A stretch of 64,000 nt of DNA from Terriglobia bacterium. GTDB taxonomy: Bacteria > Acidobacteriota > Terriglobia > UBA7540. A program made the position numbers and the translations under genes. Positions 1-64,000 of this stretch are shown here, in pieces. The notes below the pieces were generated by a model. It saw only the letters and a list, made by a program, of their open reading frames with translations, was not told the origin of the DNA and did not search any database. The stretch lies in contig JBKQVI010000535.1 of assembly GCA_052139985.1 (NCBI GenBank), positions 1,920 to 65,919 on the forward strand, in the 5' to 3' direction. The stretch's first letter is position 1, and each line of letters starts with the position of its first letter.

Positions 1-66
1 GTTTATCTCTCAGCGGGCGCAGGTCCGGCGTCCGCGCCTGGCGGCGCACGGGTCGCCCTTCCTCCC

Positions 67-354
67 ATGCGCCAGGTTAGCCTGGCTGATGGTACCGGTA
101 CCGTTAGTCTTCCCGCCGGATGGAACCTTGACCCCAAGCAGAGCGGCATGGGAATGGCCTCTGTCAAGGGTCCCCAGGGGGAGTGGCTGGCGCTCAATAC
201 GTACTTTCAGGACAACAACATGTATGGCAACGGCATGATCGGGCACGGCACTTTGTGGAACTCCGAGGCTGACGCGCTGGTGAAAGCGGATCCCAATCGT
301 TTCGAGTACGTGCCCACCCAGAATTACTGGAGAGGCACCGACTACGCTCCATAG
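67..354 (+). CDS. hypothetical protein, possibly the C-terminal part of a gene starting upstream of the window
   Basis: 95-aa ORF. The same frame is open back to base 1. No recognisable motif, and antisense ORFs compete. Confidence 0.3.
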   Translation: MRQVSLADGTGTVSLPAGWNLDPKQSGMGMASVKGPQGEWLALNTYFQDNNMYGNGMIGHGTLWNSEADALVKADPNRFEYVPTQNYWRGTDYAP

Positions 355-1161
355 GGCCGTGCCCCGCGGCAGCCGCGGCCGACGCCTGCTGCGGCGCAGA
401 AGAGAGTCCTACAGGCACGGGCCGGACACCCCTAGTTTCTGGAGGGGGGTGGATCACTGACCCTGGCCGAAGGCTCCGATAAAGATCTCTTGCGGGACGG
501 AAAACGCCTCCACGACGAGGGGAAGGCTGTTCCTGAACTCAAACGCTTGCTTCCAAAAACGCCTAGCTTATGAAAGGACACCCGTCGAATGCCCTCACGT
601 TACGAATGGATTTAATCCCAAGAGGCCTCTCGTAAGCCCTGGGCCTCTTACGCAGCCCTGCCGAAAGCTCACGAACCTTCGCGGCGGGCTGATCGCGCTG
701 GGACCGCTGCTGATCCTGGGCTTGGCAAGCGTGTGGACCTGGTATGCGAGTGAGGAGCGCGGCGCGGGCGATTGCGGCTCAATCTGATGGTCCAGGGGCA
801 CACCCTGAAGCACCTGGCCGCGGCGGTCGGAGTCTATTGGGTCTTTCGCATGTTGGCCCGCCGGCGCCCCTTGGTTCCGGCCGAGTGAGCAGCGCGGAAA
901 AGACCGATAAACGCCTTGCCAGCAGAGTCCATTGATCGCCTCTGCAGGAACAAAATGTCGTCACGCTTGGCAAAAACCCTTCCCATCAGCGATTAATGTA
1001 GACCTGCTCGTGCGCGTGGCGATTCGCATGGAAACGGCGACACAATGTCGCAAGCCCGCCGGCTGCTATGGAGATTAGCCCCCTGTGGCCACTTATCCAT
1101 CATCCGCTCACCTCGGGACCGTTCACGTTTGCTCCGCCTTTGTCAAAAAAAGAATGCTCTC

Positions 1162-2199
1162 TCAGTCAAACGCGGTCCGCAAAAACGACGCCATGTAATA
1201 TGCGTCGAGAAACTTAAAAGGCGTTTCCGCAGTCGTGTAATGGCCGCAGGGCAGGACGCGGGCGCGATGCGGCAATCCACGGCGCGTGAATTCCGCGAGC
1301 AGTTGATGGGAGTATACAGGTAAGAAAGTTAAATCGTAGACGGCGTAAATCAGCAGCGATTTCTTGGGCCAGCGCGCGAACTTATCGACGTAGGAAAACG
1401 GACTGATGGCTAGCCAGGCGCGGCGCAGAGTCTCCTGATCGATGTCGTGCTCGATGCCCTGCCGCACGTGGCGCGTGGATTGGCCCGTCCAAACCACGTC
1501 GCCGAACGTCACGGAAAAGTGATTGAAGAGGTTCACGCGCAGACGTGCATCATGGGCGCTGGTTAGGAAGGCATAGCAAGAGCCCAGGCTGGTGCCGACG
1601 GTTCCGAACTCTGTGTAACCCTGCGTCTCCAACCAATCGATACAGGAGCGCGCATCAATGACGGCTTGGCGCCCGGCGTCGATGGTGCGCCCGATATTCG
1701 CGGAGCAGGCGTAATCGGCGCGTTCGGTTTCCGCCGGCTTGCGATAGTCGTGGTAGGGCAGGCTCAGGCGCAACGCCGAAATTCCCATCTTATTGAATAC
1801 TCGGCAAAGGCCATTGTGGCCTTCGGCGTCGGCGTTCCACTGCGGCAACACGATGAGCGCGCGACGGCCTTTGGAGGGGAACCAGCGCGCTCGCGCCAGG
1901 TTGTTCACCGCGTGCGGCGTATGCACCGGAGAAGTGAAGAGCAGAAAGCCGTTCTCCAAACGAAAATCGGAGGGGGTTCGGTAGGCGTAGAAGTCATCGC
2001 TGTGGGAAACAACCTGCTGGTTCAGTTGGGCAAAATAAGCCGCAGGGTTACTGGGCGCCGATTCACGCGTGCCATTTACAACCGGCCAGTGTTCGGTCCA
2101 CTCAAGACCCCAGTCGAGCGGACGCACCACGCGGTTCTTGTCGCGGGAGTTCAGCCTCGTTTCCCAAGCGTATATCCAATCTCGATAGCGATCCCACAT
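1162..2199 (-). CDS. alpha/beta-fold hydrolase
   Basis: 345-aa ORF with the nucleophile-elbow motif GTSLGS (GxSxG) in a typical alpha/beta hydrolase context. Confidence 0.7.
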   Translation of the reverse strand: MWDRYRDWIYAWETRLNSRDKNRVVRPLDWGLEWTEHWPVVNGTRESAPSNPAAYFAQLNQQVVSHSDDFYAYRTPSDFRLENGFLLFTSPVHTPHAVNNLARARWFPSKGRRALIVLPQWNADAEGHNGLCRVFNKMGISALRLSLPYHDYRKPAETERADYACSANIGRTIDAGRQAVIDARSCIDWLETQGYTEFGTVGTSLGSCYAFLTSAHDARLRVNLFNHFSVTFGDVVWTGQSTRHVRQGIEHDIDQETLRRAWLAISPFSYVDKFARWPKKSLLIYAVYDLTFLPVYSHQLLAEFTRRGLPHRARVLPCGHYTTAETPFKFLDAYYMASFLRTAFD

Positions 2200-2320
2200 G
2201 CGTCTGCGGCCTCGGAGCGGAACTCACCATTATACCTAATCTGCGCGCAGCGGCCTTGGGGTCATTTCGCAAATGCAATGTGAAATCCTCCATTTACGCT
2301 TCCGTCGCACTGCGTCAGGT

Positions 2321-3079
2321 TCAAAAGTGGCTGGCAAATTCCATCAGCGGATCCAATCCTCGCTCTAGCGGCGCGGTGTGGGCGAACACGAGCGTCTTGA
2401 TACTGTTGTCGCCGGCCAGGCGGTGGGCGAGATCCACCAGAGATTGCCGATTCTGCGCCGCACTGGCGGTGAAGATCCAGGGCGCCGGCTTGAGGCGACC
2501 GTCTTTCCCTTGGTTAGCGCTATCGCCCAGGAACAGATTCTCCCCGACGGCGTAGGCGGCGCATCCCGGCGTGTGCCCCGGCACGGCAAAGACACGGACC
2601 TGATAGGGGCCCAATTGCAGGACCTCGCCATCGTGCAGGGTTCGCGAAAGGTGAATGCCGGTCGGCCGCGGGGAACGGAAACGCATGATCGGACCTCCCC
2701 CCGCGGAACGTCCTTCCACCACGTCCACTTCGGTTGCCAGCGCCATTACCTGCGCCTTGGGGAATTTCGCGATCCCCCCGGTGTGGTCGGAATGGCCATG
2801 AGTCAACAGAATCACCTTCACGTTATCGGGACCCAGGCCACGGCGGGACAGTTCCGCGAGCAGGGCCTTCCCTTCGACATCATTGCCAGCGTCGATTAAT
2901 GCTACCTCGCGGTCGTTCAACGGCACGACGCCTGCGCTGACGAAGCCATCTTTGACAAGGGACATGCCGTTTATCAGCGCACCTTCCGGCAGGCGCCGCC
3001 AGCTCAGGAAGGGGATAGCAACCACACCCACTGCGGCAATGAACATTAGAATGACGGCGAGGGCCACAAATATCCACAT
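2321..3079 (-). CDS. MBL-fold metallo-hydrolase with N-terminal membrane anchor
   Basis: HxHxDH motif (LLTHGHSDHTGG). Start moved to the ATG at 3079 because AGGAGGA lies 6 nt upstream. The N-terminus MWIFVALAVILMF is hydrophobic. Confidence 0.8.
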   Translation of the reverse strand: MWIFVALAVILMFIAAVGVVAIPFLSWRRLPEGALINGMSLVKDGFVSAGVVPLNDREVALIDAGNDVEGKALLAELSRRGLGPDNVKVILLTHGHSDHTGGIAKFPKAQVMALATEVDVVEGRSAGGGPIMRFRSPRPTGIHLSRTLHDGEVLQLGPYQVRVFAVPGHTPGCAAYAVGENLFLGDSANQGKDGRLKPAPWIFTASAAQNRQSLVDLAHRLAGDNSIKTLVFAHTAPLERGLDPLMEFASHF

Positions 3080-3331
3080 ACGATTCCTCCTATTCATCAG
3101 GATCTTTCTACGCCTGGTGGGCAGGACGAGTATACACCGAGACTCCTTTCCCTTCCGCCAACGCCTAACCCGCAATTTCGTAGGTTTCTAAGGAGACGTA
3201 AGCGTTGAAACTCTCATCTAAGGTATGGATCGCCGCCCGGGCCAGGGGTATTCCCTTGGCGCGTCGCGGCTTTGCTTGACCAATCTAGCGATTCTCCTTA
3301 GACTGGAACTCTGTCCAGAGCTTATGAGCCT

Positions 3332-5188
3332 GTGCCAGCTATGATGCTATTAAGGCGACTGCTTCCCAGCCTTGCGTTAGTTTTGATTCTTGCTAGCTGC
3401 CTGCTGGGCCAGGCCAGCCCACCAATTTTTCCGCTTAGCGAGGTCCGCCCCGGACTGAAAGGTGTGGGGAGAACTATTTTCGAAGGCGACAAGATTGAGG
3501 AATTCCAAGTGGAAATCCTGGGCGTCCTGAAAAACGCCATCGCCCCTCAACGGGATCTCATTTTGGCGAGGCTTTCGGGGGGGCCTCTTGCAATCACGGG
3601 CGTGATTTCCGGCATGAGCGGCAGCCCGGTCTATGTGGATGGGAAGCTGATAGGCGCGGTTTCACGCTCATTTCCACTGTCCAAGGAGGCGATCGCCGGG
3701 ATCACTCCGATTGAGGAAATGCTGTCCGTGGTGCCCTCTCAGCCGGCTGCATCGGCGCATATGTCCCCCAATGACAGCATTCGTATTACTAACATCGCGG
3801 GTGGATCGCCGGACTTGGGCCGCGTGGTTGTGAATGAAGACGCCGCGCAAAGCCTCTCACCGCCTCCCGATGCGAGAGAAACCACTGGGTTGTCCAGCCT
3901 GCTGCTTCCTTTGCGCTTTGGAGGCTTCTCCAATGCCGCCGTCGACCTTTTTGCGCCGCAGCTCCGCCGCATGGGGCTGGAACCCACGCAGGGTGGTGCG
4001 ATTTCCGGCGGTACACAGAAAATGCCGCCGAGCCCTACCGATCTCGAACCCGGTTCCATGATCAGCCTGCTGCTGGTGCAAGGCGACTTGAACCTGAACA
4101 TCGACTGCACGGTTACTTTGCGTCAAGGTAACAACCTTTACGCGTGTGGACACCAGGTTCTGGCGGAGGGTCCAGCGCAGTTTCCGTTCGCGCCGGCACA
4201 CGTCCTCGTGGTGGTGCCCAGCATTGCTTCGTCGTTCAAGTTGGATACGCCCGGCGCGATCGTCGGCACTATCCAGCAGGACCGCTTTGATGCCATTTAT
4301 GGCCAGGTCGGAGGGGAAACTCCTCCGATGATTCCCGTCCATGTGGATCTGGGTTCGACGCTTAACAGGAAATCCGATTACAACTTCGAAATGATCGACG
4401 AGCCGTTTCTTTCCCCCATCCTCCTCAATCTTGCGGTGACCTCCGCGCTCAGCGTCACCGAGCGTTCGATTGGGACTTCCACCCTGAATATAAAGGCCCA
4501 GATTCGTTTGGCCGACGGCCAAATTGTGGATCTGGAGGATGTGCTCTCCGGTGAGGTGGGGACGTCAAGCATGGTGGGAGCCACTGTGGCGACGCCGCTG
4601 GCCCTGTTGATGTCCAGCGGATTCCCCGACCTTAAGGTGAAAGACATTAGCCTCAGTGTCGACTCGCTGGACGAAAGACGGAGTGCCACCATCGAACAGG
4701 TGTGGAGCACGAAATCCGAAGTGCGGCCAGGAGACCATCTGGAAGTAACCGCACTCCTCCGCCTGCCCGGGGGCGCCACCACCACCGAAAAAATTCCAGT
4801 GGACGTGCCCGCGAGCGTGACAGACAAGATGCTCTCAGTCGTGGTGGGCGGGGGGGCGAACATCAATGCCATGGAATTTCGCTTTTCCGCGTTGGGTGGA
4901 GCGGCGCGCGACTCGCAACAATTGGTTCACGCCTTGAACCGGATGCGGCGGAACAATCGCGTCTACGCCCTCTTGATGTCACCCGAGCGCTCCTTCGTGA
5001 TGCAGGGGGACGAATATCCGTCGCCTCCGCCTTCCCTCGTACAGACTTTAATGGCGGATCCCGCCTCCTCATCCAACGTGATGTTCAGCGGGACGTCGGT
5101 GGTGGGCGATTTTGAAACCAAACCGACGGCCTACGCGATCCATGGACAGAAGACGCTAATCCTCAAAGTGGCAAGCACGGGGATGTGA
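3332..5188 (+). CDS. secreted SpoIVB-type (S55) serine peptidase domain protein
   Basis: Signal-peptide-like N-terminus. GVISGMSGSPVYVDGKLIGAV closely resembles the SpoIVB catalytic-serine segment GMSGSPI..GK.IGAV. GTG start at 3332; an alternative ATG lies at 3341. Confidence 0.7.
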   Translation: MPAMMLLRRLLPSLALVLILASCLLGQASPPIFPLSEVRPGLKGVGRTIFEGDKIEEFQVEILGVLKNAIAPQRDLILARLSGGPLAITGVISGMSGSPVYVDGKLIGAVSRSFPLSKEAIAGITPIEEMLSVVPSQPAASAHMSPNDSIRITNIAGGSPDLGRVVVNEDAAQSLSPPPDARETTGLSSLLLPLRFGGFSNAAVDLFAPQLRRMGLEPTQGGAISGGTQKMPPSPTDLEPGSMISLLLVQGDLNLNIDCTVTLRQGNNLYACGHQVLAEGPAQFPFAPAHVLVVVPSIASSFKLDTPGAIVGTIQQDRFDAIYGQVGGETPPMIPVHVDLGSTLNRKSDYNFEMIDEPFLSPILLNLAVTSALSVTERSIGTSTLNIKAQIRLADGQIVDLEDVLSGEVGTSSMVGATVATPLALLMSSGFPDLKVKDISLSVDSLDERRSATIEQVWSTKSEVRPGDHLEVTALLRLPGGATTTEKIPVDVPASVTDKMLSVVVGGGANINAMEFRFSALGGAARDSQQLVHALNRMRRNNRVYALLMSPERSFVMQGDEYPSPPPSLVQTLMADPASSSNVMFSGTSVVGDFETKPTAYAIHGQKTLILKVASTGM

Positions 5189-5261
5189 TGCGCGCTGGCT
5201 ACTGGTGGGTGGCTAGCCACTTACCGGTAGCGACGAACCACTGCTGTCGAAAGGTTGGGGA

Positions 5262-7514
5262 ATGAAACTCGGTAGATTCGTTCGCAGAGTGCTCCTGGTC
5301 TTGGCAATTGTCCTGCCCGCGTACGGCGTGGAAACAACCTTCTGGCAAGTTGGCTCCTTCGATGAATTCCTTCAAGGAACCCTTACGGGGGTTTCCCTGA
5401 GCAAAGAAGGGGATTTGACCCTGGCGCCCGAGGCGCAAGTCGTCTTCAGCCCCGAGGAAGCGCTCGCCCTCTCCCTCGCTCGCGATTCGCACGGCAACCT
5501 TTACGTCGGCACCGGACACCAGGGCAAAGTCTTCCGCGTCGGCTCTGACCAAAAATCCACCCCACTGTTGACGGCGAGCGAACCCGACATCTTCGCCCTG
5601 GCAGTCGGCCCAGACGGGGTTCTCTATGCAGGCAGCTCCCCTGAGGGCAAGGTTTACAAAGTCACGGCCGATGGCAAGTCCAGCGTTTTCTACGATCCGA
5701 AGACGAAGTATATTTGGGCGCTCCAGTTCGACTCACAAGGGCGGTTGTACGTCGCCACCGGTGACAAGGGCCAAATTTTTCGCGTGGAGCCTTCCGGCAA
5801 GGGAGAGGTTTTCTTTGACAGTAAGCAGACACACATTATGTGCCTGAGGATGGACCCCCAGGGCAATCTTCTGGCCGGCAGCGTCCCGAATGGCTTGATT
5901 TATCGCATCTCGCCCCAGGGGAAAGCCTTCGTGATTTATCAGGCGGCGCTGCCGGAGGTTCATGACTTGGCAGTGGATTCGCGGGGCGATATCTTTGCCG
6001 CGACGCTTGGCGGAGCCGGCAGCAAGGGATCGCCTGACCTGCTGCTGGCACCCAGTCAAGGCGGCGCGGGTGGGGGTGTCGCGACCATCACTGTTACTGC
6101 CTCGGCGGAACCTGAGTCTGCCGCCAAAGGGCAAGCCCCGCCAGCAGAAACCAGGACGCCGAGCTTCAACCGTTCGACGCCCCAGGTTGCCCCAATGTTT
6201 CCCTTGCAGTTGGGCGGCGGGCGGGGAGCTCTGGTTGAGATCTCTCCCGATTCATCGGCAGAAACCATTTGGAGTTCCGGAAACGAGAGCATCTTCGGTC
6301 TTGCGGTTCGGAATGACCACGTGCTGTTTACTACAGACAGCAACGGCCGGGTTTTCGACCTCGATCCTAAACCTAACAGCGAAGAACTCACGATTCTCAC
6401 TGAAACCCACGAGTCGCTTGCCACCAGGCTTCTGTTCGGCGGCACGGACCTCTATGCCGCCACAAGCAACGTGGCCAAATTGTTCCGCATTGGAGCATCA
6501 CCGGCCCACGAAGGCACCTTCGAATCGCCCGTGAAGGACACGAAGTTCGTTTCGCGCTGGGGAGTCTTAGCCTGGAGAGGTGATGTCCCCGCAGGCTGCG
6601 CGTTGCAGTTCTACACGCGCTCAGGGAACTCCGATCGTCCCGACCCTACCTGGAGCGATTGGACCGGACCATACAGCAATCCCAGCGGTGAGGCGCTAAA
6701 GAATCCGCCCGCCCGCTACATGCAGTGGAAGGCGGCATTCCGCGCCTCCGCAACAGATTCCCCCACACTGGATGAAGTGACGATCTCTTATCTAAACCAA
6801 AACCTTCCACCGCAAATTCATTCGCTTATCGTCAGCGCCTCAGGCGAGAGAACGGGCGTAGCGGGGGCGACTGTGAATCTACCCATGGGCAACGGCATCA
6901 CTGTCAGCGCTTCACCCTCAGTGGGTTTTACCGCCACGCCGCAGTCATCCTCCGCCGGAAAGACTCCGATATCCCTTGCTTGGCAGGCCGAAGATCCCAA
7001 TGGCGACCAATTGACTTACGCACTCTATGTGAAGGCTACGGATGAGCGGGAGTGGCATTTGCTCAAAGACAAATTACACCAAACCACCTACACAATTGAA
7101 CCCAATACCTTGGCGGACGGCAAATACGTGGCTCGTCTGGTTGCGTCGGACGAAGAGTCTAACCCTCCTAACTTGGAGCGAAAGTCCGAGTTGCTGAGCG
7201 CGCCATTCTGGGTAGACAATACGCCCCCGGACGTCGAAGTTGTAAAGCTCACCGTGAACGGTTTCAGGGCCGAGGTGCAATTCTCAGCGGAGGACGCCAC
7301 ATCTCCGTTGCGGGGCGCGGATGCCTCGCTGGACGGGCAGGATTGGCAGGACGTATTGTCTGATGACGGCATCGTGGATTCGCGTAAGGAAACCTTTACC
7401 CTGAAGTTCAATCATCTGGCGCCCGGAGAGCACATCCTGGCTTTGCGCGCCGCCGACACCTCGGGTAACATCGGTGTGGGAAAAGCGGTCATCCGGATCG
7501 CTGGAAGCCAATAA
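5262..7514 (+). CDS. secreted beta-propeller repeat protein with C-terminal Ig/FN3-like region
   Basis: 750-aa ORF with a signal peptide. Repeated G..Y.....G.(V/I)(F/Y)(R/K)(V/I) blades are visible (LYVGTGHQGKVFRV, LYAGSSPEGKVYKV, LYVATGDKGQIFRV, and others). Confidence 0.7.
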   Translation: MKLGRFVRRVLLVLAIVLPAYGVETTFWQVGSFDEFLQGTLTGVSLSKEGDLTLAPEAQVVFSPEEALALSLARDSHGNLYVGTGHQGKVFRVGSDQKSTPLLTASEPDIFALAVGPDGVLYAGSSPEGKVYKVTADGKSSVFYDPKTKYIWALQFDSQGRLYVATGDKGQIFRVEPSGKGEVFFDSKQTHIMCLRMDPQGNLLAGSVPNGLIYRISPQGKAFVIYQAALPEVHDLAVDSRGDIFAATLGGAGSKGSPDLLLAPSQGGAGGGVATITVTASAEPESAAKGQAPPAETRTPSFNRSTPQVAPMFPLQLGGGRGALVEISPDSSAETIWSSGNESIFGLAVRNDHVLFTTDSNGRVFDLDPKPNSEELTILTETHESLATRLLFGGTDLYAATSNVAKLFRIGASPAHEGTFESPVKDTKFVSRWGVLAWRGDVPAGCALQFYTRSGNSDRPDPTWSDWTGPYSNPSGEALKNPPARYMQWKAAFRASATDSPTLDEVTISYLNQNLPPQIHSLIVSASGERTGVAGATVNLPMGNGITVSASPSVGFTATPQSSSAGKTPISLAWQAEDPNGDQLTYALYVKATDEREWHLLKDKLHQTTYTIEPNTLADGKYVARLVASDEESNPPNLERKSELLSAPFWVDNTPPDVEVVKLTVNGFRAEVQFSAEDATSPLRGADASLDGQDWQDVLSDDGIVDSRKETFTLKFNHLAPGEHILALRAADTSGNIGVGKAVIRIAGSQ

Positions 7515-7744
7515 GGGTACGCGCGGCGTGTCCTTTCTGGACATGGCCAGGGCGGCCCTGCCACAATGGGCCGTGGCGCCCATGTGGTGCCGCTTCAGCG
7601 AAATCGCCCTGGTTCCCCCCCTGGGCGCCGGGGGTTAGCAATCCGTAACCGCTGGAACTTGGTTACCGTCAGAAAGAATACAACTCGAAAATCTCGCCCC
7701 GCATCTCAACAAACGAGTTGAGGTGCGGCCGGCAGTGAAACTTC

Positions 7745-8380
7745 TTGGATACGAACAAGACACCGGCAACGAAAGCTGTAACGGAAGCTCAGCTTATCGC
7801 GCGTGCACAGCGCGGCGACGAGGAAGCGTTCGCAGCGCTGTTTGAAACACACAAGCGGCGAGTGTACTCGCTATGCCTGCGCATGACGGGCAACACTGCG
7901 GAAGCGGAGGATCTGACCCAGGAGGCATTCCTCCAGCTCTTTCGCAAGATTTCGACTTTCCGCGGTGAGTCGGCCTTCTCGACATGGCTCCATCGTCTGG
8001 CGGTAAACGTAGTCCTGATGCACTTGCGCAAGAAGGGATTGCAACAGATTTCGCTCGACGAGACGGACACTTCGCAAGACGAGCCGGTCAAACGGGATTA
8101 CGGCAGTGACGACCGGCGGCTGACAGGCTCGGTTGATCGTATTGGTTTGCAGAAAGCAATTGCGGATTTGCCCCCGGGCTACCGGACGGTCTTTGTGCTG
8201 CACGATGTGGAAGGCTACGAGCACAACGAGATTGCCGAGATCATGAAATGCTCAGTAGGAAATTCCAAGTCGCAACTGCACAAAGCTCGCATGAAGCTGC
8301 GCGAGCGCTTGGTTCAGGACCGCGGTATTAGAGCTGCTCATGAATCACTTCCGGCCGGGGACCCCGTGGAAGAAGTGTAA
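7745..8380 (+). CDS. ECF (sigma-70 family, group 4) RNA polymerase sigma factor
   Basis: Region 2 ([13 protein letters not shown]...[11 protein letters not shown]) and region 4 ([22 protein letters not shown]) motifs. TTG start. Confidence 0.85.
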
Positions 8381-8388
8381 GAGGCATT

Positions 8389-9525
8389 ATGGAAGAAAGC
8401 CGATACAAGTCGGTTGCCGTCTGCTCGCGGTTCAATAACGAGCTGGAACCGTTCCTGGAAGGCGAAGCGCGGCCCTTCATCGCTTCTCACGCAAAAGAGT
8501 GCGCGACATGCGGAGCCCTGCTGGCCGACCTCCAGTCGATTCAACAGGCGGCTCGGGCGCTGCCGTTCGAAGAACCCTCCCCCATGGTTTGGGCCCACGT
8601 GCGCGCGAGGCTAGCGGCGGAGGCGGTTTTTGCCGCCCCTGCCTGCGCGCAGTTCGATGGCGAGTTGGAGGCTTATCTAGAGGGCGAAGCGCGTCCTTTC
8701 GTTATTTCCCACGCACAGGAGTGCCCGTCCTGCGCCACTCTGCTGGCAGACGTCCAATCGATTCGGCTGGCGTCCGGCGCGCTGCCGCTCGAAGAACCTT
8801 CGCCTACGGTTTGGGCTAAACTGCGCGCGAAGCTAGCGGCGGAGGGAGCTTTCAGCGTCCCCCCTTGCGTGCGGTTTGACGAGGAATTGGAAACTTATCT
8901 GGAAGGCGAAGCGCGGCCCTTCATCGCTGCCCACGCCCTGGATTGCACTCGGTGCGGCGCACTGCTGGCGGACCTCCAATCGATCCGGCAGGCAGCGCGC
9001 GATCTTCCTCAGGAAGAACCTTCCCGCGTAGTTTGGGCCAACGTGCGCGCCCGGTTGGAAGCGGAGGGCGCTTTCGGTACGCCGGTCAGCGGGTGGCGGC
9101 AGATCCTGGCGTGGCGCATTTTTCCCCACGCGGTCCCCTTGGGCGTTTTGAGCGCTTTAGTCGTTCTGGGAACAGTGCTGACATTGCCTTCCCACAGCCT
9201 TCAGCGCTGGGCAGGTTCGGATGAGGCGGCTACTTCTCCCGCCGCCGCCCAGATCGCATCGGCATTGCCGGTGGGTGACGTCGGGACTCTAGCGGGAGTG
9301 GTTTCCGATTTGGAAAGCAGTTTTAAAGCGAACGAAGCATCCATGGCTCCTGACCTTAAGGCCACGTACGAAAAGAGCCTGGTCTCCCTGGATGGTTCAA
9401 TTAAGGAATGCCTGGCCTCGTTGCGAGACGAGCCCAGAAATACGCTGGCGCATGACTACCTGTTAACAGCGTATACGAGAAAGGCTGAAGTCTTGTCTTC
9501 TGCGTTGGAGTTCGACGGGCGTTAG
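8389..9525 (+). CDS. membrane anti-sigma factor with three tandem zf-HC2/ZAS units, one TM helix and an extracytoplasmic domain
   Basis: Immediately downstream of the ECF sigma gene. Three 74-aa units each carry C-x21-H-x3-C-x2-C. A hydrophobic helix VPLGVLSALVVLGTVLTL follows. Confidence 0.8.
   Translation: MEESRYKSVAVCSRFNNELEPFLEGEARPFIASHAKECATCGALLADLQSIQQAARALPFEEPSPMVWAHVRARLAAEAVFAAPACAQFDGELEAYLEGEARPFVISHAQECPSCATLLADVQSIRLASGALPLEEPSPTVWAKLRAKLAAEGAFSVPPCVRFDEELETYLEGEARPFIAAHALDCTRCGALLADLQSIRQAARDLPQEEPSRVVWANVRARLEAEGAFGTPVSGWRQILAWRIFPHAVPLGVLSALVVLGTVLTLPSHSLQRWAGSDEAATSPAAAQIASALPVGDVGTLAGVVSDLESSFKANEASMAPDLKATYEKSLVSLDGSIKECLASLRDEPRNTLAHDYLLTAYTRKAEVLSSALEFDGR
8422..9087 (+). 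repeat. in-frame tandem triplication, 3 x 222 nt (8422-8643, 8644-8865, 8866-9087)
   Basis: Period of 74 codons. Units 1 and 3 share an identical 30-nt run, ctggaaggcgaagcgcggcccttcatcgct. Confidence 0.9.
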
Positions 9526-9541
9526 TGAAGGGGACACGGGG

Positions 9542-10435
9542 TTGATAAACCGGGTTATCGTAAGCTTGAGGACGGTCAGGCCAGTCCTGCACCTGCTCGT
9601 GGCTATTCTTCTCACCGCTGTCGTCATGTGGGCTGCGGGCGAAGGACGGCTCGAAAAGACGTTTGATACCACGCGTGAACCGCGGATCAGTTTGAATAAT
9701 CTGAAGGGTCACGTCCTGGTGCGGGGGTGGGATAAGGCCCAAATGCACGTGGTTTACACCCTGGCTTCTCCGCGCCTGGAAGTGGATAGCGAGTTTCTGC
9801 CTAATACGGGCCCCGCGGACAGGATCCATTTCTCCACTCACCTTTTGGATCCGGCTTTGCCCTCCGACGAACAGACGGTCGACTACACCTTGGATGTTCC
9901 TGTGGGCGCCAGTTTGGAAATCCGGAATCCCCAGGGACGAATCCGGATGGAAGGGATGCAAGCGGACGCTAACGTGCAATCCGTGGGTGGTGACATTTCT
10001 ATCCGCGACTACTCCGGCCATCTCTCCGTGCATTCCGTGGCGGGGGACATCGAAATTATTCGGCCCTCGGGTAACGTGGACGCGTACTCTATAACCGGCA
10101 ATCTGCATTTTGTTTCACCGACGACCACATTGCTCCATGGCAGCACGACTTCCGGGCGCATTCTATATGAGGGCGATTTTATGGATCGCGGTGATTATAT
10201 TCTCTCTGCGTATAGCGGCGACGTGGATATCGTTTGCCCCGCTTCCGCCTCCTACGAATTGAGCGCCAAGACCCAAAAAGGCAAAGTGATCAATACCATG
10301 CCCATGACCCACCGGCGGGAAGCGGCTTCACCGCGGGGAGCATCGAATAGCCTGCTGGGAACACACAACACCGGCAGAGCCTCCCTCGAGCTGACGTCCT
10401 TCAGCGGCAGCATCCACATTCGCCCCCAATATTGA
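9542..10435 (+). CDS. DUF4097-like (putative beta-helical adhesin fold) membrane-anchored protein
   Basis: N-terminal TM segment. Repeated G(D/N)(I/L).(I/V) strands (GGDISIRDYSGHLSVHSVAGDIEIIRPSGNVDAYSITGNLHF) are typical of DUF4097. Third gene of the sigma/anti-sigma unit. Confidence 0.65.
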   Translation: MINRVIVSLRTVRPVLHLLVAILLTAVVMWAAGEGRLEKTFDTTREPRISLNNLKGHVLVRGWDKAQMHVVYTLASPRLEVDSEFLPNTGPADRIHFSTHLLDPALPSDEQTVDYTLDVPVGASLEIRNPQGRIRMEGMQADANVQSVGGDISIRDYSGHLSVHSVAGDIEIIRPSGNVDAYSITGNLHFVSPTTTLLHGSTTSGRILYEGDFMDRGDYILSAYSGDVDIVCPASASYELSAKTQKGKVINTMPMTHRREAASPRGASNSLLGTHNTGRASLELTSFSGSIHIRPQY

Positions 10436-10563
10436 GAAGAGCGGTAGGCGGTAGATCGTAGGTGGTAGGTGAGGGTATTTCCCATCTGCCACCTGCTTCA
10501 TTTCGCGCCGAGCCGGGCATCACGACAAGAAGCCTGTAGCGTGGGCTTCTTGCCCAGTGGGGG

Positions 10564-10590
10564 GTGGCATGGCAATCTTGGCCATGCCAC
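10564..10590. repeat. hairpin of the CCATCTTGG-loop family (gtggcatggc-aatcttg-gccatgccac)
   Basis: Perfect 10-bp stem. Related hairpins occur at 41726-41745, 41909-41931 and 63872-63890. Confidence 0.7.
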
Positions 10591-10882
10591 AACACGGGCG
10601 GGAGAACGTGTGAAGAAATCGTCGAACGCCTCTTCGCCACTGCGGCGCCGAGGCGCAGAGGCTAGAAAAGAAAGGGTATTTTTCTCTGTGTCTCAGTGCC
10701 TCAGTGGTGGAGATGGCATTTTTTTCGTGGGCGGGACGCCCACAGCACCGGCGGAGGCCTCCGGCCCCCAGTTTCATATCGCACCCCCGCCACGTCCCAC
10801 TGCTTGACTCGGCCAAACCTCCAAAGTAGAGTGGTACGAAAGCGGAAAATGAATCCCACATGGCGTTGGTAAGGAGGATCGC

Positions 10883-11629
10883 ATGGCACTTTTTAGAACG
10901 GCGAATCCGGCTCTGAGGCCCAAGACCTTTGACAGCGTTCGAACGGGCGCCGACGCCGCGCTCTCAATGACTTTGCAGGGGACGGTCAACAAAACCGGCA
11001 TCCTGTTGACGCTCGTCGCGGTCTCCGCGACATTCACCTGGAACGCCTACCGCACGAATCCCGCCGCCGCTGTCCCGTGGCTTGTTTTGGGGTTAATCGG
11101 TGGATTCATTGTCGCCATGGTGACCATCTTCAAGAAAGAATGGGCAGTTTTCACGGCGCCGCTCTATGCAATTTTGGAAGGGCTTCTTCTTGGGGCCCTC
11201 TCGGCAACATTCGAAGCAAGATATCCGGGGATCGCGATCCAGGCCGTTGCCCTGACTTTTGGCACGCTCCTGGCGATGCTGATCGCCTATACCTCCGGGC
11301 TCGTGAAAGCGACCCAGAACTTCAAGATGGGTGTCGTCGCCGCAACCGGTGGGATTATGGTCGTCTATCTGGCCACCATGGGCTTGGGATTCTTCGGCAT
11401 TCACATTCCCTACATTTACAACAGCGGGATCGTGGGCATCGGATTCAGTCTGTTCGTCGTAATCATTGCGGCTTTGAATCTGGTCCTCGACTTTGACCTG
11501 GTTGATAGCGGCGTTGCGAGCGGAGCGCCGAAGTTTATGGAATGGTATTGCGCCTTTGGCCTGCTCGTAACTCTGGTGTGGCTCTACATCGAGATGTTGC
11601 GTTTGCTCTCCAAAATAAACCGTCGGTAA
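10883..11629 (+). CDS. Bax inhibitor-1/YccA-like integral membrane protein
   Basis: 248 aa, about 7 hydrophobic helices. The N-terminus FRTANPAL resembles this family. AAGGAGGA lies upstream of the ATG. Confidence 0.7.
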   Translation: MALFRTANPALRPKTFDSVRTGADAALSMTLQGTVNKTGILLTLVAVSATFTWNAYRTNPAAAVPWLVLGLIGGFIVAMVTIFKKEWAVFTAPLYAILEGLLLGALSATFEARYPGIAIQAVALTFGTLLAMLIAYTSGLVKATQNFKMGVVAATGGIMVVYLATMGLGFFGIHIPYIYNSGIVGIGFSLFVVIIAALNLVLDFDLVDSGVASGAPKFMEWYCAFGLLVTLVWLYIEMLRLLSKINRR

Positions 11630-11754
11630 AGGCGAACCGTCCAAAAGGTAACCCTTTTCCCATGACACGAGTATCGATATTCCGTTTCACTTCCTCTTTC
11701 CCAAACGCATGTGGTACGATGCACAGCTTGGTAGGGAGCACCCCGGTCTAACGT

Positions 11755-12144
11755 ATGAGTAGCAGCGTCATGGCAAATGCTTCTGTTAGTTATTTGGTGC
11801 CCGCCGGCAATATGGCAGAGGGCTCGGGACACGGCGCTCCGCTGGAACTGGGAGCGCTGGCCGGCAAGACGCTTTTGCTGATTTTGGAGATTACGGAGGT
11901 TCTGGAACAAGAATCGCTGCATGTTTCCATATGGGGCTCGGCTGACGGCCAGAACTGGGGAACGCAGGCGCTCTTTTGGTTCCCGCAAAAATTCTATGCC
12001 GGCGTTACACCCGCGGCATTGGACTTGGAGCAGCGGCCCGACATCAAGTTCCTGCAAGCCCGCTGGGAAGCGAACCGATGGGGCCGCGGCATTCCTCGCC
12101 CCCACTTCAAATTTGGTGTGGAAGTGCAGGAATCTGCCCGGTAG
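11755..12144 (+). CDS. hypothetical small protein
   Basis: 129-aa ORF with protein-like composition. The overlapping antisense ORF is R-rich and implausible. No motif recognised. Confidence 0.45.
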   Translation: MSSSVMANASVSYLVPAGNMAEGSGHGAPLELGALAGKTLLLILEITEVLEQESLHVSIWGSADGQNWGTQALFWFPQKFYAGVTPAALDLEQRPDIKFLQARWEANRWGRGIPRPHFKFGVEVQESAR

Positions 12145-12247
12145 TTTCCAATCCGTGAAGCGCAGCAGTGCTGCAAGAGTTTGCGTTGCTTACGTCCTGC
12201 CATCTTTCTGCGCGTTCCAGCCTTCTAAATCAGTAGTGAGGTCAGCG

Positions 12248-13072
12248 ATGAGATTGTCTTTTCTAGCGGTGTTGGCCGTTGCGTGTCCGCTTACTATTTT
12301 CGGGCAATCATCTGCCCAAAAGAAACCACTACCGCCGCACCCCAATCTACCCTCGTCGCAGGACGTGCAGACGGAGACGATCGGGCCACCCTCGCAAGCG
12401 CCCGCGGTGCCGTCCGACGAAGCCAGCGCGGCGGGCCATCTGGAACCTCAACAGGTGAAGGCCCTGATGCACAGAATCTGGCTTGCACAATATCGTTTGA
12501 ACGACCTGCTTGCCCAAGTGCATCCGGATAAATGGAAGATGCCCCCCGAGGTGCGCCAGTCCTTCAACCAGAGCATGGAGTCGCTGCGCAAGGCGATGGC
12601 GGGCGAGGAGGAGTGGCGCGGGCAGTTTGAAGCCCGTCCGGACAGTCTGTACCTGGGATTTCAGACCTATGTAGCCATCAGCGCAGTGCTGCCGCGTGTG
12701 GACGGAGTGGCTCACAGCGTGTCGCAGTACGAGAACCCGAGCTTTGGAGCGCAATACAGCCAGGCGGCAAACCAGCTTTTCGACTTACAACAGTTGATTG
12801 AACCGCACTTGTCGTATCTGCTGAAGAACCAGGACAACGTTCAACTGACGGCGCAAACGAACCTGGCTTCCTGCGAGAACGAATTAAACATTGCCGAGCG
12901 CGACAAGCAGGGGCGAGCGACCCCCATGAAAAACATCGCGCCAGAGTTCAAAGGCCGAAAACGCACCGCCCACGCCGTTGCCCCGGCTGCCGGTACGAAG
13001 CAAACCGAGACCAAAGGCCCCGCGTCCGGCAAGCCCGCAACGAATCCGCCCGGCAAAGCGCAGACGAAATAG
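12248..13072 (+). CDS. secreted hypothetical protein
   Basis: Start placed at the ATG at 12248, which gives the signal peptide MRLSFLAVLAVACPLTIFGQ. Low-complexity basic C-terminal tail. Confidence 0.6.
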   Translation: MRLSFLAVLAVACPLTIFGQSSAQKKPLPPHPNLPSSQDVQTETIGPPSQAPAVPSDEASAAGHLEPQQVKALMHRIWLAQYRLNDLLAQVHPDKWKMPPEVRQSFNQSMESLRKAMAGEEEWRGQFEARPDSLYLGFQTYVAISAVLPRVDGVAHSVSQYENPSFGAQYSQAANQLFDLQQLIEPHLSYLLKNQDNVQLTAQTNLASCENELNIAERDKQGRATPMKNIAPEFKGRKRTAHAVAPAAGTKQTETKGPASGKPATNPPGKAQTK

Positions 13073-13261
13073 CCACGGTGATATCGATGGAGTACAGATT
13101 ACTTCGAACTGAAGGCCGATGACCAAGCCTTGCAACCCTGGCCGGAATTTATCGCCCTGCCTGTTCTGTCCTTCTCCAGCGACAATTTGACGCCCTTTGA
13201 ATCGGATGAATCGGACATCTTGCACCAGTTTTGAATGTTTATATGGTTTATTGTAAGCAGG

Positions 13262-13362
13262 TTTGTTTTCAGTAAGTTATCAGCTTCGTTTTGAGAAAAT
13301 CGCTTTTTCGGCCCTTTATTTTCAGTAAGTTCTCAGCTTCGTTTGTTTTTTCAAGGAGCAGA
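13262..13362 (+). repeat. tandem AT-rich boxes TTT(G/A)TTTTCAGTAAGTT(A/C)TCAGCTTCGTT (13262-13290, 13315-13343) plus a truncated third copy (13341-13362)
   Basis: Two 29-nt copies differ at 2 positions, with a 53-nt period. The box is related to those at 31504-31570 and 42013-42274. Confidence 0.8.
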
Positions 13363-13525
13363 CATTAAGCCTGAATGCAATTGGTGCAATTTGTCGGCCT
13401 GCCTCGTCGTTAATTGCCGAACTTGCTGCTGCGCACTTGCGGTTCACAAGGCATCTGGCCTTGCCACGCGACCCATGATCGTAGCCTAAAGATGTTTTGT
13501 TGTCAAGAAAAAACGAAGCGGGTTT

Positions 13526-13534
13526 GGGGGGGGG
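13526..13534. repeat. G9 homopolymer tract
   Basis: Read directly from the sequence (tttgggggggggcg). Intergenic. Confidence 0.9.
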
Positions 13535-13580
13535 CGCCCGGCCACTCCCTTAGGAACTCGGAGTCTGGTGAGAAGACCGG

Positions 13581-14420
13581 CTACTGTCCCATCGTTCGTG
13601 CTTTCTCCAGAATTGCCGGGCGGGCTTCTTCCATTAGTTCGCGCAAGTCGGCATAGCACAGGGTACGCTGCTCGAAGCTGCGCTTGGCCACCGCGCCGAG
13701 AAAGCGCGCTTCGAACTCTTGAAAGTAGGAACCATAGAGGTGGTAGCTATCGGCCATGTGGCAGTAGCGGCCCACTTCCACCTTCCGGCCGGAGAGTTCC
13801 GAAACCCGCACGGCAATGCGCCTCTGCATTTCCACCAAGGCGAAAATATTCATGAAGGCAGCCTTGTAGGCGTCGTTGGAGCGAAAGCGCACGTTCATGC
13901 TCAACACCGGGGAACCGTTTTCTGCTGTGATCCGGCACCATATGCTCTGGAGGCAGGCGGGATCGTAGCAGTCATTGTCCTCCCAAACCTTCCAGGTGAT
14001 GGCCTGGGCGCGTCGCGTGTAAGGTGTCTCTGCCAGCTTGCGGCAAAGAGTGTCGATCTGGTCGATCGGAGCAAGCGTGGGGACGGCATAGCGGAACAGC
14101 CGCTGATGGTAGGTGTATTCCCACCGCGTGTCGCCCGGATCGCGCTGATCGCGCACCAGGTGGTCCTTGATGCCTTCCAGAACCTCCATCACATATTCCT
14201 GAAGATCCTCGGGGCCGCCGGGAAAATCGCGGTGAATCATCGGCTCCTTGAGCGGGTCGGCGATGGTGATCGTCATCGTTGCATCTTTGCTCGGTGGGTC
14301 GCCAGGCTTGTCGTACTGCGTCTTGATGTCACAGCCTTGCTTGTGGAGCAAGAGTAGTGATTCCTCCCAGGCGCGGGCAATGCAATCGGCTTCAACATGG
14401 AGTACGGGTATACCGGTCAT
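13581..14420 (-). CDS. divergent thymidylate synthase (ThyA-superfamily) protein
   Basis: The segments align to ThyA landmarks. PACLQS corresponds to the catalytic-Cys segment PCH..FQ. RFRSNDAYKAAFMNIFAL corresponds to QRS.D..LG.PFNIASY. ADSYHLY corresponds to GD.H.Y. Confidence 0.65.
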   Translation of the reverse strand: MTGIPVLHVEADCIARAWEESLLLLHKQGCDIKTQYDKPGDPPSKDATMTITIADPLKEPMIHRDFPGGPEDLQEYVMEVLEGIKDHLVRDQRDPGDTRWEYTYHQRLFRYAVPTLAPIDQIDTLCRKLAETPYTRRAQAITWKVWEDNDCYDPACLQSIWCRITAENGSPVLSMNVRFRSNDAYKAAFMNIFALVEMQRRIAVRVSELSGRKVEVGRYCHMADSYHLYGSYFQEFEARFLGAVAKRSFEQRTLCYADLRELMEEARPAILEKARTMGQ

Positions 14421-14512
14421 GGAACTATCCTCATGTGTGGGTGGCTATTTGCGGCGAGAGTTTTCACGCGCCAGGTAGGGCCGAACGGCGTTCGGCCTGA
14501 GGCCAGCGCCGC

Positions 14513-14547
14513 TGGAAAAGCCGCAGGGCCGGAGAGCGGGCCCTGCG
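14513..14547 (-). terminator. possible intrinsic terminator after the aminotransferase gene
   Basis: 9-bp GC stem (cgcagggcc / ggccctgcg) directly after the stop codon, followed on the minus strand by only CTTTT. Confidence 0.35.
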
Positions 14548-15852
14548 CTACGTTGCCTCGACCTCTGCCAAACCCTTATCCAGCGCGGCGAGCGCGGTGT
14601 CCACGTCGCCCTTGGAAATATTGAGCGGCGGCGACATGCGCACCACGTTGCCGTATAGGCCGCCCTTGCCTACCAGCAGACCGTGCACGCGCAGGCGCTC
14701 AAGCAATTGATTGGTCAAATCGGTGGCGGGCGCTTTGCTCGCGCGGTCCTTCACAAGTTCGATACCTTGCATCAGGCCCATGCCGCGCACATCGCCAATA
14801 ATGGCATGCTTATCCTGGAGAGCCTCCAAGCCGGCGTGGAAGTGATTGCCAACGGTCTCCGCGTTGTCCATCAAGCGGTCTTCTTCAATCAAGTCGATGG
14901 TGGCTTTGGCAGCCACACAGGCTACAGTGTTCCCTCCGAAAGTGGAAATGGTCAGACCCTTGTAGGCGTCGGCAATTTCCGGGCGCGTCAGCGTGAGCCC
15001 GATGGGCACGCCGTTGGCCATGCTTTTGGCGCTGGTGATGATGTCGGGTTCCACCTCCCAGTGCTCGATGCCCCACCACTTCTTGCCGGTACGTCCCCAG
15101 GCGGCTTGTACTTCGTCGGAGATGAACAAACCCCCGTAGTTGCGCACGATGTTAGCGACGATCTTGAAATAGCCGGGGGGCGGCACGATGAACCCACCCA
15201 ACCCCAAGATCGTCTCAGCCAACATGCCGGCGATCTGACCGCTGGTGGAGGTCTTAATGACTTCCTCAATGTCCTTCGCGCAATGGAGATCGCAGCTCGG
15301 GTAGGTCAGCCCGTATGGACAGCGATAGCAGTACGGTCCCGGGGCCTGCACGATGCCGTAAGGAATTACTCCGGCCTTGCGGTAGGTGTGCAGCCCGGTG
15401 AGCGACTTGGTGAGGTGCGAGTGGCCGCTGTATCCATGACGCAGCGCCAGCAGTTCATAGTTGCCCGTGTACATGCGAGCCGTAAGGATGGCCACTTCAT
15501 TGGCTTCTGTGCCGCTGTTGGTAAAATAGCTCTTCTTCAGTCTGCCGGGGGCAATCGAGGCAACCTTTTCCGCCAGGTTCACCAAGGCTTCCGTGACGAA
15601 GAGCGTGGACGTGTGCTGGACCTTGTCGATCTGCGCCTTGATCTTCTCCGTCACCTTGGGGTTCGAATGCCCCACGCTGACCGTCACGATGCCGCCCAGG
15701 AAGTCGAGGAACTGCTTGCCCTCGATGTCCCAAACGTACTGACCCTTGGCATGGTCAATCACCATCGGGTCTTTGAAGTAGGTGGTGACACAGTTGAAAA
15801 GGTATTCTTGCTTTTTGCGGATGATTTCGTCTTTGGTCATTGTGATCCTCAT
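14548..15852 (-). CDS. class-III PLP-dependent aminotransferase
   Basis: ISDEVQAAWGRTGK matches DEVQ.G.GRTG. TSAKSMANG holds the PLP-lysine. 434 aa. Confidence 0.85.
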   Translation of the reverse strand: MRITMTKDEIIRKKQEYLFNCVTTYFKDPMVIDHAKGQYVWDIEGKQFLDFLGGIVTVSVGHSNPKVTEKIKAQIDKVQHTSTLFVTEALVNLAEKVASIAPGRLKKSYFTNSGTEANEVAILTARMYTGNYELLALRHGYSGHSHLTKSLTGLHTYRKAGVIPYGIVQAPGPYCYRCPYGLTYPSCDLHCAKDIEEVIKTSTSGQIAGMLAETILGLGGFIVPPPGYFKIVANIVRNYGGLFISDEVQAAWGRTGKKWWGIEHWEVEPDIITSAKSMANGVPIGLTLTRPEIADAYKGLTISTFGGNTVACVAAKATIDLIEEDRLMDNAETVGNHFHAGLEALQDKHAIIGDVRGMGLMQGIELVKDRASKAPATDLTNQLLERLRVHGLLVGKGGLYGNVVRMSPPLNISKGDVDTALAALDKGLAEVEAT

Positions 15853-15894
15853 GAGCTGACGGCTTACAGCCGACAGTCAGCAGTCAAAAGCAAG

Positions 15895-15981
15895 GTAGCG
15901 CGGACCTGCTTTCCAAGGTCCGCGGTTCTTCGTGTTCGCCGGTGGAAAACCCGCAGACCTTGGAAAACAGGTCTGCGCTAC
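15895..15981. repeat. REP-like palindromic element, family A (GTAGCGCGGACCTG...CAGGTCTGCGCTAC)
   Basis: Outer stem gtagcgc/gcgctac closes two inner hairpins (cggacct..aggtccg, cagacct..aggtctg). Related copies at 34610-34696 and 32925-32958. Confidence 0.8.
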
Positions 15982-16006
15982 GTCGTCTGGGCGCCCCTGC
16001 GCGTCG

Positions 16007-16240
16007 TTACGCCACCGCCAACACTGCCTCTTCCAGGGCCTTGGGTAGCTCAATGGGCAAGAAATAGTTCTGCGGATACAGGTAATCCTCTCCCGATTCG
16101 TCGATGACCTTCTGCAATTTGTGTCGCTCCGCAGAAGTGTCAGGAATGGCTCGGTAAATCTTGCGAAAATCGAGCGAGACCTCGTAACCCTTGTTGTGAA
16201 CACAGACGACGAAGGACTTTCCACGGCGTTTTATGGTCAT
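16007..16240 (-). CDS. hypothetical 77-aa protein, third gene of the DUF4160/DUF2442 unit
   Basis: Its ATG overlaps the DUF2442 stop in an ATGA arrangement at 16237-16240. No motif recognised. Confidence 0.55.
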   Translation of the reverse strand: MTIKRRGKSFVVCVHNKGYEVSLDFRKIYRAIPDTSAERHKLQKVIDESGEDYLYPQNYFLPIELPKALEEAVLAVA

Positions 16241-16509
16241 GGTTTCATCGTGAGCGCACGTGGTGCTGGAGCCCCGCGTAACAATCCTTCGGTGCTCAAG
16301 TCCTCATCGATGTCGGGCCAGTGAATACCATAACCGGCTGCGCACGTTTCCCAGTTCTTTCGTTGCTTCTTCGTCGCGTGCAGGAGTCTTGGATACCACG
16401 TCAGAGGAACGCTGATCGTGCGGCCGTCCCTCAACGTGACGCAGAGTTCATCTTCAGTAAACCGAGCATCCGCAACCCGTTCGTCAGCGTTCGTCGCCAA
16501 AATTCCCAT
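16237..16509 (-). CDS. DUF2442 domain protein
   Basis: LCVTLRDGRTISVPLTWYPRL...GIHWPDIDEDLS is the typical DUF2442 pattern. Start trimmed to the ATG at 16509. Confidence 0.7.
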   Translation of the reverse strand: MGILATNADERVADARFTEDELCVTLRDGRTISVPLTWYPRLLHATKKQRKNWETCAAGYGIHWPDIDEDLSTEGLLRGAPAPRALTMKP

Positions 16510-16726
16510 GCCAAGCCTCCATGAGTTCTGTTTGATGATCCTCAAGGAGTGACTGTATCCTCCGTGATTCCCTCGCGCTAAATCCAAGATTACGCGCCAA
16601 GCTTACAGGCTGCAACCAGAACTTTGGGGAAAACCGCTCGCGGTCGATATGGACATGGGGAGGCTCCCGCAAGTCGTGGCTGAAGTAGCAAATCCGGTGG
16701 GGTCCGGTTCTGTGCACGGGGGACAT
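16484..16726 (-). CDS. DUF4160 domain protein
   Basis: YFSHDLREPPHVHI matches the DUF4160 signature (F.. .E. PPH.H). Overlaps the DUF2442 gene by 26 nt. Confidence 0.7.
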   Translation of the reverse strand: MSPVHRTGPHRICYFSHDLREPPHVHIDRERFSPKFWLQPVSLARNLGFSARESRRIQSLLEDHQTELMEAWHGNFGDER

Positions 16727-16754
16727 TTGCAGAGAGTGGCTTAGCCAGATTTCC

Positions 16755-17183
16755 TTATGCCTTCAAGTGCAGGAACTCGATCCCAGGGTAACGATGGAAA
16801 TCGTTGTCGAATGCAATCAGTCGACTGCCACTCGCCGCCGCGAAGGCAGCGAGGTATGCGTCGGTCCACTGTCCGGTGCGCAGGTCAAGCTTTCTGGCCC
16901 ATTGCGCCAACAATTCATCCACGCCCGGCGGTTCAGGGAGTAGGGTAACCTGTGGAACCGAGAGCCAGGTTTCGAGGGCCTCCCAAGCTGCGCCGCCATC
17001 CAAGGCCGCACTGCCCAGGATTGTCGTATTGGTCAGGTGTCGTAGGAGTGCCAACGCTGTCACGCGGCAAAAGGCCAGTTCGCTTGCGGACTCCACATCC
17101 CAGTAGCGCCGCGCGCGATGGTAATGGGCGTGTTCCGGGGCGCTTAATGGTAGCCACACACTAGCATCAAGCAAGTCCCGCAT
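16755..17183 (-). CDS. vapC: PIN-domain toxin, VapC family
   Basis: N-terminal LLDASVW and C-terminal AFDNDF acidic PIN residues. About 140 aa. Overlaps the upstream antitoxin gene. Confidence 0.7.
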   Translation of the reverse strand: MRDLLDASVWLPLSAPEHAHYHRARRYWDVESASELAFCRVTALALLRHLTNTTILGSAALDGGAAWEALETWLSVPQVTLLPEPPGVDELLAQWARKLDLRTGQWTDAYLAAFAAASGSRLIAFDNDFHRYPGIEFLHLKA

Positions 17184-17433
17184 ACTTGGCCTCATCCTCC
17201 TCTTCTTCAGTCCGTCTAATCTGTTCGCGCGACAGCGCAGGAATGGGTACTCCGCGAGGGGGAATTATCACTGGAGGAGGAGTGTGCCTGCTCGTGGCGC
17301 CCTCACTTCTGGGCGACCGCAATCCTTGCTCGATCACTTGTTGTACCAACTGCCGCAACGTTATGCCACTCATCCCAGCACGGGCTTTGAGCGTTCGATA
17401 CAGGTTTTCCGGTAAATCAATGGTTGTACGCAT
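17167..17433 (-). CDS. vapB: VapB-type antitoxin
   Basis: MRTTIDLPENLYRTLKARAGMSGITLRQLV is a typical antitoxin N-terminus. Start trimmed to the ATG at 17433. Confidence 0.6.
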   Translation of the reverse strand: MRTTIDLPENLYRTLKARAGMSGITLRQLVQQVIEQGLRSPRSEGATSRHTPPPVIIPPRGVPIPALSREQIRRTEEEEDEAKYAGLA

Positions 17434-17572
17434 ATATGCATATTGATGCATTTATGATTCGATGTCAAGCGCCTTCACCTTGCTTCCTCTAGACTTCCAG
17501 CCTCCTTGTTTGCCACTGTGTTCTGCATGGCGTTTTGCTCACGGCTCTCGACTGTGATCGGTCGGGTTTCAG

Positions 17573-19621
17573 CTACTTGATGTGCTCATCCAGCCACCCC
17601 AACACCGTCTGATACCACAACTGGCTATTCTGCGGTTTCAGGACCCAGTGGCCTTCATCGGGGAAATACAGCAGTTTGGATTTGATGCCGCGCCGTTGCA
17701 GGGCCGAGAACAGTTGGAACGCCTGGCCTTCCGGCACGCGGAAGTCCTTCGCGCCTTCAATCAGCAGCATGGGCGTCTTGACGTTCTGCACGAAGTTCGA
17801 AGGCGACCATTTCTCGCGTAGCGCCAGGGATTCCTTCTCCCAAGGCAGTCCCTTGAATTCCCACTCGTCGAACCACAGTTCTTCCGTTTCGCCGGCCATA
17901 CTGTGATTATCAAAGTCACCGTCGTGTGAGACCAGTGCCTTGAAGCGGTCGGTGTGACCGGCAATCCAGTTGATCATGAATCCGCCGAAGGAGGCACCTG
18001 CGGCTACCATCCGCGTTTTATCGACATAATCCAGCTTCTCGAGATAGTCCGCAGCGTTCATCAAGTCATGGAAGGGCGCGCCGCCCCAATCGCCGGAAAT
18101 TTCTTCCACGAATTTCTGCCCATAGCCCGTTGAGCCGTGGAAGTTGGTCATCAGAACCACATATCCGCGGGCGGCGAACATCTGGGCATTCCAGCGATAG
18201 CTCCAGGCATCTTCCCAGGCGCTCTGCGGGCCGCCATGAACCAGCAGCAGGCCCGGGTACTTCTTACTCGGGTCGAAGCCCGGCGGCTTCAGCATGAGGC
18301 TTTCGATCTCTGCTCCCAGCGCGCCCGGTGTAGTCACGGATTCAGCCGTATTCATGTCGAGATCGGCCAGCAAGGCATCGTTTTCGTGGGTTAGTACTGT
18401 GGTCGAGCCGCCTGGCAATGCCACGCGATAGATTGCGGCCGGTTGCGTGAGGCTGGTTCGGGTCAGTAGCAGCCACGTGCCATCGGGGCTCACCGTAAGG
18501 TCGTCATTCATGCCCTCCAGAACCTTTTCCACTTTAGGCTCGGTTACGGAAGTCTTGAAGACCGGCTGATGGGCGTGGTCAGGGGCCGTGAAATAGATCG
18601 TGTTGTTGTCGGGCGCCCAGGCGAATCCGCCCACCCACTGGTCAAATCCGGGTGTAAGGTCGATGGTTTTGCTGGTCTCGCGATCGTACGCACGCAGGCG
18701 GAACAAATCGGACTCGTAACCATTGCGTGCCTGGGAAGTGTAGGCAATATAGCGGCCGTTGGGAGAATACTGGGGCGACGCGTCCGAGCCCGGATTGTCG
18801 CTGGTTATGTTGAGTGGTTCGCCGCTTTGCGTGCCAACGATGTAGAGATCATTGTTGGTGGTCCAAGCCGCCGCCGATTGGCCTGCGGACCCCTTGCTGC
18901 GATTCGACGTGTAGCAAACTTCCGTGCCGTCCGGCGAAATCGCGTAGCCATCGGGAGCGCCGAGGAAAAAAGTAGGCGAATCGAACGCGCCGGGAGTCAG
19001 GTCGCGAGGCGTGCCGCCTTTCGAGGAGACAGCGAAAAGGTGCGTGTACCGGCCCTCACGCCAGGAGTCCCAATGGCGGAAGAGCAGTTCGGTGAAGATT
19101 TGCGCTTTAACCTTGCTTTCCGCCGTTTCTTTCAGCCGGCGCGCATTGCAGGCCTCGTCCGCACAATCGGGATAGACCTGCGAAGTGAAGAGCACCATGT
19201 CGCCATGAGCCGCCCAGGTAACGCCATCGGCTTCAGTCGAGAGGGAAGTGAGAGGCCGGGGATCGCCGCCGTCGAATGGCAGGATCCAAACTTGTGAGTT
19301 GCCCCCGCGCGTGGAAATGAAAGCCAGTGATTTCCCCTCAGGGGACCACCGTGGGCGCGTGTCGGAACCGTCGCCGCGCGTGAGCTGTCGCGGCTCTCCG
19401 CCCTCAGCGGAAATCACCCAAATGTGTTTGGCCGTTTTGTTCGCCGCGAGATCGACCACACCAACTTCGTAGGCGATCCACTTGCCATCCGGCGACAATT
19501 GCGGGTCGGCGATCCTTTGCACTCTGGCCAAGTCTTCAAAGGTCATGATGTGTTTGGCTTGGGCAACGGAACAGAGTGCCATCAGCAAAAAAGTTACTCC
19601 GAAACGAAAAAGAATATGCAT
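17573..19621 (-). CDS. S9 family serine peptidase (prolyl oligopeptidase/acylaminoacyl peptidase type) with N-terminal beta-propeller
   Basis: Signal peptide from the ATG at 19621. TolB-like repeats. Catalytic GASFGGFM and C-terminal DEGH. Confidence 0.9.
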   Translation of the reverse strand: MHILFRFGVTFLLMALCSVAQAKHIMTFEDLARVQRIADPQLSPDGKWIAYEVGVVDLAANKTAKHIWVISAEGGEPRQLTRGDGSDTRPRWSPEGKSLAFISTRGGNSQVWILPFDGGDPRPLTSLSTEADGVTWAAHGDMVLFTSQVYPDCADEACNARRLKETAESKVKAQIFTELLFRHWDSWREGRYTHLFAVSSKGGTPRDLTPGAFDSPTFFLGAPDGYAISPDGTEVCYTSNRSKGSAGQSAAAWTTNNDLYIVGTQSGEPLNITSDNPGSDASPQYSPNGRYIAYTSQARNGYESDLFRLRAYDRETSKTIDLTPGFDQWVGGFAWAPDNNTIYFTAPDHAHQPVFKTSVTEPKVEKVLEGMNDDLTVSPDGTWLLLTRTSLTQPAAIYRVALPGGSTTVLTHENDALLADLDMNTAESVTTPGALGAEIESLMLKPPGFDPSKKYPGLLLVHGGPQSAWEDAWSYRWNAQMFAARGYVVLMTNFHGSTGYGQKFVEEISGDWGGAPFHDLMNAADYLEKLDYVDKTRMVAAGASFGGFMINWIAGHTDRFKALVSHDGDFDNHSMAGETEELWFDEWEFKGLPWEKESLALREKWSPSNFVQNVKTPMLLIEGAKDFRVPEGQAFQLFSALQRRGIKSKLLYFPDEGHWVLKPQNSQLWYQTVLGWLDEHIK

Positions 19622-19711
19622 GGGTGCTCCCGGGCTACGAATTATTCGTTTCAATATTGCTGCAACAAACTTATCACAGCGCCGCGGGGCGGGCGCAACC
19701 AAAGTTCGACC

Positions 19712-20638
19712 TCACGCGTTCGGGATGAAGGTCCGAATGGCATTTCGAGCCACCTTGATTGACATACAGACGTCAAACACTAGAGCAGAGAGAAGGAAGG
19801 CCACAACCGCTACGTATGTGAACTTGGTTGCCGGAGTTCCTGCGCGCAAGCGTGGCTGGACCCTGCCAACGGCTGCTAGCGCCCAAACGATCATTGAAGA
19901 CAAGATAGCAACATCGACGGCAGCGTGTGCCACTCCGAATAAATCGAGCCCAACGTAGAAGTACGCACCGCCCGGGACCAAAAGCGCGTGGAGCAGCAAC
20001 GTTTTCCCGTTCTTGAACTTCAATCCGCATTGGCGGCATTGGTAAACGCCCGGCGAAAGGGCCGCAACGCAGTCAGGACAGAAACTCGCCATCGCCAGCG
20101 CTGGCGACGTCTCACCGTCGGGCGCCGGCAGCAAGACGTCCAGCAGGAGCTGAATTTTCTTTGCCGCATTCTTGGGGATTCGCCAATAGGTTTCCTTCGA
20201 TCCCTGGCGATATTCGAGATGGAGTCTCCCGTAGAGCAGGCTTGTTACATGAGCTTCCTTCACGTCGCCCCAATGGGCGCTCCGCAGATTCCTGTTCCAT
20301 CGCCCATTCCACTTCAGTGATAGATGCAGCAGCCGGCGATTCGTCAAAATCAGCGCCGCAGGCGCCAAATAGTGGGATTGCGTGCCCTGCGTATAGCGCT
20401 GGAGTTTTCCGGGCATAATCTGTCCGCGTGCGAGGTATAGCACTACTTCGCCGGGTTCAAGGATTTTCCGGAGTGGCTCCTGAAGCTTTTTGATCTCCCG
20501 CTTGGCCCACCTGACTTCGCTGCCTCGCTCGGCGCCGCGAAGGTTTGTGAAAGCTACATCCTCTCGCACGGGAAAGCCCGCAGGAGAAGTGATTCGCACA
20601 GTCTGATCGGGATGAACAGTGATGTCCGCTACGGGCAC
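19712..20638 (-). CDS. hypothetical membrane protein: PH-like N-domain, CxxC-x10-CxxC zinc ribbon, C-terminal TM helices
   Basis: FCPDCVAALSPGVYQCRQCG is followed by three hydrophobic segments. The N-terminal half resembles bacterial PH (YokE-like) domains; this part is weak recognition. Confidence 0.55.
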   Translation of the reverse strand: MPVADITVHPDQTVRITSPAGFPVREDVAFTNLRGAERGSEVRWAKREIKKLQEPLRKILEPGEVVLYLARGQIMPGKLQRYTQGTQSHYLAPAALILTNRRLLHLSLKWNGRWNRNLRSAHWGDVKEAHVTSLLYGRLHLEYRQGSKETYWRIPKNAAKKIQLLLDVLLPAPDGETSPALAMASFCPDCVAALSPGVYQCRQCGLKFKNGKTLLLHALLVPGGAYFYVGLDLFGVAHAAVDVAILSSMIVWALAAVGRVQPRLRAGTPATKFTYVAVVAFLLSALVFDVCMSIKVARNAIRTFIPNA

Positions 20639-21059
20639 AGTTATCCTTTACTCACAAAATACCAAGAGTGCAATACCCTTGAACGTCCGCATTTTATGCT
20701 GAGAGTGGGAACGCGGCAAGCGCGAATAGGATTGAATACCCTGGGCAATTGACGTGTTTGCGTCAGAACCACAGGCAGCGTCCCTGGGTGGTTGGGTCCG
20801 CATTCAGAACGACATGCTGTCTATGCCGCTGCTCTCGCGCAAAACTTAACGACACAAAACCGGTGAGTTTGGATAAAATGAAAAACCCGAGTCGATGAAT
20901 GTATATTAATCGTGGGGTTGTGCTGCCACGCTTTCGATATCGGGAGGAGCAAACACTGGAGCGTTTTGCACGCGAACGCCTTAATTTACAGGGCTCGAAG
21001 CGTCCCCGGTCGATAAGGGCGGGATGCTCGCTCATGCACGAAATTTGGTAGGAGGAAAT

Positions 21060-22520
21060 ATGTCAAACGCAAGTTGCGATATAGGACTGATTGGTCTGGC
21101 GGTCATGGGCCAGAATCTGGTTTTGAATATGAACGACCACGGATATAAGGTGGCGGTATTTAATCGCACCGTGTCCAAGGTGGATGATTTTCTGAACAAT
21201 GAAGCAGCCGGTACACAGGTGGTCGGCGCGCATTCGATGGCCGAATTTATTCAATTACTCAAACCGCCGCGGCGCGTCATGCTGATGGTGAAGGCGGGCG
21301 ACGCTGTTGACCACATGATTGAAGATATTCTGCCGCACCTCGAAAACGGCGACATCATCATTGATGGGGGCAATTCACACTGGCCGGATTCCAGCCGTCG
21401 CACGAAATATCTTGCCGAGAAGGGCATACTTTTTATCGGTACCGGTGTATCCGGAGGCGAAGAAGGGGCGCGCAATGGCCCCTCGATCATGCCGGGAGGC
21501 AATCCTGCCGCTTGGCCGCATGTGAAAGAAATCTTCCAGGCTATCGCTGCCAAGGTTGAAGACGGTACTCCTTGCTGCGATTGGGTGGGCGAAGACGGTG
21601 CGGGGCATTATGTGAAGATGGTGCACAACGGCATCGAGTACGGCGACATGCAATTGATCTGCGAGGCCTATCAATTAATGAAGGACGTACTGGGCCTTAC
21701 TGCCGACGAACTTCACGAAGTGTTCGCCGATTGGAACAAAGGTGAACTCGACAGCTACCTCATCGACATCACCAGCCAGATCTTCGCCAAGAAAGATGAC
21801 GATGGCACGCCCATCGTGGATAAAATCCTCGATACCGCCGGCCAGAAAGGTACGGGAAAGTGGACATGCCTCAGCGCTCTTGACTTGGGCATGCCGGTGA
21901 CGCTGATTGGGGAAGCGGTGTTCTCCCGGTGTCTCTCGGCGATCAAGGACGAACGCGTCGCGGCGTCGGCTATCCTCAAAGGGCCCCGGCGTTCCACAGG
22001 AAAACTCGACCGCGCGACCTTCACGGAAGAGGTTCGCCGCGCGCTATATTGTTCCAAGATTATTTCCTACGCGCAGGGTTACATGCTGTTGCGCGAAGCT
22101 GCCAAGGACCAGAAGTGGAACTTGAATTTCGGTGGCATCGCCTTGATGTGGCGCGGCGGGTGCATCATCCGCAGCCGCTTCCTCGGCAAGATCAAGGAAG
22201 CCTATGACGAGAATCCGCAGCTCAGCAACCTGCTCGTGAATAAATTCTTCACCAAAGCTTTAACAAGTTATCAAGCGGGTTGGCGGCGCGCCATCGCCCA
22301 CGCGGTCAAGGGCGGTGTGCCCACGCCCGCATTCACCACCGCGCTGGCATTTTACGACGGTTATCGCACCGGACGCCTGCCTGCCAACCTGCTGCAAGCG
22401 CAACGCGACTTCTTCGGCGCGCACACTTATGAGCGCGTGGACAAGCCGCGCGGCGAGTTCTTCCATACTAACTGGACCGGCAAGGGCGGCAAGGTAGCCT
22501 CCGGCCAATATAACGCATAG
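21060..22520 (+). CDS. gnd: 6-phosphogluconate dehydrogenase, decarboxylating
   Basis: GLIGLAVMGQNLVLN NADP-binding fold, IIDGGNS, full-length similarity pattern. AGGAGGA lies before the ATG at 21060. Confidence 0.95.
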   Translation: MSNASCDIGLIGLAVMGQNLVLNMNDHGYKVAVFNRTVSKVDDFLNNEAAGTQVVGAHSMAEFIQLLKPPRRVMLMVKAGDAVDHMIEDILPHLENGDIIIDGGNSHWPDSSRRTKYLAEKGILFIGTGVSGGEEGARNGPSIMPGGNPAAWPHVKEIFQAIAAKVEDGTPCCDWVGEDGAGHYVKMVHNGIEYGDMQLICEAYQLMKDVLGLTADELHEVFADWNKGELDSYLIDITSQIFAKKDDDGTPIVDKILDTAGQKGTGKWTCLSALDLGMPVTLIGEAVFSRCLSAIKDERVAASAILKGPRRSTGKLDRATFTEEVRRALYCSKIISYAQGYMLLREAAKDQKWNLNFGGIALMWRGGCIIRSRFLGKIKEAYDENPQLSNLLVNKFFTKALTSYQAGWRRAIAHAVKGGVPTPAFTTALAFYDGYRTGRLPANLLQAQRDFFGAHTYERVDKPRGEFFHTNWTGKGGKVASGQYNA

Positions 22521-22532
22521 AAAAGGTCAATC

Positions 22533-23615
22533 ATGAAATACGGTCTCAGCATTCAACCTGCGGGCGCCCTGGATTTCTTGTCTCTGGGCGCCCTTGTTCA
22601 CCGTCTTGATCCCGGCATTATTCCGTTTCGTAAGGCTACCGAATGTCAAATCCACGTCAGCGGTGGCGAATTCAACTGCGCCGCCAATCTGTCAGACTGC
22701 TTTCGCCTGCAAACGGGCGTGGCGTCGGCAATGGTGGATTATCCCGTGGGCGATCTGATTGCCGAGCGGGTGCGCGCCATGGGCGTGAAGGCTTTCTACA
22801 AGCATTTTAAGCACAATGGCGTGAACGGCCCCAACATGGCTGCCGTGTACAGTGATCGCGGGTTCGGCGTACGCGCTCCCGTGGTCTTCTATAACCGCGC
22901 CAACGAGGCCGGGGCTTTGCTCAAACCTGGGGATTTTGATTGGAAATCCATCTTTGGCGCCGGTGTCCGCTGGTTTCATAGCGGAGGGATTTTCGCGGCG
23001 TTGTCTGAAACCACCGGGCAGCTCATCGCGGAGGCCATGAAGGCGGCCAAGGCGGCGGGCGCGATCACTTCGTTTGATCTGAACTACCGTGCCAAGCTCT
23101 GGAACATTTGGGGCGGCCACGAGCGAGCCCTCGCCGTGATTGCGCGCATCGTCGAGTATGTGGACGTTCTGGTGGGAAACGAAGAAGACCTGCAAATGGG
23201 CCTGGGCGTTCCCGGTCCGGAGGTCGCAGCGAAATCCAAACTCGATCCCAGCGCCTTCTTCGGCATGATTGACAAGGTGGTGACGAAATACCCCCACGTC
23301 AAAATTGTAGCGACGACCCTCCGCGAGGTGCACTCGAGTAGCCGGCACGGTTGGAGCGCGGTAGCCTGGATCGATGGCAAGACATATCTGGCGCCAACCG
23401 CCGAACTCGACGTTCTCGATCGCGTGGGCGGCGGTGACGGTTTCGCGTCCGGCTTCTTTTACGGGTTGCTAACCGGTGAGGAACCGGAAGAGGCGGTAAA
23501 GCTCGGCTGGGCCCACGGCGCGTTACTGACCACGTACCCGGGTGATACCACCATGGCTACCGTTGACCAGGTGCGGGCTTTCGCCAAAGGCGGTTCGGCG
23601 CGAATTCAGCGCTAG
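22533..23615 (+). CDS. PfkB-family sugar kinase (2-keto-3-deoxygluconate-kinase-like)
   Basis: C-terminal DRVGGGDGFASGF PfkB signature 2. 360 aa. Confidence 0.8.
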   Translation: MKYGLSIQPAGALDFLSLGALVHRLDPGIIPFRKATECQIHVSGGEFNCAANLSDCFRLQTGVASAMVDYPVGDLIAERVRAMGVKAFYKHFKHNGVNGPNMAAVYSDRGFGVRAPVVFYNRANEAGALLKPGDFDWKSIFGAGVRWFHSGGIFAALSETTGQLIAEAMKAAKAAGAITSFDLNYRAKLWNIWGGHERALAVIARIVEYVDVLVGNEEDLQMGLGVPGPEVAAKSKLDPSAFFGMIDKVVTKYPHVKIVATTLREVHSSSRHGWSAVAWIDGKTYLAPTAELDVLDRVGGGDGFASGFFYGLLTGEEPEEAVKLGWAHGALLTTYPGDTTMATVDQVRAFAKGGSARIQR

Positions 23616-23886
23616 CGGGGGAGTCGCCCAAATCCTCATATCGAGCAGCGCTTCGGGTGCGCGGAGTTTTACGGCGTTTAACTCGTGTCGTTTCATCGAT
23701 CAAGATGTCCAGAATCTGCAAACCGTGGACGTCGGCGATATACTATAATCAAATATTCTAGCAGTCTCCTTTCGGGTCTTGGCGGCATCTAAGCCTCATA
23801 GGGCTTTCAAGGTGTTGAGCAGGGGACTGCCGCGTCAGATTTGTTTAGAATTCTGAACCGATCTCATACCGTGGAGGGCTAATCTC

Positions 23887-25929
23887 TTGGAAGGTCAAAC
23901 CGCTACTGCTACCTCTAATTCCAGTTTGAGCCCGTCGCAGCTCGACCAGCTCTGCATCAACACCATTCGCTTCTTGGCCGTCGATGCGGTGCAGAAAGCC
24001 AACTCCGGCCATCCGGGCATGCCCATGGGGGCCGCGCCGATGGCGTATGTGCTCTGGACCCGCTACCTGAAACATGATCCGGCTAAACCCGCTTGGCCGA
24101 ACCGCGACCGTTTTGTGCTCTCCGCGGGGCATGGCTCGATGCTGCTGTACAGTTTGTTGCATTTGACGGGATACGACATGCCGATTTCGGAGTTGCAACA
24201 GTTTCGGCAGTGGGGTAGTAAAACGCCGGGCCATCCCGAGCATTGGCTGGTCCCTGGAATTGAGACCACCACGGGTCCATTGGGACAGGGCTTCGGCAAC
24301 GGTGTCGGCATGGCGATTGCCCAGAAGTATCTGGCCGCGCATTTCAATCGCCCGGGCCATGAGATTGTGGATTACAAGGTTTATGCTATCGCCGGCGATG
24401 GCGATTTGATGGAAGGCATATCGTCGGAAGCCGCCTCCTTGGCTGGCCACTTGCAGCTCGACAACCTGATTTATTTCTACGACGATAATCACATCTCCAT
24501 CGAGGGCTCCACCCAACTTGCGTTCACGGAGGACCGCGCCAAGCGCTTCGAAGCCTACGGGTGGTTTGTGCAAAAGCTTGAGGACGGTAATGATCTGGCA
24601 GCTATCGATGCGGCTATTCGCGCCGCCCAAGCTGAGCGCGGACGGCCTTCGATCATCATGATTCGGACGCACATCGGTTACGGCAGCCCCAACAAACATG
24701 ACACCGCGGAGGCGCACGGCACGGCCCTTGGGGTCGAGGAAGTTAAACTCACTAAGGAAAACCTAGGCTGGCCATTGGAGCCCGCATTCCTAGTGCCGGA
24801 AAAGGCACGCGCGCATTTTCGCTTGGCTCTTGAGAAAGGCGCCAAAGCTGAGGCCGAGTGGCAAGGCAAGTTAGCGGCCTACCGCCAGGCATTTCCGGAT
24901 CTGGCGGCGGAGTGGGACCGGTTTACGACCGGCGAATTGACGCCGGGCTGGCAGGCGAAGATTCCCACCTTCAGCTCCTCGGAAAAGCCGATGGCGACGC
25001 GGCAAGCATCGGGTAAGGTCTTAAACGCCATTTCACCTGTTCTTCCCACCTTGCTCGGAGGCTCAGCAGACTTGGCGCCTTCCACCAATACTCTGATCAA
25101 AGGTGAAAAGGATTTTGAGGCCGGCAATTACGGCGGGCGCAACTTCCACTTTGGGGTTCGCGAACATGCGATGGGCGCGATCATCAACGGTATGGCCCTG
25201 AGCGGATTGATTCCTTACGGCGCTACGTTCTTCGTCTTTTCCGACTACCTGCGGCCGGCGCTGCGTCTCTCGTCGCTCATGGACGCCCACGCGATTTACG
25301 TCTTCACGCATGACAGCGTTTTTCTGGGCGAGGACGGCCCCACGCACGAGCCGATTGAGCACTTGGCGGCTTGCCGCGTCATTCCCCATCTCTGCTCCAT
25401 CCGCCCCGCCGATGCCAACGAAACCGCAGTCGCGTGGCGGGTGGCCATCGAACACAAAGGCCCCGTGGCTTTGATGTTGACCCGCCAAGTCTTGCCGATT
25501 ATCGATCGCAGCAAGTACGCCGCGGCAGACGGACTGGAAAAGGGTGCGTACGTTCTTGGCGATTCCAAGGGCAAGATGCCGGAACTCATTTTGATTGCCA
25601 CCGGATCCGAGGTGGCGCCGACGCGCGAGGCTTACGAGAAGTTGAGCGCGGAAGGCATTGCGGCGCGTTTAGTGAGCATGCCTTCGTGGGACCTTTTCGA
25701 AAAACAGCCGCAGTCCTATCGGGACGAAGTGCTGCCGCCGAGTGTAACGGCGCGCCTTGCCGTGGAGGCTGGGGTGCCTTTCGGCTGGGAACGGTATGTG
25801 GGGACCAAAGGCGCCGTGCACGGAATCAATCGCTTTGGTGCGTCCGCTCCGTACAAAGTCATCGCTGAGAAGCTTGGCTTTACCGGGACCAACATCGTTA
25901 AGCTGGCGCACGAGCTTTTGGGCCGCTGA
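23887..25929 (+). CDS. tkt: transketolase
   Basis: SGHPGMPMG and the GDGDLMEG ThDP motif. 680 aa. TTG start. Confidence 0.95.
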
Positions 25930-26086
25930 TTGACTCAGGGCGTAAGGTCTTGATCCATTAAGGTGGAGCGATATCCACCAGCGCGAAATGAACGCGGGAG
26001 TACCGCCTGGACGTATGGCAAAGTTGCACGTTTCAGGCGCGGCTTCGATGTCTGCCGTGTGGCGAATGAAGGAGGAATATTCTCTT

Positions 26087-28960
26087 ATGAGCACGAATCC
26101 ACTGCGAGTCTTGAACACCTTGGGCCAGAGCGTTTGGTTCGATTACATTCGGCGCTCGGAGCTCACTACCGGGCATTTGAAAAAGTTGATCGATGACGAC
26201 GGCGTTTCGGGAGTAACGTCCAACCCCAGCATTTTCGAGAAGGCCATTTCCGCCGGCACCGACTATGACGATGCGATCCGGAAACTGGTGGAGGCCGGCA
26301 AAGAGACGCCGCTTATCTTCGAATCCCTGGAAGTCGAGGACATTCGCACCGCCGCCGATATCTTCCGCCCCGTTTATGATTCCACCGAAGGCCGGGATGG
26401 GTTTGTCAGCATCGAAGTGGCGCCAACCTTGGCTCGCGATACGCAGGGCTCGATTGCGGAAGCGCGCCGCTTGTGGCGGGAAGTTAACAGGCCGAACATC
26501 CTGGTGAAGATTCCGGGAACGGCAGAGGGCCTGCCTGCCATTGAGCGGCTCCTGGGCGAGGGCATCAATATCAATATCACCCTGCTGTTTGCCATCGAGC
26601 GTTACGCGGAAGTGGCATGGGCCTACATCGCGGCGCTGGAAAAACTGGCGCGCGAGGGGAAGCCGCTCAATCGCATTGCCTCAGTGGCCAGCTTCTTTGT
26701 GAGCCGCATCGACGTGATGGTTGACCAGGAACTCCAAGTGAAACTTTCCGCGGCGAAGAGTGCGGAGGAGAAGCGGCGGCTGGAGTGGTTGCAGGGCAAG
26801 ACCGCCATTGCCAATGCCAAGCTCGCCTATGTAAAGTTCAAGGAAATCTTCGCCAGTCCGCGTTCCCAGGCTTTGGCGCAAAAGGGCGCGCGGGTGCAGC
26901 GCATGCTATGGGCTTCCACCGGCACCAAGAATCCTCATTACAGCGATACCCTTTACATTGACACGCTCATTGGTCCCGACACGGTCAATACCATGCCGGT
27001 ACCGTCGCTAGCGGCCTATCGCGACCACGGGAAGCCCGCCACGCGAATTGAAGAGGGTTTGGATGAAGCCAGGACCGTAATGCAGCAATTGGCGGAAGAG
27101 GGAATCGACCTGGCGGTCATCACGCGGAAGTTGGAGGACCAGGGAGTCGAGTTATTCACCAAAGATTACGAAAAGCTACTGGCCGCACTTGGCGAAAAGC
27201 GCCGCCAATACTCTTCGGCGCCGTCAGTGCAGCCGACTGGAATCGCGGTTAGCACGCAGGGGGCCACGGACGCGGCGCTCGGCCGGCTGCAGGCGCAAGA
27301 CTTTCCGCGCCGGTTGTGGGATCGTGACGCAACGCTATGGAAACAGGATCCCGGGCATCAAAAGATCATCCGCAACGCCCTCGGGTGGCTGACAGTGCCG
27401 CAGACCATCCTTGCACAATTGGATGCCATCGAGAGTTTCTCCCAGGAAGTCAAGGGTGCGGGCTTTACCCACCAAGTTTTGCTGGGTATGGGCGGCAGCA
27501 GCCTTTGCCCGGATGTGTGCCGCGCCACGTTTGGCACCAAGCCCGGATTTTTGCAATTGTCGGTGCTGGATTCCACGGTCCCCGCCAGCGTCGCTGCCGT
27601 GGAAGATTCGATCGACCTCGCCAACACGCTCTTTGTGGTCTCAAGCAAGTCGGGTGGGACCACCGAGACAATGAGCTTCTTCCAGTACTTTTATGACCGC
27701 GTGCGGTCGGTAAAGGGCGAGCGGGCAGGCGAGAATTTTGTGGCCATTACGGATCCCGGGACATCGCTCGAGAAGCTGGCCAAAGAGAAGAACTTTCGGC
27801 GCATCTTTCCGGGGCAAGCGGACATCGGCGGCCGCTATTCGGCCCTCTCGAATTTTGGCATGGTGCCGGCTGCCCTGGCTGGCGTTCATGTTCACGGGTT
27901 ACTCGATCGCGCCACGCATATGGCGGCGGCCTGTGCCGCGGGAGTGGCCGCGAAAGACAGTCCCGGTTTCATCCTGGGCGCGGCCATAGGCCAAGCCGGG
28001 CTGAGTGGCCGCGACAAAATCACCTTTGTGGTCTCTCCGACCATCGCGACCTTTGCCGATTGGGTGGAGCAACTCATCGCCGAGAGCACGGGCAAGGAAG
28101 GGAAGGGGCTGGTCCCCGTGGCGGGCGAGGCGTTACGCGATCCGGCGGGCTATGGGCAGGATCGGGTTTTCGTACAAATCAAGCTTGTGTCTGAGGCCGA
28201 CGAGGCCACCGAAGCGACGCTCAAAGCGCTCGAAGTAGCGGGGCATCCGGTGATCCGGATTATCCTGCATGATGTTCTTGATCTCGGCGCCGAGTTCTTC
28301 CGTTGGGAAGTGGCCACGGCTGTGGCGGGAGCCCTGCTGGGCATCGATCCTTTCGATCAGCCGAACGTGCAAGAGAGCAAGGACAACACCAAGAGTCTGC
28401 TGGCCGAATATCGCGCTCAGGGAAAATTCCCTGAGGAAAAGCCCAGTCTGGAGTCCGACGGCTTAAAGATCTATGGCAACCTGGCCACGCAGGCAGCGGC
28501 ATCATCCTCGGTGGGTGAAGCGCTAACGGCGTTCTTGAGCCAGGCGCGGGCCGGCGATTATGTGGCGCTCATGGCGTACCTACAGCCCACACCGGAGCAC
28601 ACCGTGGCGCTGCAATCGTTGCGCAATAGCTTGCGTGATTCTACCCGTTTGGCGACCACCCTGGGTTATGGCCCGCGCTTTCTGCACTCCACCGGACAAC
28701 TGCACAAGGGTGGAGCGAACAACGGCCTTTTCATCCAGATCACCGCGGATGCAGCCGACGATTTGCCAATTCCCGGTGAGCCCTACACGTTCGCGGTGTT
28801 GAACCGTGCGCAAGCGCTCGGAGATTTGCGCTCGTTGGTCAGCAAGCAGCGGCGTGTGCTCCGGTTGCACCTGGGTGCGGATGCTGGCGCCCAACTCGCG
28901 AGGTTGGGCCGGCTGGTGCAGGACGCCACGCGGTCTTGGGCGCAGGCGACGTCGAGATAA
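26087..28960 (+). CDS. tal-pgi: bifunctional transaldolase / glucose-6-phosphate isomerase fusion
   Basis: N-terminal half: GVTSNPSIF and VKIPGT (Schiff-base Lys). C-terminal half: SSKSGGTTET, the PGI signature. GAAGGAGGA lies before the ATG at 26087. Confidence 0.9.
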   Translation: MSTNPLRVLNTLGQSVWFDYIRRSELTTGHLKKLIDDDGVSGVTSNPSIFEKAISAGTDYDDAIRKLVEAGKETPLIFESLEVEDIRTAADIFRPVYDSTEGRDGFVSIEVAPTLARDTQGSIAEARRLWREVNRPNILVKIPGTAEGLPAIERLLGEGININITLLFAIERYAEVAWAYIAALEKLAREGKPLNRIASVASFFVSRIDVMVDQELQVKLSAAKSAEEKRRLEWLQGKTAIANAKLAYVKFKEIFASPRSQALAQKGARVQRMLWASTGTKNPHYSDTLYIDTLIGPDTVNTMPVPSLAAYRDHGKPATRIEEGLDEARTVMQQLAEEGIDLAVITRKLEDQGVELFTKDYEKLLAALGEKRRQYSSAPSVQPTGIAVSTQGATDAALGRLQAQDFPRRLWDRDATLWKQDPGHQKIIRNALGWLTVPQTILAQLDAIESFSQEVKGAGFTHQVLLGMGGSSLCPDVCRATFGTKPGFLQLSVLDSTVPASVAAVEDSIDLANTLFVVSSKSGGTTETMSFFQYFYDRVRSVKGERAGENFVAITDPGTSLEKLAKEKNFRRIFPGQADIGGRYSALSNFGMVPAALAGVHVHGLLDRATHMAAACAAGVAAKDSPGFILGAAIGQAGLSGRDKITFVVSPTIATFADWVEQLIAESTGKEGKGLVPVAGEALRDPAGYGQDRVFVQIKLVSEADEATEATLKALEVAGHPVIRIILHDVLDLGAEFFRWEVATAVAGALLGIDPFDQPNVQESKDNTKSLLAEYRAQGKFPEEKPSLESDGLKIYGNLATQAAASSSVGEALTAFLSQARAGDYVALMAYLQPTPEHTVALQSLRNSLRDSTRLATTLGYGPRFLHSTGQLHKGGANNGLFIQITADAADDLPIPGEPYTFAVLNRAQALGDLRSLVSKQRRVLRLHLGADAGAQLARLGRLVQDATRSWAQATSR

Positions 28961-29037
28961 CTGCGTTATCGTGGCTATTTGCGGTGCAATAGGGATGGCT
29001 TCTTTACCCGGACCGGGTGCCCCGCTGACCGCATCGG

Positions 29038-29340
29038 GGTTAAAACAGAGGTTAAGGCGCCCGCCAAAGCCCGTGAAACGGGCGAAGTCATTTAGCCCAC
29101 GGTGAGCCAGCCGTGGGAAAGGACCGCAGTAAAAGTAGTGCTGAGCCCCGGATGGGGTGACGTCTGGCGATAGTTTGAGGGAGGCGACTTCTATGTTCTT
29201 GCCTGAGGGTGCACGGATGTCGCCCCTAACGGGGCTGACGAATGTCGACGGTCGTCGGTGTCCCACGGCTGGCTCGCCGTGGGCTAAATGACTGCACCCG
29301 CTACGCGGGCTTTCAGTCACCGATGACGCTTGTTTTAACG
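29038..29340. repeat. about 300-bp imperfect palindrome (MITE-like) with 30-bp near-perfect inverted cores at 29089-29118 and 29261-29290
   Basis: catttagcccacggTgagccagccgtggga versus the reverse complement of the right arm, with 1 mismatch. Outer arms gttaaaaca...aaagcccg are also inverted. Confidence 0.8.
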
Positions 29341-29539
29341 TCCATGGCACCCCCGGCCTTTTGGGTGAGGCCCCGGGCCGTTGCACTGCCCAGCCGGGGC
29401 GGGCCGGATGAGGGGGTTCTCGCGACAGGCTGGGGAAATAGCCGCCGCGGCAAGTTCCGAGTGAACATACGTAGGGTTAGCGGGGCTCTTTACCTCAACT
29501 TAATACCCACCGCAAGATACCGATGCGAGGAGAGGTTCC

Positions 29540-31090
29540 ATGCCGGAAACAGCCGAGTTGGTCAATCCGTTGCGCGAAGGAATCCGTCTGCGCCGTACGC
29601 CCGATCCCTGTGCGATGGTTATTTTCGGCGCGTCCGGCGACCTCACCGAACGCAAGCTTATTCCGGCGCTTTTCTATCTTTCCCGTGAGCGCATGTTGCC
29701 CCCAGGTTTCGCCGTGGTGGGTTGTGCACGCACCCCCAAGAGCGACGAACAGTTCAGTAAGGAAATGTCCGACGGGGTGAAGAAATTCCTGCACCTGACG
29801 GCGGAGAGCGACGCTTTTGTCGAAGGATTCGCGAAAGGGCTGCACTACGTCGCCGACGATTTCAGCAAGCCCGAGGCTTATCAAAAGCTCAGGGAAACTC
29901 TCGATCACCTTGACCAGGAGCATGGAACCGCCGGTAATCGGCTTTTCTACCTGGCGACCCCGCCAAGCTTTTTCCCCGTCATCGTGAAACACCTGGGCGC
30001 CGCCGGGCTGGCCAAACCCAAGGATCCGGGGAAAACCTGGACGCGCATCATCCTGGAGAAGCCCTTTGGGCGAAGCCTGGATAGCGCGCTGGAATTGAAC
30101 CAGACGGTCACCGGCGTTTTCACGGAAGATCAGGTTTATCGCATCGACCACTACCTTGGCAAAGAGACGGTGCAAAACCTGTTGGTGTTTCGGTTCGCCA
30201 ACGGCATTTTCGAACCCTTCTGGAATCGCCGCTACATCGACCACGTGCAAATCTCCGTAGCGGAAGAGTTGGGGGTGGAGAATCGCGGCGCGTATTACGA
30301 AGAGGCGGGGCTGCTGCGCGACATGATCCAGAATCACGTGCTCCAGTTGCTGAGCCTGGTGGCCATGGAGCCTCCCACAACTTTTCAAGCTACGGCGGTG
30401 CGCGATGAGAAGGCCAAAGTCATGGGCGCGCTGAGGCCCATCCGCCCCGAGCGAGTCAGTGAATTCGTGGTGCGCGGCCAATACGTCGAAGGATTTGTTG
30501 GGGGCAAGAAAGTTCCCGCCTACCGGACGGAGCCTAAGGTTTCGCCCACTTCGACCACCGAAACTTACGCGGCCTTCAAATTCTTTATCGACAATTGGCG
30601 GTGGGCGGATGTCCCCTTCTACCTGCGCTCCGGCAAACGCTTGCCGAAGCGCGTTTCCGAAATCTCCATCCAGTTTCGCCGCGTGCCGCACCTGCTCTTC
30701 AAAGGCGCGGGCGCGGAAAGCATTGAGCCCAACATCCTTGCCATTCGCATACAGCCCAACGAAGGGATTTCATTGAAATTCTGCGCCAAGCTTCCGGGAA
30801 CCACCATGCAGATTCGGCCGGTGGAAATGGAATTCCTCTACGGCGAGTCGTTTGGCGCGGCCCCGCCCACTGCCTATGAAACGCTGCTGCACGATTGCAT
30901 GCTTGGCGACGCCACCTTGTTCAACCGCGCCGATGCCGTGGACCTTTCCTGGGAGTTGGTGGACCCGATCCTCGAACGCTGGAAGGAGGACGGGCCCAGT
31001 GGGCTCGCTTTCTATGCGGCGGGCAGTTGGGGACCGCAAGAGGCGGATGACTTTATCGAACGCGACGGCCGGCAGTGGCGAAGGCTGTGA
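29540..31090 (+). CDS. zwf: glucose-6-phosphate 1-dehydrogenase
   Basis: IFGASGDLTERKL and the RIDHYLGKE signature. 516 aa. Confidence 0.95.
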   Translation: MPETAELVNPLREGIRLRRTPDPCAMVIFGASGDLTERKLIPALFYLSRERMLPPGFAVVGCARTPKSDEQFSKEMSDGVKKFLHLTAESDAFVEGFAKGLHYVADDFSKPEAYQKLRETLDHLDQEHGTAGNRLFYLATPPSFFPVIVKHLGAAGLAKPKDPGKTWTRIILEKPFGRSLDSALELNQTVTGVFTEDQVYRIDHYLGKETVQNLLVFRFANGIFEPFWNRRYIDHVQISVAEELGVENRGAYYEEAGLLRDMIQNHVLQLLSLVAMEPPTTFQATAVRDEKAKVMGALRPIRPERVSEFVVRGQYVEGFVGGKKVPAYRTEPKVSPTSTTETYAAFKFFIDNWRWADVPFYLRSGKRLPKRVSEISIQFRRVPHLLFKGAGAESIEPNILAIRIQPNEGISLKFCAKLPGTTMQIRPVEMEFLYGESFGAAPPTAYETLLHDCMLGDATLFNRADAVDLSWELVDPILERWKEDGPSGLAFYAAGSWGPQEADDFIERDGRQWRRL

Positions 31091-31357
31091 AGAGCGGTAG
31101 GCAGAAAGCAGAAGGGAGTGGGCAGAGAGCGGCACGTAACCGTGGGTTTTCTCGAGTTTCTTGTCGCACTTCCGAGAGGAAGGGCCGAGCAGATTGTGGC
31201 AAAATGTGTGCGGACTCAGGATGACACCCGAGGAGGATCCTTGCCAATTCGTAAGGCCACAGCTTTAGCCTCGGCAGAACGTCATGCGGCGTTCATGACG
31301 TTTGCCTGCGACATTTTTCCCGATAGATAGGCTTCTGGCTGTGGGCTTACTTTGTTC

Positions 31358-31386
31358 TTGACGTCGGTAATAACTTTGTGTACACT
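31358..31386 (+). promoter_or_regulatory. sigma-70-like promoter candidate (TTGACG-17 nt-TACACT) inside the zwf-opcA spacer
   Basis: -35 at 31358-31363 and -10 at 31381-31386 with exact 17-nt spacing. The host's promoter consensus is not known to me. Confidence 0.35.
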
Positions 31387-31503
31387 AGACCGGGAGGCTG
31401 GTTTCCGCGGGTGTTGAAGTTGCTCCTCCCGACATTAGGCCCCTTCCGGGAGGAAATGAACCGAGATCGCGATGTCGCTAAAAAGAGATGTTAAAAATGA
31501 AGG

Positions 31504-31570
31504 GTGCTCCCAATAGTTGATTGAAAACAAAGGGTCAAAAGAAGTGCTCCCAATAAGTTGATGAAAAAAC
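31504..31570 (-). repeat. two copies of the AT-rich box (minus strand: TTGTTTTCAATCAACTATTGGGAGCAC and GTTTTTTCATCAACTTATTGGGAGCAC)
   Basis: Copies at 31504-31531 and 31544-31570. Same family as 42013-42274. Confidence 0.8.
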
Positions 31571-31723
31571 AGAAGTTACACTTCTTTATGGGTAAGTTAT
31601 TTAAAATAGATGGGATAGGTCGAATTTGATGTTCAAATTCCTCCCGACCGCGAACAAGTGAACAGAAGTAAGCCATCTACTGTCCAAAATCGGATGAACT
31701 ATTGAAACGAAAGGAGTGACCCA

Positions 31724-32863
31724 TTGGGTGGCACGCTTCAGGAATTTGCCTTAGGGGAGCCTCGGCCCGCGAATGTGGCGGAGATTGAGGCCGGGCTGGC
31801 CGCCATGTGGCGAAGCGCAGCGGAAGCCTCAGGCGCGGAGTCTACGGTGACGCGCGCCTCCGCATTGACCTTGCTGGTGTATGTGGATTGTGCGGCGGCA
31901 GCACGCGAAGTAAGCAACCTGATCGCCGACGTGACTCGACAGAATCCCTGCCGAGCGGTGGTGATGCTGATGGACCCCAAGGGGTCGCCTCCGGGCTTGA
32001 TGGCTTCCGTCTCCGCTCATTGCCACATGCCAGTGGAGGGCGAAAGCCAGATTTGCAGTGAGCAGATCACTTTGAACGCGCGGGGTGAAACGGGCCCGGA
32101 GCTCGCCAGCGTGGTCCTTCCCCTCACCGTTTCCGGCTTGCCGATTTATCTTTGGTGGCGGGCAGAAGGCTTCGCCATGCCTGCCTATTTCGACCAGATC
32201 CTGCGCGTGACGGAGCATGTGATTGTGGATTCGGCGCGCTTTGCCGCTACCGGGGCGGACCTGCGAGCCCTGGCCGCATGGTCGGCGAAGTATGCCGGGC
32301 GGATTCGCCTATCCGACCTGAACTGGTCAAGGGCCACGCCGTGGCGCGAAGTGATGGCGCAATGCTTTGATTCTCCCGACCGCCGGCCTTATCTCCACCG
32401 GATCCAGAAGCTCCGCATCGAGTATGAAATGGAGTCGGCACGCCTCTCGACGCAGCGCGCGCAGAGCCTGCTTCTTACGGCATGGCTCGCCACCCGTCTG
32501 GGATGGGAATTCCGGCGTGCCGACCCGCGACAGGGGAACTTGCCGCGTTCGTTCTACTTTCATTCCGGCGTTGGCGGGGTGAAGGTTGAGAGGGTGCTGA
32601 GGAAAGTGGAGGGCGGTGGAAGCGGAGTTTGTTTCTCTTTCGTGATTGAGGCCGACGGCGCGCGCTTTTCCTTCTCGCGTGGACCGGATGGGATTGTGGT
32701 GCAGACCCTTGCGGAAGTCCCAGGCCAGCCGCCTATCGGACGCACAGTGCGCATTGAGGCAGGGGACGAAGTTGAGATTCTGAACGATGAACTCATGCTC
32801 GCCGGCCGCGACCACGTTTATGAAGAAGCCCTGGCGCTCGTGGCGCAAATGACAAGCGATTGA
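31724..32863 (+). CDS. opcA: OpcA-like glucose-6-phosphate dehydrogenase assembly/effector protein
   Basis: Position after zwf, about 380 aa, segments such as ASALTLLVY and LPIYLWWR recalled from OpcA. TTG start with AAGGAG upstream. Confidence 0.7.
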   Translation: MGGTLQEFALGEPRPANVAEIEAGLAAMWRSAAEASGAESTVTRASALTLLVYVDCAAAAREVSNLIADVTRQNPCRAVVMLMDPKGSPPGLMASVSAHCHMPVEGESQICSEQITLNARGETGPELASVVLPLTVSGLPIYLWWRAEGFAMPAYFDQILRVTEHVIVDSARFAATGADLRALAAWSAKYAGRIRLSDLNWSRATPWREVMAQCFDSPDRRPYLHRIQKLRIEYEMESARLSTQRAQSLLLTAWLATRLGWEFRRADPRQGNLPRSFYFHSGVGGVKVERVLRKVEGGGSGVCFSFVIEADGARFSFSRGPDGIVVQTLAEVPGQPPIGRTVRIEAGDEVEILNDELMLAGRDHVYEEALALVAQMTSD

Positions 32864-32924
32864 GCCATTTGATCGTCGGGTCATCGAGCCATTGAAAGCA
32901 TTCGCAGGAAGAATGAGAAGAAGT

Positions 32925-32958
32925 AGTAGCGCTGACCTATAAAACAAGTCCGCGCTAC
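32925..32958. repeat. single hairpin related to REP family A (gtagcgctgacct-ataaaaca-agtccgcgctac)
   Basis: Read directly. Lies between opcA and pgl and is itself flanked by inverted gtcatcgagccatt arms. Confidence 0.7.
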
Positions 32959-32983
32959 AGGCTCTAAATGGCTCGATGACCAA

Positions 32984-33754
32984 ATGACTCAATGGACAGA
33001 TGACTCAATGACCCGATCTCCCGAGGTCCGCATCTTCGATGGGCTGGAACCACTAAGCTGGGCTGCCGCTACGCGCTTGGAAGAACAGGCGCGCGTGAAA
33101 GCCATTGAGAAGAAGCCTTTTTCTGTGGCGCTCTCTGGGGGCTCGACGCCCAAGCTGCTCTTTGAGCTCCTTGCCAGTCCGACGTTCCAAGGACGTGTGC
33201 GCTGGCCAAACCTCCAATTGTTCCAGGTGGATGAACGCTGCGTGCCGCCCGACGATCCACAGAGTAACTACCGCATGATTCGTCAGGCGCTGCTGGAATC
33301 CGTGCCGCTTCCGAAGGAAAATTTCCACCGCATGGCGGCAGAGCGCCCGGACCGCGAGCAAGCAGCGCATGAGTACGCACAAGAGATAGCGAGCGTACTG
33401 CGGCCCGCGCCGCAGGAGTGGCCGCGACTGGACCTTGTATTGCTCGGAATGGGCCCGGACGGACACACCGCATCGCTCTTTCCCGACAGCGCGGCGCTGA
33501 ATGAACGGGCGGCATGGGTGGTGCCCAATTTTGCGCCCAAGCTCAACTCCTTTCGCCTCACCTTGACTTTGCCTGTGCTTAACGCCGCCGCTCATGTTAT
33601 CTTTTTGGTGGCGGGTGCGGATAAGGCGGAGACCTTGCGTCAGGTGCTCGAAGGTTCCCAAGGACAGTTTCCGGCGCAGCTTATCCAGCCCGCCAGCGGC
33701 CGCCTAAGCTGGTTTCTTGATGAAAGCGCGGCGCATCTGCTGAAGAAGCAGTGA
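32984..33754 (+). CDS. pgl: 6-phosphogluconolactonase
   Basis: LSGGSTP motif and the DER..PP..P.SN pattern. An alternative start lies at 33008. Confidence 0.9.
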   Translation: MTQWTDDSMTRSPEVRIFDGLEPLSWAAATRLEEQARVKAIEKKPFSVALSGGSTPKLLFELLASPTFQGRVRWPNLQLFQVDERCVPPDDPQSNYRMIRQALLESVPLPKENFHRMAAERPDREQAAHEYAQEIASVLRPAPQEWPRLDLVLLGMGPDGHTASLFPDSAALNERAAWVVPNFAPKLNSFRLTLTLPVLNAAAHVIFLVAGADKAETLRQVLEGSQGQFPAQLIQPASGRLSWFLDESAAHLLKKQ

Positions 33755-33860
33755 GAACGGCAGCGACTAGTCGTTAGTGGAAAGTGGTTAGTGGACAGCG
33801 CCGTGTGCGGTGCTTAGCGGGCAAAGGTTTGATGGGCAGTGAAGAGGTCCCCGTCAAGAG

Positions 33861-34604
33861 GTGTACAGGGCCTGTGGGTCACTAGCCACTAACCACTATC
33901 CATTGCCTTATCTACTGCTTTTAGGGGGGTGGTACCTGCAAGTCAAGATTGCTCCTTCGATTCTCTCCGCGGACTTCACCCGCTTGGGCGAACAAGTGCA
34001 AATGGTGGAGGCGGCCGGGGTGGACCGCTTTCAGGTGGACGTGATGGACGGCCGCTTCGTTCCCAACATCACTTTTGGAACCCTTGCCGTCCGCAGCCTG
34101 CGACCGCTGACACGTCTGACCATCGAGGCGCACTTGATGGTCACGCCACCCGAGGATTTCATTGAGGCGTTCGCCGCCGCGGGAGCCGACACCATCATCG
34201 TTCATCAGGAATCCACTCCGCATTTGCACCGTGCGCTTGAACACATTCGCGGCCTGGGGAAGAAAGCCGCAGTGGCTCTGAATCCTTCCACGCCGGCCTC
34301 TGTGCTTTCGGAAGTACTCGACATGGTGCAAATGGTATTGGTCATGACAGTGAATCCGGGTTTTGGCGGCCAGAAGTTTATCTCCAGCACGCTGCCGAAA
34401 ATCCGCCAGGTGCGCAATTCGCTGATTGAGCGCGGATTGGATTGCGAAGTGGAAGTGGATGGCGGTATTAACGAGAAGACGATCGGTTTGGCGGCTGAGG
34501 CTGGCGCGGATGTCATGGTGGCGGGTTCCTCCGTCTACGACGCGCCGGATGGCGTACGGTCGGCCATCGCGCGATTGATTGCGCGTGCCGAGAGGAAGAA
34601 TTAA
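33861..34604 (+). CDS. rpe: ribulose-phosphate 3-epimerase (start uncertain)
   Basis: KIAPSILSADF, MTVNPGFGGQKF, VDGGI. The conserved core begins near 33940. Candidate starts are the GTG at 33861 or an in-frame TTG near 33910; neither is verified. Confidence 0.85.
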   Translation: MYRACGSLATNHYPLPYLLLLGGWYLQVKIAPSILSADFTRLGEQVQMVEAAGVDRFQVDVMDGRFVPNITFGTLAVRSLRPLTRLTIEAHLMVTPPEDFIEAFAAAGADTIIVHQESTPHLHRALEHIRGLGKKAAVALNPSTPASVLSEVLDMVQMVLVMTVNPGFGGQKFISSTLPKIRQVRNSLIERGLDCEVEVDGGINEKTIGLAAEAGADVMVAGSSVYDAPDGVRSAIARLIARAERKN

Positions 34605-34609
34605 GAAGT

Positions 34610-34696
34610 GTAGCGCGGACCTGTTTTTGTAGGTCCGCGGTTTTTAATCTTTGGGTGAGGAGAAGCCGCGGACCTAAAGGACAGGTCCGCGCTACT
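34610..34696. repeat. REP-like palindromic element, family A
   Basis: gtagcgcggacctgtttttgtaggtccgcgg ... ccgcggacctaaaggacaggtccgcgctac. Same architecture as 15895-15981. Confidence 0.85.
34614..34645 (+). terminator. intrinsic terminator candidate after rpe, formed by the left hairpin of the REP element
   Basis: 9-bp stem cgcggacct/aggtccgcg followed by GTTTTT. Confidence 0.55.
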
Positions 34697-34882
34697 ACTC
34701 CGACAAGTGATGGCTGCTTGGAATCTGGAAAGCGCACGTAACCTCGCGAGACTTGTGGCATCAAAACTGTAGGTAAGGGTTGAGCCGTCCGGTTGTTGCG
34801 AGGGAAAGCTCGACTGGCGGCCAAGGCAAGTAATCGAGTGAGGCTGTCGTCGGGCGAGAACTGTTTTGAGCTCATAACTCTG

Positions 34883-35494
34883 ATGACTGAACAACCTCAG
34901 GCAACTTTGGCGCGCGACGAGGGGCATCTCGTCAGCGAAGCGAAGGCGGGGAACTATTCCGCCTTCGAGGAACTTGTGAACCGCTATGAGAAGAAGATCT
35001 ACCGTCTGGGAATGAACATCACGGGGAACCGCGAGGATGCCGAGGATGTGCTTCAGGACGCATTTCTTAAAGCCTTTGAGCACCTGCCGGATTTTCGCGA
35101 AGACTCGCGTTTTTACACCTGGATTGTGCGCATCGCCGTGAACGAAGCGCTGATGAAGCTACGCAAGCGGCGAAGCAGCCGGGAAGTTCCGATGGACGAC
35201 TCGGAGGATGAGAACGGGGAAGTGTTGGTGCGGGAGTTCGCCGATTGGAAGCCGAACCCCGAACAGCAGTTTGCTCAGACTGAACTGGAGGGTATCCTTC
35301 AGGGCGCGGTGAGTTCGCTCTCACCGGGTTTTCGCACCGTCTTTTACCTGCGCGACGTGGAAGGATTATCCACGGAAGAAACCGCCGAGCTGCTGAAATT
35401 GACGGTGGGCGCGGTAAAGGCCCGGCTGTTCCGGGCGCGCCTTCGATTACGCGAGGAATTGAGCAAAACTTTCAAGCAGGGGGGACATTCGTGA
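34883..35494 (+). CDS. ECF RNA polymerase sigma factor
   Basis: AEDVLQDAFLKAF...FYTWIVRIAVNEA (region 2) and FYLRDVEGLSTEETAELL (region 4). ATG at 34883. Confidence 0.85.
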   Translation: MTEQPQATLARDEGHLVSEAKAGNYSAFEELVNRYEKKIYRLGMNITGNREDAEDVLQDAFLKAFEHLPDFREDSRFYTWIVRIAVNEALMKLRKRRSSREVPMDDSEDENGEVLVREFADWKPNPEQQFAQTELEGILQGAVSSLSPGFRTVFYLRDVEGLSTEETAELLKLTVGAVKARLFRARLRLREELSKTFKQGGHS

Positions 35495-35733
35495 AGTGCA
35501 ATAAGGCACTCAAAGAGCTGAGCGGATATCTGGACGGCGAGTTGGACGAGGCACTGAAGCATACGCTTGAGGCTCACTTGACTTATTGCAATCACTGTCA
35601 CGCGGTGTATGACAGCACCAAGAAGACCATCGACCTTTACTGCGATGGCAAGCTCTTTTCGCTCCCCGACGAAGTTCGCACCCGTTTACACGAGGCCCTG
35701 CGGCGCAAGCTGCAAGCGCGTGGATGTCACTGA
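35491..35733 (+). CDS. small cytoplasmic ZAS-type anti-sigma factor
   Basis: GTG start overlaps the sigma gene stop. H-x3-C-x2-C motif (HLTYCNHC). No TM segment. Confidence 0.65.
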   Translation: MKCNKALKELSGYLDGELDEALKHTLEAHLTYCNHCHAVYDSTKKTIDLYCDGKLFSLPDEVRTRLHEALRRKLQARGCH

Positions 35734-35825
35734 GTTTGACTTGCTACCTTAGGCTTGACAGGTCCGACTAACCCCCCGTACAATTTTCGGTTCGGGTGGT
35801 GCTGGTGGAGGAAATAAGGTAGCGC

Positions 35826-36179
35826 ATGGACAAGAAGAAAGTAGAATACTTCAAAAAACGCCTCCTGACCAAACAGGAAGAGCTGCTGCGCTTGGTGACC
35901 AAGTCGGAGAAAGACGGCCGTGAGGCCGACGAAGAGGCTACGCAAGATATTGTCGACAAGGCCGCCAACTCTTACACCAAGGAATTTCTCTTTCACCAGA
36001 GCGATGGCAACCGGCGGGTATTGCAACTCGTGGATGAGGCGCTGGAGCGTATGAAAGAGGGCACGTACGGACAATGCGTGATCTGCGAGCAGGAGGTCCA
36101 GCAAAAGCGGCTCGAGGCAGTGCCTTGGGCCAGCCACTGCATCGAGTGCCAGGAAAAGCAAGATCAAGGCCTGCTTTAA
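35826..36179 (+). CDS. DksA/TraR-family C4 zinc-finger protein
   Basis: CVICEQEV...x17...CIECQ and an N-terminal coiled coil. Confidence 0.8.
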   Translation: MDKKKVEYFKKRLLTKQEELLRLVTKSEKDGREADEEATQDIVDKAANSYTKEFLFHQSDGNRRVLQLVDEALERMKEGTYGQCVICEQEVQQKRLEAVPWASHCIECQEKQDQGLL

Positions 36180-36204
36180 GTAGCTTCGAATTTCTCCTGC
36201 GAGG

Positions 36205-37080
36205 TTGGTTTTCTCCCCAGGAACTAGCATCCACTCTCGTCAGCCTTCACTCCTTCGGGAGTTTCTGGACGGCTGTCTGGCCGTCGTCTTTCCCACGGAA
36301 TGCGCCCTTTGTGGAGGTGAGCTCTCGAGCCACAATGGCCTGCGCATCTGCCGTGCCTGCTGGGCGAGTCTGGAGCCGTGGCGCGGGCCCATTTGCTCAC
36401 GCTGCGGCATGCCGTTTGCGTCTCCCCACGCGCTTGACTCGATCGTCGCACGGTGCGGCGAGTGCCGGGACGACGCGCAGGCCTTCGACGGGGCGCGCAC
36501 GTTTGGCATTTACGCGGGGAGGCTTCGCCAGGTTGTTCTGCGCTTGAAGTTTGGCGCGGACGAACGCTTGGGAGGGCGTTTGGGCCAGATGCTGGCGACT
36601 GCGTGGGACTCGTTGCCCCAAGCGGGTGACTTTGTATCGCCCGTCATCGTTCCTGTTCCCCTGCACCCATCGCGTCGGCGCGAGCGGGGCTTCAACCAGT
36701 CGGAGTTGTTGGCGGCGGGCTTGGTGCGGGCGCTGCGCCGGCGGAGCGACGAGGCGGCGCCACAAATCGCCAAGGCCTGCCTGCGCCGCAAACGCCCGAC
36801 ACCTCCGCAGACCGGGTTGAGCGTGGCCGCGCGGCGTGAGAATCTGCGTGGGGCCTTTGAGGTGACCAAACCTGAGGAGGTGCGCGGTCGTCACATTGTT
36901 CTGGTTGACGATGTGATGACTACCGGGGCCACGCTTTCGGCATGCGCCCGGGCCTTGAAACGCGCGGGTGCGGCGAAGGTGATGGGCCTCGCGGTGGCGC
37001 GCGCTACCCCTCAGTTTCCAGATTTTGGACGTGATGACAGTGACAACACTGTTGACGGACTTGGCGGGGACTCGACATAA
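36205..37080 (+). CDS. comF: ComF-family phosphoribosyltransferase-like protein
   Basis: N-terminal double CxxC (CALCGG, CRACW, CSRCG, CGEC) plus the PRT motif VLVDDVMTTGATL. TTG start is uncertain. Confidence 0.75.
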   Translation: MVFSPGTSIHSRQPSLLREFLDGCLAVVFPTECALCGGELSSHNGLRICRACWASLEPWRGPICSRCGMPFASPHALDSIVARCGECRDDAQAFDGARTFGIYAGRLRQVVLRLKFGADERLGGRLGQMLATAWDSLPQAGDFVSPVIVPVPLHPSRRRERGFNQSELLAAGLVRALRRRSDEAAPQIAKACLRRKRPTPPQTGLSVAARRENLRGAFEVTKPEEVRGRHIVLVDDVMTTGATLSACARALKRAGAAKVMGLAVARATPQFPDFGRDDSDNTVDGLGGDST

Positions 37081-37124
37081 TAAGCTAAGAACCCGGCGCG
37101 GTTCGTGCGCTTAGGTGATACTCA

Positions 37125-37661
37125 ATGTCGGAGGATGGCCATCAACGACTGCTGCAAGAGCCCGTACTGGTGCTCAACGCCACGTACGAGCCCGTCAATG
37201 TCACTGCCGTTCGGCGCGCCCTCGTGTTGGTGCTGAAAGGTGTGGCTACCACGGAGGAGGAAGACGGGAAGTTCATTCACTCCTCGCAGTTGGCCTTTCG
37301 CATTCCGTCGGTCATTCGTCTGTTGCAATTCCGGCGCATACCCTACCAAACGCGGGCTCTTTCAAGGAAGAACGTGCTCCTGCGTGACCGTTACACCTGC
37401 CAATTCTGCGGTCGGGTGATGCCCGCTCACGAACTTACTCTGGATCATGTTATCCCTCGTTCGCGCGGAGGCCATACCGATTGGGACAACCTTGTCGCTT
37501 GCTGCCATCGCTGCAATAACCTGAAGGGAGATCGCTTGCCGGAAGAGGCGGGTGTCCGCTTGTTGCGGCCGCCCATGCCCTTTACCCTTCACACCAGCCG
37601 GCAGATCATGCGCATGATGGGCCGCTCCGACGAACGCTGGCGAAAATACCTCTTTTGCTAA
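37125..37661 (+). CDS. stand-alone HNH endonuclease
   Basis: CQFCG...[29 protein letters not shown]. Confidence 0.8.
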
Positions 37662-37799
37662 GCTTTGTGCGGAGGCCCCTCGAGCGCTTGGCCGTGGGCC
37701 CAGGTCGAACTTCCAATCGGCAATCGTGATCCCGAACTGCATCCCACCACTGCAGCTTGTCTGACAAGCGCATTTGAATTTGGACAGTAACCCCGTCCC

Positions 37800-41534
<3,735 letters not shown>

Positions 41535-41700
41535 TCTGAAGAAGGCTTCCTCCTGAATTTCTGCCCGTGATTAGTCTGGCACGCGCCCTCATTGATACGC
41601 CGGCGCTGGTTTTATGGTTCGATCCGCCCTGCTGCGTTTTGGCTTCTCTCTACAGAATACCATGCCTTCTCCAACGAGTGGAGCTGGGGGCTCTGACTGG

Positions 41701-41787
41701 TACTGTCCTAATTTGAGCGTAACGCCGCCATCTTGGCGGCTCCTGTGCCGGCTGGAAGCCGGCGCTACGGCTCAAATTAGGACAGCA
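41701..41787. repeat. Y-shaped palindromic element (outer 15-bp arms tgtcctaatttgagc/gctcaaattaggaca, two inner hairpins)
   Basis: Read directly. The first inner hairpin has the CCATCTTGG loop. Confidence 0.85.
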
Positions 41788-41799
41788 CCCTCTGACTCG

Positions 41800-41884
41800 T
41801 AGTGTCTCAGTTTGAATTTGTAGCGGCGAGTTTACCTCGCCATATGGCGGCGTAAAGCCGCCTCTACGTCAAACTGAGATACTA
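41800..41884 (+). repeat. Y-shaped palindromic element, family B (gtctcagtttga...tcaaactgagat)
   Basis: Inner hairpins ggcgag-tttacc-tcgcc and ggcggc-gtaaa-gccgcc. An inverted copy lies at 47030-47110. Confidence 0.85.
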
Positions 41885-42012
41885 CCCTCTGACTGGCGCT
41901 ACGGTCAGTGCGGCCATCTTGGCGGCCGGCTAGGAAGGCGACCAAGCGTTATGGCGACGGCCTGTGGGGCGGCGTACTCTTAAGCTTCCCGCTTGGAGCT
42001 GCGTATAACCCC

Positions 42013-42274
42013 TTGTATTTTCATCAATATAATGGAGAGATGGAATTAACATGCTTATTTTTCAACAACATAATGGAGAGCCGCAGTTCGGACATTTTTT
42101 CTACATGTGTTTTCAATAACATAATGGAGGTTACCTTCATTTCCCCCCCCCCCGCGTTTCTTAACCCGCCATCAACGCGAAGTCTGTAACTTATTTAGTA
42201 TCAATAACTTGATTTTTTGTGGACGAACAGGAAAACTTGCTAAGTGCATTTGTAATCATGAACATAATGGAGAG
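42013..42274 (+). repeat. four copies of the AT-rich box TTGT(A/G)TTTTCA(A/T)YAAYATAATGGAGAG
   Basis: Copies at 42013-42039, 42052-42080, 42106-42130 and 42249-42274, in the metH/lhr divergent spacer. Confidence 0.85.
42143..42153. repeat. C11 homopolymer tract
   Basis: Read directly (catttcccccccccccgcg). Lies between box copies 3 and 4. Confidence 0.9.
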
Positions 42275-42664
42275 ACTCTTCGTTCTCAGGATTCTTTTTT
42301 CCCCGCGCTTCTCGTCTACTCGTCTGTGGAACCGTAAGGGATTCGGGCCTCAATCAGGCGCCGATCACCAGCGCACCCCGCGCGGCGGGCCCGCCGCCGG
42401 TCCTGTCACCGCGCCGCTCGGGTACACTACCCTCCATCGTAGACTACCACCGTAGACGATCATTGTCAACAAGAATATTATCGATCTCTCCAGCAGGGGG
42501 CCTTACGAAGCGCGTGCCTGATGGTCTGAGATTCCCCCCGGGCGGCAGGGCTCGCTCACGCTCCGCCATTTTCCGAAGGCTCACGTTTGATGTATTCTGA
42601 TACTTCCCCGTTTGACCTCTACAGTTCGAGTGGTTCACGGCCGGATCGGGCTTACGGTTCTTCG

Positions 42665-45600
42665 ATGAATATAACGGATTCGAGCATAACGGCTTCTTCT
42701 GCTCTCGATTGGGCGCATCCCATCGTGCGCGAGTGGTTCCTCGGCCGGCTCGGCCATCCGACCGAGCCTCAGGAGCAGGGCTGGCCACACATCCTGGCAG
42801 GCGAAACCACGCTGATTTCTGCCCCGACGGGCTCGGGTAAAACTCTGGCGGCTTTCCTGGTTTGCATTGATCGCCTGGTAAAGAGTGCGCTTTCAGGTGA
42901 GCTCCGGGATGAAACCAAGGTGGTTTACGTTTCTCCGTTGAAGGCCCTGGGAAACGACATACAGAAGAATCTCGATATTCCGCTCGGGGGAATTCTGAAG
43001 CTGGCGGCGGCTCGCGGGCTTGTGCTGCCGGAGATTCGAACCGCGGTGCGCACCGGCGACACGCTGCTGCACGATCGCCGCGCGATGCTTAAGCGCCCTC
43101 CGCACATCCTGGTTACAACTCCGGAATCGCTTTACATCTTGCTCACGGCCGGAAAGAGCCGCGAAATCCTGAAATCGGTCGAGACGGTGATCGTTGATGA
43201 AATCCATGCCGTCGCCGATGACAAGCGCGGCACGCACTTGGTTCTTTCACTCGAGCGTTTGGAAGCACTCACCCGCCGGCCACCGCTGCGCATTGGCCTT
43301 TCGGCAACGCAGAAGCCGATTGAATTAGTGGCGCACTTTCTGTCCGGAAATGGCAGGCCGGATCCTACCGTCGTGCAAATCGGCCACCAGCGCGAGATGG
43401 ACCTTGCCATCGAAGTCCCTGCCAGCGAATTGGGGCCCGTTGCCTCCCACGAAATGTGGGATGAAATTTACGACAGGATCGGGGACTTGGTTCGACAGCA
43501 TCGTTCGACGCTCGTATTCGTCAACACTCGACGCCTGGCAGAGCGCGTGGCACACCACCTGGCGGAACGGCTTGGCCGAGACGCAGTCGCCACGCACCAC
43601 GGAAGCCTTGCTCGGAAACTTCGGCTCGACGCGGAAAAGCGGCTGAAGGCGGGCGAAATCCAAGTGTTGGTCGCCACGGCTTCGCTCGAACTCGGAATCG
43701 ACATCGGCGCGGTGGATCTGGTTTGCCAGATCGGATCGACGCGCGCGATCTCGGTGGCCTGGCAGCGAATCGGGCGGGCGGGTCACTGGCGCGGCGCCAT
43801 CCCCAAGGGCCGCATTTTCGCCACGACACGAGACGAATTGATCGAGTGCGCCGCTCTGGTGCGCGGCATGAGGCAAGGCGACCTGGACCGCCTGGAAATT
43901 CCCGAAGCGCCGCTCGAGATCCTGGCGCAGCACATAGTGGCAATGTGCGCGGCGGAGGAGTGGAAGGAAGATGACCTTTTCGCGCTGGTGCGGCGCGCTT
44001 ATCCCTATCGAAAGCTCGCTCGCGCCGACTTTGACGAGATCGTTGCAATGTTGTCCGAGGGGATCAACGCCCGCCGCGGCCGATGGGGCGCACACCTTCA
44101 CCATGACCAAGTGAACCGGCGTCTTCTGGGGAGGCGCGGCAGCCGGCTTACCGCCATAACCAACGGTGGGGCGATTCCGGATAACGCCCTCTACACGGTG
44201 GTGGCCGCACCCGCGGGCAATACCGTCGGCACCGTTGACGAAGACTTCGCGGTTGAAAGCCTGCGTGGCGATATTATGCTCCTGGGTAATGCCTCCTGGC
44301 GAATCCGGCGAATCCAGGCGGGGCGGGTTCTTGTGGAAGATGCGCACGGGTCTTCTCCCAACGTGCCTTTCTGGCGCGGCGAGGCGCCGGCACGCACATC
44401 CGAACTCTCGAAGCAAGTTGCCGATTTGCGCGAGAAGATTAGCGACATGACTCCAGGCGCGGGGCCGGGCACGGGGGATTCAGCGGAGGCCCAAGCGGCT
44501 ATGGCCTGGCTTCAGCGGGAGTGCGGTCTCGACAGCGCGGGCGCCGAGCAGGTTGTGGAGCACATTGTTGCAGGACGCGCGATTCTGGGAGCGGTTCCAA
44601 CGCTGACCACCGTCATTGCCGAGCGATTTTTCGATGAAAGCGGCGGGATGCAACTGGTGATCCACGCTCCCTTCGGCGGGCGAATCAACAAGGCTTGGGG
44701 ACTCGCACTGCGCAAACGATTCTGCCGGTCGTTCAATCTGGAATTGCAGGCGGCAGCGACGGACGATGGCATCAATATTTCGCTCTCGGAACAGCACAGC
44801 TTTCCCCTTGCAGATGTCTTCCGGTTTCTCCACCCGGCCTCGGTTGGGCAGGTGTTGGAGCAGGCGGTGCTGGCTTCTCCCATTTTCACCACGCGCTGGC
44901 GGTGGAACGCCTCGCGCGCCCTGGTCTTGTCCCGGTTTCAAGGCGGCAGAAAGGTTCCTCCGCAGATTCAACGCATGCGTGCCGATGACCTGCTGGCATC
45001 CGTCTTTCCCGATGCAGCAGCGTGTCCGGAAAACCTCGAAGGCGAGATGCAGATTCCCGACCATCCCCTGGTGCGCGAGGTGATGAAGGACGCACTCACG
45101 GAGGCGATGGACGTGGAAGGGCTGAAACAGGTGCTCGGGCGAATCCTGGAAGGTAGCATTCGCTGCGTGAGCGTGGACACACCCATGCCCTCGCGGTTCT
45201 CGCACGAGATTCTGAATGCGAACCCGTACGCCTATCTCGACGATGCTCCGTTGGAGGAACGACGCGCACGAGCGGTGGAAATGCGGAGAGCTTTGCCGGA
45301 TACCGTCGTTTCGGATATTGGACGGCTTGACCCGTCGGCAATTGCAGAAGTCCGGACGGAAGTGTGGCCAGACGTTCGCGACGCCGAGGAGTTGCACGAC
45401 GCCTTGGAAAGCCTCGTCGCTATGCCGGACTTGAGCTCTTCAGGAGCTGACCGACTTTCATCTGGAGACGCTGCGGATGATAGACCCCCAGATCTTGTCT
45501 ACCTCCAAAACGCCGTCCGCGAATCGCTCTTAGCTTGGCAAAAGTGTTTCGATGAGCTTCTGGCACAGCGGCGCATCGGACGAGCCGATGTCGCAGGCCG

Positions 45601-47029
45601 GTCGTACTGGGTGACGGCAGAAAAGGCCAAAGCCTTTGCTCAGATTTTTCCCGACGCCCGATTCACCACCGCGATCGCCACTGTCGAAGCCACCGTTTTG
45701 CAAGAGGAGGATGCACTCCGAGCGCTTGCTACCGGCTGGTTGGCCCACTCTGGTCCCGTGAGTTCTCGATCTCTTTCCCGGTTCTTGGGCATTTCCAAAG
45801 ACGAAATCGACGAGATTCTCGTGCGGATCGAAGCGAGCGGCACGGTCTTGCGTGGACAATTCTCGAACCTTGCGTCAAATGAGGTGGAGTGGTGTGACCG
45901 CCGGTTGCTCGCCAGGATTCACCGGCTGACGCTGGGAAAGCTGCGCAAAGAAATTGAGCCGGTCAGTGCGGCGAAATTCATGGACTGGCTGCTCCACTGG
46001 CAGCACGTGGCGGCGGGTACGCAGCTTGTCGGCGAGCACGGGACGCTTGAGGTGGTGCGCCAGCTTCAAGGGTATGAAGCTCCCGCCAATGCGTGGGAAC
46101 GCCACCTTTTGGCGTGTCGAGTGAGGAATTATGACCCGGACATTCTTGACCGGCTTTGCCTCACCGGATCGCTCGGCTGGGGACGCTTGTCGCCTCACCC
46201 CGCGGTGCTGCGCGATTTGAATGAGGGTGGCCATCGGGTTGTGCCCAGCAGTGTCGCGCCGATCACATTCTTCGCGCGGGATGACGCGGACTGGATGCTT
46301 TCGCGTCAGGGTGGGAATTCCGGCGAGGGCATGAATGGCTTGAGCCCCACTTCGAAAGCCGTCTGGGATTATCTCAAGGCGCGGGGTGCGTCCTTCTTTG
46401 TGGACATCGTGCGCGGGACTCGCAAATTGAAATCCGAAGTGGAGGGTGCTCTTTGGGAACTGGTTGCGGCGGGAATTATCACGGCCGACGGCTTTGACAA
46501 CTTGCGCGCCCTCATCGACCCGCGGCGACGCGCCGGCCAGGGCAGCGGCCGCAATTCACGTCCGCGGCACAGCACGGGGCGCTGGTCCTTGCTCTTTCCA
46601 AGCGCGACGGAGGACCGGGACGAAGTGATCGAGTCAACGTGCTGGATGCTTCTGCGTCGATACGGCATCGTTTTCCGCGAGGTGCTGACCCGGGAATCGA
46701 TTTTGCCGCGTTGGCGCGAGGTTTTGATCGCCCTGCGGCGATTCGAAGCGCGCGGCGAAGTGCGTGGGGGCAGGTTTGTGAACGGTTTTCTGGGAGAACA
46801 ATTCGCCATGCCGATGGCGGTAGATTCGTTGCGAACCACGCGGAGCCAGGCTGCCACTGGCGAACCGATCTCTGTTTCGGCTGCCGATCCTCTGAATCTT
46901 GCCGGAATCATCGTGCCGGGAGAAAGAGTCCCGGCGAATTCCGGCCGATTGGTGGGCTTTTGTGACGGCATCGCCGTGGATGCAAGTCAATTCGGCGCTT
47001 CATTTAAGACGGCGGCGCGCACAGGGTAA
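42665..47029 (+). CDS. lhr: Lhr-type large ATP-dependent helicase
   Basis: Walker A SAPTGSGKT, DEIH box VIVDEIHA, motif VATASLELGID, and a long Lhr-like C-terminal extension. Alternative start ATG at 42590. Confidence 0.9.
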   Translation: MNITDSSITASSALDWAHPIVREWFLGRLGHPTEPQEQGWPHILAGETTLISAPTGSGKTLAAFLVCIDRLVKSALSGELRDETKVVYVSPLKALGNDIQKNLDIPLGGILKLAAARGLVLPEIRTAVRTGDTLLHDRRAMLKRPPHILVTTPESLYILLTAGKSREILKSVETVIVDEIHAVADDKRGTHLVLSLERLEALTRRPPLRIGLSATQKPIELVAHFLSGNGRPDPTVVQIGHQREMDLAIEVPASELGPVASHEMWDEIYDRIGDLVRQHRSTLVFVNTRRLAERVAHHLAERLGRDAVATHHGSLARKLRLDAEKRLKAGEIQVLVATASLELGIDIGAVDLVCQIGSTRAISVAWQRIGRAGHWRGAIPKGRIFATTRDELIECAALVRGMRQGDLDRLEIPEAPLEILAQHIVAMCAAEEWKEDDLFALVRRAYPYRKLARADFDEIVAMLSEGINARRGRWGAHLHHDQVNRRLLGRRGSRLTAITNGGAIPDNALYTVVAAPAGNTVGTVDEDFAVESLRGDIMLLGNASWRIRRIQAGRVLVEDAHGSSPNVPFWRGEAPARTSELSKQVADLREKISDMTPGAGPGTGDSAEAQAAMAWLQRECGLDSAGAEQVVEHIVAGRAILGAVPTLTTVIAERFFDESGGMQLVIHAPFGGRINKAWGLALRKRFCRSFNLELQAAATDDGINISLSEQHSFPLADVFRFLHPASVGQVLEQAVLASPIFTTRWRWNASRALVLSRFQGGRKVPPQIQRMRADDLLASVFPDAAACPENLEGEMQIPDHPLVREVMKDALTEAMDVEGLKQVLGRILEGSIRCVSVDTPMPSRFSHEILNANPYAYLDDAPLEERRARAVEMRRALPDTVVSDIGRLDPSAIAEVRTEVWPDVRDAEELHDALESLVAMPDLSSSGADRLSSGDAADDRPPDLVYLQNAVRESLLAWQKCFDELLAQRRIGRADVAGRSYWVTAEKAKAFAQIFPDARFTTAIATVEATVLQEEDALRALATGWLAHSGPVSSRSLSRFLGISKDEIDEILVRIEASGTVLRGQFSNLASNEVEWCDRRLLARIHRLTLGKLRKEIEPVSAAKFMDWLLHWQHVAAGTQLVGEHGTLEVVRQLQGYEAPANAWERHLLACRVRNYDPDILDRLCLTGSLGWGRLSPHPAVLRDLNEGGHRVVPSSVAPITFFARDDADWMLSRQGGNSGEGMNGLSPTSKAVWDYLKARGASFFVDIVRGTRKLKSEVEGALWELVAAGIITADGFDNLRALIDPRRRAGQGSGRNSRPRHSTGRWSLLFPSATEDRDEVIESTCWMLLRRYGIVFREVLTRESILPRWREVLIALRRFEARGEVRGGRFVNGFLGEQFAMPMAVDSLRTTRSQAATGEPISVSAADPLNLAGIIVPGERVPANSGRLVGFCDGIAVDASQFGASFKTAARTG

Positions 47030-47110
47030 TGGTGCAGTTTGACGTAGAGGCGGCTTTACGCCGCCATTTGGCGAGGTAAACTCGCCGCTACAACGTCAAA
47101 CTGCACCACT
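47030..47110 (-). repeat. family B palindromic element, inverted relative to 41800-41884, flanked by direct GGGTAAT
   Basis: The inner sequence is the reverse complement of the 41800 copy. GGGTAAT occurs at 47024-47030 and 47114-47120. Confidence 0.85.
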
Positions 47111-47212
47111 ACCGGGTAATGACCTAACTCGACTTTGCTTTTGGGCATTGTCATCTCCTACGCACATGAAGTAATTTAGTTTTATTCTCACGAGCAGGAG
47201 ACGAGCGCGCAA

Positions 47213-49810
47213 ATGCCTGGCCACCATCCGCAGAGCAAGATGCCAACGGCATCACCCGTTACCAAGGGCGGGAGCGTGCCTGCTTCGGAAGAAAATGAAG
47301 TGCGCGCCTTGCTGGCCCGAGGCAGCACAAAACATGCGGTGGAGCTGGCAAAGCAGATCCATAAGCATTTGTCTTCGCCGGCCTCCGAGTCGCTGCTTGT
47401 GGACGCCTACTCGGCGAGAATTCGGTCCTTGCTGAAGGTCGGCCTGGCGACGGAAGCCAAGGCATTGCTGGACCTCGTAAGGGAGCGGTATCCCTCCGCA
47501 AAAGAAAAGTTCGGTGACATTGGTGTGGTGGTTGCCAGCAAGCAAGACACCCTGGACGAACTTCTTGCCCCACTGAACGATCCAGCCCTCCCCCAGGAGA
47601 GACGGCTTGCCATCGAAGCAGCGATCAAGTGCCAGGTAAGCGATCTTTCAGCCCTAGTGCAATGCCCGACACTCGCGATGGACCATCCGCTACGTATGGG
47701 CGCGGCTGCCTTGATGAGAGTCCTGGAAGCGGTCACCAGCGGCGCAGTCCCGGACGACGCACTCCTCTTACCTGAAGTCTCCCGCCGAGGTCCACTTGCT
47801 CCCTGGAAGTTCCTGGTGCGAGCTATTAGCTGCTTTTACCGGAACGACGACACGGGCAGCGCGGAATGCCTTCAGGCCATCGATCCGGACTCGGCTCCCG
47901 CACGGCTGATTCCTGCCCTACGGGCCGCGCTCGAACAAGGACCCGTGGACCGTCTTCCACCCGCTTCGGCATCGCTAGTGGCGCAGATTGAGGGGAAGCA
48001 GGAGGCTTTGCGAAAGGTCCTCAAATCACTCGATGATGCCCTGGCCAAAAGTGCGGAGCACAAGATCATTCCAGAAATTCAGCGCGCCATTTCTCTCTGC
48101 ACCGCTACCTGCCCTGAGTTGGTGGAGCGTCTACGCTTGCATGTTTGGACATTTGCGATCCGATCTGACCTTAACATGAGGCGGCTTGACGCGGCGCTGG
48201 GTGGCCCGGTGCTGAAGAACGCCTATTTCTGGCGTCTCTATGCCCGGGAAGTGGAATTTTCCGACAATCCATTAAAGCCCGCGGCGTGTCGCTTGTGGGA
48301 AGAGTTTCGACGGCACGCAGTGGCTGAGAACTGGTTCCGGGAGGACGGCCCGGAGGCGGCAGCCCTCTACGTTCATATGGCGGAGCTTATGCAGGAGGTC
48401 CCGCCCGAAGCGCTGGGAGATGTGCAACGGGATTTCGCCGCTAAAGCCGGCAACTTCCCCCGTTACTATGATGATCAGCCCGCCGCCATCCGGGCAGTGG
48501 CCGCAAAGTACGATTCGTCGGATGTTTACTTCCTTTTTCCGGAGAAGCTTTTTGAGCGCGCTTGCACGCTTGACCCCCATGCGGAAGCCTTTCAGAAATG
48601 GCTGGATTGGGCGATGCAAGAAGGCGATTGGAAAGCGGCCGAACGGGTGTGCACGATCTGGAACCGGGCGCTGCCGAACGATAGCCGGCCACTCCTCCAC
48701 CTCATGGAATCAGCGGAGAGTCGGGGAGCATTGGACAAGGCTTTCGGCTTTCTCAAACTCGCGCAAAAGTGTGACGCTCTTGGCACGGAGGTTCGCCGGG
48801 CGGCGTTTCGGCTTCTGGTGGCCAAGGCTCTTCGCCACCTCCGACAGCGCAAGCCGCATCTGGCCGAACAAGACGTGACGGCCCTGGAAGCGTTGCCGCA
48901 GGCGCAGGAGGCCGACCGTCCCGCATTTGTAGCTTGCTTGCGCTGGACCTGCTCCGTGCTTGATGGCAACTCCGATGGTGCTGCGGGCCTCTTATCGCAA
49001 GTGAGTCGCTTGCTCGATAGTCCGGCCGCCGGGGCTCTAGCTTGCGAGAGCACGGCGAATGCCTGTGGATTGGCGGTCGATCGATTTCTTCCGGAAAAGG
49101 CGGTGGCGCGACAAACAGATTCGTTGGCTTGTGCCATCGCTCGCGCCTGCGCTCTCGGCGACGACGTGGGTGTGGCGTTCAACATACCGCCGGCATGGGA
49201 AAGCAGAATCCTCCAGGAGCTATCGAAGAAGCCTGACAAGCTTGAGGTGCGGCAACTGCTGGCCTTGGGGGAGGCAGCTCTGCGAAGAAACCGGAGGGAG
49301 TTGGCCTACGCGGCATCCACTGCCGGGTTGGACAAGGGCGGGGACGCGGAAGGGAGATTCGTGTTGATGCGTGCTCGCGCCCTGCCGGGAGGAGATGTCC
49401 GGCGCCGGACGGATTGCCTGGCAGCCGCCGCGGAACTCGGGCGCCGGTACCGGGATGTGGATCTGGTTGACCAAGCCGTGGACTTGCAAAGAGGAGGTTC
49501 CGGCCGGCCGAACTTTCTCGATTGGGCTTACTCTATGGAGGAGCCTGCTGCCTCCTTGAGCACAGAAAGACTGAATCAGGTGCTTAAACGCGAAAAGCGG
49601 GCGCGCAAATTCCCAGTTTCCTCGTGGGCTCCGGAGTCGGAGTATGAGCCTTTCGACGACGATCTTGACGAGGAAGACGACGATGACTTGGACCAGGTCG
49701 ACCTGGAGGAGTTTAGCCGGCTTCTCGATGAAATGGGCCGCGCCCAGCCGCGAAAGAAGCCACCCAAGAGGCCGCGTCCAACCTGGCCTGGTCAAGGAGA
49801 GCTATTTTGA
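47213..49810 (+). CDS. large all-helical (TPR/HEAT-like by composition) hypothetical protein with acidic C-terminal tail
   Basis: 865-aa ORF. No enzymatic motif recognised. Tail DDDLDEEDDDDLDQVDLEEF...PTWPGQGELF. The stop overlaps the next start. Confidence 0.7.
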   Translation: MPGHHPQSKMPTASPVTKGGSVPASEENEVRALLARGSTKHAVELAKQIHKHLSSPASESLLVDAYSARIRSLLKVGLATEAKALLDLVRERYPSAKEKFGDIGVVVASKQDTLDELLAPLNDPALPQERRLAIEAAIKCQVSDLSALVQCPTLAMDHPLRMGAAALMRVLEAVTSGAVPDDALLLPEVSRRGPLAPWKFLVRAISCFYRNDDTGSAECLQAIDPDSAPARLIPALRAALEQGPVDRLPPASASLVAQIEGKQEALRKVLKSLDDALAKSAEHKIIPEIQRAISLCTATCPELVERLRLHVWTFAIRSDLNMRRLDAALGGPVLKNAYFWRLYAREVEFSDNPLKPAACRLWEEFRRHAVAENWFREDGPEAAALYVHMAELMQEVPPEALGDVQRDFAAKAGNFPRYYDDQPAAIRAVAAKYDSSDVYFLFPEKLFERACTLDPHAEAFQKWLDWAMQEGDWKAAERVCTIWNRALPNDSRPLLHLMESAESRGALDKAFGFLKLAQKCDALGTEVRRAAFRLLVAKALRHLRQRKPHLAEQDVTALEALPQAQEADRPAFVACLRWTCSVLDGNSDGAAGLLSQVSRLLDSPAAGALACESTANACGLAVDRFLPEKAVARQTDSLACAIARACALGDDVGVAFNIPPAWESRILQELSKKPDKLEVRQLLALGEAALRRNRRELAYAASTAGLDKGGDAEGRFVLMRARALPGGDVRRRTDCLAAAAELGRRYRDVDLVDQAVDLQRGGSGRPNFLDWAYSMEEPAASLSTERLNQVLKREKRARKFPVSSWAPESEYEPFDDDLDEEDDDDLDQVDLEEFSRLLDEMGRAQPRKKPPKRPRPTWPGQGELF

Positions 49811-50133
49811 ACCGCCACAGGAATCCGCAAAGCGCCCTCACGCCGCCTAAAGATGCCAGGGATATTCTGGGCGTCGGCCCGAACGCCACCGATGCTGAAA
49901 TCCGCGCCGCCTATCTGCAAAAGGTGAAGGAGAACCCGCCGGACCGTGCACCGGACCAGTTCGAGCGCATCCGCGATGCCTATGATTTGCTACGCGACCC
50001 GCGGCGTCGCGCGCTTCAGATGTTGCTCGGAGTCGATCCGAATGCTCCGCTCGTTTCGCTGTTGCCGTCCCATCCGGCGGAGAGGCGCTTCACGGGGCCT
50101 GGGCCGTGGCTGGCGGCCTTAAGGGAGAAATAA
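49807..50133 (+). CDS. J-like domain protein with HPD replaced by PPD
   Basis: ARDILGVGPNATDAEIRAAYLQKVKENPPDRAPDQFERIRDAYDLLRD aligns to J-domain helices I-III. TTG start overlaps the upstream TGA by 4 nt. Confidence 0.65.
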   Translation: MNRHRNPQSALTPPKDARDILGVGPNATDAEIRAAYLQKVKENPPDRAPDQFERIRDAYDLLRDPRRRALQMLLGVDPNAPLVSLLPSHPAERRFTGPGPWLAALREK

Positions 50134-50135
50134 GC

Positions 50136-50870
50136 GTGGAACGCGAAGAGATTTTGCGCCGCTTTGAAGCTTGGCTGGACCGCGTGCTGGCGGCGGAAGA
50201 GGCTCCCCAGGGAATTGCCGCCGAACTCCTTGCCTCCCTCTCCGCGGAAAACCCGCCTGAGACGGAGGGCCCAGCCGACCTGTATTCGATGCAGGCGGCG
50301 GTGACCGGCCTGACACAGGAGGTAAAGCTTCAGGGGAGAAGCTTCAAACAACTGAGCGAAACCCTTGCTCCCCTCGCGGATATGGCCCCGCAGTTAGCGG
50401 CGTTGCAGCACGAGGCCCAAGTGAGCGCGCGGCGGGAAATGCTCGACGTGCTTCTTGACCTCCGGGACCGCTTGGGCCGGGGTCTCGAAGCCGCTCGCGT
50501 CAGTCAAACGAAATTGCGCGACGCCCGGCAGTCCAACTGGCCGGCCCGTTGGTTGGCGCGCCACTCCTCAGTGCGCCAAGCGTCGGAAGGGTTAGCAGCG
50601 CTAGTGGAGGGTTATCGATTGAGCCTGGAACGTCTTGACGAAGTTCTGGCGCAATCCGATGTGCGGGCGATCGACTGCCAGGGTCAACCTTTCGACCCGG
50701 ACACGATGTATGCCGTGGACGTGGAGGAGACCGACCGAGCCACCGAGGGCACGGTCGTGGAAGTGTATCGAACGGGCTATGAATGGAAGGGCGAGGTGCA
50801 TCGCCCTGCGCAAGTGAAGGTTGCGCGCAAACCAACTTCCAAACCAACCGAGGACGATGAAGATGAATGA
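50136..50870 (+). CDS. GrpE-like nucleotide exchange factor
   Basis: C-terminal G.PFDP..M.A......EG.VVEV.R.GY......H RPA.V.V pattern and an N-terminal coiled coil. GTG lies 2 nt after the upstream TAA, with GGGAGA upstream. Confidence 0.75.
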   Translation: MEREEILRRFEAWLDRVLAAEEAPQGIAAELLASLSAENPPETEGPADLYSMQAAVTGLTQEVKLQGRSFKQLSETLAPLADMAPQLAALQHEAQVSARREMLDVLLDLRDRLGRGLEAARVSQTKLRDARQSNWPARWLARHSSVRQASEGLAALVEGYRLSLERLDEVLAQSDVRAIDCQGQPFDPDTMYAVDVEETDRATEGTVVEVYRTGYEWKGEVHRPAQVKVARKPTSKPTEDDEDE

Positions 50871-52728
50871 GTTGATCGCAGGCATTGATCTTGGAACCAC
50901 CAACTCCGAAATAGCAGCCTTCGTTAAGGGCCAAGTGCAGGTTCTTGGACCTGAGGCCGGCAAGATGCTACCCTCGTGTGTGGGCTTTTCGCCCACGGGC
51001 CAGCTCCTGGTGGGCCAATCGGCTCGCCATCAGCAGCTCCTCTATCCGGAATTAACCGTGCGGAGCATCAAACGCAAAATGGGTTCGGCGGACGTGGTGA
51101 AGCTCGGCGACAAAGCGTTCACGCCCCAGGAAATCTCAGCGCTCATTCTGCGCGAGCTGGTGGAATGGGCGCGGCGCGACCTGAATCAGCCTGTGGAGAA
51201 AGCCGTTATCACTGTGCCTGCTTATTTCTCCGACGCCCAGCGCAACGCCACGCGCGAGGCGGGAGCGCTGGCGGGGCTCGAGGTCATGCGAATCCTCAAC
51301 GAGCCGACGGCGGCCAGCCTCGCCTATGGCTTCGGCGACACCGCGCAACATACCGCCATGGTCTACGATCTGGGCGGCGGCACCTTTGATGTCTCCATCG
51401 TCACGGTGGAGGGCGACGTCACCGAAGTGCTGTCGAGCCATGGTAATAACCGCCTGGGCGGTGACGACTTCGACGACCTGTTGCTGGAGCGCCTGGAGCG
51501 GGAATTCCAAGACCAATACAGTATTGATCTGCGCCGCGGCCACCCCGCCGCGCACTCGCGGCTCTGGTGGGCAGCCGAAGAAGCCAAGAAGAAACTCAGC
51601 TACGAACCCTACGTCCGGGTGCGGGAAGAAGCCTTGGTAATGGATAACGGCAAGCCCCTGCACCTTGATTTGGAGCTCTCCCGCGCCGAGTACGAGGAGA
51701 TGATTCGTCCCCTCGTCGAGTCCACGCTCGATAGCGTTTCCAAAGCGTTGGGCGATGCGCGTAAGAGTCCTGCCGACCTCGATGCCATTCTTCTGGTGGG
51801 AGGTTCACCCCGCACGCCTCTTATTCCCCAGCGACTACAGGAGTTGACCAAGCTCGCACCGCGCCAGGATGTACACCCAGACTTGTGCGTGGCACTGGGG
51901 GCTGGTGTACTGGCGTCTCGCCTGGCCGGGCACGAAGTGGAGCGGGTGCTGGTGGACGTCTCACCCTTTTCCTTTGGCCCATCTTACCTCGGCGACCGCG
52001 GCGGATTTCCGTATGTGCATTGCTATCACCCCATCATTCATCGCAACACGCCGCTGCCGGTCACGCGTACGAACCAGTACTGCACGGCGAGCCCGTATCA
52101 AACTTCCGTACAAGTTGAGATCTATCAAGGCGAGGACGAAGACGCTCTTAAAAACATTCTCGTCGGGGATTTCCTGATCGAGGGGTTGCGGCCGACCGAA
52201 GAACCGAACGAAGTGCTTTGCCGCATGAGCCTGGATGTAGACGGCATTCTGCATGTCACGGCGATCGAGAAGGAGACGGGCAAGTCCAAACACATCACAA
52301 TTGCGCGGGCGCTGGAGGCGAAGAGCGCGGCCGAGATTGCGGCGGCGCGGGAACGAGTGGAGAAAATGTATTCGTCTCGAGCCGCGGAAGAGATCTCCGG
52401 GGACTTAGGAGAGGATCAGGCCGACATGGAAGGTGAGGAGGTAGCAGAACTCGCGGATGCCGAAGAGGTAACCGAGCAGGGAAGTGCAGAGAAGGCGAAG
52501 GAGCAGGCTGCTCCCGCGCCCGGCATAACTGCGGCGGTGGAGGAAGACGCCAAGGGACTGATCGAGCAATCTAGGCGTTTGCTGGACAAAATGCACCCAG
52601 AGGACAAAGAAGAAGTAATCGGACTGCACGAGAGGATTAGTGCGGCTATTTCTGCGAATGACCTTGATGAGTTGAAGAAGGCCATGGCCGAACTCCGTGA
52701 ACTGCTCTTCTTCGTCGAGGGACATTGA
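50857..52728 (+). CDS. Hsp70-family ATPase (DnaK paralog)
   Basis: GIDLGTTNS, VITVPAYFSDAQRNATREAG, NEPTAASLAYG, VYDLGGGTFDVS, LVGGSPRTPLI, and a substrate-binding domain. The ATG overlaps the GrpE-like gene by 14 nt. Confidence 0.9.
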   Translation: MKMNELIAGIDLGTTNSEIAAFVKGQVQVLGPEAGKMLPSCVGFSPTGQLLVGQSARHQQLLYPELTVRSIKRKMGSADVVKLGDKAFTPQEISALILRELVEWARRDLNQPVEKAVITVPAYFSDAQRNATREAGALAGLEVMRILNEPTAASLAYGFGDTAQHTAMVYDLGGGTFDVSIVTVEGDVTEVLSSHGNNRLGGDDFDDLLLERLEREFQDQYSIDLRRGHPAAHSRLWWAAEEAKKKLSYEPYVRVREEALVMDNGKPLHLDLELSRAEYEEMIRPLVESTLDSVSKALGDARKSPADLDAILLVGGSPRTPLIPQRLQELTKLAPRQDVHPDLCVALGAGVLASRLAGHEVERVLVDVSPFSFGPSYLGDRGGFPYVHCYHPIIHRNTPLPVTRTNQYCTASPYQTSVQVEIYQGEDEDALKNILVGDFLIEGLRPTEEPNEVLCRMSLDVDGILHVTAIEKETGKSKHITIARALEAKSAAEIAAARERVEKMYSSRAAEEISGDLGEDQADMEGEEVAELADAEEVTEQGSAEKAKEQAAPAPGITAAVEEDAKGLIEQSRRLLDKMHPEDKEEVIGLHERISAAISANDLDELKKAMAELRELLFFVEGH

Positions 52729-53024
52729 TGGAACCGGACGATTCGCCCCGCTGCCCCGTATGCCAGGCGCGCTTTCGGGACTCTTCTACCTGCTCGCGTT
52801 GTGGCGCCGATCTTGCCCCGCTAATGTTGCTGATGGCGAGGGCTCACCGGCTGCGACAGGACGCCCGAGGCGCCTTGCAAGGGGGTGACCCTGAGCGAGC
52901 CCAGAGGCTGGCCGCGGAAGCCCAGGCGATTTGCTCCAGCTCGCAGGGACGGGACCTCTGGCTCCTCTGTGCTTGGCTGCTCGAATCCTCCGCGCGAACG
53001 TCCATCGTAACTTATTTGGAATGA
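52728..53024 (+). CDS. small zinc-ribbon protein (CPVC-x12-CSRC) with helical tail
   Basis: The ATG overlaps the last base of the Hsp70 TGA (TGATG). 98 aa. Confidence 0.55.
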   Translation: MEPDDSPRCPVCQARFRDSSTCSRCGADLAPLMLLMARAHRLRQDARGALQGGDPERAQRLAAEAQAICSSSQGRDLWLLCAWLLESSARTSIVTYLE

Positions 53025-53516
53025 GTGCTCTGAGGGTTAGAAATCCCTGGGACGGGGATCACCTCTATCCCTGAGGTGTCTAGCTGTCCACATCAAGGAG
53101 ATTGTTACTTCACAGCCAAATTGAGCGTGCTTGCATTGAGACAACCGTTAACAACTATCTTGGATCGCCTACCACCTGAACGGAAGCTCCGCTCCGTGTG
53201 ACCCATAGAGAACTCCTCTCTCGCCAGTGTTTGGCCTACTGCAGGCCATTCCTGCTTGGTGGACGAAGGCTCCCTCCCTCGTACTCAATCGCCTTCGCGC
53301 CGCGGCACCCCGGAAATTTCGCGTCGCATGGGAATCTATTACACCTTCGAGCCTGGGTTCGCATTCCTCTGATTCACGTAACAAGCAATTTTTCAATTAC
53401 TTGCCCAAGCCGTGGCGCTGGAACGCGACTTGCTATAACGAAAGTGGTAAAATAGTCATCGGGGTCGAACGTACCCGCTGACGTTAGGGCAGCGCCACGA
53501 TCCCGGAGGTTTCGCG

Positions 53517-54542
53517 ATGATACCTGCCAGCGAAGAAAACGCTCTTGAATTCAACCTGGACAGACGTGATCGATCTCACAACGCGCAGGCTTGGGAAGGC
53601 GACCGAGCGGAAAGTGAAGAAATTCCTGCGTACTATAAACGGAGGTCGGCAGGCGTTTGGACGTGGTTAGCCACCCTGACCGTCGCTTTGGCAGTTATGA
53701 TGAGTTATGGTTATACCGTTCTAACGCGGCAAGGTATTCAATCAGAACAGATTCCTGGCATGACGAGATCGCTCTCCGCGATCGGTCAACACTTGGGGAG
53801 CGTCGAGAGACGCCTTGCTGATTCGAGGGCGGATCAACAGCATCTTGCCTCGCAGGTTCAAAGCATTGACGCGGGGTCGAAGGTCGCTCTCGGCCTGACC
53901 CAGCAACAAACGAGTCAGCTTGTTGCCCACGCCCAAGGGGCGATGCTCAAGCAACTGAAGCAACAAACCGCCGCCTTCCAGGCGCAGGTAACGCAGTTGG
54001 CGAGCGAGCGGCAGGCGGACCGCACTCAGTTGGCGCAAATGGCAGACCAGCTTACCCGAACTCGTACTGAACTCGAGACTACCCGGGCGGACTATACCCG
54101 CCAGGTTGAGTTGCTCCGCGAACAGCAAGGCGAGGAGCATCGCGAACTTGCTTCCATCAACAACTCACTTCCTACCCGTCAGGTGCCTTTTGAAATTCAA
54201 AAGAATCACAAGGTGCAGGTAGCCTCCGCCGTCTACTTGCAGGTGACTAAAATCGACGTTCGGCGTCAACGTTTTGACGGATGGATTGAATCAACGCTGG
54301 GTAATCCCAAGGTTTGGATTCAAAGCCAGGGAGTCGGAAATCCCGTGGTTTTCTATCCCGGCGCGCAAGGTAAGCCGGTCGTGATGGTTGTGACCAGCGT
54401 CGATCAAAAGGGTGCGGTGGGTTATCTGTTGTTGCCGGCAACAAGCAGCACAAGCGATCAGGCGCCTTCCATTTCTTCTGCTAGCCGGCAAGCCGATCCC
54501 AAAGCGGTACTGCCCAGTGAGAGCAGCGCCGTGCATCAGTAA
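53517..54542 (+). CDS. membrane-anchored coiled-coil hypothetical protein
   Basis: One TM segment (VWTWLATLTVALAVMMSYGY). Long Q/L/A-rich heptad-like region. C-terminal beta-rich domain. Confidence 0.6.
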   Translation: MIPASEENALEFNLDRRDRSHNAQAWEGDRAESEEIPAYYKRRSAGVWTWLATLTVALAVMMSYGYTVLTRQGIQSEQIPGMTRSLSAIGQHLGSVERRLADSRADQQHLASQVQSIDAGSKVALGLTQQQTSQLVAHAQGAMLKQLKQQTAAFQAQVTQLASERQADRTQLAQMADQLTRTRTELETTRADYTRQVELLREQQGEEHRELASINNSLPTRQVPFEIQKNHKVQVASAVYLQVTKIDVRRQRFDGWIESTLGNPKVWIQSQGVGNPVVFYPGAQGKPVVMVVTSVDQKGAVGYLLLPATSSTSDQAPSISSASRQADPKAVLPSESSAVHQ

Positions 54543-54879
54543 TTGAAAATCGGTTGGCCTGCGGGCGGGCGACTTGATGTCAAGGTTTGACGCCCGTGAG
54601 CTTTGAGGGAGCGCGTCCGCGAAGCTGCCGCTTTCCCCTCCTGCCATCTTTCCCACCCTAAAACCAAACTGCAAATCCAGCTACGGGTGACTGCCTGCCG
54701 TTCAAACCGCCTGATGACGCCCTCGCCTCACCAGCCCCAAAAACGGTAGCTGCCGCGACCGCAGTCAGAGCGCCTGCCGCGCGCCGCTTGTAATCCATCT
54801 TTTCCGCAGTGGAACATTTTTGCGCAGCTTGTACAGGTGAACTGGCGCTTCACCGACGGATGCCGAATCAATGTAGCCT

Positions 54880-57800
54880 TCACGAGGAAGGCGGGGGAGG
54901 GGTTGAGCCTTGACCTTGTGCTTCCTGATGAGCGTCGCGATTCGACCCTCCGTTCGAACCCCTCTCTGTGCGCGAAGAGGCAAGAATGGGATTGCGTCTG
55001 CGATGTCTCGCCGGGGGTCTGTCTTTCTCGGAGGAGGTAAAGGAACCGACCATTATTAGAGTACTGAGCGCCACTCTTTCGTGTAACACCATTTCCGTCG
55101 CCATTACTTTGGGCTCTCGGTGGAACCATTTCTGGATAGAAGATTGGTTGAGGAAGTTACAGAGCGCCACCAGGCTCATCCCTTGATGATGTGCCATCCA
55201 GCAGCGGATTATTTCATAATCGCCGCTTTCAGTTTTCTGAGCGGGAGTGAAATCGCAGGAGTCATAGAAACCCCGAGAACCCAGGCAACCCATCTTCGTC
55301 ATGATCTCGAGGTTTCGCGTCGCGGCGTCGGGCTCAACGAGCAACGCCAGAAAGCTGGAATAAGGGGAAACCACAAGATTTTTGGGTGCGTGCGGGTCCA
55401 TCGCCAACCCTGGCACTCCAAAGGCCCGGTACCCGTATTCCCCCCGCGGATTTCGATCACTGAAGGCAGCTTCCGAGATGCCCCAGGGAACATCATTCTT
55501 GTGCGCGTATTTCATCTGACAACTAATTGCGGCACGCAGAGTTTGGTCCATAATGGTGTCCGGATGGGAGCGCATCCAGAGCGCCGGCATCAGATACTCA
55601 AACATCGTGCCACTCCAGGAGAGAAGCAGGCGCTCTCCCAGGTACGAAGTGTACGACCTTCCGAGGCGAAGCCAAGCCTCCTGGTGAACTTCGCCCTTGG
55701 CGGCGGCGATGAAAACCGCGGTTCGCGCTTCGGAAGCCAGTAGATCGTAGTAATACGGGTCCAACTTGTTCGTGGGAACGTTCCAGCCCGTCGAAAACGA
55801 TTTCCTTTTAGGATTGTAGAGAAAGCTGAAATCCATTTCATTTACAAGTTGATCGGTGTCTCGAACGACCCGCTGGAGGGCCTGTGCGAGCCTATCTGCA
55901 TTGTCGGCGCTCATGGGGAGCCGGCGTTGCAACAAGCGCGCGGCGCTTCTTTCGGCCCCGCCGGCCCGGTCATTGGTTAGGGATTCGGCCACTTGGTTTT
56001 CCACATCGTGCAAGGCAGCAGGGAGAGAGGCCAGCGTAATTCGCTCGATGGGGGCTCCCCGCTGGAAAAGTGGCAGATACTCGGGGAGCACCCAGGGCAT
56101 GAGGTTCTCCACCTGATTGCGAACTCCCCGCAGGCGCGCCGCGGTCTCTCCGGCCCACCAAACCAGGTCCACAGCCGGACAGACGCCCGTCTCGGTGGAA
56201 TCCCTGGCGCTGTTGCTCAACGTACTTTCAATCCGTTGAATCTGTTCTTCCAGCCACGGCAACGCTCCGATCCAAGAAGCAGCATCGTCCCCCAGCGGCT
56301 CCGCGAATGCTGCCAAGTCCTTTATCGCTTTAGAGGTTTCGACGGGAATTGTGGAGTCTTGCGAAAGATCCGAGAGGAGTTGAATAGGGTCACGTATTCC
56401 CTGCCACAGCTTCTTGGGTAATAACGGTTCACTCGAAAGGCCGAGGCAGCTCTGTTTCACGGTCCACAAGCAGGCCGCCAGGTTTCCGCTATCCACCGTG
56501 GAAATGAATAATGGCGGCAGAGGCTGGGCGGTTTGAATATCATACCAGTTGAAGAAATGGCCGTTGTGCCGCGGCAATTGCTGGGCGCTTCTGAGCGTAC
56601 GCTCAACCGCTTCTGCATACTCCTGTAAAGTTAAATAGCCCAACTCATGCGCGGCCAACTGCGCATTGAACAGAAGCCCCAGATTAGTGGACGACAGGCG
56701 AGCTGCTACGATTGGCGGATCCTCCTGCACATTATCCGGTATCAGCCAGTGATTTTCGGCATTGCTGAATTCACGGAAATACCGCCACGTACGAAGTCCC
56801 GCGAGGCGGAGAAAACTTTCGTGCTGCGGAGTTAGTTGAGGTTTTCGGTCTGCATGCTGGCGATTCACCCAATTCGAAAAAAAATCAGGAAGCAGCCAGA
56901 GTATCAATATGGGAGAGGCAATATACAGCGCGGCGGGACGAACCACAGCGAGAAACAGGGCTGTGGCCAAGGAAATGTAAGGTGTGACCGCCAAATACGT
57001 TTCAACCAGGGACTTCTTCTTTCCCAATTCGGATTCTGCCGCCGTCTCCCATTCCAGTAAGTTGCTGTGGGTTACGGTAAGGCGCGTGAGGGTTCGCAGA
57101 ATGGCATCCATCATGACCAGCGCCTGATGAGGAAGGAAGACGAGCATGACGAAGACGTGTAGGTGCCCCGACACCAGATCGTCGGCCCGCTCCTGCAAAA
57201 ATCCGCGCCAATTCTGGTCTCTGCGGATTCTCAGAAACGCAAACAAGAGTTGTGAGTAAGTAGGCATCAACAGCAGGCCGAGCGTTACCAGCGTCCAGTA
57301 AACCGGGCCACCGGGAAGAATCGCCCAGCCTAGAATCAGCAGCAGGAACAAGCCAATGTCGTTCATGCTCCGCCGCAGGTTATCGAAGATCTTCCAGCGG
57401 GAAATGAAGGTCAGGGGATTAGGCACGCGCCTGCCGAAATAGTCCGGAACCCGGGGCAAAAGCCACCGCATAATCTGCCAGTCGCCTCGCACCCATCGAT
57501 GCAGCCTGCGGCTATAGGCGCTGAGGTGGGACGGGTAGTCATCAACGACGACGATGTCGCTCGCCAGCCCGGCGCGAGCGTAGGCTCCTTCAATGAGATC
57601 GTGGCTCAGTAGGGCATTGGTAGGGAACCGCTTGCCCAGGACCTTTTGGAAAGTTTCGACTTCATAAATTCCCTTGCCGGTGAAGCTGCCCTCGCCGAAG
57701 AGATCCTGGTAAACGTCGGAGACTGCCTGTGAGTAGATGTCAAACCCGGTCTGCCCCGAATAAATAGAGGCGAGGCGCGAGTGGCGGGAGGACTCGACGC

Positions 57801-59631
57801 TGACGCTGACCCGGGGCTGGAGAATGGCGTGACCCTCGACCACGATATTGGTCCTCGGATCGACCACGGCCCGGTTCAGGGGGTGTGCCAGAGCTCCAAT
57901 GAGCGCCTGCGCCGCCCCAGGGGGTAATTTGGTGTCAGAATCCAAGGTAATAACATAGCGAACTCGCGGGAGCACCGACACGTCTCCGGTTTTCACTGGG
58001 AAGCTGTCAAAGGTCCCAAGCAGCAAATTGTTAAGGTCCATCAGCTTGCCGCGCTTTCGTTCCCAGCCCATCCAACTTCCTTCCGAGGGGTTGTAAACTC
58101 GATGACGGTGCAAATGCAGAAAGCTGCCCCGCAGGTCCGGCGAGTACTTCTGGTTGAGTTGGCGAATAAGATTGGAGCACAAACCCACCAGCTCATCATG
58201 CTCATCAAAGGGCTGGGAAGCATCGGGTGAATCCGTCACCAGCGCGAAGTGGAGATGGGGATCGTGGTTGGCCAGATAGCGGATTTCCAGGCTGTCGACA
58301 TTGCGCCGCACCTCTGCTTCGCTCAACAGTAAACAGGGAACCGCGACGAGGGTCGTGCAATCGGCGGGGATTCCGTCGGAGAAATCCAGCTTGGGGATTC
58401 GCCGAGGAGGCACGATGATGCTGGTCAGGTGATTTACGATGCCGATGGCGGCGTGGCTCGCAGGGATCAACAAAAGCAAGCCGGGCACAAACGGAATGAT
58501 GATGCCAAGGTGCTGCAAGAGGAAAAACACGAGGGCAACGGTGGTCAGTTCCACTCCCACAATGAAAAAGACCTCAGGCCATTCGAGGATGGTATCCAGG
58601 ATCCGGTATTTGAACGACGGCTTGTACCCGATCCGCTGTTTCAGGGTACGGTGGCCGGCACCCATGAGGTAATAGCCGACGTGCGTCCGACGGTTCGCGG
58701 TGCTTGAATCCGTACGCCTGGTTTGATTCTTGGCCCGCATGGCCAGGAATACAGCTTGCCGCGCCACTTCTTCCTCGCTGAAGAGCGCGTGCCGTGCCAA
58801 CTCCTGAACAGTTTTGCGGTACATCTGCCGGCTCTGCTCATCCATGTTGGCGTAGGCGCCAAACGGATCTTGCTGCAGGACGCGCTCACTGGAGCTGTTT
58901 TGTTCGAAGAAGCCTTTCCAATCCGTTTGCTGGATGAAGTGGAGAGCCTGGACCAGCTTCTGGAGCGGTTCGACGCTCCGATCGCCGGATGCATTGGCTT
59001 CTCCGTGCTCGGCTTCACGTCGAGTGCAGAGCGCCTTGCCGTGGTCGGTGATTTGTTCCAAGATGGCGAACTCCAGCATGGGTTTTAAGGCCCATATCTC
59101 TGCCATCATGAGACTTTCGACATGCTGGATTCCTTCGAAATAGTGAGAAAGAGCCGTCTCGGTGGGGATCACCTCCACACCGCGAAGAAAGCCAGTCGCC
59201 ACCGCGAAGGCGCGCGGAACGGCAGCGTCTGATTCTTTCGAGACGGTGAGGCCGCGTAAGCTCTTCAACTCATCGGAGACCTCTTGGCTGAATGTTTGCA
59301 GCAACCGGACGTTTTCCAGAAGGGTGATTTCATCCGCGGATAGGGTTTCGTCTCTGGATTGACGTTCCCTGAGGTCGCGCGCAAGATTTCGAATTTGCCT
59401 TTTGACCCTTCGCCATCGGCTGACAAAAGCCGCACGCGACTTCCTGCCATCCACGATCCGCCATCCCTCCGCATCGCGAATCCCCTGCGCGGTCAGCCTT
59501 CGCATCTGCACTTCGGGCGGCTCTTGTTTTTCAGCCGCGGGAGGGGGTGAAGCGGGAAGGGTCGGGGCGATTGTGCCCTCCCCATCCGGCCTACCAACGG
59601 AATCCGAAGGATTTTCAGCAGGAGGTGCCAT
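54880..59631 (-). CDS. cyclic beta-1,2-glucan synthase-like protein (GT84-type transferase plus (alpha/alpha)6 glucan-processing domain, no GH94 module)
   Basis: ITLDSDTKLP ... SHDLIEG ... LHRWVRGDWQ glycosyltransferase block with flanking TM helices. Then FFNWYD...VDSGNLAA...SWSGTMFEYLMP...PWGISEAA. 1583 aa. Confidence 0.8.
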   Translation of the reverse strand: MAPPAENPSDSVGRPDGEGTIAPTLPASPPPAAEKQEPPEVQMRRLTAQGIRDAEGWRIVDGRKSRAAFVSRWRRVKRQIRNLARDLRERQSRDETLSADEITLLENVRLLQTFSQEVSDELKSLRGLTVSKESDAAVPRAFAVATGFLRGVEVIPTETALSHYFEGIQHVESLMMAEIWALKPMLEFAILEQITDHGKALCTRREAEHGEANASGDRSVEPLQKLVQALHFIQQTDWKGFFEQNSSSERVLQQDPFGAYANMDEQSRQMYRKTVQELARHALFSEEEVARQAVFLAMRAKNQTRRTDSSTANRRTHVGYYLMGAGHRTLKQRIGYKPSFKYRILDTILEWPEVFFIVGVELTTVALVFFLLQHLGIIIPFVPGLLLLIPASHAAIGIVNHLTSIIVPPRRIPKLDFSDGIPADCTTLVAVPCLLLSEAEVRRNVDSLEIRYLANHDPHLHFALVTDSPDASQPFDEHDELVGLCSNLIRQLNQKYSPDLRGSFLHLHRHRVYNPSEGSWMGWERKRGKLMDLNNLLLGTFDSFPVKTGDVSVLPRVRYVITLDSDTKLPPGAAQALIGALAHPLNRAVVDPRTNIVVEGHAILQPRVSVSVESSRHSRLASIYSGQTGFDIYSQAVSDVYQDLFGEGSFTGKGIYEVETFQKVLGKRFPTNALLSHDLIEGAYARAGLASDIVVVDDYPSHLSAYSRRLHRWVRGDWQIMRWLLPRVPDYFGRRVPNPLTFISRWKIFDNLRRSMNDIGLFLLLILGWAILPGGPVYWTLVTLGLLLMPTYSQLLFAFLRIRRDQNWRGFLQERADDLVSGHLHVFVMLVFLPHQALVMMDAILRTLTRLTVTHSNLLEWETAAESELGKKKSLVETYLAVTPYISLATALFLAVVRPAALYIASPILILWLLPDFFSNWVNRQHADRKPQLTPQHESFLRLAGLRTWRYFREFSNAENHWLIPDNVQEDPPIVAARLSSTNLGLLFNAQLAAHELGYLTLQEYAEAVERTLRSAQQLPRHNGHFFNWYDIQTAQPLPPLFISTVDSGNLAACLWTVKQSCLGLSSEPLLPKKLWQGIRDPIQLLSDLSQDSTIPVETSKAIKDLAAFAEPLGDDAASWIGALPWLEEQIQRIESTLSNSARDSTETGVCPAVDLVWWAGETAARLRGVRNQVENLMPWVLPEYLPLFQRGAPIERITLASLPAALHDVENQVAESLTNDRAGGAERSAARLLQRRLPMSADNADRLAQALQRVVRDTDQLVNEMDFSFLYNPKRKSFSTGWNVPTNKLDPYYYDLLASEARTAVFIAAAKGEVHQEAWLRLGRSYTSYLGERLLLSWSGTMFEYLMPALWMRSHPDTIMDQTLRAAISCQMKYAHKNDVPWGISEAAFSDRNPRGEYGYRAFGVPGLAMDPHAPKNLVVSPYSSFLALLVEPDAATRNLEIMTKMGCLGSRGFYDSCDFTPAQKTESGDYEIIRCWMAHHQGMSLVALCNFLNQSSIQKWFHREPKVMATEMVLHERVALSTLIMVGSFTSSEKDRPPARHRRRNPILASSRTERGSNGGSNRDAHQEAQGQGSTPPPPSS

Positions 59632-59654
59632 GAATCAATGCAATCCTCTCAAAG

Positions 59655-61484
59655 CTAGCGATAGCTGGCGGCCTGCAACTCAAACATCTGCGAGTAGCGT
59701 CGCCCGCGGGTCATGAGGTCGCTGTGGGATCCATCTTCGGCAATTCTTCCGTCTGCAAGAACCAGAATTCGGTCCGCCATGCGGACGGTTGAAAAGCGAT
59801 GCGAGATCAGCAGCGCCATCTTGCCTTGCGTCAGCTCAGAGAATCGGTGGAAGACGTCGCTTTCGGATCGGGCATCGAGCGAGGCCGTGGGCTCGTCGAG
59901 GATCAATAATTGTGAGTCTCGCAGGTAGGCCCTGGCCAGAGCAATCTTCTGCCATTCCCCGCCGGAAAGATCCACGCCGCCCTCAAACCGCCGTCCGAGC
60001 ATCTGTCCGTAACCCAGCGGGAGGCGCTCAATGACCGGAGCCGCCATGCTCTTTCGTGCCGCCGCGGCGATACTCGCAATATTCGTGCCGTCGCCGATCT
60101 TCCCCACGGAAATGTTCTCTCTAGCCGTCATTTCATAGCGCATGAAATCCTGGAAAATGACGCCGATCTCACGGTGTAAATCGTCGAGGTCGTACTCCCG
60201 CAGGTCAATGCCGTCGAGCAGGATGCGGCCCACGGTGGGATCGTAGAGGCGCGTAATGAGCTTCACGATGGTTGTTTTGCCCTGACCGTTTTCTCCCACC
60301 AGCGCAACTCGCTCGCCGCGCCGGAAATGAAGATTCAAACCGTCTAGAATGTGACGGGAAGTCCCAGGATAAGTAAACGATACGTTTTCGAATTCGAAGC
60401 CTTGGCGGATTGGGCGAGGAGCGGGAAGCGCATGAGGCTTTGACCTCACCTTTGGCTCGACGGCAAAGAAGTCGAGCAGATCGGTGAGGAAGAGCGCCTG
60501 GTCGGCGATGCTCGAGAAAATTGAGAAGATCTGTTGGATATTACTGCTCGCGCCGTTTAACGCACCGGCAAGGAAGACCATGGTTCCGACGGAGAGTGCG
60601 CCGGCAAGGGTTTGGAAGATTACATAGGCGTAGGCGCTGTAATAGGCGGCAGTACTCAACAGGCCGAACAGGGAGCCCGCCGTAAGTCGCCGCTTCAAGA
60701 GCGAGATATTTTGTACGTAAACATCGTCCGCAAGTTGCGCGTACCTGCCGCTGAAGTGCCCGCTCAGCCCGAATAGCCTTAACTCCTTGGCGCTCTCCTT
60801 ACTCGCTCCCAGATCGCGTAAGTAATCGAGCTGGCGGCGCGTCGGGGTCAGTCGCATGTTCAGTGCATAACCGAGAAATGCGAAATGACTTTCACCGACG
60901 AAAGCAGGAATCACTCCCGCGACCAGAAGTAGCAGCAGCCACGGAGAAAATGCGAGAATGCTTACTGAAAGGGTAATTGCCGTAACCAGCCCTTGCAGCA
61001 ATCGGCCAAACGACTGGATCATTCCAATCCTGTCGGTGGCTTGGTGCCGGGCGCGCTCCAGCTTGTTGTAAAACTCCGGGTCCTCATACGAGGAAAGATC
61101 AAGCCGTGAGGCATGCTCCATGACGCGGATGCTCACGTGGCGAGTAAACCGGTCCGCAAGAAGACCATCGCAATAATCACAGAGTCGGCCCATGACGGCT
61201 CCGAGAACCGCCAGACCGAATTCCATCGCCACGAGCCACCAAAATCCCCGGGAGACTGGGGAGTGGGTTTTGACAACCTGGACAATGGCATCGATGATTT
61301 TGCGTGATACGGCCAGCACCCCAAGAGGAACGAGGGCGGCTACGACTCGAAAGATGATTCCTGAAGCCACCACGCGCGGCCCCGACTCCCACACAATCTT
61401 GAGGCCTGGGGGAAGATTCCGCAACGCGGACAGGCGTTCCCGCCAAGCGCCAAGGAATGACTCATTTGTCTGGCTTAGCTGCAT
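59655..61484 (-). CDS. ABC exporter, fused permease/ATPase (MsbA/NdvA-like)
   Basis: Six-helix N-domain. Walker A GENGQGKTT, signature LSGGEWQKIALAR, Walker B LLILDEPT. Start at 61484 has GAGGA upstream; the ORF extends to 61508. Confidence 0.85.
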   Translation of the reverse strand: MQLSQTNESFLGAWRERLSALRNLPPGLKIVWESGPRVVASGIIFRVVAALVPLGVLAVSRKIIDAIVQVVKTHSPVSRGFWWLVAMEFGLAVLGAVMGRLCDYCDGLLADRFTRHVSIRVMEHASRLDLSSYEDPEFYNKLERARHQATDRIGMIQSFGRLLQGLVTAITLSVSILAFSPWLLLLLVAGVIPAFVGESHFAFLGYALNMRLTPTRRQLDYLRDLGASKESAKELRLFGLSGHFSGRYAQLADDVYVQNISLLKRRLTAGSLFGLLSTAAYYSAYAYVIFQTLAGALSVGTMVFLAGALNGASSNIQQIFSIFSSIADQALFLTDLLDFFAVEPKVRSKPHALPAPRPIRQGFEFENVSFTYPGTSRHILDGLNLHFRRGERVALVGENGQGKTTIVKLITRLYDPTVGRILLDGIDLREYDLDDLHREIGVIFQDFMRYEMTARENISVGKIGDGTNIASIAAAARKSMAAPVIERLPLGYGQMLGRRFEGGVDLSGGEWQKIALARAYLRDSQLLILDEPTASLDARSESDVFHRFSELTQGKMALLISHRFSTVRMADRILVLADGRIAEDGSHSDLMTRGRRYSQMFELQAASYR

Positions 61485-61891
61485 AGTAGATCCTCGCCTA
61501 GCCTGCAAAGACCGGGCGCGTTGAGCTTGGGAAGGCCATTTTCGGCGCTAGGGGCTAAACTCTCTTCCACCACCCACCCTCTTATTAACGTGCGGCAATT
61601 GATATGCCTAAATTGTCCTAAAATGCAGCAGCCTGCGTTGCGAGAATCCGTCGCATCTTCAATAGCTTACGATGCGACCAGCCCGTGAATCTACGGAAAG
61701 CGAGTTGAATCGTCGTAAAAACTACCGATTCGCCATGCAAAAAGCTCGATGGTGCGGCATACCGATCCGTTCTCAGGATCGGGGAAGGGGGACAGCCTTG
61801 CAACTGTGCAGAGACTGTATGCGGACCGATGAATCGCCGCAGATCTTCTTGCATTGGCGGCACTACGAAATTTGTCTTGGGGGCCGCCAAG

Positions 61892-63808
61892 CTATTCTCT
61901 GAGGCGTGGATCCTGGCCGCCGAGAGCCCGATCCAGGTTAACAGCGGCGCTGATGAAGCTCAAGTGGGCGAACGCCTGAGGGAAGTTGCCCAGAGCTTCG
62001 CCCCGAAGCCCCGCCTCCTCGGAGTACAGGCCCAGGTGATTGGCCTGACCCAGCATTTTTTGAAAGAGCAACTGAGCTTGGTCCAGGCGTGCCGGGTCAG
62101 ACTTTCCAGCGCGTGTTAACGCCTCGATCAGCCAGAAACTACACATGTTGAATGTCCCCTCGCCTCCGCTCAGGCCATCCGGGGTCTCGCCCGCGTCATA
62201 GCGGTAGACGCTGCCATCGGACAGCAATCCGTTCTCGCCGAGCGGCCGACAGATCGCGTCCAGGGTTTGGGTCATCTTCGGGTCCGTCGGAGACATGAAA
62301 AACACCAACGGCATGGTCAGACACGATGCGTCCAACGTGGTGGCGCCATAGTACTGTACGAACGACCCGCGTTTCGAATTCCATCCCTTCCGTAATACTT
62401 GTTCGTAGATATGGTCCCTGGTCGTTCTCCAGCGATGGGCGTCGGCGGGAAAGGAACGCTTCGCGGCGAGGCGCAGCGCCCGGTCGAGAGCGACCCAACA
62501 CATCATTTTGGAATAGACAAAGTGTTGCGGGCCGCTTCTGACTTCCCATATTCCGTTGTCGCGGCGTTGCCAGTTGTCGCACACCCAATCCGCCAGCCGT
62601 CTCAAGTCTTGCCACAGATCGAAAGAGATAGGACTGCCGTATTTGTTGTAGAGGTACACCGCGTCCATCATTTCGCCATAGATGTCCATTTGCAGTTGCC
62701 GGTAAGCGGCGTTCCCGATGCGCACGGGACGCGAGCCCTGGTAACCCTCCCAGTGCCGGAGAATCTCCTCCGTCAAAGTCTCGCGCCCATCGATTCCGTA
62801 CACCGTTTGCAGCGAACGGCCTGCCTGAGCCCCCTGGCCGCAGAGCGACCCTAGCCAACCCATGAACCGAGCCGCTTCGTCGGTCAGCCCTACCCGAATC
62901 AGCGCATAGACCGTGAAGGCGGAATCGCGAATCCAACTGCATCGGTAGTCCCAGTTTCGCTCGCCCCCGATGCGCTCCGGCAGACTGGTAGTCGGCGCCG
63001 CTACGATGGCTCCTGTGGGTTCGTAGACAAGAAGTTCAAGCGCCAGCGCCGAGCGATGAACCATCTCGCGCCACCGTCCGAAGTAATTGCACTTTGCAAT
63101 CCACGTGAGCCAGTAGTCCACGGTTTGCGCCATCAAAACTTCGGACTCCGCAGCGGCGAGGGGCGCGACCGGTTTGTCCCCGGGAGCCACGATCTGGAGT
63201 AGAAAGGTTAGCGACTCACCCTCGTTCAGCGTGAATTCCGCCGCTACACCATTGTCGGCCTTCCGGAGCCGGATGGGAGAGCAGAGGGCCAGGTCGAGCG
63301 AATTGGAGCGGAATATCGCGCCTGCGGAGGTTAGTTCTACCCGGTGAGAATCGCGACCGTAGTTAAATGCCGGCTGGCATTCCAATCGAAAGGCCACGGC
63401 GCCGCGCACCGCCTGAACGCGCCGCACGAGTGGGCAAGCGTCCCGCTGCTTCGAATCCCCCATCGGCATAAAATCGGTGATCTCGCCGGCTCCGCTGGAG
63501 GAGCGGAAACGGGTAACAAGCACATTGGTGGAGGGCCGGTAGTATTGCTGGCCGGTATATTCGGGTCCGGTCGGAACGATATGAAAGCTGCCGCCCTTGG
63601 TGTGGTCAAGCAGAGCGCCGAAAACGCTGGGGGAATCAAAGCGGGGGAGGCAGAGCCAGTCGATTGATCCGTCCATCGCCACCAGCGCGGCGGTTCGCAG
63701 ATTCCCGACGATCCCATGGTCCTCTATCGCCGGATAATGGGTGGCGTTTTGTGACGTTGCTGCCGCACTGCGAGCTATCACTTGCATCGCGCCGCTTTTT
63801 CGCATCAT
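61892..63808 (-). CDS. glycoside hydrolase family 15 protein (glucoamylase/trehalase-like)
   Basis: N-terminal IEDHGIVGNLRTAALVAMDGSIDWLCLPRFDSPSVF plus (alpha/alpha)6 catalytic-domain segments (WIRDSAF, WEVR). 638 aa. Confidence 0.8.
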   Translation of the reverse strand: MMRKSGAMQVIARSAAATSQNATHYPAIEDHGIVGNLRTAALVAMDGSIDWLCLPRFDSPSVFGALLDHTKGGSFHIVPTGPEYTGQQYYRPSTNVLVTRFRSSSGAGEITDFMPMGDSKQRDACPLVRRVQAVRGAVAFRLECQPAFNYGRDSHRVELTSAGAIFRSNSLDLALCSPIRLRKADNGVAAEFTLNEGESLTFLLQIVAPGDKPVAPLAAAESEVLMAQTVDYWLTWIAKCNYFGRWREMVHRSALALELLVYEPTGAIVAAPTTSLPERIGGERNWDYRCSWIRDSAFTVYALIRVGLTDEAARFMGWLGSLCGQGAQAGRSLQTVYGIDGRETLTEEILRHWEGYQGSRPVRIGNAAYRQLQMDIYGEMMDAVYLYNKYGSPISFDLWQDLRRLADWVCDNWQRRDNGIWEVRSGPQHFVYSKMMCWVALDRALRLAAKRSFPADAHRWRTTRDHIYEQVLRKGWNSKRGSFVQYYGATTLDASCLTMPLVFFMSPTDPKMTQTLDAICRPLGENGLLSDGSVYRYDAGETPDGLSGGEGTFNMCSFWLIEALTRAGKSDPARLDQAQLLFQKMLGQANHLGLYSEEAGLRGEALGNFPQAFAHLSFISAAVNLDRALGGQDPRLRE

Positions 63809-63871
63809 ACCTTAGCCTAGCATATTCCAGCACCGCTCGTCAGCCGTGGGTAGTGGCGTCATTTGCTGTGG

Positions 63872-63890
63872 CACGGCCATCTTGGCCGTG
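63872..63890. repeat. CCATCTTGG-loop hairpin (cacggcc-atcttg-gccgtg)
   Basis: Read directly. Followed by a gggcgggacgcccg palindrome. Confidence 0.7.
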
Positions 63891-64000
63891 ACCGTTCACG
63901 GGCGGGACGCCCGTCGCACTTCCAAATGACAAGACTACCCATCGATGAGTTTGTGACGAGCCGCCAGAACGAACCCGGCGATGTGGGAACTCATCATCCT

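Follow-up and report, generated by a model that had tools for sequence, protein, structure and literature searches.

The 64-kb stretch of DNA that we analyzed (hereafter the window) carries five same-strand genes, at positions 47213-53024 of the plus strand, that form a single conserved unit, apparently under a promoter of their own. We consider it probable, at roughly 60%, that this cassette is a self-contained specialised Hsp70 system, set apart from the housekeeping DnaK machinery, that works on or with a TPR-like scaffold. It is best read as akin to the kind of specialised Hsp70 represented by HscA/HscB and HscC/DjlBC. The full-text literature that we searched held no description of the architecture, and the cassette was apparently undescribed until now.

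The gene order is A-J-GrpE-Hsp70-Z on a single strand, and the ORFs read from the window abut or overlap throughout. Gene A (47213..49810) encodes an 865-aa protein that AlphaFold2 and Foldseek indicate to be a TPR-like scaffold; gene B (49807..50133) a 108-aa J-domain protein (PF00226) whose HPD motif is replaced by NPPD; gene C (50136..50870) a 244-aa GrpE-type nucleotide exchange factor (PF01025); gene D (50857..52728) a 623-aa full-length Hsp70 (PF00012); and gene E, or Z (52728..53024), a 98-aa protein with a zinc ribbon, recognized by an invariant Cys pattern, and three helices modelled by AlphaFold2. The TTG of gene B at 49807 overlaps the TGA of gene A (49808-49810), the TAA of gene B (50131-50133) is followed by the GTG of gene C at 50136, the ATG of gene D at 50857 opens a 14-nt overlap with the GrpE-like ORF, whose last position is 50870, and the ATG of gene E at 52728 has one A in common with the TGA of gene D (52726-52728). 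For gene D, an alternative ATG at 50863 is better spaced from the GAGGA at 50850-50854. Shine-Dalgarno-like sequences precede gene A (AGGAG, 47196-47200), the TTG of gene B (AAGGAG) and the GTG of gene C (AAGGGAGA). The TTG start is supported by this AAGGAG together with ortholog N-termini, and GTG 50136 was preferred over GTG 50106 because orthologs of gene C begin M-[DE]-REEILRRFE. The preliminary description of this DNA had proposed tight translational coupling of the five ORFs, which all four junctions bear out, and had named J-like, GrpE and Hsp70 products, which Pfam profile matches confirmed. The two partners that it could not place are still of unfamiliar family, with no Pfam or NCBIfam family for the 865-aa protein and only sub-threshold zinc-ribbon matches for the 98-aa one.

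Upstream of gene A is a promoter-like element and leader (47148..47200, plus strand) in which TTGTCA (47148-47153) is separated by an 18-nt spacer from TAATTT (47172-47177), with the AGGAG beyond it. The ~85 nt upstream of gene A are almost invariant between two related species (L005 and L006) and diverge farther upstream, and other clades have TGACAT/CATAAT-type elements of their own in the equivalent position. A stringent sigma-70 consensus scan listed no promoter, the element at 47148..47177 included, so we only infer that TTGTCA/TAATTT may serve as the cassette promoter. A sigma-54 reading of the conserved block was ruled out by GG/GC spacing on inspection, and a strong hairpin at 47025-47113 was rejected as a regulator because relatives show no conservation of it upstream of the cassette. 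The terminator scan found none 3' of gene E, and no Rfam family or tRNA was found within the 64-kb window.

We examined 84 related loci, with 10 kb on either side of each. Fifteen were cut by contig ends and left out; all 69 loci with enough sequence had the five genes in unchanged order on one strand, gene E always closing the cassette. The loci came from four phyla (Acidobacteriota, Desulfobacterota, Planctomycetota and Rokubacteria) and had unrelated flanks; the strict co-conservation of the neighbours is an outcome in favour of the preliminary description. Chance is very far from accounting for the A-J-GrpE-Hsp70-Z arrangement. Over the 69 complete loci, identity to the window protein had a median of 67% for Hsp70, 60% for J, 54% for Z, 48% for GrpE and 41% for A, and all five genes are therefore under purifying selection. 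The cassette occurred in 202 of 185,579 species representatives. All-against-all clustering of 678 flanking ORFs gave no conserved flanking gene, the best cluster being present in 8 of the 84 loci, and no conserved neighbour among these loci pointed to a client. Because no flanking gene is conserved, we place both the Lhr helicase gene directly upstream of the cassette in the window, which is not conserved at other loci, and the genes downstream outside the system. By Pfam annotation of called genes, the flanks in the window and at five other loci were mostly housekeeping or transport genes. A toxin-antitoxin pair was seen near one locus.

A patchy spread over distant phyla in unrelated contexts fits horizontal transfer, and it raised the question of an anti-phage or other conflict system, in which the TPR protein would act as sensor of a protein of the invader, with the Hsp70 cycle setting a threshold or driving an abortive response, much as in GAP1-N2 GTPase systems or in DnaJ-dependent sensing by bNACHT25. 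TPR arrays are common sensor modules, the toxin-antitoxin pair would be in keeping, and dedicated Hsp70 and GrpE proteins with a DnaJ- or TPR-bearing partner do occur in the predicted GAP1-N2 conflict systems, which are centred on a GTPase and FNIII-repeat proteins and reported for the most part from actinobacteria and firmicutes (Kaur et al. 2020, eLife, PMC7159879). However, the five cassette products include no GTPase or FNIII protein and no nuclease, protease, TIR, pore or other effector domain, and PADLOC-DB 2.0 models gave no credible match to any of them, the only two hits having E values of 0.01 and 0.05. The five components are not hypervariable but well conserved, and the flanks do not resemble defence islands. 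Relatives of the cassette were absent from IMG/VR viral contigs and PLSDB plasmids, on which ground we also rejected a mobile-element origin. We regard a conflict system as unlikely.

Gene A is the largest component of the specialised Hsp70 system that we favour. Its product was modelled as all-alpha, with ~44 helices (AlphaFold2, pLDDT 83), arranged as a superhelix over residues ~23-760 and followed by a disordered, charged C-terminal tail (~762-865). Foldseek matched the model to the giant TPR scaffolds Ski3, Ctr9, IFT-A, APC/C subunits, Naa15 and TTC7 (E values 4.5e-6 to 1e-3, with low TM-scores), and the confidently modelled TPR-like solenoid resembles eukaryotic complex scaffolds. No Pfam TPR or Sel1 profile matched, so the predicted membership in the TPR-like superhelices is at the level of fold only. 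Searches of the product against Pfam, NCBIfam and PADLOC gave no usable match, and its profile found nothing below E 0.4 among PDB sequences; the 865-aa protein is thus not a known family, again in favour of the preliminary description, which membership in a well-known family with no link to Hsp70 would have undercut. The family itself is large, with 627 clusters at 50% identity (E<=1e-30).

In the tail of gene A lie an acidic run, a short amphipathic helix at residues 831-841 and a stretch rich in K/R, and its C-terminal tip is QGELF (nt 49793-49807). Among 328 homologs, charge patterning was conserved, with the K/R run present in 294. Ninety-five ended in QxxLF, 41 in acidic-x-PF and 135 in the K/R run itself. 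Both tips always stood at the extreme C-terminus, after the K/R run, and intermediates such as NQGDLPF occurred. The form varied by clade, being Q-x-[SDE]-L-F in that of the window and D-D-[ILFV]-P-F in another, while homologs from Desulfobacterota and Planctomycetota had no tip and ended in K/R runs. The tips resemble the clamp-binding consensus QL[SD]LF and the SSB tip DDDIPF. On this basis the tip might bind the sliding clamp or proteins that recognise the SSB tip, the Hsp70 then remodelling stalled DNA-bound complexes in replication or repair; DnaK, DnaJ and GrpE offer a parallel in releasing lambda P from DnaB. The frequency of the two tips, their intermediates and the adjoining Lhr gene speak for such targeting, but the Lhr neighbour is not conserved, short acidic-hydrophobic C-termini are also ligands of TPR carboxylate clamps, Hsp70 clefts and proteases, and the tip cannot be the core function because two whole clades lack it. 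Such a role appears quite improbable to us.

The Hsp70 itself is complete. Gene D matched PF00012 over residues 7-615 (E 9.3e-132), with the NBD, linker, SBD-beta and lid all present, and was aligned to solved DnaK structures. It scored below both DnaK equivalog cut-offs (NF001413, 466.9 bits against 648; TIGR02350, 458.2 bits against 822.55) and is 37% identical to E. coli DnaK, in agreement with its earlier designation as non-canonical. The catalytic and allosteric residues that we checked, D8, K70, E171, D194, T199, D201, P143, R151, R167, N170, T173, D393 and D481, were all present, and each is kept by at least 51 of 52 aligned orthologs, with D326 in 49 of 52; the numbering is that of E. 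coli DnaK, checked at T199, K70, E171, R167 and D393. Because all of the checked residues for ATP hydrolysis and interdomain allostery are kept, the protein should run a normal ATP-driven clamp cycle. The substrate cleft is altered (I401P, T403Y, M404L, F426Y), alignment to DnaK showed an 8-residue insertion in loop L1,2 of the SBD, and a 24-residue deletion covers DnaK residues ~76-101. A disordered C-terminal tail is absent from the protein, whose near-invariant last residues, ELLFFVEG, align to the final lid helix of DnaK and may be simply structural.

The L1,2 insertion lines up with the one in E. coli HscC, and HscC-type Hsp70s have both an insertion of 4-8 residues there and a deletion of DnaK ~76-101 (PMC8215388). 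The E. coli locus (ybeQ-ybeR-djlB-ybeT-ybeU-djlC-hscC) also places a non-housekeeping Hsp70 beside its own J proteins, DjlB and DjlC, and helical-repeat proteins of the Sel1/TPR-like kind. The cassette could then be an HscC-type system, orthologous to HscC/DjlB/DjlC, but gene D is only 36% identical to HscC, no closer than to DnaK. HscC-type proteins are described as 550-580 aa long, with a shortened lid helix B and without dependence on GrpE (PMC8215388), whereas gene D has 623 aa and the cassette has a GrpE in 69/69 loci where HscC has no dedicated exchange factor and is thought not to use GrpE. Likewise DjlB and DjlC are ~480 aa long with HPD, according to the literature, in contrast to the 108-aa, HPD-less gene B product, and the partners at the HscC locus (DUF1266, Sel1) are unrelated to gene A, for which kinship to DjlC or YbeU was rejected at an hhalign probability of <=0.3%. 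Orthology with the HscC system therefore seems doubtful at best.

Gene B matched PF00226 over residues 19-69 (E 1e-10; 41.9 bits, gathering cut-off 27.8). It is not a type I or II DnaJ, having no G/F region, CxxCxGxG repeats or C-terminal domains and scoring 34 bits against TIGR02349 (cut-off 377). Its J loop reads K-E-N-P-P-D-R, with NPPD at nt 49933-49944. The loss of the HPD histidine, already remarked on in the preliminary description, extends through the family: xPP[DE] was found in all ~75 syntenic orthologs and in 120/120 of the best database homologs, none of which had HPD. The protein also has a conserved C-terminal extension, DP.APL.SLL...ERRF.GP.PWLAVL. To our knowledge, the His of HPD is essential in every J domain studied, and since the loop is without it the gene B protein might be a regulator or docking subunit rather than an ATPase activator. 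Docking at the NBD/linker site of the Hsp70 is still probable, judging from the sequence of the latter, because R167, N170, T173 and D393 are kept; the altered loop may have co-evolved against cross-talk with housekeeping DnaK. Mitochondrial Pam16/Tim16 is similar in having a J fold with the catalytic tripeptide replaced, inside a dedicated Hsp70 machine. Unlike gene B, which is the sole J-type protein of the cassette and retains the Asp (or Glu) of the motif, Pam16 pairs with a true J protein, Pam18.

Gene C matched PF01025 (E 9e-23; 81.2 bits, gathering score 25.8) and fell below every NCBIfam GrpE equivalog cut-off, so that we class it as a divergent GrpE member; its conserved N-terminal helix reads EILRRFE.WLD..L..EE.P.GI. 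The zinc ribbon of gene E, CPVC-ARFR-x4-C-x-RCGADL (nt 52752-52802), precedes its three helices, and residues C9, P10, C12, A14, R15, F16, R17, C22, R24, C25, G26 and A27 are invariant. A fold search of its AlphaFold2 model (pLDDT 82.6) against the PDB gave no significant match.

DnaK is near-universal in bacteria. That the cassette is a rearranged housekeeping dnaK operon, a general chaperone with two unrelated genes attached, is highly improbable, for although it combines Hsp70, GrpE and a J-domain protein with all catalytic residues intact, its Hsp70 lies below the DnaK cut-offs, it has no type I DnaJ and no HPD in any gene B member examined, it was found in only those 202 species representatives, and A and Z are retained together with the other genes in 69/69 loci.

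A private Hsp70 with a private J protein for one client (IscU), in one operon, is also the pattern of HscA/HscB, although HscA has no GrpE, HscB has a canonical HPD, no isc genes lie near the cassette, and gene D scored 371 against the HscA equivalog (cut-off 709). Eukaryotic Hsp70s with TPR co-chaperones (Hop, CHIP and DNAJC7, which bind the C-terminal EEVD) likewise join a TPR protein to an Hsp70 with an invariant C-terminal motif. There is no sequence kinship between the two, ELLFFVEG is hydrophobic and aligned with the lid helix, and gene A is ten times larger than the three-repeat TPR clamp domain; binding of ELLFFVEG by gene A in the manner of EEVD, drawn from this analogy, would be purely hypothetical.

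In the specialised Hsp70 system that we propose, the five proteins would act as a single assembly. The ~760-residue superhelix of gene A would be the platform, with docking sites for the C-terminal extension of J, the N-terminal helix of GrpE, the helices of Z and perhaps the ELLFFVEG of the Hsp70. The tail, with a hydrophobic helix and then a K/R run, a type of sequence bound by Hsp70 clefts, before its acidic-hydrophobic-Phe tip, would be held by the Hsp70 or else anchor the machine to its target. ATP turnover would take the scaffold, or a client on it, from an assembled to a released state and back, and one specific complex would be remodelled, as opposed to general protein folding. We infer, as the preliminary description had, a dedicated remodelling or sensing machine; of the two, remodelling is better supported, since the analysis turned up neither an effector nor a defence signature.

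A far more speculative extension, to which we give little credence, is that this is an Hsp70 "holo-machine" on a giant TPR platform, recruited by the gene A tip (clamp-type QxxLF or SSB-type DDxPF) to the replisome and repair hub, where it would strip or reset stalled DNA-bound complexes, the HPD-less loop forming a private, orthogonal J-Hsp70 interface. If true, targeted chaperone remodellers would gain a new class, and gene B would be the first natural J domain to function without the catalytic His. That HPD is replaced throughout the family raises two possibilities, a regulatory J-like subunit or a J-Hsp70 interface re-engineered to be orthogonal to housekeeping DnaK, and the latter would be of interest both to synthetic biologists and to those who study how chaperones work. 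Carriers of the cassette are common in the abundant, little-studied soil and sediment phyla Acidobacteriota, Desulfobacterota and Planctomycetota. Strictly co-inherited, with its exchange factor, J-type partner, scaffold and zinc-ribbon subunit, it offers a cleanly bounded case in which to study the dedication of an Hsp70 to a single task.

The five genes of the cassette (47213-53024) are all open reading frames on the + strand: gene A (47213-49810, 865 aa), gene B (49807-50133, 108 aa, TTG start), gene C (50136-50870, 244 aa, GTG start), gene D (50857-52728, 623 aa), and gene E, encoding protein Z (52728-53024, 98 aa). The preliminary description had proposed that they are joined almost without gaps, and a base-by-base reading reproduced every junction: A and B overlap in TTGA at 49807-49810, B and C abut as TAA-gc-GTG at 50131-50138, C and D overlap by 14 nt, and D and Z share TGATG at 52726-52730. 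Inspection of the sequence identified Shine-Dalgarno-like purine tracts 5′ of the gene starts. Gene D has an alternative start, ATG 50863, that is better spaced to GAGGA than ATG 50857, so C and D may overlap by only 8 nt. A gap of 183 nt separates gene A from the preceding Lhr-type helicase gene, and ∼490 nt lie between Z and the next downstream ORF.

The ∼85 nt immediately 5′ of gene A (window 47130-47212) were nearly invariant in two related species (loci L005 and L006, at 7900-8000), and across the three species this block was more conserved than the surrounding intergenic DNA. It holds TTGTCA-N17/18-TAATTT (N18 in the window) and AGGAG. Comparable elements occupy the same position before A in other clades, with Bryobacterales-type loci carrying TGACAT…CATAAT and then a C-rich CCCCCGAG leader. 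The block is consistent with a promoter. Directly 3′ of the helicase stop codon we also observed a strongly structured palindromic element (47025-47113; RNA fold −60.4 kcal/mol, z −9.3), with two hairpins nested inside an outer stem of ∼20 bp. It had no Rfam match and no T-run, within the window only its own two arms matched, and it was not conserved 5′ of the cassette in related species.

Scanning a single genome for each species recovered relatives of protein A in 202 genomes. The 80 genome matches that were fetched, all of them MAGs, came from Acidobacteriota (Terriglobia, Bryobacterales, Solibacter-like), Desulfobacterota, Planctomycetota/Phycisphaerae and Rokubacteria. We searched 84 loci by tblastn with the five window proteins. 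All five genes were present in the same order and on the same strand in each of the 69 loci with enough sequence, the remaining 15 ending too early, so the neighbourhood comparison proposed in the preliminary description found the cassette genes co-conserved throughout. Median identity to the window protein in the 69 complete loci was 67% for Hsp70, 60% for the J-like protein, 54% for Z, 48% for GrpE and 41% for A. No flanking gene was conserved (the best cluster occurred in 8 of 84 loci); in the called-gene tables of five other loci the neighbours were unrelated housekeeping, transport or miscellaneous genes, and those in the window encode MetH, Lhr, a glucan-synthase-like protein, an ABC ATPase and a GH15 enzyme. 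Since gene order is kept in 69 of 69 loci and the flanks are not conserved, the cassette is an autonomous five-gene unit.

The Lhr-type helicase (42587-47029, +; 1480 aa) has the full Lhr winged-helix domain set and is not a conserved cassette neighbor. Downstream, a 341-aa ORF (53517-54542, +) has no Pfam family; it has one hydrophobic segment by prediction and a Q-rich stretch resembling a coiled coil, and was not conserved beside the cassette in other loci. It is followed by a 1583-aa protein (54880-59631, − strand) that resembles an enzyme of the cyclic glucan synthase or phosphorylase type, its sole Pfam match being a C-terminal ‘Glycoamylase’ domain, and then by the ABC ATPase gene and a GH15 glucoamylase/trehalase-like gene. 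In one acidobacterial locus only (L086, 9659-9934), a gene for a small Smr-domain protein lies directly 5′ of A.

A patchy distribution that is independent of context could point to a defence or conflict system with the TPR protein as sensor, and Hsp70 and GrpE themes do occur in predicted conflict systems (PMC7159879). However, the cassette proteins contain no effector domain and no GTPase and gave no significant PADLOC match, the flanks in the window and the five other loci are not defence islands, and the family was absent from the viral contigs and plasmids searched. We therefore consider a defence role unlikely.

Protein A is 100% identical to NCBI ACLQVL_33170, from a Terriglobia (Acidobacteriota) MAG. 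It matched no family in Pfam or NCBIfam, as the preliminary description had claimed. A word-indexed search returned 384 matches, while in an exhaustive profile search 627 clusters (50% identity) reached E≤1e-30 and 1983 reached E≤1e-3; by these counts the family defined by protein A is large, and it is uncharacterised. The AlphaFold2 model (pLDDT 83) is all-helical, with ∼44 helices over residues 23-760 and a disordered tail past ∼762. Foldseek comparison with the PDB returned giant TPR scaffolds, namely Ski3, Ctr9, IFT-A subunits, APC/C TPR subunits, Naa15 and TTC7 (E-values 4.5e-6 to 1e-3), and because TM-scores were low the modeled likeness is one of fold class only.

The tail of protein A consists of an acidic run, a short amphipathic helix and a K/R-rich run, with at least 5 K/R within 10 residues in 294 of 328 homologs. 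Across these 328 the extreme C-terminus differs by clade: 95 end in Q-x-x-L-F (QGELF in the window), 41 in acidic-x-P-F (such as DDDFPF, with intermediates such as NQGDLPF), and 135 in bare K/R (such as P0080 from Desulfobacterota). A subclade carries a C-x-C-P-x-C cluster in the tail (P0094 from Bryobacteraceae, P0091 and P0096 from Acidobacteria, and P0097, P0101, P0112, P0116 and P0117), which could be an additional metal or redox site; the window's protein lacks it. The tip of the window clade appears to fit the clamp-binding consensus, and that of another clade the SSB C-terminal tip, as would be expected if the tail targeted the cassette to the replisome or to repair. This reading is improbable; the tip is absent from whole clades and so cannot be the core function.

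Protein D is an Hsp70 (PF00012, E 9e-132) that scored 467 and 458 bits against the DnaK equivalogs of NCBIfam, whose cut-offs are 648 and 823; its HscA equivalog score was 371 bits for a cut-off of 709. Identity to Geobacillus DnaK is roughly 45%, compared with 37% for E. coli DnaK and 36% for E. coli HscC. Every catalytic or allosteric residue checked was conserved, including the J-responsive R167, N170 and T173 and linker D393, in a numbering that follows an E. coli DnaK reference verified at five landmark positions only. Relative to DnaK, protein D has an NBD shortened by ∼24 residues, as is common outside proteobacteria, and the cleft changes I401P, T403Y, M404L and F426Y. Its lid, unlike that of DnaK, contains a variable acidic linker. 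The protein has no disordered C-terminal tail; its final residues, a near-invariant ELLFFVEG, correspond in the alignment to the terminal lid helix of DnaK. SBD loop L1,2 carries 8 extra residues that align with the HscC insertion. Despite this common feature, protein D is unlikely to be an HscC ortholog, given a GrpE of its own, a longer lid and unrelated partners. A rearranged housekeeping operon is very improbable: the equivalog scores speak against it, the cassette encodes no type I DnaJ and is rare, and A and Z are strictly co-conserved.

Protein B contains a J domain above the Pfam threshold (PF00226), otherwise canonical in its basic helix II and its helix III sequence FERIRDAYDLLRDP. 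The reported loss of the HPD histidine was correct, the loop reading K-E-N-P-P-D-R. The motif xPP[DE], where x is N, H, F or Y, was present throughout the ∼75 syntenic orthologs and in each of the 120 best database homologs, and HPD occurred in none of them. Beyond the J domain the protein continues into a conserved C-terminal extension. The altered loop, in which the Asp/Glu is kept while the Hsp70 side is unchanged, suggests either an interface tuned anew for private use or a regulatory subunit of J-like type. Protein C matched GrpE (PF01025) in Pfam, fell under all NCBIfam GrpE equivalog cut-offs, and has a conserved N-terminal helix, EILRRFE.WLD, ahead of the GrpE fold.

Protein Z gave only sub-threshold zinc-ribbon matches in Pfam and NCBIfam. 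It has an invariant zinc ribbon, CPVC-ARFR-x4-C-x-RCGADL, followed by three helices, and a fold search found no structural neighbor in the PDB. Some Z homologs are labelled ‘predicted amidophosphoribosyltransferase’, which may reflect a weak zinc-ribbon likeness to the ComF type; a ComF-like protein with a DZR_2 double zinc ribbon and a phosphoribosyltransferase domain is encoded elsewhere in the window (36205-37080, +).

Specialised bacterial Hsp70s with private co-chaperones, such as HscA/HscB and HscC/DjlB/DjlC, are already known, and bacterial DnaK derivatives other than HscA and HscC have been described as unexplored (PMC8215388, PMC13580251). A full-text literature search found no description of an architecture in which a TPR mega-scaffold and a zinc-ribbon protein accompany GrpE, a J-like protein with xPPD and an Hsp70 whose SBD carries an HscC-like insertion. 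The E. coli K-12 hscC locus (L085, NC_000913.3 676000-688000) has a duplicated Sel1-repeat/DUF1266/J protein triplet, ybeQ-ybeR-djlB and ybeT-ybeU-djlC, beside hscC, and so offers a parallel without homology, with helical-repeat proteins around a specialised Hsp70.

As read from sequence, the cassette encodes a complete Hsp70 cycle, in which a competent ATPase and clamp has its own NEF and its own J-type partner, and this cycle is inherited as one unit with the TPR superhelix and the zinc-ribbon protein. We put at about 60% the probability of a dedicated Hsp70 system in which A is either the platform or an obligate client; any specific contact within the assembly is considerably less certain. 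The five products would form one assembly. Protein A may be the platform, since helices and extended peptides are ligands of TPR solenoids and the cassette proteins carry many short conserved stretches beyond their core folds, namely the C-terminal extension of the J-like protein, the N-terminal helix of GrpE, the helices of Z and the end of the Hsp70. In the tail of A, a hydrophobic helix leads into a basic run, a composition that resembles sequences favoured by Hsp70 clefts; this tail could be a handle on the scaffold gripped by the Hsp70, or could tether the machine to a polyanionic target. ATP turnover in such a dedicated system would toggle the assembly or release of one specific complex, rather than serve general protein folding.
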